A DNA stretch of 30,664 bases from the NCBI GenBank assembly GCA_041169125.1, contig JBEEJP010000003.1:1-30664 (forward strand). Direction: 5' to 3'. The notes below the pieces were generated by a model. It saw nothing but the letters and a program-made list of their open reading frames with translations, did not search any database and was not told the DNA's origin. Made by a program: the position numbers and the translations under genes. Positions within the stretch are counted from its first letter, which is position 1. Each line of letters starts with the position of its first letter. Positions 1 through 30,664 of the stretch are shown piece after piece. This DNA comes from Pseudomonadota bacterium. GTDB lineage: Bacteria > Pseudomonadota > Gammaproteobacteria > Burkholderiales > Burkholderiaceae_C.

Positions 1-20
1 CAAGCGCCCCATTCAAGACT

Positions 21-287
21 TTGACGCCTACGCCAAAACATTGGCGGCTTGGATCAAGTAACGCCTTGAGTCGGCTCAAGCTCACCCGCGACAAAATTTA
101 CAAAACGGTCTCACGCCAGTTGCATGGCGTGGTGCCGTGTTGGGTGTGCGGGGAGCATGTGGCGCACGCCGACGCCACGCTAGAACACATTCAACCCTTG
201 AGCGAAGGTGGCAACAGCCACCAAGACAACTTGGCCATCAGCCACGACCGCTGCAACAACCTGCGGCACGCCAAAACGAAATCTTGA
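21..287 (+). CDS. HNH endonuclease family protein (start uncertain)
   Basis: The ORF contains CWVCGEH...LEHIQPLSEGGNSHQDNLAISHDRCNNLRH, a Cys pair plus H-N-H spacing typical of small HNH nucleases. There is no in-frame ATG before the motif (the track start is TTG at 21, with another TTG at 66). A different frame is open from the window edge to TAA at 59-61, so the 5' end is not fixed. Confidence 0.65.
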   Translation: MTPTPKHWRLGSSNALSRLKLTRDKIYKTVSRQLHGVVPCWVCGEHVAHADATLEHIQPLSEGGNSHQDNLAISHDRCNNLRHAKTKS

Positions 288-322
288 CGCGGGCGTCAAG
301 CCTAGGCTGATGCGGTGTTGAC

Positions 323-532
323 TCAGAGGCTTGTAGGCGCAATCGCATTGTCTAAGTTCATAAAAATCGGCCGTCCATCGGGGGTGTTGAGCGGGATGAT
401 TTTTTCTTCATGACCCTGGGCTGCGGGAATGAGTGCGCACAGGGTTGGGCTGCAGCGCAGCTCGCCATTCAAATGCACTTCGAGGTCGGCAATGACCAGC
501 TGCACATCGCTGAGGATTTGTTTGACTCGCAT
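323..532 (-). CDS. small hypothetical protein (69 aa)
   Basis: The minus-strand ATG at 532-530 has AAGGAG (544-539) 6 nt upstream. The track's TTG start at 550 is less likely. The gene is co-oriented with blc and lies directly downstream of it. No family recognised. Confidence 0.5.
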   Translation of the reverse strand: MRVKQILSDVQLVIADLEVHLNGELRCSPTLCALIPAAQGHEEKIIPLNTPDGRPIFMNLDNAIAPTSL

Positions 533-546
533 AGGGAACTCCTTGA

Positions 547-1107
547 TCAACGTTGAGGGGTGGGTTGAAGTTTTTGCACCTCAAAGTGTTGTGCTTTGAG
601 GCGTTCAAGCAAGGCGTCGTAGGCCTTGGCATTGACTTGAGGGGTGCGCGACAGCACCCACAGGTACTCGCGTTTGGCGTCACTCACGGCGGCCAGTTGG
701 TAGTCGGCATCAAGGTCAATCACCCAATAGTCTCCCCACACCATGGGCAACCAGCCTAGCCATGCAGGGGCAAAGCGCACTTGCAGTTGGGGCGATGTGG
801 CGCTGCCGATTTGTTTGGCCAAGCCGAGTGCATCGATGGTGTGGCCATCTGAGGTGACACAGCTGTTGAGCACTTGCACCGTGCCATCGGTTTGCGCCAA
901 ATACCGCGCGCGCGTGTTGGACGTGCACTTGGCTTGGAAACGGTTGGGGAACTTCGCAATCTCGTACCACGTGCCCATGTAGCGAGGGACGTCGAGTGTG
1001 GCGATGGTTTGGACAGGCGGCCACTCGGTGGCGACGGTGGTTTGTGCTGAAGCGTGCAGCGAAGAGAGGGTGAGCAAGGCTGCAAGCCCAAAGTGTGTGA
1101 GCGTCAT
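547..1107 (-). CDS. blc: bacterial lipocalin (Blc-like), secreted
   Basis: Lipocalin hallmarks are YMGTWYEIAKFPNRFQ near the N-terminus and DYWVIDLDADYQLAAVSD..REYLWVLSRTP near the C-terminus, matching E. coli Blc from memory. The N-terminal signal peptide ends ..LHASAQ and has no lipobox Cys. Confidence 0.85.
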   Translation of the reverse strand: MTLTHFGLAALLTLSSLHASAQTTVATEWPPVQTIATLDVPRYMGTWYEIAKFPNRFQAKCTSNTRARYLAQTDGTVQVLNSCVTSDGHTIDALGLAKQIGSATSPQLQVRFAPAWLGWLPMVWGDYWVIDLDADYQLAAVSDAKREYLWVLSRTPQVNAKAYDALLERLKAQHFEVQKLQPTPQR

Positions 1108-1131
1108 GGCGTGTTGTCCTTTTGAAGGGGC

Positions 1132-1692
1132 TTAAAAAATCACTTGCATCTGCAAATGGCGCAGCACGATTTCGGCAATTTGAAGCAACAGCAACAACGC
1201 AATGGGCGATAGATCCACGCCGCCCATGTGCGGCAGAACGCGACGAACAGGGCGTAGCAGTGGCTCCACCAATTGCGCCAAAAAATAGCGCGCATCAGAA
1301 GCCGTGTTGAACCAAGACATCAACGCATAGCCAATGACCAACCACATCAAGCTCGACAAGATGACGCTGACCAACTCAAACCCTGCATGGGTGAGCAAGC
1401 TGAGCGAAGGTGCACTGGCGCCTGCCATGAGCCACAGCAGCGAGTGCTTGGCCAGCAGCACGGCATAAGCGGCCACCAAACTGGCGGTGTCCAAGCGTCC
1501 TATCGCGGGCACAAAGCGGCGCACGGGCAACACCAGCCAGTTGGTGACAGCAAATACAAACGGGGCCAAAGGGTTGCCTCCGCTGCGCGAGAGGTTGATG
1601 CGCTGCAAGTGCATGTACATGCGCAGCAAACACGTGCCTGCCACCAAACCCACGGCGAAGTGAAGAATCAAAGAGAAAATTTGTAGCAACAT
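1132..1692 (-). CDS. yggT: YggT family inner-membrane protein
   Basis: 186-aa polytopic membrane protein. It has two YGGT-type repeats (LVLPVRRFVPAIGRLDTASL and LVEPLLRPVRRVLPHMGGVDLSPI). Confidence 0.8.
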   Translation of the reverse strand: MLLQIFSLILHFAVGLVAGTCLLRMYMHLQRINLSRSGGNPLAPFVFAVTNWLVLPVRRFVPAIGRLDTASLVAAYAVLLAKHSLLWLMAGASAPSLSLLTHAGFELVSVILSSLMWLVIGYALMSWFNTASDARYFLAQLVEPLLRPVRRVLPHMGGVDLSPIALLLLLQIAEIVLRHLQMQVIF

Positions 1693-1754
1693 GGGCGCAG
1701 TTTAGGCGGGCTCAGGCAAAATTTAGCGTCTTTGTTTAAAAACCCCTCGCGCTT

Positions 1755-2330
1755 ATGACACAACCTCCGCGTTTGCCGCGTCTGATTTTTGCCAGCCGCT
1801 GGCTTCAGCTGCCTTTGTACTTGGGCCTCATCTTGGCGCAAGGCATGTATGTGTTTCACTTTTGGGTCGAGTTGGTCCATTTGATTGAAGCTGCGTTCGG
1901 CAACCAGCATGCGTTGGATGCGTTGGTCAACAGCATTGGCTACAAAAATGGCATGGCCGTTGAAAAACTCACCGAGTCCATCACGATGTTGGTGGTGCTG
2001 GGTTTGATTGATGTGGTGATGATCTCCAACTTGCTCATCATGGTCATCGTGGGGGGCTATGAAACCTTTGTCTCGCGCATGTACCTCGAAGACCACCCCG
2101 ATCAACCCGAGTGGCTCAGCCATGTCAACGCCTCGGTGTTGAAGGTGAAGTTGGGCATGGCCATCATTGGCATCTCGTCCATCCATTTGCTCAAGACGTT
2201 TATCAACGCGGCCAACTACGACGAGAAGGTGTTGATGTGGCAAACCCTCATTCACATCACCTTCTTGCTCAGCGCCTTGGCCATTGCCTTGACCGATCGC
2301 ATTTCCCACCCCAAAGACTCTTCGCACTGA
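1755..2330 (+). CDS. yqhA: UPF0114 (YqhA) family membrane protein
   Basis: Co-linear with E. coli YqhA from memory: [46 protein letters not shown]. Confidence 0.8.
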
Positions 2331-2333
2331 ACC

Positions 2334-3065
2334 ATGCAGCCACGTCATCCCATCCATCGCACCGCCTTGGTGTTGTTCTCCGGCGGTCAAGACTCCACCA
2401 CGTGTTTGGCCCATGCGCTGGCGCAATACGAACGCGTGGAAACTTTGGCATTTGATTACCGCCAGCGTCATTTGGTGGAGCTGGAGGCCCGCATGCAAGT
2501 GCTGGCGCAAGTGCGTGCACAGTTTCCTGAGTGGGGTGCGAAGTTGGGGGAAGACCATCTGCTCGACTTGGGCGTGTTGGGTCAAGTGAGCGAAACCTCG
2601 CTCACGCGCGACATGGCGTTTCAAATGGAAAGCTCTGGCTTACCCAACACGTTTGTGCCGGGCCGCAACCTGTTGTTCCTCACACTCGCGGCTGCATTGG
2701 CCTATCGTCGTGGGCTGGATGTGATCGTCACTGGGGTGTGCGAAACCGATTTTTCAGGTTACCCCGATTGCCGCGACGACACGATGAAAGCCATGCAAAT
2801 TGCGTTGTCGTTGGGCATGGACCGCCGCTTGCTGATTGAGACGCCGCTCATGTGGATCGACAAAGCCCAAACGTGGCAGCTGGCACATGACTTGGGTCAA
2901 AAAGCCCAGCCCCAAGGCGGTGATCAATTGGTCGACCTCATCGTCGAGCACACGCACACCTGCTACATGGGCGACCGTACACACCGCCACGATTGGGGTT
3001 ACGGCTGCGGCACCTGCCCCGCGTGCGATTTGCGGGCCAAGGGCTGGGAGCGCTGGAAGTCGTAA
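2334..3065 (+). CDS. queC: 7-cyano-7-deazaguanine synthase
   Basis: It has the PP-loop motif [14 protein letters not shown] and the C-terminal Zn-binding cysteines HTCY...GCGTCPAC. The length of 243 aa is typical of QueC. Confidence 0.9.
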
Positions 3066-3100
3066 ACGCTCAAAGGGCCGAGGGCCCTTGGTGTTTCCTC

Positions 3101-3132
3101 AAAAGCGTGTGCTGAGCGGCACACGCTTTTTT
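3101..3132. terminator. bidirectional rho-independent terminator between queC and the convergent ABC gene
   Basis: The sequence reads AAAA-GCGTGTGC-tgagcg-GCACACGC-TTTTTT: an 8-bp GC-rich stem flanked by an A-run and a T-run. A second hairpin, AAGGGCC-gag-GGCCCTT, lies at 3072-3088. Confidence 0.7.
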
Positions 3133-4991
3133 CATTCGGTCACCAGCATGAACTTGGCTGCGCTGCCTTCAGGCGCAGCCACAAACTGCCACACCGTGTC
3201 GTGGTGGCTGGCCACGCTGGGGCGGTGGGCAATGGACACCAATCCCCCGCCTTCTTCGCGCACCATCGTCAGCAGCTTTTCATACAAGGCTTTTTCAGCC
3301 GCCTCGTCCAACGCGCTGGTGGCTTCGTCGGCAAACACCCAGCGTGGGCGCTTGAGCAACACACGCGCCAAGGCCAAACGTTGTTGCTCGCCCCCGGAGA
3401 GCTGTTGCGTCCATTGGCCGGCAACGTCGAGGTCGTTCACCAGGTGGGGCAGCAACGCGTCGTACAACGCGTTTTTCAGGGCTTCATCGGTGTAGTGCTC
3501 GGCACTGTCGGGATAGGCCAAGGCTTGGCGCAATGTGCCCTGTGGAAAGTAAGGGCGCTGCGGCATGAACACACTGCGCTCGGGCAGCACCACGGGACCG
3601 TAGGTGATGGGCTCGCCACGGCGGTCGTGTGTGGGCGATGTCACATGCGGCCAAATGCCCGCAAGCACGCGCAACAAGGTGGACTTGCCGCAACCCGAGG
3701 GGCCACGAATCAACACCGTGTCACCCGCGGCTGCATTGAGCGAGGTGTCGGCCAGCAGCACATCGCCGTTGGGCAGAGACACCGTCAGTGGCGTGGTGTG
3801 CAAGGCGTTGATGCCTGTGTGCGTGACAGCCGTGGCGCCTGTGAACGACAGGGGGGACCACTGGGGCTCGGCCCCCTCGTCCATCTGGATGGCCAACATT
3901 TGGTCTTGGAAACTCGTCAAACGCAAGGTAGTGGCTTGCCACGACGCCAAGCGGCTGTAGTTGCTGATGAACCAACTGAGGGACTCTTGCACTTGCCCAA
4001 ATGCGGAGGAAATTTGCATCAACTCGCCCAACTGAATGGCGCCGCTGAAGTAGCGGGGTGAGGCCACCAACATGGGAAACACCACCGCCGCTTGACCGTA
4101 GCCAGAGTTGAACCAGGTGTAGCGCTTTTGCACGCGCAGCAAGCGCATGAAGTTGTCCAGCACTTGCTTGAACCGCTCTTGCAACGACAAGCGTTCCACA
4201 CGGCCACCACGGTCGAGCGCAATCGCTTCGCTGTACTCACGCACACGCATGAGGTGGTGACGGAAATCGGCTTCTAAGCGCTGTTGCGCAAAGTTCAGCG
4301 AGGCCATAGAGCGGCCAATCAGATGCCCCACCAAGCTGCCTGTCAACGCGTAGGCCAAAGCCATCCACACCATGAAGCCGGGGATGTTGTAGGTCTCGCC
4401 CGCCACCTCAAAACTAAAGCCACCCGAGAGCGACCACAAGATACCCACAAAGCTCAAGAGCGTGACCGTGGCATCGAGCAAGCCTAGCGACAAGCCCACG
4501 GTGTCTGCGGTGAACTGCTGCACGTCTTCTTGAATCCGTTGGTCGGGGTTGTCGGTGCCGTGTTTGCTTTGCAACTCAAGCTGGTAAAACACGTGGCCGC
4601 GCAGCCATCGTTGCAAGTAGTCGCGTGTCATCCATGCGCGCCAACGCAGCTCGAGCAACTGGGTGAGGTAAAAGCGGTACACCGCCACGATGATGAAGCA
4701 GGTGGCCAACAGGGCAAACACCCCGAGCTGGTGCCAAAACACCTCGGCATTGCGGTTTTGCAGCGCGTCGTAGAACACGCGGTTCCAATCGTTGAGCAAC
4801 ACCATCATGTAGACCATGCCAAGGTTCAAGCCCACGCAGGCGGCCAGCAGCAAACGCGCGCGCCATTTTTCTTCGGACTTGAAATAGGGCAGCGACAGCG
4901 CCCACACACGGCTGAGTTGGAGACGGCTTTTTTGCCAGTTCGTGGCCACACTGCCAGCCAAGTGGTTGGCCACGGTTTTGAATGCGTTCAT
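3132..4991 (-). CDS. ABC transporter, fused permease/ATPase of the SbmA/BacA-like (YddA-type) class
   Basis: The N-terminal roughly 350 aa hold several hydrophobic helices. The C-terminal NBD carries Walker A GPSGCGKST, signature LSGGEQQR and Walker B WVFADEATSALD. The substrate is unknown. Confidence 0.85.
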   Translation of the reverse strand: MNAFKTVANHLAGSVATNWQKSRLQLSRVWALSLPYFKSEEKWRARLLLAACVGLNLGMVYMMVLLNDWNRVFYDALQNRNAEVFWHQLGVFALLATCFIIVAVYRFYLTQLLELRWRAWMTRDYLQRWLRGHVFYQLELQSKHGTDNPDQRIQEDVQQFTADTVGLSLGLLDATVTLLSFVGILWSLSGGFSFEVAGETYNIPGFMVWMALAYALTGSLVGHLIGRSMASLNFAQQRLEADFRHHLMRVREYSEAIALDRGGRVERLSLQERFKQVLDNFMRLLRVQKRYTWFNSGYGQAAVVFPMLVASPRYFSGAIQLGELMQISSAFGQVQESLSWFISNYSRLASWQATTLRLTSFQDQMLAIQMDEGAEPQWSPLSFTGATAVTHTGINALHTTPLTVSLPNGDVLLADTSLNAAAGDTVLIRGPSGCGKSTLLRVLAGIWPHVTSPTHDRRGEPITYGPVVLPERSVFMPQRPYFPQGTLRQALAYPDSAEHYTDEALKNALYDALLPHLVNDLDVAGQWTQQLSGGEQQRLALARVLLKRPRWVFADEATSALDEAAEKALYEKLLTMVREEGGGLVSIAHRPSVASHHDTVWQFVAAPEGSAAKFMLVTE

Positions 4992-4996
4992 GGTGC

Positions 4997-5899
4997 TTAA
5001 AAGTCTGTGTTGCGCACACCGCTGGCCACATGGCCTGCGGGCACATGGCGAGCAGCGGATTCGATGTGGCCGGTTTGGTCGTCGAAGAAAAAGTCGGGCT
5101 CAAACTCACGCAAGAACTCGCCTTTTTCAAGGCCGCCTAAGAACATGGCTTCGTCCACTTCAATGTTCCAGTTCATCAGGGTGCGGATGGCGCGCTCGTG
5201 CGCAGGGGCGCTGCGTGCGGTGACCAGCGCGGTGCGAATGCGCATGTGTGGCGTGCCCGCTTGTTGCAACTGATGCAAAGCGGCCAGCAACGGTTTGAAA
5301 GGGCCTGCAGAGAGTGGCTGAGCCGCTTTGGTTTTTTCGTGCTGTTGAAACGCATCCAAACCTTGTGCTTGGAACACACGTTCAGCCTCGTCACTGAACA
5401 ACACCGCATCGCCGTCAAACGCAATCCGTACCTCGTTCGGGTTGGCCTCAGAGGCGTGTGCCGAATGGGGGTAGACCTGTGCGGCAGGCACACCGGCATC
5501 CAGCGCTGAGCGCACGTCTGACAAGTGCGTGGACAAAAACAAATTGGCGTTGAGTGGGCGCAAATAACGCCAAGGCGATTGGCCCCGCGTGAAGCTGCCT
5601 CGCTGAATGGGCAAGCCATAGTGCTGCGCCGAGCGGAACACGCGCATGCCACTCACAGGGTCGTTGCGCGAGAGGATGACCACTTCCACGCGTTGCGCCT
5701 CAGACGTGTTGAACGCCAACAACTTTTGCACCAACGAAAACGCCACACCGGGTTTGGCGGGTGTCTCTAGACGCTCGAGTTGCAAATTCATGTACGCGCG
5801 GTCGTCGCCTTGTTCAAAGACTTGGTTTTCTTCTTCAAAGTCGAACAGCGCGCGTGAGGAAATGGCCACCACCAATTTGCCGTTGAGTGAGATGCTCAT
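4997..5899 (-). CDS. 5'-nucleotidase family protein (PF06189-like, recalled)
   Basis: 300 aa. The N-terminal LVVAISSRALFDFEEENQVF and the VEVVILSRN..SGMRVF blocks match my memory of the bacterial cytosolic 5'-nucleotidase family. The family name is from recall, not from a search. Confidence 0.7.
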   Translation of the reverse strand: MSISLNGKLVVAISSRALFDFEEENQVFEQGDDRAYMNLQLERLETPAKPGVAFSLVQKLLAFNTSEAQRVEVVILSRNDPVSGMRVFRSAQHYGLPIQRGSFTRGQSPWRYLRPLNANLFLSTHLSDVRSALDAGVPAAQVYPHSAHASEANPNEVRIAFDGDAVLFSDEAERVFQAQGLDAFQQHEKTKAAQPLSAGPFKPLLAALHQLQQAGTPHMRIRTALVTARSAPAHERAIRTLMNWNIEVDEAMFLGGLEKGEFLREFEPDFFFDDQTGHIESAARHVPAGHVASGVRNTDF

Positions 5900-5951
5900 G
5901 TGTAGTCTCCAAGTACGGTTCGCCGCTGGACGGCTCTCGAGGCGAAGGGGC

Positions 5952-7166
5952 TTATCTGACCCATTGGTTGAGTTGAATGATCGGCAGCATCACGGCCAAG
6001 ACGATGAGCATCACCATCGCGCCCATCGCCACGATGAGCAAAGGCTCCAAAATCGTCGCCAGTTGCAAAGCGCGTCGTTGCACTTCTTCGCTCAGCTGTG
6101 CAGCGGCGCGCTGCAGCATGGTGGGCAACGTGCCGGTTTGCTCGCCCAAGCGCGAGAACATGACCAGCAAGCGTGGAAAGCGCGGGTGTTGTGCCAAGGC
6201 AGAGGCCAAGGGCGCACCTTCACGCACCAGAACCAGTGCATCTTGCGCATCACGCTTGAGCGCAGTGTTGCTCAGTGTGTCGGCCGCGGCTTGCAGGGCT
6301 TTCAAAATGGGTACACCTGCCGTGGTCAGCATGGCCAGCGTGCTGGCAAAACGGGCCGCGTTGTAGCCACGGGCCAAGCGACCAATGAGTGGCAACTGCA
6401 GCCAAGCGGCATCCAAACGCAGACGCACCTCGGCTTGCTTCAAGGCCACATGGCCGCCTGCGCATAGCAGAGCGATCAGCACCAAACCCCACAGCCAAAA
6501 GTCTTGCACAAAGCGACTCAGGGCCAGCATGACGCTGGTGAGTGCGGGCAGTTGTTGCTGGTGGCTGCCAAACACCTGCGCCACTTGCGGCACCACATAG
6601 GCCAGCAAAAACAGCACGATGACCAAAGCCACCAAGCACACGATGGCCGGGTACAAGCCTGCGGCCCACAATTTGCTGCGCAAGTTTTGTTGTTCTTGCA
6701 AATCGTCGGCCAAGCGCTCCAGCACCAAACCAAGGTGGCCGCTTTGCTCGCCTGCCCCCACGACGGCGGTGAAGATGGGGCTGAATTCGCGCGGGTGTTG
6801 GCTGAGTGCTTTGGCAAATGGGGCGCCTGCATTCACCTCGGTGCGCAGGGCTGAGACCAAGTCGCGTTGGCGGGGTGTTTCGGCTTCGTCGCTCAAAGCA
6901 GACAGGGCGCGTTCCAATGGCAAGCCCGCGTTCACCAAGCCTGAGAGCTGCCGAGTCCAAACGGCCAGCGACGTGCTGCTGAAAATTTTGCTTTCCCAAA
7001 TGACGGTGTTCAAGCCGCTGCCACTGCGTTGCACGGGCTCGACCTTGAGGGGCACCAAATCTTGTGCGCGCAGCTGGCTGCGGGCTGTGCGCGCGGTGTC
7101 GGCCTCTAGCACGCCACGGCGCGTTTGGCCTTGGGGGTCGAGGGCTTCAAACGCGTAGGCGGGCAT
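5952..7166 (-). CDS. gspF: type II secretion system inner-membrane platform protein GspF
   Basis: 404 aa with the duplicated GspF/PilC domain architecture and three TM segments. It is the last gene of the gsp cluster. Confidence 0.9.
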   Translation of the reverse strand: MPAYAFEALDPQGQTRRGVLEADTARTARSQLRAQDLVPLKVEPVQRSGSGLNTVIWESKIFSSTSLAVWTRQLSGLVNAGLPLERALSALSDEAETPRQRDLVSALRTEVNAGAPFAKALSQHPREFSPIFTAVVGAGEQSGHLGLVLERLADDLQEQQNLRSKLWAAGLYPAIVCLVALVIVLFLLAYVVPQVAQVFGSHQQQLPALTSVMLALSRFVQDFWLWGLVLIALLCAGGHVALKQAEVRLRLDAAWLQLPLIGRLARGYNAARFASTLAMLTTAGVPILKALQAAADTLSNTALKRDAQDALVLVREGAPLASALAQHPRFPRLLVMFSRLGEQTGTLPTMLQRAAAQLSEEVQRRALQLATILEPLLIVAMGAMVMLIVLAVMLPIIQLNQWVR

Positions 7167-7185
7167 GGTCTGTTGGTTTCAGGGG

Positions 7186-8574
7186 TCAGTCGCGTGTCAC
7201 GCGAATCAGTTCTTCGCGGGTCGAGATGCCCGCACGCACCAAGCGCTCGCCATCGTCGCGCATGAGCGTCATGCCGTTGCGCAGCGCGGCATCGCGCAGC
7301 TGCGCTTCGCTGGCTTGGTTGTGGATGAGCGCGCGCATGTCGTCGTGGGTGGTGAGCAATTCAAAAATGCCGGTGCGGCCTTGGTAGCCGCTGTGGCCAC
7401 ATTCGTCACAGCCTTGGCCTTGGCAGTGCGTACACGTTTTACGCAGCAGGCGTTGTGCCAAGACGCCCAAGAGCGATGAACTGAGCAAGAAGGGCTCCAC
7501 ACCCATATCGGTTAAGCGGGTGATGGCGCTGGCCGCATCGTTGGTGTGCAGCGTGGCCAACACCAAGTGGCCGGTGAGCGAGGCTTGAATGGCGATTTGT
7601 GCTGTTTCGTAATCGCGAATCTCGCCAATCATGATGATGTCGGGGTCTTGGCGCAGGATGGCACGAAGCGCCTTGGCAAAGTCCAAATCAATCTTGGGGT
7701 TCACTTGGGTTTGGCCCACGCCGGCCAACTCATATTCAATCGGATCTTCGACCGTCATGATGTTGTTGCGTGTGGCGTCTAGCCCTTGCAGCGCGGCATA
7801 CAAGGTGGTGGTTTTGCCCGAGCCCGTAGGGCCGGTGACCAAGATGATGCCGTGGGGCTGGTGCACCAGCGCTTCAAAGCGGCGCAGTGTGTCGCCTTCC
7901 ATGCCCACCGCTTGTAGGGTGAGTTTGCTCTCGGTTTTGTCGAGCAAACGCAGCACCGCACGTTCGCCGTGTGCGCTGGGCAAGGTGGAGACACGCACGT
8001 CGATCGCGCGTTGGCCCAGGCGCAGTGAAATGCGGCCGTCTTGCGGCAAACGTTTTTCGGCAATGTCCAACTCGGCCATGATTTTGAGGCGCGAAATCAA
8101 CGCGGCATGCAAGGCGCGGTTGGGTTGCACCACTTCGCGCAGCGTGCCGTCCACACGGAAACGCACGCTGCTGTGGCGCTCGTAGGGTTCGATGTGGATG
8201 TCGCTCGCCCCATCGCGTGCCGCCTGCGTGAGCAAGGCGTTGAGCATGCGAATGATGGGGGCGTCGTCGGCGGCTTCGAGCAAGTCCTCCACCGCAGGCA
8301 GCTCTTGCATCATGCGGGTGAGGTCGGCATCGCTTTGCACCTCACTCACCACGGCAGCGGCGTTGCTGTCGGCTTGGGCATAGGCTTCGCTGATGCGTTT
8401 GGCCAGTGTGGGCTTGTCCAAGTACTCAAACGCTTGCACGGCATGGGTACGTGTGATTTCGCTCCACGCACCTAGGTCAGGTGCGTCGCTGTGCCACAGC
8501 GTGAGCGTGTGGCCATCGTCCTCCAGCAAGAGCTGGTGGGTGCGGGCAAAGGCGTAGGGCAGCGGGCGGCGCAT
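7186..8574 (-). CDS. gspE: type II secretion system ATPase GspE
   Basis: Motifs present are Walker A GPTGSGKTT, the Asp box and Walker B IIMIGEIRD, the His box, and the tetracysteine motif CTHC..C.EC. Confidence 0.95.
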   Translation of the reverse strand: MRRPLPYAFARTHQLLLEDDGHTLTLWHSDAPDLGAWSEITRTHAVQAFEYLDKPTLAKRISEAYAQADSNAAAVVSEVQSDADLTRMMQELPAVEDLLEAADDAPIIRMLNALLTQAARDGASDIHIEPYERHSSVRFRVDGTLREVVQPNRALHAALISRLKIMAELDIAEKRLPQDGRISLRLGQRAIDVRVSTLPSAHGERAVLRLLDKTESKLTLQAVGMEGDTLRRFEALVHQPHGIILVTGPTGSGKTTTLYAALQGLDATRNNIMTVEDPIEYELAGVGQTQVNPKIDLDFAKALRAILRQDPDIIMIGEIRDYETAQIAIQASLTGHLVLATLHTNDAASAITRLTDMGVEPFLLSSSLLGVLAQRLLRKTCTHCQGQGCDECGHSGYQGRTGIFELLTTHDDMRALIHNQASEAQLRDAALRNGMTLMRDDGERLVRAGISTREELIRVTRD

Positions 8575-8577
8575 GGT

Positions 8578-10791
8578 TTATTGAGCGGGTGTGGCGGCAG
8601 GCACGGCAGATGCAGGGGCTTCGGGGGTGTTGTCGTTCGATGCTTTGGGTTCTTCTTTGGGTTTGGGCACAGGCGCGGGCGGCAACACGGGCGAGTTGCC
8701 CGAACCCAAGATGGGGTTGAAGCCCGGCTGTGCGTTTTGTTGCAGCCCCATCATTTGCTGGTAGCGGTTGTTGCTCAGTGCATCAGACGCTGCCGCATCG
8801 CGCATGACCACGGGGCGCAAGAACACCATCAGGTTTTTCTTGGTGCGTGTGCGGCTCTCGCTCTTGAACAGCCAGCCCAACACCGGGATGTCGCCCAAGG
8901 CCGGCACTTGGCTGGCAGCGCCCGCGTATTCGTCAGACAACAAGCCACCCAAGACAATGATGGAGCCATCGTCTACCAGCACATTGGATTCAATGCTGCG
9001 TTTGTTGGTGATCAGACCTGTGCTGGACCCCACCGAGTTGGGCACCACGCTGGACACCTCTTGGAAGATGGTGAGTTTGACAGTGCCGGTCTCGCTGATT
9101 TGCGGTTTCACCTTCAGTGTCAGACCCACGTCTTTGCGCTCGACGGTTTGGAAGGGGTTGACCGAGCCGTTGGTCGTGTTGTTGTTGGTGTATTGGCCGG
9201 TGACGAAGGGCACGTTTTGGCCCACCACAATCTTCGCTTCTTCGTTGTCGAGGGTGAGCAAGGTGGGCGTTGACAACACATTGCCATCGCCGTTTTGTTG
9301 CAAGAAGGTGGCCAAGCTACCCAGCACATACGTGCCGTTGATTTGGCGCGCATTGCCAACGTTCAAGCCGCCCCCCAAGCCGCCGAGGACGGCACTGCCC
9401 CCGGATGCACCAATGATGTTGCCTTGGCCGATCGTGGTGCTGATTTGGTTATTGAAGTTGGTGCCGATGATTCCAATATTGCCGCCCGACTGACCGGTGG
9501 CGGTTTGCCACTGAATGCCCATTTGTGCGGCTTTGTCGGCGTTGACTTCGGCGATCAAGCTCTCCACCATGACTTGCGCACGGCGTTGGTCGAGCATGTC
9601 GATCACCGCACGCAGTTGGCGGTATTGCGGCTCAGGCGCCGTGATGATGAGCGAGTTGGTGGCCGGGTCGGCTTGAATTTGTCCGCCTGTGGCTGAGCCA
9701 CTGGGCGTGGTGGTGCTGCCGAGTGTGCTGCCTGCGGCAGGGGTGTTGTTTGCCAAGGGGGAGGTGCTAGGCGATGCGTTGGCATTCAACGCCGCGCCCG
9801 CCCCTGTGGCGGTTGTGGCTTGCCCGCTGATGGCGGCACGCAGGGTGGTGGCGAGCTTGGTGGCGTCGGCATTTTTCAAATACACCACATGGATGTTGCC
9901 GCTGGCGTTGCTGCCGCTGGGTTGGTCGAGTTTGGCCACGAGCGACTTGACCAATGCCACACGTGCCGGATTGGCTGCCCGCAAGATGAGGGCGTTGCTG
10001 CGTGGCTCTGCCAGTAACGTGGTTTTGTATTCAGTCCCTGGTTGGCCAGGGGTTGCCGCCGCTGCGGGGGCGGTGCTGCCCGACTCCACCAAACGCAAGA
10101 CCAAGGGTGCCAAGTCCACCGCGATGGCGTGCTTGAGTTGGATGACTTCGACATCGCTGGCGTTGGAGACATCCAACGTGGCGATGATGCGCGCCATGCG
10201 TTGCAAATTGTCGGCGTAGTCGGTGATGATGATCGAGTTGTTGCCGGGGTTGACGTTGATCGTGTTGTTGGGGCTGATGAGCGGGCGCAGCACGGGCAAC
10301 AAATTGTTGGCTTGCTCAAAATTGAGCTTGAAGATGTGCGTGACGATTTGACCGCTGCCAGAGCCTCCGTTGGCTTTTTGAATTTCTTGCACATTGCCGC
10401 CTTGCAGCTTGGCGTCGGCTTCGGGCACGATTTTGTAAAGCCCTTTGGTTTCGACCATGGCAAAGCCTTGCAAGCGCAAAGCGGCCAAGAACTGGGTCCA
10501 TGCCTCGTTGGGCGATACCGGCAATTCGGTGCTGAGGTTGATCGTGCCTTTGACGCGAGGATCGACCACCAAATTGCGGTTGGAGAGCGTGGCCAAGGTG
10601 CGTGCCACAGACTCAATTTCGGCATTCACAAAGTTGAGCGTGATGGCTTGTTGTGAGGCGGGTGGCGTGGCGGCCTTTTTGGCTGGCGGCGCTGCTTGCG
10701 TGAGTGACACGCCGAGCAACGAGGGCGCAAGGCTCAAACTCAGCGCCAGCGTCAAGACGGAGGGTTGAAAGAAATTGCGTTGCTTAACCAT
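8578..10791 (-). CDS. gspD: type II secretion system secretin GspD
   Basis: 737 aa with a signal peptide, N0-N3 domains and a C-terminal secretin domain (VPALGDIPVLGWLFKS). It also has a low-complexity Ala/Thr/Ser insert and a Pro/Lys-rich tail. Confidence 0.95.
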   Translation of the reverse strand: MVKQRNFFQPSVLTLALSLSLAPSLLGVSLTQAAPPAKKAATPPASQQAITLNFVNAEIESVARTLATLSNRNLVVDPRVKGTINLSTELPVSPNEAWTQFLAALRLQGFAMVETKGLYKIVPEADAKLQGGNVQEIQKANGGSGSGQIVTHIFKLNFEQANNLLPVLRPLISPNNTINVNPGNNSIIITDYADNLQRMARIIATLDVSNASDVEVIQLKHAIAVDLAPLVLRLVESGSTAPAAAATPGQPGTEYKTTLLAEPRSNALILRAANPARVALVKSLVAKLDQPSGSNASGNIHVVYLKNADATKLATTLRAAISGQATTATGAGAALNANASPSTSPLANNTPAAGSTLGSTTTPSGSATGGQIQADPATNSLIITAPEPQYRQLRAVIDMLDQRRAQVMVESLIAEVNADKAAQMGIQWQTATGQSGGNIGIIGTNFNNQISTTIGQGNIIGASGGSAVLGGLGGGLNVGNARQINGTYVLGSLATFLQQNGDGNVLSTPTLLTLDNEEAKIVVGQNVPFVTGQYTNNNTTNGSVNPFQTVERKDVGLTLKVKPQISETGTVKLTIFQEVSSVVPNSVGSSTGLITNKRSIESNVLVDDGSIIVLGGLLSDEYAGAASQVPALGDIPVLGWLFKSESRTRTKKNLMVFLRPVVMRDAAASDALSNNRYQQMMGLQQNAQPGFNPILGSGNSPVLPPAPVPKPKEEPKASNDNTPEAPASAVPAATPAQ

Positions 10792-10796
10792 ATGCG

Positions 10797-11639
10797 TTAA
10801 CCCATTTTCAAAATCGACTTGGCACCTTGGCGCTGACCCAAGATGTTCAATAAATTAGAGAGTGCCGCTTGTGCATCGGGCTCGGCCGTGGCCTCGCCGT
10901 TGAATTGCACATGCCCGTTGAGCAGTTGACCCGTGCCCTTTAAAAGCAAACTGCCTTCCAGTGTGTCCAGCGTCAGTGTGGTGGTGTCGCCCCCCTGTAT
11001 CTGTACACGGTAACTGCCCAATGGGCGCAACGTGGACAGACGTGTGGCGAGCTCTTGCAGTTGCAGCTCGGCTTGGCCTTGGATGCTTTCTTTGCCTGCG
11101 TGTTGCGACCATTGCAGCTGGGTAGTGTGCAGCTGCAGACGGCCTTGCGGTTGTACCGTGTTCCAAGGTGCGCCTAAGCCCACCAGCCAGTTGGCGGGCC
11201 AGTGGGAGGTGTGGTCGCTCACCTGCACCTGCACGCCGCGCCACACGGGCGAAATATCCATGCGCACGGGCTGTGGGGTGCAGCAGGCCGAGGCGACGGT
11301 GGCGCTGAGCACCAAGCGCGCGTTGGCCCAGTCGATGCGTGGTCCCAGTTGCCATGTGACACGTGTGGGCAAGGCGGTGGTGCTGGCAGACCCAGCCATC
11401 GCATGGGCCGATGTGCCCGCGTTGAGGGGGCCTTCGTTCAACACCCACTGAGCTGAGCCGTTCCACACCGTGCCTTGCGGGTCTTGCAACAACACACGCT
11501 CACCGCTGATGTGGGCGATGTGGCGAGTCAGCCAATGCGCAGGGGCTTGGGTGATGAGTGCCAAGCCCAAACCCATGACCACGCCCGTCCACGCCCAGCG
11601 GGTGCTGGGGTGTGGTGTAGCGCTTGAATGACGTTGCAT
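10797..11639 (-). CDS. gspN: type II secretion system protein GspN
   Basis: It sits between gspM and gspD. I chose the internal ATG at 11639 (MQRHSS..), which gives a single N-terminal TM helix (WAWTGVVMGLGLALI) and leaves a 26-nt gap after gspM. The longer track ORF would overlap gspM. Confidence 0.7.
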   Translation of the reverse strand: MQRHSSATPHPSTRWAWTGVVMGLGLALITQAPAHWLTRHIAHISGERVLLQDPQGTVWNGSAQWVLNEGPLNAGTSAHAMAGSASTTALPTRVTWQLGPRIDWANARLVLSATVASACCTPQPVRMDISPVWRGVQVQVSDHTSHWPANWLVGLGAPWNTVQPQGRLQLHTTQLQWSQHAGKESIQGQAELQLQELATRLSTLRPLGSYRVQIQGGDTTTLTLDTLEGSLLLKGTGQLLNGHVQFNGEATAEPDAQAALSNLLNILGQRQGAKSILKMG

Positions 11640-11665
11640 GGTGGTGGGCGTGTTGTGCAGTGGTC

Positions 11666-12190
11666 TCAGTGGGCGGTGCCGCCACGGTTGGGCAAGCTCA
11701 GCACCAAGTTGCCATCCCACGTCACGGTGGCGTTGGGGTTGGTGTCTGAGGCGTTGCTGCGCGTCAAATGCGCTTCTACAGGCAGCGCTTGTGCTTGGCG
11801 ACGCGCTTGCGACAACCACTGTGCCAAGGTGGCCGCAGGCACGGCTTTGAGTTGCACGCTCACACGCTCGCCTTGCACGGTGAGCTGAATCTGACTTTGG
11901 GGCGTGAGGCTTTGCAATTGACGCAGTGCTTCATCGCGTGACAGTGGCACACGTGTTTGCAGCGCTTGGGCCTGTGTTTGCAAGGCCAGCATGTGGGCCT
12001 GTTGTTGGCCGATTTGGGTGCGGCGGTTGTCGCTGTCGCGCAGGGTGTTGAGTGCCGGCGCGATGGCAATGACCCAAAACAGCAGCACGGCCAACAACGC
12101 GCCCAGCACAGCGATGCTGCGTTGTTCACGCAGGCTCAACGCTTGCCAACGGCGGATGACTTGCGCGCGCATGTGAGGCCCTGTGCTCAT
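11666..12190 (-). CDS. gspM: type II secretion system protein GspM
   Basis: 174 aa with one N-terminal TM helix (IAVLGALLAVLLFWVIAI). Its ATG overlaps the gspL stop (ATGA at 12190-12187). Confidence 0.75.
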   Translation of the reverse strand: MSTGPHMRAQVIRRWQALSLREQRSIAVLGALLAVLLFWVIAIAPALNTLRDSDNRRTQIGQQQAHMLALQTQAQALQTRVPLSRDEALRQLQSLTPQSQIQLTVQGERVSVQLKAVPAATLAQWLSQARRQAQALPVEAHLTRSNASDTNPNATVTWDGNLVLSLPNRGGTAH

Positions 12191-13392
12191 TTCACGCCCT
12201 CCGCTTGCAACACCCATGTGTCATGGCCGTCTTGGCGCAGGCTCAAGCCGCGTTCTTTCAAAACGTTGATGCCGTTCGAGTTGCTGTCCAACGTGACACC
12301 TTGCACACGCAAGGCATGGTTGGCAAAGTGAATTTGTTGAGGTGTTTGCCCTGCGGGCAGCACGTGGGCCAAGGCCGCGAGCAAAGGCTCGAAATCGGTG
12401 CTGGAGGCCATGCCTGATTTTTGTTGCAACGCATCGACCTCGCGCTGCATTTGCAGCGGTGCGTCAATGACCAAGGTGACGGCAGGAAAGGTGGTTTTCA
12501 AAATGCTTTGCAGCGACGCTTGCTGGGCATTCAAAGCGCTGCGTTCGCGCCACGCCAATGCGTTGAGGCCCAGCACTTGGAGCGCAATGAGCACCGCCAT
12601 GCCCCAGCGTACAGGCTTCCAAGCCGGTGCATGTGACACGGTTTGCCATGCCGCGAGGGCTTGGCGTTGCACGCGTTGGAGGGGGCCTTGGGCCCACTCG
12701 CCTTGCGCCAAATCCCAATCGGATTGGCTGGATTGGACCCAGCGCTGTGCCGCGCTTTGCAGCATGGGTTGGCGTTGCAAGGTGCTTTGCACACGCGACA
12801 CCATGGCGGGCTCGGCTTGAATTTGCAAATGGTCTTGGCTCAGTTGGGCAAAGGCGTGCCATTGCCCGGTGTTGGGGGGCATCAGCGTCACGCCGTGTGC
12901 GTGGCACAACACGCTGTGTGCATGGTCGGGTTCGCCCATGACGTGCAGCGTGGGAGCGTCGCTGGGTGACAGCTCAGGCACGATGCGTTGCACGTTCAAG
13001 CCCGCGGCTTGCAAGGGGGCGAGCGCTTCGCGTAGCCAAGTTTTGTGGCACACCGCCACCACAGTGGCGCCGCCTGTGCGGGCGATGTGTTCGGCATCTG
13101 GGGCTAAGACGAGGTGCAACTGTTGTGGCTCATCGAGTAACCGGTCTTCCAGCAAGCCTTGCAACACGCTTTGCAAACGGGGCCCGTGACTGGCCGGTGG
13201 GAGCTGCACACGCAGCCAAGACAAACGGCTGTGCGGCACCACGGCCACCACCACGCCGGCGTGCGCCGACAACGTGGCGGCCATGCCAGACGCGCTGCGC
13301 ACCACGCTGTGCCCGTCTGAATGGACGTGGGCATAGCTGGTAGATGGATGGGCAGTGTGGGGCAGCGCGATGATCAGCATGGGAACAGTCAT
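12187..13392 (-). CDS. gspL: type II secretion system protein GspL
   Basis: About 400 aa with a central TM helix (WGMAVLIALQVLGLNALAW). Position and size fit GspL. Its start overlaps the gspK stop (ATGA at 13392-13389). Confidence 0.75.
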   Translation of the reverse strand: MTVPMLIIALPHTAHPSTSYAHVHSDGHSVVRSASGMAATLSAHAGVVVAVVPHSRLSWLRVQLPPASHGPRLQSVLQGLLEDRLLDEPQQLHLVLAPDAEHIARTGGATVVAVCHKTWLREALAPLQAAGLNVQRIVPELSPSDAPTLHVMGEPDHAHSVLCHAHGVTLMPPNTGQWHAFAQLSQDHLQIQAEPAMVSRVQSTLQRQPMLQSAAQRWVQSSQSDWDLAQGEWAQGPLQRVQRQALAAWQTVSHAPAWKPVRWGMAVLIALQVLGLNALAWRERSALNAQQASLQSILKTTFPAVTLVIDAPLQMQREVDALQQKSGMASSTDFEPLLAALAHVLPAGQTPQQIHFANHALRVQGVTLDSNSNGINVLKERGLSLRQDGHDTWVLQAEGVK

Positions 13393-14351
13393 TGTAGAGA
13401 GCCGCTGTCGCGCCAAAGCACCTTCAAATCTTGGCCTTCGCGCTTGACCACCGAGCGTTCTTGCAGAGTGGTTTGGGGCATGCGCAAGCGGCCCAGCACT
13501 TCAAAGTACTGGGTGCTCACTTGGTGGGTGTCGCTCAAGTTCAGGTTGCGGCCCAAGGCTTTTTGAAACGCTTCCACACTGGCCCAATGCTGGCGCTCGC
13601 GTTGCTGCACCAAGCGTTGTGCATCCGACAGGCTCAGGCCCGGCACGCTGGCGTACAAAACGGGGACGCTGGCGGTGTTGACGTTGACCGGGGTGCGCGT
13701 GGGCAACACGGTGATGTGTGGGTCGAGGGTGCGCAGCACTTGGGGGGAGAGCCCCAACGCACTGAGCTGGCTCACGCGTTGAGGCATCAAGGGGGAGGAT
13801 GCGCTTTGTTTTTGGGCGGCCAAGAGGCCTTGTGTCAGCAGGCTCAGCTGGGCAGGGGGCACGCCAAGTGCGTCAAAGAGGCGTTCAAAGGCGAGCACGG
13901 CTTTGCCGTCCAGTTGGTCGCCTTGGAGCAAGTTGGTGACATTGAGGCGCCCTTGCAAATCGTTCACTTGGCCCGATAGCAACACCTGTTGTGCAAACTT
14001 TTCATCCTCGAGGGTGTTGCCCGTTCCATCGGGCAGGGCCGCCAAGAACGCGGACAAGCGGGCCTCTTGCAGGGGCACGGCCCAAGGTTCGGCCAAGTGG
14101 TCGGTGGGGGCGTTGGCGTCGCCTGCGCGGGCGTCTTCGCGCAAGATGACGCGGGCCCAATCCAGCGCGCCTGTGAGCAACCAGCGCGCTTGGGTGCGTT
14201 GGCGCTCCGCGCCTTCCACCTCGACCGATTTCCACTGCTGCCACAGCGCACCTGCGGCAAACGTGGCTACCAAGGCGACGGTGAGCATGGCGGCCAACAA
14301 GGCTGCGCCGCGTTGGGGGCTGTGGTGTGGGCGTGGTGCGAGGAACTTCAT
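13389..14351 (-). CDS. gspK: type II secretion minor pseudopilin GspK
   Basis: The N-terminus is QRGAALLAAMLTVALVATFA, a pseudopilin-like hydrophobic segment. Size is about 320 aa. Its start overlaps the gspJ stop (ATGA at 14351-14348). Confidence 0.85.
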   Translation of the reverse strand: MKFLAPRPHHSPQRGAALLAAMLTVALVATFAAGALWQQWKSVEVEGAERQRTQARWLLTGALDWARVILREDARAGDANAPTDHLAEPWAVPLQEARLSAFLAALPDGTGNTLEDEKFAQQVLLSGQVNDLQGRLNVTNLLQGDQLDGKAVLAFERLFDALGVPPAQLSLLTQGLLAAQKQSASSPLMPQRVSQLSALGLSPQVLRTLDPHITVLPTRTPVNVNTASVPVLYASVPGLSLSDAQRLVQQRERQHWASVEAFQKALGRNLNLSDTHQVSTQYFEVLGRLRMPQTTLQERSVVKREGQDLKVLWRDSGSLQ

Positions 14352-15025
14352 GTTTTGGTGTTGCTGAAGTTGGGTCGCACCCAATCAAGGGTGATGCGGC
14401 CACGCACGCCGGTGCTGGCGGGTAGGTCAATTTGCAGGCGAATGGCGTCGGGCAATGTGGGGGTGTTGGGCTGTGGTGTGCCCGAGGTGTCTGCACTGGA
14501 GAGGGGGTTGGTCCATGCGTTGCCACGGAAGTAGGTGAGTTGCCATGCGTCGAGGGGCATCAAGCGGGTTTCAAATGCCGCGTCATCGCTGCTGGGGTTT
14601 TGGCCCCAGCGCTCGGCATGGGTCCACGCTTGTTGCAGTGCGCCACGGGTTTGCACAGGGGGCGATTGCCAGCGCAGCCACTGGTTGTCGCGCAGCGTCC
14701 AGGCCACCACCCACACACCGGTGTCTGCCCCATCGGCACGCCATGCGGTGGCGCGGCGGGTGAGGCGCAGGGTGCGGCCATCCCACTGCACGCCTGCGTC
14801 AGCGATGTTGGGCACGGGCTGCACCGCGTTGAGGTCGGCCTGCCATTGCGCAAGCACGGTTTGCAGCACGGCGGTTTTGTCCACCTGCGCTTGGGTGATG
14901 TCGCGGCTGCGCATGAGGCTGTCAAGCCCGCGCCAGCTCAAGCCCGCCAACACCGCCATGAGGGTGATGGCAATGAGTAGCTCGATGAGTGTGAAGCCGC
15001 GTTGTGCGTGACGGATGTGGGTCAT
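14348..15025 (-). CDS. gspJ: type II secretion minor pseudopilin GspJ
   Basis: It has the prepilin-type N-terminus QRGFTLIELLIAITLMAVL. Confidence 0.85.
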   Translation of the reverse strand: MTHIRHAQRGFTLIELLIAITLMAVLAGLSWRGLDSLMRSRDITQAQVDKTAVLQTVLAQWQADLNAVQPVPNIADAGVQWDGRTLRLTRRATAWRADGADTGVWVVAWTLRDNQWLRWQSPPVQTRGALQQAWTHAERWGQNPSSDDAAFETRLMPLDAWQLTYFRGNAWTNPLSSADTSGTPQPNTPTLPDAIRLQIDLPASTGVRGRITLDWVRPNFSNTKT

Positions 15026-15378
15026 CAGTAGCGCCCCAGCACGGTAGTGATGTTGAGCACGGGTGTGGCCGCATCAAACACTTGCGCATCGACACGGCGA
15101 AACGCGGGGTTGGGCGTGGTGCGCACGGTGAGCGCGACCTCGAAATGACGTTCGGCTTGCGGGCATGGCACGCGCGAGTCACCCACGCTGGGCAGCTGTT
15201 GCGAGAGACGCAGTTGATTCAGCGCGTTGTCGGCGCAGATTTGTGCAAGCAGCACATCGGCTTGGCGCTGCGCGTTGCGCGTGAGTGCGCCACTGACCTT
15301 GAGGCCGCTCATCAAAGCCACAGACACGATGGCCAACGCCACCAACACCTCAATCAGTGTGAAGCCGCGTTGCGTCAT
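15025..15378 (-). CDS. gspI: type II secretion minor pseudopilin GspI
   Basis: It has the prepilin-type N-terminus MTQRGFTLIEVLVALAIVSVAL. 117 aa. Confidence 0.85.
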   Translation of the reverse strand: MTQRGFTLIEVLVALAIVSVALMSGLKVSGALTRNAQRQADVLLAQICADNALNQLRLSQQLPSVGDSRVPCPQAERHFEVALTVRTTPNPAFRRVDAQVFDAATPVLNITTVLGRY

Positions 15379-15851
15379 GGCACCACCTGAAACGGCTGCA
15401 ACCCATCCGTGCCAATGCTCAGTGTTGTTTCTGGCCGCTGGGCTGCAGCGACGCTGAGCGTGATGCGTGTGGGGGCCAAGATGGGTTCAGGCCCCAGCAC
15501 CACCGCGTTGTCGGGGGCTGTGGGGTTGGCAGCCGTCGTGGATGTGCTGACCCGCGCTTGCGTGCCAGTGCTGAGCCAAGTTTCGGTGCGAGGTGCAATG
15601 GGGGTGGGAGGCAGTTCAAGCCCTGTACGAATGACAAAGCCTTGCGGTGTGGCTTGCCAAATCAAGGCGATGCCGCTGGTGCGGGATTGGGCGCGGGCTG
15701 CTTCAAGCACCGCCACGAGGCGTTGCGCTTCTCGCTCCAGTTGGGTTTGGCTGCTGTCGCGCAGCGACAAACCCACGCCGGTCATGGCCAAACCGATGAT
15801 GGCCAGCACCACCAACAGCTCCAACAAGGTGAGGCCGCGCTGGCGCTGCAT
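15375..15851 (-). CDS. gspH: type II secretion minor pseudopilin GspH
   Basis: It has the prepilin-type N-terminus QRGLTLLELLVVLAIIGLAM. 158 aa. Confidence 0.8.
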   Translation of the reverse strand: MQRQRGLTLLELLVVLAIIGLAMTGVGLSLRDSSQTQLEREAQRLVAVLEAARAQSRTSGIALIWQATPQGFVIRTGLELPPTPIAPRTETWLSTGTQARVSTSTTAANPTAPDNAVVLGPEPILAPTRITLSVAAAQRPETTLSIGTDGLQPFQVVP

Positions 15852-15871
15852 GTGGGCTGAAGCTGGGGGTC

Positions 15872-16318
15872 TTATTGCCAGCTGCCGATGTCGGCGTTTT
15901 TGCCTTCGCCACCGGGTTGGCCGTCAGCGCCGAGCGAGAGCACATCCACTTCACCCTTCACGCCGGGGTTCATGTATTGGTAGGGGCGGCCCCAAGGGTC
16001 GTTGGGCAATTTGTCGATGTAGGGCTTCCAGTTCAGAGGCGAGGGGCCTGTGGTGGGCTTGGCGACCAAAGCGTTCAGGCCTTGCTCGGCGCTGGGGTAG
16101 GTTTGGTTGTCCAAGCGGTAGAGCTTGAGCGCATTCATGAGGTTGCCCACATCGGTTTTGGCGGCGGTCACGCGCGCGTCGTCGGCGCGGTTGAGCACAT
16201 TGGGCACCACGAGGGCGGCCAGCACGCCAATGATGGCAAGTACCACCATCAACTCAATCAAGGTGAAGCCACGTTGGCGTTTGGGTGTGGCGTTGGTGTT
16301 CGTTTCTGGCGTGTGCAT
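15872..16318 (-). CDS. gspG: type II secretion major pseudopilin GspG
   Basis: It carries QRGFTLIELMVVLAIIGVLAALVVPN plus the conserved GspG core (LKLYRLDN..YPS..QGL.AL, DPWG.PY.Y, GADGQPGGEG). Confidence 0.95.
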   Translation of the reverse strand: MHTPETNTNATPKRQRGFTLIELMVVLAIIGVLAALVVPNVLNRADDARVTAAKTDVGNLMNALKLYRLDNQTYPSAEQGLNALVAKPTTGPSPLNWKPYIDKLPNDPWGRPYQYMNPGVKGEVDVLSLGADGQPGGEGKNADIGSWQ

Positions 16319-16349
16319 GGCGGATATTTCAAAGGTTCTCAGATCAAGG

Positions 16350-16835
16350 ATGAATCATAATCCGCAGATGCTTCGCTACCGCCCGTCATTCGCCAGTGCT
16401 TGGAACACGTCTTCACGCGTGGTGTTGCCTGTGACCACATGCCTTGTGTGGGGTGTGGTGGCTTTCAGTGCGGTGACATGGGGTTTGCGTTGGTCTGCTG
16501 CCAGCGAGGGCCAGGGCTTGGCTGCTGTGGCAACGCAAGCCGCGCTCGAGGTGGATGTGTCAGCCGCCGCGCGCAGCTTAGGCGCTGCGCCTGTGCAGGC
16601 CACAGCCGCACCGACGTTGGCCAGTCGCTTTCAGCTGCAAGGCGTGATGGACGCAGGCCAAGAGTCAGGTGCCGCCCTCATCGCGGTGGACGGCAAACCT
16701 GCCAAGCCTTTCCGTGTGGGTGCGGTGGTGGCGGACGGCTTCGTGCTTCAGTCGGCGCAAGGTCGGCGTGTGAGCTTGGGGGTGTCGATCGACGCACCGC
16801 AAACCTTGGTGCTGGAGTTGCCCGCCAAGCGTTAA
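16350..16835 (+). CDS. gspC: short GspC-like protein (TM helix plus HR-type domain, no PDZ)
   Basis: It is divergent from gspG. It has one TM helix (VVLPVTTCLVWGVVAFSAV) and a C-terminal block, FQLQGVMDAGQESGAALIAVDGKPAKPFRVGAVVADGFVLQSAQGRRVSLG, resembling the GspC HR domain. The start is ambiguous between ATG 16350 and ATG 16368, and neither has a well-spaced SD. Confidence 0.6.
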   Translation: MNHNPQMLRYRPSFASAWNTSSRVVLPVTTCLVWGVVAFSAVTWGLRWSAASEGQGLAAVATQAALEVDVSAAARSLGAAPVQATAAPTLASRFQLQGVMDAGQESGAALIAVDGKPAKPFRVGAVVADGFVLQSAQGRRVSLGVSIDAPQTLVLELPAKR

Positions 16836-18421
16836 CGCTGCAAAAACAAGCGGTACGCAGGGTTGTGCGTTTCTTCCACATACGGATAGCCCAAACCATC
16901 CAAGAACGCGGTAAACGCTTTGTTGTCGACTTTGGGCACTTGCAAGCCCATCAAGATGCGGCCATAGTCTGCGCCTTGGTTGCGGTAGTGGAACAGGCTG
17001 ATGTTCCAGCCGGGGCGCATGGCCAGCAAAAACTTCATCAACGCGCCTGGGCGCTCGGGGAACTCAAAACGCAAGATGCGTTCTTCGTGCGCGAGTGACG
17101 AGTGCCCACCCACCATGTGGCGGATGTGTTCTTTGGCCAACTCGTCGTGGGTGAGGTCAATCGCTTCAAAGCCACTCTTGGTGAAATGGCCCGCAATCTT
17201 GCTGCTTTCGCCTTTGACGCCTGTGGTCAAGCCTACAAACACATGTGCCTTGGCTTGGTCGCTCATGCGGTAGTTGAACTCGGTCACGTTGCGGGGCGAT
17301 TTGCTGCCGCCAAAACTGGGCAGCTTGCCAATCAGCTCGCAAAAACGGCGCAGGCTACCGGGTTGCTCGGGGATGGTCACGGCAAACAAGGCTTCACGCT
17401 CTTCGCCCACTTCGGCGCGCTCGGCCACAAAGCGCAAGCGGTCGAAGTTCATGTTGGCGCCACACAAAATGGCGGCGTAGGTTTCGCCTTTGGTTTTGTG
17501 CTCGGCCACGTATTGCTTGATCGCGGCCACGGCCAATGCACCTGCGGGCTCGACGATGCTGCGGGTGTCTACAAACACGTCTTTGATGGCGGCGCACACG
17601 GCATCGGTGTCCACCGTGATGTAGCTGTCGACCAAGTTCTTTGACACGCGGAAGGTTTCTTCGCCCACCAGCTTCACGGCCGTGCCGTCAGAGAACAAAC
17701 CCACGTCGTTGAGCGTGACGCGCTTGCCTTTTTGCACCGACTGCATCATGGCCGAGGAGTCGTCCATCTGCACGCCAATCACTTTGATTTCGGGTCGCAC
17801 CGCCTTGATGTAGTTGGCCACGCCGCTGATGAGACCACCACCGCCAATGGCCACAAACACGGCATCGAGCTGGTGCAAGTTGAGACCCTGCAGTTGACGC
17901 AACATCTCCATCGCGATGGTGCCTTGGCCCGCAATCACATCGGGGTCGTCAAACGGATGCACAAAGGTCATGCCGTTTTTCTTTTCCAGCGTGAGTGCGT
18001 GGGTATAGGCGTCAGAGTAGCTGTCGCCCGCCAACACCACGTCGCCACCTAATGCCTTGACCGCTTCAATCTTCACGCTGGGCGTGGTGGTGGGCATGAC
18101 GATGATGGCTTTGGTGCCCAAACGTTTGGCACCGAGGGCCACGCCTTGCGCATGGTTGCCCGCCGAGGCGCAAATCACGCCCTTCTTGAGCTGTGCAGGC
18201 GTGAGGTGCGCCATTTTGTTGTAAGCGCCGCGCAGCTTGAAGCTGAAGACAGGCTGCTGGTCTTCGCGTTTCAAAAGCACAGTGTTGTGAATGCGACGGC
18301 TGAGGCTTTTCGCGACCTCCAACGCAGATTCGGTGGCCACGTCGTAGACGCGAGCCGTCAAGATTTTTTTCAGGTAATCGGCGGGCTGCAGGGCGCGCGC
18401 TTTTTGGGGGCGGGTAGACAT
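16832..18421 (-). CDS. ilvA: biosynthetic threonine ammonia-lyase (threonine dehydratase)
   Basis: It has the PLP lysine context FSFKLRGAYN, the glycine loop GGGGL, and two C-terminal ACT-like regulatory repeats. I chose the ATG at 18421 (MSTRPQKARALQPADYLKKIL..) rather than the 43-codon upstream extension in the track. Confidence 0.9.
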   Translation of the reverse strand: MSTRPQKARALQPADYLKKILTARVYDVATESALEVAKSLSRRIHNTVLLKREDQQPVFSFKLRGAYNKMAHLTPAQLKKGVICASAGNHAQGVALGAKRLGTKAIIVMPTTTPSVKIEAVKALGGDVVLAGDSYSDAYTHALTLEKKNGMTFVHPFDDPDVIAGQGTIAMEMLRQLQGLNLHQLDAVFVAIGGGGLISGVANYIKAVRPEIKVIGVQMDDSSAMMQSVQKGKRVTLNDVGLFSDGTAVKLVGEETFRVSKNLVDSYITVDTDAVCAAIKDVFVDTRSIVEPAGALAVAAIKQYVAEHKTKGETYAAILCGANMNFDRLRFVAERAEVGEEREALFAVTIPEQPGSLRRFCELIGKLPSFGGSKSPRNVTEFNYRMSDQAKAHVFVGLTTGVKGESSKIAGHFTKSGFEAIDLTHDELAKEHIRHMVGGHSSLAHEERILRFEFPERPGALMKFLLAMRPGWNISLFHYRNQGADYGRILMGLQVPKVDNKAFTAFLDGLGYPYVEETHNPAYRLFLQR

Positions 18422-18450
18422 GGGGTGATTGTCTCTTAAGACAAAAGGGC

Positions 18451-18482
18451 AAAAAAAAGCCCCGAGTTTTGCAACTCGGGGC
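18451..18482 (-). promoter_or_regulatory. terminator-like hairpin in the ilvA 5' leader (possible attenuator)
   Basis: On the minus strand the sequence reads GCCCCGAGTT-gcaa-AACTCGGGGC followed by TTTTTTTT. That is a 10-bp stem plus a U-run, ending about 30 nt upstream of the ilvA ATG. No minus-strand gene lies upstream for it to terminate. Confidence 0.4.
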
Positions 18483-18589
18483 ATGAATCCACTTTTGAGG
18501 GTGGAGGAGACAAGCCCAAATTGTATGCAAATTTTGTTGCGGTGCAACAATTCGCAGACAATCGTGGCAAATATTTTTGGAGAACCTTC

Positions 18590-19039
18590 ATGGAATGCAC
18601 CGTTAGCTGGACAGGTAACTCAGGCACGCGTTCAGGCATGGGCTTTATTGCAGAAACCGGCAGTGGTCACGTGGTGGCTATGGACGGAGCCCCCGATGCA
18701 GTGAAGCCCGAAAACGGGGGGCAAAACTTGGCGCCCCGCCCCATGGAAATGTTGTTGGCGGGGACGGGTGGTTGCACGGCGTATGACGTGGTGCTGATCT
18801 TGAAGCGTGGCCGCCACAACGTGCAGGGCTGCAGCGTGAAGATCGTGAGTGAGCGTGCCACCGAAGACCCCAAGGTGTTCACCAAAATCAACATGCACTT
18901 CACCGTCACAGGCAAAGGTGTGCCTGCCAGTGCGGTAGAGCGTGCCATTGCCATGAGCCACGACAAATACTGCTCGGCCAGCATCATGCTGGGCAAAACG
19001 GCTCAGATCACGACTAGCTTTGAACTGGTCGACGCCTAA
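18590..19039 (+). CDS. OsmC/Ohr family peroxiredoxin-like protein
   Basis: ATG at 18590 has GGAGA 6 nt upstream. 149 aa, with the two conserved Cys contexts GGCTAYDV and DKYCSAS typical of the OsmC family. Confidence 0.85.
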   Translation: MECTVSWTGNSGTRSGMGFIAETGSGHVVAMDGAPDAVKPENGGQNLAPRPMEMLLAGTGGCTAYDVVLILKRGRHNVQGCSVKIVSERATEDPKVFTKINMHFTVTGKGVPASAVERAIAMSHDKYCSASIMLGKTAQITTSFELVDA

Positions 19040-19048
19040 AGCGGCGGC

Positions 19049-19678
19049 TTAGATGCGGTGTGCCACGGTGGTCATCACCTTGGCGGCCACTTGCATCATG
19101 GCTTTGAAAGGCGCAGGCAGTTCCGCGGCCCCTGCGAGTTGCGCATCTTTGGCGTGCTGCGCCTCATCGGTTTTCATTTGCGCCACGATGGCTCTGCTGG
19201 GACCATCGTTCGCGGGCAAACGCCCGAGATGACTGTCCAAGTGCGCCTCGACCTGTCGTTCGGTTTCCACCACAAACCCGAGGCTCATGCGGTCTCCACC
19301 TAGCTTGGCAGCGCCGTAACCAATGGCAAATGCACCGGCATACCAAAGCGGGTTGAGCAGGCTGGTGCGACCACCCAACTCACGCAAACGTTGCTCGCAC
19401 CAAGCCAAGTGATCGGTTTCTTCATTGCATGCTGTGGTCAGGTGTTGGCGCAAGGCGTGGTCGCGCGTGGCGAGAGCTTGTGCGGTGTAAAGCGCTTGTG
19501 CACAAACCTCGCCCACGTGGTTCACACGCATCAAGGCAGCAGCCTCGGTTTTTTCTGCCTCGGTCAGCGGGGCAGATGCGGGTATTTCGGCGACCCATGT
19601 GGGCGTTGGGCGATTGGCGTGGTGGCGGGCGAACACGGTGCGCAAAGCACTGTCGGCGGCTGTCAATAATTGATCCAT
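19049..19678 (-). CDS. coq7: 2-nonaprenyl-3-methyl-6-methoxy-1,4-benzoquinol hydroxylase (di-iron Coq7)
   Basis: It has the Coq7 di-iron motifs [32 protein letters not shown] and DEAQHA. 209 aa. Confidence 0.9.
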
Positions 19679-19930
19679 AAGGCAAGTTTAAGGGCCAAGC
19701 TAGGCCCCTTTTTGTGGGGTGCTAAAAGCTTGTCAAAACCCACAATTTCCAAGGATTTACGCGGGTTTTGCCTAGGGTGTGTTGCATGCCTGCAACGGAA
19801 ATGACGTGTTTTTGACACCAGCCATGGTTTTATCTGGCTGAGTCTGGTTCAATACATCCAACTTCCCGAAAACGGAGGTTGGCCTCTACGAAAAGTAGGG
19901 GCCCCTGTTCAAACCTTGGAGAACCTTGAA

Positions 19931-21043
19931 ATGAAAAAAACCCTCGTTGCATTGGCCGCATTGGCCGCGACTTCTGCTTTCGCACAATCAACAGTCACTT
20001 TGTCTGGCTCGATCAACTACGGTATGCACCGCGGCACTGACGGTGCAACTTCTGTTGGCGGCTTGAAAGGTGACCGCAACCATTTGACATTTGCTGCCGT
20101 TGAAGACATGGGCAACGGCACCAAAGCTGCCGCCACTTTGCAAGCTCGTTATGACTCAGCAGCTTCAGGCGCTGGTTATGTGAACTCTACAACTGGCGTG
20201 ACAAACGACAGCTTGTTTGAGCAAACCAAAGTTTCTCTCAGCAACACTACATACGGTGAAGTCGCTGTGGGCCGTTTTACCAACGCGATTGGTGTTGCAC
20301 CAGTGCACGCTTTGGAAGATTCACGCGCCACAACAGCTAGCCACCAAGCTGCCAACGGCCGTTTGTCTGGCCAATTCCAGTACATGAGCCCTGCATTCGC
20401 TGGTGTTCAGGTTTGGGCTTTGACAGCTAAAGCAACTTCTAACTGCTACATGAGTGCTGGTTCTGGTGCTGGTTATGTCAAGACATATAACTATTGCCAA
20501 AACGATACCGCAGCGAACAGCACTTTGGGTAACAAAGATCTGACAGCAACTGGTTTGAACTACAACAATGGTCCTATCACTGCTCAGTACTACCAGTTGT
20601 CAGACCTCACTGGCGCTAAATCTACCAAGATTGCAGGTGTCTACGATGCGAAGGTTGCTAAGTTCTATGTGAACCAGTTCAACCAAAAAGACGACATCTC
20701 CTTCCGCGCAACCAACGGTGTGATGGGTGCAACTGCTGCTTTCACTACTACTAACGGTATGAAGGCTCACAAAGCAACTGAAATGGCTGTTGCAGTTCCT
20801 TACGGCAAGTTCACTGGTATCTTGGGCAAGTTGTCATTCGACTCTGACTTGACAGCTACTGCAGGTACTGCACCACGCAAAACTGGCTGGGCTGTGTTGT
20901 ATGACATGAGCAAGCGTACGCAATTGCAGTACTACGGTTCTGTCGTCAAGAACGGTACAGCACAAGCTGGTGCCTCTGGTTTGACAAACGGTGCTTTGGC
21001 TACTGGTGCATCTAACTTTGTTGGTATCGAGCACAAGTTCTAA
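19931..21043 (+). CDS. general (OmpC-like, Gram-negative porin family) outer-membrane porin, expressed copy
   Basis: ATG at 19931 has GGAGA at 19918-19922. The signal peptide is MKKTLVALAALAATSAFA-QS, the sequence shows an alternating beta-strand pattern, and the C-terminus is ..FVGIEHKF with a terminal Phe. The track's TTG at 19916 is rejected in favour of this ATG. Confidence 0.9.
   Translation: MKKTLVALAALAATSAFAQSTVTLSGSINYGMHRGTDGATSVGGLKGDRNHLTFAAVEDMGNGTKAAATLQARYDSAASGAGYVNSTTGVTNDSLFEQTKVSLSNTTYGEVAVGRFTNAIGVAPVHALEDSRATTASHQAANGRLSGQFQYMSPAFAGVQVWALTAKATSNCYMSAGSGAGYVKTYNYCQNDTAANSTLGNKDLTATGLNYNNGPITAQYYQLSDLTGAKSTKIAGVYDAKVAKFYVNQFNQKDDISFRATNGVMGATAAFTTTNGMKAHKATEMAVAVPYGKFTGILGKLSFDSDLTATAGTAPRKTGWAVLYDMSKRTQLQYYGSVVKNGTAQAGASGLTNGALATGASNFVGIEHKF
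19939..19959 (+). repeat. left copy of 21-bp direct repeat AACCCTCGTTGCATTGGCCGC (candidate attL core)
   Basis: It is a perfect match to 28079-28099. It lies in codons 3-10 of the porin signal peptide. Identity with the right copy breaks immediately on the 5' side (aaaaa versus tgtat). Confidence 0.65.
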
Positions 21044-21087
21044 TCCCCCCGCTGGCTTAGCCAGTTAAGGATTTAAAAGACTTAAAG

Positions 21088-21115
21088 CCCGCTACGGCAA
21101 CGTGGCGGGTTTTTT
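21088..21115 (+). terminator. rho-independent terminator of porin copy 1
   Basis: CCCGCTAC-ggcaac-GTGGCGGG forms an 8-bp stem with one G-U pair, followed by TTTTTT. Confidence 0.8.
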
Positions 21116-21154
21116 CTTTGTCTGTTCTGATCGGAACAATGGACGATTACACAC

Positions 21155-21173
21155 TGTCGTGGGAAACACGACA
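21155..21173. repeat. palindrome TGTCGTG-ggaaa-CACGACA (copy A)
   Basis: It has 7-bp perfect arms identical to those of the palindrome at 26591-26609. It lies about 20 nt beyond the stop of the minus-strand gene 21197-21640, at the left edge of the AT-rich cargo. Confidence 0.6.
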
Positions 21174-21196
21174 CAGCAGCATCAGTATTTCAGCAA

Positions 21197-21640
21197 CTAA
21201 GCAGGCTGCGGTTTATTTACTTTCAATAAGTTCTGTTGAGCTTTCGCAACTGACTGTTGGGCTCGTAGTTGTTTAGCTTGTTGATTGAGTTGCTTTGCAC
21301 GGTCTGACAGCGCCTTCACTTGTGCCTGCTGTGGGTTTAAGGGCTTCGCGGTCTCTGAGACTGGCGAGAACGACATACAAGCGCTAGTTCCATCGCGGGA
21401 TAGTGCCGGTTCTGGATTGCTACGGCAACGCTCTTGCGCACTTCGCACAGCGGACTCACGCACGGTTTCGGACACGCTGACTACATTACCTTGACCGTAT
21501 ATGCGCAAGAGCAATGCCCGAGCCTGTGCCAAGCTGTCTGCAGCTATGCTGGTTGTCGCAGTGAGTGCGAGGTCAGACAAATGAACTCTGACTACGGCGC
21601 GGTATGTGTGCAAGGGCTGTATGACTTCTGTGATTTTCAT
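21197..21640 (-). CDS. hypothetical protein (147 aa): small N-terminal domain, linker, Gln/Ala/Lys-rich C-terminal helix
   Basis: It is a long open frame in AT-rich DNA, where stops are frequent. The C-terminus LNPQQAQVKALSDRAKQLNQQAKQLRAQQSVAKAQQNLLK looks like a coiled coil. There is no clear SD before the ATG at 21640, and no family was recognised. Confidence 0.55.
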   Translation of the reverse strand: MKITEVIQPLHTYRAVVRVHLSDLALTATTSIAADSLAQARALLLRIYGQGNVVSVSETVRESAVRSAQERCRSNPEPALSRDGTSACMSFSPVSETAKPLNPQQAQVKALSDRAKQLNQQAKQLRAQQSVAKAQQNLLKVNKPQPA

Positions 21641-21730
21641 AGAATTATTTAGTGCGCCTTAGAACTGCACACTCAAACGGCGCCCTTCGCAGCATTTGGT
21701 CTGCGTGCGGGCACCGAATCTCTAACGAGA

Positions 21731-22174
21731 TTACTTCTTGAACTTTGCACGGACTAACTCACTTGCAGCTTGGATTTGCGAATCAAGCTCCCCTGCATTG
21801 ATCGCTTGCTCTAACTTCTTAAAGACAACAATCATTTCGTCAGCATCACTGACCTCAATGCTGTTCTTGTCACCCTTTGCTGTGAGTGGCACAACCTTAG
21901 AGCCGTAGCGCAGTTGAACGCAGACTTTGCCACCGTTAAAGAACCACCACTCTTTGACTTTCGTTGCGACTTCAATGACTTGACTCACCCCCGATTCATC
22001 ACGCACACGACGCAAGCGTCTTGCTGTGAATGTGTCACCAACTTTCAATGCTTCTGCCAATGCGATTTGTTCTCGGACTTTCTGGCACAGCTTGTAGCGA
22101 CGATTGATAACAGGGTCAGTGCCAGCACTTCGCTTCGCACTGACCAACTTCAAAGAACCCAAGATTGAAGACAT
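21731..22174 (-). CDS. hypothetical protein (147 aa)
   Basis: ATG at 22174 has a perfect AAGGAG 6 nt upstream, so the track start at 22204 is rejected. It resembles, from memory only, a roughly 150-aa uncharacterised family common on proteobacterial genomic islands (motifs SAKRS, NRRYKL, VKEWWF..GK.C..LRYG). No function is known. Confidence 0.65.
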   Translation of the reverse strand: MSSILGSLKLVSAKRSAGTDPVINRRYKLCQKVREQIALAEALKVGDTFTARRLRRVRDESGVSQVIEVATKVKEWWFFNGGKVCVQLRYGSKVVPLTAKGDKNSIEVSDADEMIVVFKKLEQAINAGELDSQIQAASELVRAKFKK

Positions 22175-23321
22175 AGAAAACTCCTTTTGTGAAAGTGAGT
22201 TCATTCTTGTCCCACCCTCTGGGTTGTCCTATATCCATCGAGGCAGACCCTTTTGGTTTTTTTCTGGTTTCCTTTGGTTCCGACTAAATAAATGTATCAA
22301 CTGAATGAATAGCAAGCATCGCTTAAAAGTATGCCCATATCCCGTCCTCAGTCGTGTTGTGACGGTCGGAAGTGTGAAGTTCAGCACACCTTTGTAGGAC
22401 TACCCTCGCAAGGATGCCTTAAATGAGCGGTGAATCATCGCAACATTTCCTACATCGGAAAGGTAATGGCTTGGAAACAAGTAAAAAGACTAGTAGATAC
22501 CAAAAAGTTTGTCATAGCATCATTGAACACCTGAGAGATGCTTTAAAAATCGTTGTTGGTCACGGTAAGGAACAGAGCCGAGAGCAAACTTCTAACTAGC
22601 ATTCAAATACGGTCATCATTGGATAGAAATGGACTTCTATCGTTATCAGACGCAAGTGATGCGTGCATTGATGATCCCAACTGGTTGTCACGTGGCGACG
22701 GACAAGGCGAGAGCTAACTACCCCTTTGCTGTCGAAGGGTGGTTATGGCTCTTAACAGTGAGAGGGGAAATCAATAAGTTGTTTATCTTGCATCAGGCAT
22801 CTTTCACATCACTTATTAGAAATAAAGCGCCGAGCAATCAACCGAGCGCAGCGAAGGGTGTTGCGAATGCGCTTAGCGAACTTCAGTTCGCTTCAATAGC
22901 TGAACACACAAACCCTTGATAGAAATGAAATCCCACGCCCATCAATAACCCACTCACCAGAACCACTTAAAAACAACACCTTTCAAGCAGCAACACAAAA
23001 GCCATACTTTTATCTATCCACTGGACTCACATCGTCAGCACTCTCAGCGCAAGAGTTCAAACGATGGCAGACAGAGACTGGCGAAAAGCGTCTGTCCGCG
23101 ATTGATTGGTGTAGGGACAAGCAAACACACGTCCCGCCATTCACATCGTCTTAAATCGCTGGACTGACAAGAAATCAAAGCAAATAGTTCTTAGCTTTGA
23201 TTACGCGGTAACTTGTTGATTCCATTGAGAACGCCACATCCTCCCAAAAAGGATTGGCTTTTTAAATAGCAGGATACAAACTAAATACATCTCATCTATT
23301 TGATTTGTAAGGAACTACTCA

Positions 23322-23921
23322 ATGGCACAAGCAAAAGTTTTGACTGAAAAAGAAATCCGTCGTGTTCTCAAGCATATTGATTCAAAGCGTCACGCAAGTC
23401 GCAATCGCTGTATGTTCTTGCTGACGCACGGGACTGGTATGCGAGTTGGTGAAGTCGCTGCGCTTCGCATTCAAGATGTGCTCTCAGCTGATGGGTCAAT
23501 CAAATCGGAGGTCTATTTGTCTGCTGAGCAAACAAAGGGCAGCAAGGGGCGCACGATTTATCTGTCCGAAAAAATGCGACAAGAAGTGTCGTCATATCTG
23601 CAATCCCGCTTCCGCTTGAAAGACTTGATCGCAGTCACATACACAGACACAAGCCGCGCTCTATTCGCAACGCAGAAAGATTGCCATCGCGGCTTTAGCG
23701 CATCAACTGCTTGCCAGATGTTTCATTATTGGTATCGTGAAGCAAAGGTTGACGGTGCATCAAGTCACAGCGGTCGTCGCGGATTCATTACATCACTTGC
23801 GAACAAGGGCATTTCTGTTCGTGTTCTACAAGAACTCGCGGGACATTCATCTCTGGCAATCACGCAACGCTACATTGATGTGAATCCAGCAATGCTGCAT
23901 CAAGCAGTGGGCTTGCTTTAA
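23322..23921 (+). CDS. short tyrosine recombinase, catalytic domain only (FimB/FimE size class)
   Basis: 199 aa, with AAGGA 8 nt before the ATG. Candidate catalytic residues are R in GMRVGEV, H-x-x-R in SHSGRRGF, H in GHSS and Y in QRYIDV. It has no N-terminal core-binding or arm-binding domain. Its N-terminus, LTEKEIRRVL....ASRNRCMFLL, parallels FimB LTHSEIESLL....AARNYCLTLL (recalled). Confidence 0.85.
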   Translation: MAQAKVLTEKEIRRVLKHIDSKRHASRNRCMFLLTHGTGMRVGEVAALRIQDVLSADGSIKSEVYLSAEQTKGSKGRTIYLSEKMRQEVSSYLQSRFRLKDLIAVTYTDTSRALFATQKDCHRGFSASTACQMFHYWYREAKVDGASSHSGRRGFITSLANKGISVRVLQELAGHSSLAITQRYIDVNPAMLHQAVGLL

Positions 23922-24718
23922 GCCCTTCTCCAACTTGCACCTCGTTGCGTACGCTCAACCCAATCGTGTGTCTCAGTTGATGGAAAAACACCTTCACTGG
24001 CATTGGCGATCAAGTCACGGGCTTTCTCAATGTATTCCGTGACCCTTTGCGACATAAAGAAATGTTTATCCTTGATCACCACATCTGAATCGTTAGGTTT
24101 AACTGTGTTTGTAGGGTCAGCATTCATTGCTTCACCAACCTCATACAGCTTCACATTGGGGTTTTTCTTGCGAAGCTCTTGCTGAACTTCGTAGGCTTTC
24201 AGATAGATGTTGATTGCTGGAGATGACAACTTACTTGATCGCATCTTTGCCTTAGCAGTGCTTTGCTTCCACCTATCAAACTGGCGATAGTGTGGATGGT
24301 GCTTTTTCAATAACTGATTGAACTGGGCTTTCAGGGTAGCGGGTGACACATTCAATGGAACATCAAATCTGATTGTGTTCTCAGGAACCTCTTCTGTTTC
24401 AAGTGGCACAGAGATTCGACGGAAGTTCTTGCCCTCGCAAAACAAGTTAAAGCCAACATCAACCCACCACTCGTCAAATGTGGTGCCTCGCAAGTCTCCA
24501 AAAAACTCATAGGTAGTTCGCAGTTTTTCGCTCTGCCAAACTCCAGTGTCAATCGCATTGGCAAGATATGGGGAGTATTTGAGACAGCGATACCAAGCCT
24601 CATACAGCGTGCCCCTTGCTATCTCTAAAGAATCTGGCACTGCGTGACGCTCAAAGCGCACATCTTCGGGGAAGCCTTTGAAGTAGAACGCGGGCTTAGG
24701 TAGTTGGTCAGATTTCAT
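23918..24718 (-). CDS. hypothetical protein (266 aa)
   Basis: I chose the ATG at 24718 (MKSDQLPKPAFYFKGF..). The 113-codon N-terminal extension in the track overlaps the divergent gene at 24813 and looks non-protein-like. Its stop overlaps the recombinase stop (TTAA at 23918-23921). No family recognised with confidence. Confidence 0.6.
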   Translation of the reverse strand: MKSDQLPKPAFYFKGFPEDVRFERHAVPDSLEIARGTLYEAWYRCLKYSPYLANAIDTGVWQSEKLRTTYEFFGDLRGTTFDEWWVDVGFNLFCEGKNFRRISVPLETEEVPENTIRFDVPLNVSPATLKAQFNQLLKKHHPHYRQFDRWKQSTAKAKMRSSKLSSPAINIYLKAYEVQQELRKKNPNVKLYEVGEAMNADPTNTVKPNDSDVVIKDKHFFMSQRVTEYIEKARDLIANASEGVFPSTETHDWVERTQRGASWRRA

Positions 24719-24812
24719 TTTGCCTAAGTTAAAAGTATTCAAAAAATCGACACTACTTTCACCACAGCAACAAACCTTCATCAACTTCGCTGTGTAAAGA
24801 AAGGATGGACAT

Positions 24813-25814
24813 ATGTCTATTGTGATCGAGCAAGTCGCTGATGCTGCGACAACCCGTGCTAACACTGCTGTGAAGGCTCCCACAAAAAAACAAGCTACTG
24901 TCAAGTTTCCTCGCAAAGCAAAAGTCAAAGTGACTGCCGCTGCAGCAAAAACGCTTGTTCCTACTACTGCGAAATCTGCAGCACCACTGACTGATCTCAA
25001 GTCGATGGAGCAGGCACGCATCAAGTGGGAAACGACAGAACTGGCAGCAGCTAACAATCGTCTCTATTTCATTCTCACGCAAGCCTACAGCTACTACTTG
25101 ACGATGAAAAATGACGTTGCCACTGCTGTTCGCAAAGCGCACTTGGCATCGCTTGATGATTTCATCAAGGAACACGGCTACACGTTTTCTGCCACCTCAC
25201 ACGATATGACTCGTGTGATCAAGTGTGTGTTTGGCGTTGATCGTCGCCGTGTCAGCGCATACAGCATCGCTTTGCGTGAAGCTCTGCGTCAAAACGTCTC
25301 AGCCGCTGACCTGACACAGTTCTTGGAACTGAACGGTGGAGTTGAGCAGATTCGCTTGGGTGGCACTAAACCTCTCACAGCAACTCAGCGCGCGGACAAA
25401 GTCAAAGCTGAAGTCGCAAACACAGAGCTTGGTCATTTCAAGTTCGATCCTGCTGTGTTCGCCGGTGATCCTGACTGGAATGACAAACAAGTCGTGATCG
25501 TTGCAACTTACTTGCCTACTGGTGAGTTCCAAGCTAACGCTGTCGTGCAGCACACAGGTGCAGTCAATGCTGCGTTGTCTGCTTTCTACGCACAACAAAA
25601 CGCAAAGGTTCGCGCAGAGGCTAAGGCTGATCGTGATGCTGAGAAAGAAAACGAGAAATATCTCAAGCAATCAGCAGCAAAGGTTCGTCGTCAGATTCAG
25701 AAAAATAAACCTGCTGCAGAAAAGCGTAAAGCAAAGGCCAAAAAAGAGGAAGCGGAGAAAGCTCGTCGCACCGCTATGGACTCTCGACTCACTGAGTTTT
25801 TCGTCGCAGCCTAA
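24813..25814 (+). CDS. hypothetical protein (333 aa) with Lys/Ala-rich basic N- and C-terminal tails
   Basis: ATG has AAAGGA upstream. The tails are KAPTKKQATVKFPRKAKVKVTAAAAK and KVRRQIQKNKPAAEKRKAKAKKEEAEKARR, flanking a globular core. It appears co-transcribed with the AAA+ gene downstream. No family recognised. Confidence 0.65.
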   Translation: MSIVIEQVADAATTRANTAVKAPTKKQATVKFPRKAKVKVTAAAAKTLVPTTAKSAAPLTDLKSMEQARIKWETTELAAANNRLYFILTQAYSYYLTMKNDVATAVRKAHLASLDDFIKEHGYTFSATSHDMTRVIKCVFGVDRRRVSAYSIALREALRQNVSAADLTQFLELNGGVEQIRLGGTKPLTATQRADKVKAEVANTELGHFKFDPAVFAGDPDWNDKQVVIVATYLPTGEFQANAVVQHTGAVNAALSAFYAQQNAKVRAEAKADRDAEKENEKYLKQSAAKVRRQIQKNKPAAEKRKAKAKKEEAEKARRTAMDSRLTEFFVAA

Positions 25815-25869
25815 GCAACTGTGGGGAGCTTTGTCTCCCCACCTTTAACTCAATATTTTGGAGGTTTAT

Positions 25870-26583
25870 ATGAACGGATTTTCACCTGATCGTCTTGACG
25901 ATTTTTTGTTTACTAACGCACAAGATAAAGCATTGCTTGAAATGATCTTGTCTCATCAACTGCCTTTTCCATTTGCAGGCAAGAGCGGCATCTTGATTCA
26001 CGGCACTTGGGGAACTGGTAAATCAACTTTGGCAACATTGCTGCCCGAGTTGATTGATACATCGTATGCAGGAACTTACAACTTGTCTAAGAACATTGGA
26101 CAAATGACACCAGATCCACACGCAGCCCCACAAAAGAAAATGTTTCGTTGTGGCAGCGTGAACATCGTCCAAGTCACGCAGCAAATCAACAACTACTCAT
26201 CTCGCTCACAGCTTCTGCATCACTCGCAGCAAGATTATTTTGTGTTTGATGAGGTGGATCGTTTGACAACCGGAGCGCAGCAGAGCCTTCGTTCAACAAT
26301 GGACTTGAAGCGCTGTATGTTTTTTCTCAGCACAAACTATTTGAACAAGATTGACAGTGGCATTGTCAATCGCTGTCACTTGATTGAGATGAATCAGATC
26401 GCAAATAACAACGCATATTTGCCACTGGGTCGCAACATCTTGAAGAATATGGGACTGAAGGCGAATGCTATCCCAGCGAAGACTTTGACCTCATATGCGC
26501 AAAAGGCTAAAGGTTCTGTTCGCACCTTTATGACAGATGTGATTATTCAGGGCGTTTTGGTGCGCAACTCAAAACCTGTATGA
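25870..26583 (+). CDS. clamp-loader-like (RFC / T4 gp44 / DnaX-type) AAA+ ATPase, truncated architecture
   Basis: ATG at 25870 has GGAGG at 25860-25864. Motifs are Walker A GTWGTGKST, Walker B YFVFDEVD followed by the RFC-box-like RLTTGAQQSLRSTMD, sensor-1 FFLSTN, and NRC in place of the clamp-loader SRC arginine-finger motif. At 237 aa it has no room for the C-terminal collar domain. Confidence 0.8.
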   Translation: MNGFSPDRLDDFLFTNAQDKALLEMILSHQLPFPFAGKSGILIHGTWGTGKSTLATLLPELIDTSYAGTYNLSKNIGQMTPDPHAAPQKKMFRCGSVNIVQVTQQINNYSSRSQLLHHSQQDYFVFDEVDRLTTGAQQSLRSTMDLKRCMFFLSTNYLNKIDSGIVNRCHLIEMNQIANNNAYLPLGRNILKNMGLKANAIPAKTLTSYAQKAKGSVRTFMTDVIIQGVLVRNSKPV

Positions 26584-26589
26584 CAGTAA

Positions 26590-26610
26590 GTGTCGTGTTA
26601 AACACGACAC
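26590..26610. repeat. palindrome GTGTCGTG-ttaaa-CACGACAC (copy B)
   Basis: It has 8-bp perfect arms, and the inner 7 bp of each arm are identical to copy A at 21155-21173. It starts 7 nt after the AAA+ stop codon. Confidence 0.6.
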
Positions 26611-26624
26611 CCTTTCACTTCTTA

Positions 26625-26649
26625 ACCCGCATTTAGTGCGGGTTTTTTA
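26625..26649 (+). terminator. rho-independent terminator after the AAA+ operon
   Basis: ACCCGCA-tttag-TGCGGGT is followed by a T-run. Confidence 0.75.
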
Positions 26650-26680
26650 TTGATGTGTGGGTTTAAGGTCGGGGATATTT

Positions 26681-27961
26681 CTACCGTTTCTTACTATGAA
26701 GCAGCGCCACATTCATCTCAGCAGCTAATGTGCTGGCATAGTGTTTTTCGATCATATCTACGCTGGTTCTGGCATTGCGTGCCAGCGTGAGCAAGTCAAT
26801 ACTTCCGCCATACAAAAGACGAAGTGTGATTGATGTGTGTCGCAAGCTATAGAGGCTGCGGTCAATGTTGTGTGGCCCTCGCTTGATACCTAAGTCTTTG
26901 AGAATCCAGTTAAACAACCAGCCAATGATGTTCAATATCAATCTGCGATTGGGTTCTTCTGGAAAGAAAACATAGTCATCTGGATTGCCGAAGCCACTTG
27001 CCAGTTGATGTGCAGTAATGTGCCTGTAGATAGAAACGGCATTTGGCAAGCTAACGATAGGCGATCTATGGCGCTTAACTTCAGGCAAGTTGATACGCAG
27101 ATAACTACGATCCCCCTTAACAACTTCAATGTGTTTGTTTTGTAGCTGTCGTATGTCACCTGGCCGGACAAATGTGTAAACCATAAAGCGGATAAGCCAG
27201 TTCATCTCCACTGGCATTGTTTGATACTGCTCTTTTATCCACAATCTCTTGCCAATCCCCCAAGCGGTAAATCGTTCTCTCGTAAGAGCGCGGGATTTGC
27301 GAAGTATCTGTGCATATTCAGTGATTGTGAAAGCTCCCCGAGAGTTGTTCTGATTTTTAATGCGTGGAGTTATGGGTATTTGTTGAAGGTGTTTTTCTGT
27401 GTAGAAATATCTAAGCAACACATTAACCAAAGATAAGTAGCCTTGAATAGTTGTGGTGCCTAAGTTTTTTTCAGTTAAAAAATCAATGAACTTCTGTAAT
27501 GTTTGCGTGTCAATATTTTTAACGGTTTGAGCGATGAAAAACTCATACACAAACCCTTCTAGTCGGCCTCGCATAATCAAAGCTGAAGCTCGCTTGATTT
27601 CATCTCGTTTAACGCGGTCTTCATTGGCGGCAATGACGAAGTCAATCGCTTTAGCAACGATCTCTTGATCGGTTTGCGGTTTCAGCAATGCGAGGACTGC
27701 TTTGGGATGTCGCAACTTGATTGATTGAAAGAAATCTGCCGCGAGTTTTTTTGCTTCGCTCAAGTCAGTTGTTTTGAGGCTCTGCGATAGGTACTTACCA
27801 TTGAGATAGAGGCGAACTTGCCAAAACTTGCTGCCAAATATGCGATAAATCTTGAGAGTTTTTGGCAAGCCTTCAATGCTGTTAAGGCTTGATTTGATGA
27901 CGAGGCTATTAGAGGTATGAAGTAAATAGTGGTTGTCGTTAGCTGCTTCTATTTTGCTCAT
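26681..27961 (-). CDS. int: tyrosine integrase (P4-like, full length)
   Basis: 426 aa. The N-terminal segment FWQVRLYLNGKYLSQSLKTTDLSEAKKLA is typical of P4-type integrases. Candidate catalytic residues are R in FVRPGDIRQL, H-x-x-R context YSLRHTSIT and Y in IEKHYAS. It lies directly next to the right 21-bp repeat. Confidence 0.9.
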   Translation of the reverse strand: MSKIEAANDNHYLLHTSNSLVIKSSLNSIEGLPKTLKIYRIFGSKFWQVRLYLNGKYLSQSLKTTDLSEAKKLAADFFQSIKLRHPKAVLALLKPQTDQEIVAKAIDFVIAANEDRVKRDEIKRASALIMRGRLEGFVYEFFIAQTVKNIDTQTLQKFIDFLTEKNLGTTTIQGYLSLVNVLLRYFYTEKHLQQIPITPRIKNQNNSRGAFTITEYAQILRKSRALTRERFTAWGIGKRLWIKEQYQTMPVEMNWLIRFMVYTFVRPGDIRQLQNKHIEVVKGDRSYLRINLPEVKRHRSPIVSLPNAVSIYRHITAHQLASGFGNPDDYVFFPEEPNRRLILNIIGWLFNWILKDLGIKRGPHNIDRSLYSLRHTSITLRLLYGGSIDLLTLARNARTSVDMIEKHYASTLAAEMNVALLHSKKR

Positions 27962-27973
27962 TTCGTCAAAAAG

Positions 27974-28007
27974 TATTCTTGATTCATAAAATCAGAAATC
28001 AAGAATA
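27974..28007. promoter_or_regulatory. perfect 11-bp inverted repeat TATTCTTGATT-N12-AATCAAGAATA upstream of int
   Basis: The arms are at 27974-27984 and 27997-28007, starting 13 nt upstream of the int ATG in very AT-rich DNA. It is a candidate operator or regulator-binding site. Confidence 0.4.
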
Positions 28008-28078
28008 TTTTAGTGATTATAGCAAATAGGTATTATTTAATAACAACATTTTGAAAAATAATTTGGAACTAATGTAAT

Positions 28079-28099
28079 AACCCTCGTTGCATTGGCCGC
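28079..28099 (+). repeat. right copy of 21-bp direct repeat AACCCTCGTTGCATTGGCCGC (candidate attR core)
   Basis: It is a perfect match to 19939-19959. The AT-rich island DNA ends exactly at its 5' edge. Confidence 0.65.
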
Positions 28100-29231
28100 T
28101 TTGGCTTCAGTGTCTGCTTTCGCACAATCTACTGTGACCATCAGCGGTATCGTTAACTACGGTATGCACAATGACGTGACCAAGACAACTTCTTACGGCG
28201 GCCTCAAAGGCGACCGTAACAACCTCACTTTTGGTGTGGTGGAAGACTTGGGCGCTGGCTCAAACGTGACTACAACTTTGCAGTTCCGTTTCAACAGCGG
28301 TACAGGCGCAGCTGGTTATTCCAACACTGGCGCTTCTTCTGAAGCAGGTGCAGGCGCAACTCAATTCGAACAAGCTGCGATTGGCTACAACAGCCCCATC
28401 GGCGCTGTTCGCGTGGGTCGTTTCACCAACGCTTTGGGCGTGTATGACTTCTCAACATTCGAAGATTCCAAGTACGGTACCAACGCATCTCGCGCTGCCT
28501 ACGGCCGTTTGAGCAACACATTGCAAGTTTCTTCTCCTGTGATCTCTGGCTTCCAAGCTCACTTGATCGGTGCACAAGGTTCTTCTAACAAGTGGGGCAA
28601 CCCAGGCGGCGTTTCTGGCGCTGGTTTTGTGACTGGTGTTGATTACTCTGCTCAAGTTTTTGCCAATGCAAACGGCAGCAAAGGCACTCAAGACTTCTCG
28701 TCTATCGTGTTGAACTACGCAAACGGTCCTTTGGCTTTGCAATACGCTGACATCAACGGTCTCGCTTACGAAAAAGCAACTCGCGTCGCAGCATCTTGGA
28801 ACGCAGGTTTCGCCAAGTTCTACGTTGGTCAATACAACCAAAAGCACGATATTGGTACTAGCGCTGCAACAACAGCTGCGTACAACGCAGTGACAACAGT
28901 TGCAAACACAGGTTTGGCTGCTCACAAGTCAACTGAATACGGCGTGGCTGCACCTTACGGCAAATTCACTTTGCGTGCTGGTGTCCGCACTAACGACAAA
29001 GACTTGACAATCGGTACAACAGACGGTTCTACAAAAGCCAAGACAACTGCTATTGGCTTCGAATACGCTTTGTCTAAGCGTACTGAGTTGCAATACCAAC
29101 GCATGAACACTAAAAATGGTGTTGTGAAGTCCGCTACTGCGGCTAATAACAACGGTTGGGATGCAATCGGTGGCGGCTTCGGCGATTCCACAGGTTCTGC
29201 CTACTTCGTTGGTATCCAACACAAGTTCTAA
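28080..29231 (+). pseudogene. 5'-decapitated paralogous porin (intact body from codon 4 to stop; no ATG, SD or native promoter)
   Basis: The frame is open from 28062 to TAA at 29229-29231, with an in-frame TAA at 28059-28061. It aligns with copy 1 from codon 4 (TLVALAAL...) to ..FVGIQHKF. The only in-frame start-like codon is TTG at 28092, which would give a signal peptide with no charged N-region. It is called a pseudogene for lack of a better type and may be a silent, reactivatable cassette. Confidence 0.65.
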
Positions 29232-29275
29232 TCCCCCCGCTGGCTTAGCCAGTTAAGGATTTAAGTAAGACTAAA

Positions 29276-29306
29276 CCCCACCGTGGTAACACGGTGGGTT
29301 TTTTTT
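29276..29306 (+). terminator. rho-independent terminator of porin copy 2
   Basis: CCCACCGTG-gtaa-CACGGTGGG forms a perfect 9-bp stem, followed by TTTTTTTT. Confidence 0.85.
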
Positions 29307-29354
29307 ATTGGTGTTTTCTAGCGTCGATAATCATGTGTTATCTCAAACACGTGC

Positions 29355-30062
29355 ATGCAGCCGATTTCAAACATGTCATCTCTCTCGCCCAGCCCTTCAG
29401 TAATGGCGCTTGAAGGGGTACGCTTGCAGCGTGGTAACACGTGTGTGTTTGATGGTTTCACGCTTTCATTGCAAGAGTCACGCATTGGCTTGATTGGTGA
29501 CAACGGCGCTGGCAAGAGCAGCTTGTTTCGATTGCTCAGCGGCTTAGACCGCCCACAAGCAGGTCGCGTGCTTGTGCCCGAGGGGGTGCAGGCTGTGGGC
29601 ATGATGTTTCAAAACCCCGACGACCAAATTATTTTTCCGACGGTGGAGGAAGAGTTGGCGTTGAGTTTGCAGCACGCCTCGCTCACGCGTGCCCAAGCGC
29701 AACAACAAGTGCGTGAGGTCTTGCAAGCGCGTGGTTTGGCGGCGTGGTCTTCGCGGGCCATTGCCAGTTTGAGCCAAGGCCAGCGCCAACATGTGTGCTG
29801 GTTAGCACTGGCTTTGGCGCCACACCGTGTGTTGCTGCTGGATGAGCCATTTGCAAGCCTCGACCTTCCTGGGCAAGCCGCGCTCAAGCATGAGATTGAG
29901 CAAGCCCCTCAACAGGTGTTGGTGTCGACCCATGTGTTGGCGCATGTGCGCCATTTCGAACGGGTGATTTGGCTTGACCAAGGCCGTGTGCGCGCCGATG
30001 GTGCCGGTGCCGAGGTGTGTGCCGCGTACGAGGCCGATGTGGCTTCGCGAGCTGTGGTGTAA
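29355..30062 (+). CDS. ECF-type (CbiO/BioM-like) transporter ATP-binding protein
   Basis: Motifs are Walker A GDNGAGKSS, Q-loop, signature LSQGQRQ and Walker B LLLDEPFASLD. It lies directly upstream of a T-component gene. Three in-frame ATGs (29355, 29373, 29403) are possible starts. Confidence 0.8.
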   Translation: MQPISNMSSLSPSPSVMALEGVRLQRGNTCVFDGFTLSLQESRIGLIGDNGAGKSSLFRLLSGLDRPQAGRVLVPEGVQAVGMMFQNPDDQIIFPTVEEELALSLQHASLTRAQAQQQVREVLQARGLAAWSSRAIASLSQGQRQHVCWLALALAPHRVLLLDEPFASLDLPGQAALKHEIEQAPQQVLVSTHVLAHVRHFERVIWLDQGRVRADGAGAEVCAAYEADVASRAVV

Positions 30063-30070
30063 GGCCAATC

Positions 30071-30664
30071 ATGGGTAGTCTTTACAGCGACATTCCAACA
30101 TGGCTACACCGGGTGTCAGCAGGCGTCAAGCTGCTGGTGCTCGCGCTGTTGGGCATGGGCTTGTTTGCACTGCAGCAATGGCAGGGCTTGTTGCTTGTGA
30201 CGGTGGTGTGCGTGTTGGTCTTTGTGTCACTCGGCGCCGCCAGCTACCGTGCGAAACCTTTGGTGCTGGGGGTGTTGGTGGCCAGTGTGTTGGTGGCCGC
30301 ATTTCATGTGTGGATGGCGCAACCTGAGATAGCGGCCATCACGGTCATGCGCATGCTCAGTGCCACCTTGATGGGCGTCGCCTTGACGCTCACCACGCGC
30401 TACAGCGATTTGTTGCAGGTGTTTGAGTGGGTGCTTTCGCCTTTGCAAAAATCAGGAATTCGCACCGATGTGTTGGCGTTGCAACTGGCGTTGATGCTGC
30501 GTTTCACAGAGCATTTCTTCGTGGTGTGGCGCCGCTTAGACGATGCTTATCGCTTGCGAACGGGGCAGTCTGGCGGTTTTAAAATACTCGCGCCGCTGAC
30601 CATTCAGATGTTGCTCACCACGCGTCGCGTGGCTGATGCGCTCACGCTTCGCTTGCGTCGCTAA
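30071..30664 (+). CDS. ECF transporter transmembrane T component (CbiQ/BioN family)
   Basis: ATG at 30071 lies 8 nt after the ATPase stop. It is a 197-aa polytopic membrane protein with the C-terminal A-x-x-x-R-x-G type coupling motif (DDAYRLRTG). The stop is at the window end. Confidence 0.7.
   Translation: MGSLYSDIPTWLHRVSAGVKLLVLALLGMGLFALQQWQGLLLVTVVCVLVFVSLGAASYRAKPLVLGVLVASVLVAAFHVWMAQPEIAAITVMRMLSATLMGVALTLTTRYSDLLQVFEWVLSPLQKSGIRTDVLALQLALMLRFTEHFFVVWRRLDDAYRLRTGQSGGFKILAPLTIQMLLTTRRVADALTLRLRR

Follow-up and report, generated by a model that had tools for sequence, protein, structure and literature searches.

The window, that is, the whole 30,664-nucleotide stretch of DNA that was analysed, holds at positions 19960-28078 what we take, with a probability of roughly 0.8, to be an element of about 8.1 kb that integrates site-specifically and swaps the porin of its host by way of the host promoter and start codon. 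The host is a freshwater bacterium and the porin at stake is its major porin. In the mechanism that we propose, the integrase, whose catalysis is inferred, would recombine at a short core, AAACCCTCGTTGC, that encodes signal-peptide residues 3-7 (K-T-L-V-A) of general porins in the Comamonadaceae. The attP of the circular form would consist of an AT-rich arm, the core and a start-less porin cassette, in this order, and the cassette would supply the remainder of the signal peptide, the barrel, the 3'-UTR hairpin and the terminator. Insertion at the COQ7-adjacent expression site would place the cassette of the element directly behind the host promoter, 5' UTR, Shine-Dalgarno and ATG-AAA-AA, so that porin 1 would be made, while the resident porin 2 body would stay behind the arm without a start codon and would be silent. 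The likely benefit, likewise inferred, is that a surface receptor or a permeability channel is altered when phages or bacteriocins exert pressure; a role as a phage-receptor swap is only a possibility, for which there are no test data. The features of the locus are listed in Table 1.

Table 1. Features of the porin locus and of the putative integrative element (positions in the window)
Feature	Position	Strand	Basis or remark
Host expression site: promoter region, conserved structured 5' UTR, Shine-Dalgarno GGAG (19909-19912)	19679..19930	+	COQ7-adjacent porin locus
Host-derived ATG AAA AA (start and first Lys codons), used by the porin cassette of the element	19931..19938	+	sequence
Porin 1, 370 aa, Porin_4, expressed copy (inferred from sequence)	19931..21043	+	Pfam E 7e-14
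attL identity segment, 21 bp	19939..19959	+	includes family-wide core AACCCTCGTTGC
Porin-1 cassette end: 3' UTR hairpin and intrinsic terminator	21044..21116	+	terminator 21084-21113; fold z -5.6
Cargo ORF, 147 aa	21197..21640	-	function not assigned
Cargo ORF, DUF6641, 157 aa	21731..22204	-	Pfam PF20346 E 1.3e-10; phrog_31551
Cargo ORF, 96 aa, function unknown	22629..22919	+	
Second small tyrosine recombinase, 199 aa, catalytic domain only, XerD/FimB-like	23322..23921	+	PF00589 E 4e-31
Cargo ORF, about 252 aa (at most 379 aa from TTG start 25057), function unknown	23918..24676	-	
Cargo ORF, 333 aa, Lys/Ala-rich, function unknown	24813..25814	+	
Clamp-loader-like AAA+ ATPase, 241 aa	25858..26583	+	PF00004; RFC small subunit 1.4e-12; phrog_168 1.8e-19
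Element integrase, 426-aa tyrosine recombinase, lambda-Int-like architecture	26681..27961	-	PHROG_1 1e-20; PF13102 22.9 bits
Element arm (P arm), AT-rich; 15-bp-stem hairpin, then T run; in-frame TAA (28059-28061)	27962..28078	.	sequence, fold
attR identity segment, 21 bp	28079..28099	+	
Resident porin 2 body, 383 codons, Porin_4, beheaded	28080..29231	+	Pfam E 4e-19
Resident porin 3' UTR hairpin and terminator	29232..29312	+	then host ABC/CbiQ genes; synteny with L157

Both junctions can be observed in the sequence of the window. The exact 21-bp direct repeat AACCCTCGTTGCATTGGCCGC has two occurrences only, the att identity segments of Table 1, and none of 100 shuffled sequences contained two matches; the repeat is non-random. 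The block that it bounds comprises the porin 1 body with its terminator, an AT-rich cargo and, at the right repeat, the tyrosine recombinase gene. Both porins have a GC content of 0.50, compared with 0.60 and 0.58 in the two flanks and with 0.456 in the cargo, integrase gene and arm. The left copy of the repeat starts at the third base of codon 3 of porin 1 and ends at the second base of codon 10; this gene has GGAG 9 nt ahead of its ATG and encodes the signal peptide MKKTLVALAALAATSAFA/Q. The right copy heads the porin 2 body and is preceded by AT-rich DNA with the in-frame TAA; for porin 2 there is no ATG, GTG or TTG ahead of TTG 28092, no Shine-Dalgarno and no promoter. When the element interior (21044-28078) was searched for the promoter region at 19679-19940 or for ATGAAAAAAACC, only chance 9-10-mers and no copy were obtained, and no promoter remnant was found at 21117-21200 or elsewhere in the block. 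A sequence-only reading had claimed the repeat, the complete porin at its left copy, the start-less body at its right copy and the absence of a second promoter remnant, all of which were confirmed. Its main interpretation holds, and the comparative tests that it proposed all favoured it; its view that the porin of the element takes its promoter, Shine-Dalgarno and ATG from the host is supported by the lack of a second promoter in the block. That porin 1 is expressed and porin 2 is silent is inferred from sequence alone. A second perfect repeat, of 45 bp, had been absent from that reading. It is found at 21032-21076 and 29220-29264 and consists of the last four codons, the TAA and 3' UTR, with the terminators past it homologous too. 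As an att site it was rejected, being a lineage-wide 3'-UTR hairpin that 66 of 83 porin cassettes share.

The empty site was observed in relatives. L157 is collinear with 17754-20113 and 28076-30636 of the window and lacks the 8.1 kb, the breakpoint at 28076 being the att. Single full-length porins adjoin COQ7 in L095 (84% identical to porin 2) and L094 (82%), and in L157, L095 and L094 alike a full-length relative of porin 2 that carries MKK occupies the expression site, as had been predicted for a single porin of this type behind the same promoter. L001 has a single porin at the COQ7 locus with the same ENLEMKKTLVA start. The expression site upstream of ATGAAAAAAA is conserved in L001, L081, L083, L084, L094, L095, L157 and L183, and ATGAAAAAA[A/T]CCCTCGTTGC is present in every expressed porin copy. 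The nearest empty sites are known only from these relatives (flank about 82%, porin 74-84% identity); neither a circular junction nor an exact-strain empty site was seen, and an excision that restores porin 2 is inferred.

The promoter-side porin was observed to move together with integrase and cargo. Between L083 and L084, identity is about 100% from the arm/att junction on the integrase side through the cargo and the entire distal porin, which is equivalent to porin 1, as against 88% in the flanks and about 55% in the integrase-adjacent resident porins. This supports the earlier claim that the element includes the first porin body; porin 1 is, on the strength of such alignments, element-borne from about codon 3 onward, and it shares only 43% identity with porin 2. 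The order porin, integrase, cargo, porin, COQ7 is repeated in the independent assemblies L081, L083 and L084, and the same integrase (P0006) adjoins at least three different resident porins. The source of the porin-1 cassette was probably a chromosomal porin locus, via imprecise excision; the resident allele in L183 is 87% identical to the cassette, and the homology to this porin-1-type locus, and to L182, ends at 21116, at the terminator.

Targeting of the core was observed throughout the recombinase family. Of 75 loci with recombinase homologues, 68 have a porin directly next to the recombinase gene, and the join nearly always falls between ...AA and CCCTCGTTGC (codons 3-7). This core is exact in 64 of the 68 integrase-adjacent porins although their bodies share 25-45% amino acid identity; the same codons are freely variable in other Comamonadaceae genera. 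None of 71 integrase-adjacent junctions checked had an in-frame start with a Shine-Dalgarno, which supports the proposal that the resident porin is decapitated here as well as at homologous junctions. As far as these sequences tell, the family sits beside beheaded porins throughout the bacterial lineage. Most of its members are solitary chromosomal genes with host genes 3' and a silent porin 5', and the subclades of these solitary recombinases track chromosomal position; the family is therefore more than a collection of integrases from mobile elements. The same type of element lies within already silent porin copies at four loci (L092, L122, L143 and the isolate L180), where the element's own porin, by its sequence context, cannot be expressed. 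Capture of the expression site is therefore not obligatory.

The solitary genes are also what speaks for another account, in which the block is a resident chromosomal locus for programmed porin switching, vertically inherited, where a dedicated recombinase serves a single expression site and silent cassettes that lack a start, and in which deletion or inversion between core sites rearranges the locus in place. Between the relatives L154 and L157, the 5.4-kb segment that separates two convergent porins is inverted, a difference that suggests a broader system of porin switching, and near-identical loci of arm and integrase carry unrelated silent porins. For the window we hold this account to be unlikely, though not negligible. 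The sites in the window are direct repeats, and recombination between them would therefore delete the block, not switch it reversibly. The window integrase falls in a clade that always bears AT-rich cargo, the block of this clade is about 100% identical in hosts with 88% identical flanks, and the block is wholly missing from relatives.

In a second account, porin 2 is still made, from a promoter borne by the arm and the alternative start TTG 28092, so that both porins are expressed. A weak promoter-like match does exist at 27963-27992 (plus strand, 9 of 12 positions), and an ORF begins at this TTG. The region, however, has 6 promoter-like matches against 9.9 in shuffles, i.e. fewer; a hairpin and T run lie between the match and the porin; no Shine-Dalgarno precedes 28092; and the product would start with MAALASVSAFA, without the Lys n-region of a signal peptide. 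Together with the 71 start-less junctions, these data make expression of porin 2 quite improbable. The data already contradict a third account, that of two resident tandem paralogues, the second of which received a plain genomic island at its 5' end and then lost its promoter and start by deletion. The 5' 21 bp and the 45-bp 3' end are common to both porins, as might be expected of paralogues, but the shared 3' end is the hairpin of most porin cassettes, no promoter remnant is left in the block, and in L083 and L084 the island takes the promoter-side porin along. A tandem of two promoter-bearing porins at the COQ7 locus, which would have counted against the sequence-only reading, was present in no relative compared. 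A chimera of the porin loci of two strains, assembled at the shared 21-mer, is hardly credible: the window is a MAG contig and contigs of related elements often break within porins (L086, L089), but the same architecture is found in at least five assemblies that were made independently from different samples, as well as in the genome of an isolate, and the arm-porin join is at the same core in 68 loci, nearly always at the same nucleotide. The isolate, the cultured Limnohabitans sp. TS-CS-82 (L180), has the same modules, and the arrangement is therefore not only a product of metagenome assembly.

Several known systems resemble parts of the proposed element. In e14 and phage 21, which integrate in icd, and in tRNA-targeting islands, the 3' end of the target is replaced by a near-identical copy and the same gene keeps working. 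They too combine a tyrosine integrase acting inside a gene, a substitute for the displaced part and direct repeats at the ends; in the window, in contrast, the crossover is at codons 3-7, nearly the whole ORF is exchanged for the 43%-identical allele, and the gene of the element would need the host promoter, Shine-Dalgarno and ATG. The prophage of PA-2 carries Lc, a complete porin gene that brings the signals for its own expression. Both are mobile elements that alter the major porin of the host, but the window element is without phage structural genes and its porin is without a start of its own. In integrons, a tyrosine recombinase likewise puts promoterless cassettes downstream of a fixed promoter, and cassettes stacked farther away are silent; the window has neither an attC-type folded site nor IntI, each unit has its own integrase and cargo, and the cassette lacks a start codon and is joined in frame inside an ORF. 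The vsa/HvsR system of Mycoplasma pulmonis and the vpma/Xer1 system of M. agalactiae have a single promoter-bearing expression site, promoterless silent copies, a conserved recombination site at the 5' end of each copy and, adjacent to the locus, a gene for a tyrosine recombinase (PMC2268961). Such switching has parallels in the loci with solitary integrases and in the inversion between L154 and L157. The mycoplasma systems, however, are chromosomal, act by inversion and concern lipoproteins of host-associated bacteria, whereas here general porins of free-living freshwater Betaproteobacteria are concerned, the site is inside signal-peptide codons, and the window cassette comes on a mobile element with its own integrase. 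A systematic survey of gene-altering programmed inversions (PMC9881135) lists SusC among the known targets and reports none that is a porin. In the SusC/SusD shufflons of Bacteroides fragilis (Tsr), site-specific recombination in or near outer-membrane protein genes also alters the expressed variant, but TonB-dependent SusC differs from a 16-strand Porin_4, and the phylum and the recombinase family are other ones.

A distance of 117 bp separates the right repeat from the 5' end of the integrase gene, in keeping with the position that had been claimed for it. The accompanying label, P4-like, was rejected: the AF2 model (pLDDT 77.6) has lambda Int as its best Foldseek match (1z1b, E 1.7e-7), from which we predict a lambda-Int-like fold in a seemingly undescribed family. 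NCBIfam integron-integrase models did not match the protein, and no relatives were found among 50,697 phage records. The P arm, which adjoins silent porin 2, is homologous to the arm of L081. Searches of the cargo with Pfam, NCBIfam, PHROG and PADLOC identified no excisionase, replication or transfer genes, and gave no match at all for the 147-aa ORF. The 199-aa recombinase matched XerD (4e-24) and tyrosine-type DNA invertase (3e-11) in NCBIfam. Two of the cargo ORFs have counterparts elsewhere: the 147-aa ORF clusters with an ORF of L083-type elements, and the DUF6641 ORF recurs in the related elements of L081, L122, L143 and L180.

The 21-bp direct repeat AACCCTCGTTGCATTGGCCGC occurs exactly twice in the window, was absent from shuffled sequences, and in both places lies at the 5' end of a Porin_4 coding region, as the sequence-only reading had described. 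The left copy falls within a complete gene, porin 1, that has a GGAG, an ATG and a signal peptide (MKKTLVALAALAATSAFA/Q). The right copy starts the body of a second porin, porin 2, which has no in-frame start before a TTG at 28092; an in-frame TAA precedes it and AT-rich DNA lies directly against the repeat. The two porins share only 43% protein identity. Both genes have a GC content near 0.50, that of the flanking chromosome being near 0.60, and this holds alike for element-borne and resident porins. No tRNA is present in the window. Exact-sequence look-ups with porin 1 and COQ7 returned no recorded match. The coordinates of the features are collected in the table.

Features of the block between the two porin 5' ends and of its surroundings, in window coordinates
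Feature	Position	Strand	Remark
Betaproteobacteria toxic small RNA (Rfam RF02278)	18452-18512	-	56.7 bits, gathering score 50; near the ilvA 5' end
Expression site	19679-19938		COQ7-side promoter, 5' UTR, Shine-Dalgarno, ATG
Conserved porin 5' UTR	19800-19930		two predicted hairpins
Porin 1	19931-21043	+	complete, promoter-side
21-bp repeat, left copy	19939-19959		within porin 1
Block between the repeats	19960-28078		about 8.1 kb
45-bp repeat, first copy	21032-21076		3' end of porin 1
Porin-1 terminator	21084-21113		inside the block
Cargo DNA			about 5.6 kb, 45.6% GC, between the repeats
Recombinase gene	26681-27961	-	426 aa; 5' end 117 bp from the right repeat
Arm (AT-rich)	27962-28078		beside porin 2
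Arm hairpin	27970-28012		15-bp stem, then a T run
In-frame TAA	28059-28061		before porin 2
21-bp repeat, right copy	28079-28099		starts the porin 2 body
Porin 2	28080-29231	+	resident, start-less
45-bp repeat, second copy	29220-29264		3' end of porin 2

As judged from its ilvA, OsmC and COQ7 flanks, the window DNA belongs to freshwater Comamonadaceae. In the closest species-level genome, a Comamonadaceae MAG (L001; COQ7 86% identical), one porin stands behind COQ7 and its upstream sequence reads ...ENLE-MKKTLVA, as in the window. In two further loci, L095 (COQ7 89% identical) and L094, one full-length porin stands directly behind the conserved 5' UTR and ATGAAAAAAA, with 84% (L095) and 82% (L094) identity to porin 2. 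In locus L157 both window flanks are collinear and the 8.1 kb is absent. Window 17754-20113 corresponds to L157 1-2377 and window 28076-30636 to L157 2200-4752, and the order is promoter, ATG, core, porin-2-type gene, ABC and CbiQ. These empty sites, which the earlier reading had predicted, come from relatives only, none from the same strain. The same comparison bears on the rival that the sequence-only reading had itself named as refuting, namely that two resident porin paralogues stood in tandem. It was rejected, as no relative examined carries two promoter-bearing porins in tandem and neither the promoter region nor ATGAAAAAAACC is repeated within the block.

The layout porin (-), integrase (+), cargo, porin (-), COQ7 recurs in loci L081, L083 and L084, whose integrase homologues are 72-82% identical to that of the window and in which, as in the window, the integrase gene lies at one end and direct repeats at both ends. 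L083 and L084 encode an identical integrase. Their host flank (an SBP gene) is about 88% identical and their integrase-adjacent porin bodies about 55% identical, and yet identity is about 100% over integrase and cargo, from the arm/core junction as far as the distal porin's 5' end. This pattern indicates that the two core sites bound the mobile block and that the distal, promoter-side porin lies within it, which upholds the earlier claim that this porin belongs to the mobile unit. The L083/L084 integrase adjoins at least 3 different resident porins in different samples. As far as comparison of sequences can tell, the block thus meets the description of a site-specific integrative element: an integrase with repeats, an empty site in relatives, and several host backgrounds. 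A porin-1-type allele (87% identical at the amino acid level) occupies the COQ7 expression site of L183 as a plain resident; in L182 another such allele lies silent next to a distant integrase. The homology of both to the window ends at 21116, the end of the terminator, which implies that the element cassette spans core to terminator. The cassette probably came from such a chromosomal locus by imprecise excision, an origin that is inferred. No excisionase (RDF) candidate was recognised in the cargo by the Pfam, NCBIfam, PHROG and PADLOC searches.

A scan of metagenomes with the integrase alignment yielded 80 further loci at 52-57% identity. Junctions were surveyed with our own porin and integrase HMMs, counting loci in which 700 nt or more precede the integrase gene. 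A porin on the opposite strand abuts the integrase 5' end in 68 of 75 loci. In 64 of these 68 the arm ends in ...AA and the porin joins it with CCCTCGTTGC; the other 4 are one-mismatch or one-indel variants. An in-frame start with a Shine-Dalgarno was found in none of the 71 integrase-adjacent junctions (0/71), and 60 of the 71 have an in-frame stop within 20 codons; the resident copy of the window is likewise start-less. The 10-nt core is invariant although identity between the porin bodies is no more than 25-45%. In other Comamonadaceae genera the codons for MKK[TS]L[IV]A vary freely at synonymous sites, and the exact ATGAAAAAAACCCTCGTTGC was found in that comparison only in three Limnohabitans-like MAGs. 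An invariant core together with free synonymous variation elsewhere argues for a constraint at the DNA level, namely a recombination site. The integrase family comprises 3,353 database proteins at E ≤ 1e-10; its close association with porin 5' ends is seen in freshwater metagenomes and also in a cultured Limnohabitans.

A second and longer perfect repeat, of 45 bp and shared by the two porin 3' ends, had been overlooked in the sequence-only reading and could in principle serve as an alternative att site. It forms part of a conserved 3'-UTR module, TAA-tcccc..CTGGC-tta-GCCAG..ttaaGGAtt followed by a terminator, that is present in 66 of 83 porin cassettes (porin 3' ends, L081-L175). Its stems carry compensatory variants such as CTAGC/GCTAG and CAGGC/GCCTG, and the window copies fold with z-scores of -5.6 and -4.6. 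Because the repeat is a lineage-wide 3'-UTR structure with compensatory variants, its use as att was rejected. Possible roles of the module are in mRNA stability, regulation or recombination.

The integrase itself is poorly covered by sequence profiles. PF13102 scored 22.9 bits against a cutoff of 22.3 and PF00589 17.2 bits, below its cutoff of 27.1; NCBIfam gave nothing meaningful, and a profile search against PDB sequences gave no match. PHROG_1 'integrase' matched at 1e-20. An AF2 model from 14 sequences had a pLDDT of 59 and was too poor for use, and a later one from 76 sequences reached 77.6, with the C-terminal 37 residues at low confidence. The top Foldseek matches of the latter were full-length lambda Int structures (1z1b/1z1g; E 1.7e-7, 408 aligned columns), followed by Cre, Tn1549 Int and XerA/XerH. 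From this match the integrase is predicted to be a lambda-type tyrosine recombinase with an arm-binding domain. R266 (VRPGD), K296, R374-H375 (SLRHT), R398 and Y408 are invariant in the 76 sequences, their catalytic roles being assigned by eye. The earlier label 'P4-like' could not be sustained in the absence of a P4-type domain in Pfam and NCBIfam, of a PDB sequence match and of a tRNA in the window. P4-type integrases typically target tRNA 3' ends, and the target here is a porin 5' end.

Besides this integrase, the cargo encodes a clamp-loader-like AAA+ ATPase, a second tyrosine recombinase of 199 aa that is XerD/FimB-like, DUF6641, and four ORFs without matches. An hhalign comparison of the integrase profile with the small recombinase was uninformative. 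In related elements DUF6641 recurs, as does a second recombinase that may be a resolvase or a small tyrosine recombinase. Searches of the cargo with Pfam, NCBIfam, PHROG and PADLOC revealed no genes for defence, phage structure, replication initiation or transfer, and PADLOC reported no defence system. A prophage or phage satellite carrying a conversion porin was considered. PHROG matches are limited to integrases, the clamp-loader-like ATPase and one family of unknown function; structural and packaging genes are not among them, and tblastn found no relative of the integrase in 50,697 phage records, so this alternative was rejected. Relatives of the integrase in IMG/VR are only 25-30% identical; plasmids gave relatives that are only 25-29% identical along most of the protein, and two short fragments that reach 40-53%.

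At the level of sequence, the junctions at the core, the start-less integrase-adjacent copy, the cassette's need for the host ATG-AAA-AA and the co-mobility of the cassette with integrase and cargo are established. The remaining steps are inferred. The integrase would recombine attP (arm-core-cassette) with attB (promoter-ATG-core-resident porin), with a predicted attP in the excised circle of arm-AACCCTCGTTGCATTGGCCGC-ATTGGCCGCGAC... and a predicted attB at the empty site of ...ATGAAAAAAACCCTCGTTGCATTGGCCGCTTTGGCTTCAGTG... Porin 1 would become the expressed product, and porin 2 would be silenced behind the arm with its hairpin-T run and stop codon; excision would reverse the replacement. The benefit, inferred from general knowledge about porins, may be a change of receptor or channel. 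The inferred mechanism combines site-specific integration with expression-site switching, both of known kinds.

The AT-rich hairpin of the arm lies between the integrase start and the silent porin, and L081 has a hairpin of other stem sequence at the matching position; the hairpin may act as a terminator that shields the silent porin, or as an integrase operator. The arms of L083, L084 and L091 (e.g. L083 2294-2340, minus strand) contain a degenerate copy of the native ribosome-binding/start region, CCTTGGAGAACCTTtGAccAgAAAATAAAAACC against the native CCTTGGAGAACCTTGAAATGAAAAAAACC, in which ATA replaces the native ATG. The resemblance is a hint that what is now the arm in this element type was once an expression site.

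Elements are also inserted in porin copies that were already silent beside another integrase (L092, L122, L143 and L180, the last being the isolate Limnohabitans sp. TS-CS-82), which means that cassettes stack and that the newcomer is not always expressed. In such stacked modules (L180, GCA_002943475.1, PTQX01000001.1 359985-381208; L122; L143; L092 7785) the silent porin next to a solitary integrase has received an element that brings cargo, an integrase and a porin of its own, leaving two start-less porins in a row. The sequence-only proposal of an element that takes over a porin 5' end is therefore supported overall, apart from its P4 label, the missed 3' repeat and the obligatory expression of the newcomer. 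In the clade at 52-57% identity the recombinase is usually a solitary chromosomal gene with host genes on its 3' side (L101-L175; for example L118, L152, L105, L146 and L169). These neighbours are SBP-permease-ABC at 10 loci, MarR-GFO at 7, MBL/NUDIX-TctC-DapF-DUF484-XerC at 7, PilB/PilC at 4 and thiolase at 2. Because subclades of the integrase tree follow these chromosomal positions, the solitary genes are suggested to be resident (domesticated) recombinases at several loci per genome.

At L095, L154, L157, L162 and L170 a silent porin and a complete, promoter-bearing porin are convergent and a few kb apart, with a signal-peptide stretch identical over up to 50 nt. The core pairs are inverted at L095, L162 and L170; the window itself has direct repeats. 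The outer flanks of L154 (1-19224) and L157 (1-21287) are collinear and 88-90% identical, with OsmC, COQ7, promoter and ATG on one side and arm, integrase and MarR on the other. Between the convergent porins, a stretch of 5.4 kb that encodes nitroreductase, thiolase, AMP-ligase, BioY, CbiQ and ABC is inverted; its breakpoints fall within the porins, beside a solitary recombinase. The change resembles a programmed or recombinase-mediated inversion that would swap which porin body meets the promoter, and it is a difference between populations. Arm-integrase loci that are 95-100% identical carry silent porins only 52-62% identical. In L081, L083 and L084 the direct repeats reach 52-61 bp and might be taken for a longer att. 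The same element porin in L083 (7480-8700) and L084 (8112-9332) differs at 39 nucleotides, which cluster in the signal peptide and in an internal patch of 160 bp, and all of them (39/39) equal the silent resident copy of L083 (1080-2320). The longer att was set aside, since these matches fit gene conversion between cassettes better; they suggest conversion in L083, an assembly mosaic not being excluded.

Taken together, the insertions into silent copies, solitary genes, inverted pairs, inversion, porin mismatch and conversion suggest a broader porin-switching system. That the window is one mobile module of a lineage-wide system of this kind in freshwater Comamonadaceae (Limnohabitans-like) is a tentative reading, to which we give a little under one chance in two. 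A dedicated recombinase family would put a 10-13-bp site within the signal-peptide codons to three uses: a single expression site would be loaded with start-less porin cassettes that travel on small mobile elements; chromosomal segments with convergent porins at their ends would be inverted, so that a different body meets the promoter; and silent cassettes would be kept, also donating sequence patches by gene conversion. If true, free-living planktonic bacteria would use an expression-site logic in the style of antigenic variation, presumably under phage or grazer pressure.

Target-restoring integration at icd or tRNA genes replaces a 3' end with a near-identical copy, whereas in the window a divergent allele, dependent on the expression signals of the host, takes the place of almost the entire ORF from its 5' side. 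For the solitary-recombinase loci the closest functional analogue is the single-expression-site logic of vsa/HvsR and vpma/Xer1 (PMC2268961). Features of it that recur here are silent copies without promoter or start, a 5' core exact in 64/68 and a recombinase gene that is always adjacent. Bacteroides SusC shufflons are the closest outer-membrane example, and a systematic survey of gene-altering inversions names SusC, HsdS, tail fibres and PilV and no porin (PMC9881135). Full-text literature searches found no description of porin-targeting integrases, porin shufflons or this system. Integrons have the promoterless cassette idea in common with it and none of their defining parts; an integron was rejected, as the 426-aa protein has no integron-integrase match, each unit has its own integrase, and the cassettes join in frame inside an ORF.

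Phages and bacteriocins have porins among their major receptors, and porins also set the permeability of the outer membrane; hypervariable porin-type genes in planktonic bacteria are usually ascribed to homologous replacement of flexible islands. The window offers a concrete site-specific route, in which a mobile element would deliver a promoterless, start-less porin and capture the host expression signals in one recombination step, the old porin being retained as a silent copy. It would also provide a new recombinase/att pair with its target inside a coding sequence. The recombinase family is abundant in nature, the mechanism is unusual, and the presence of the family in a cultured Limnohabitans makes the hypothesis directly testable in culture. 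'Truncated' porins annotated beside 'hypothetical proteins' are probably functional silent cassettes.

The only Rfam hit of the window is the toxic small RNA outside the element; Rfam gave no match within the element, nor for the hairpins of the porin 5' UTR. This 5' UTR is highly conserved in the homologous regions of L081, L083, L094, L095 and L183, and its two hairpins (GGAGGTTGGC... and GGGGCCCC...) lie upstream of the Shine-Dalgarno. In L083 an inserted MqsR/MqsA toxin-antitoxin pair (8985-9685) separates COQ7 from the porin promoter region.
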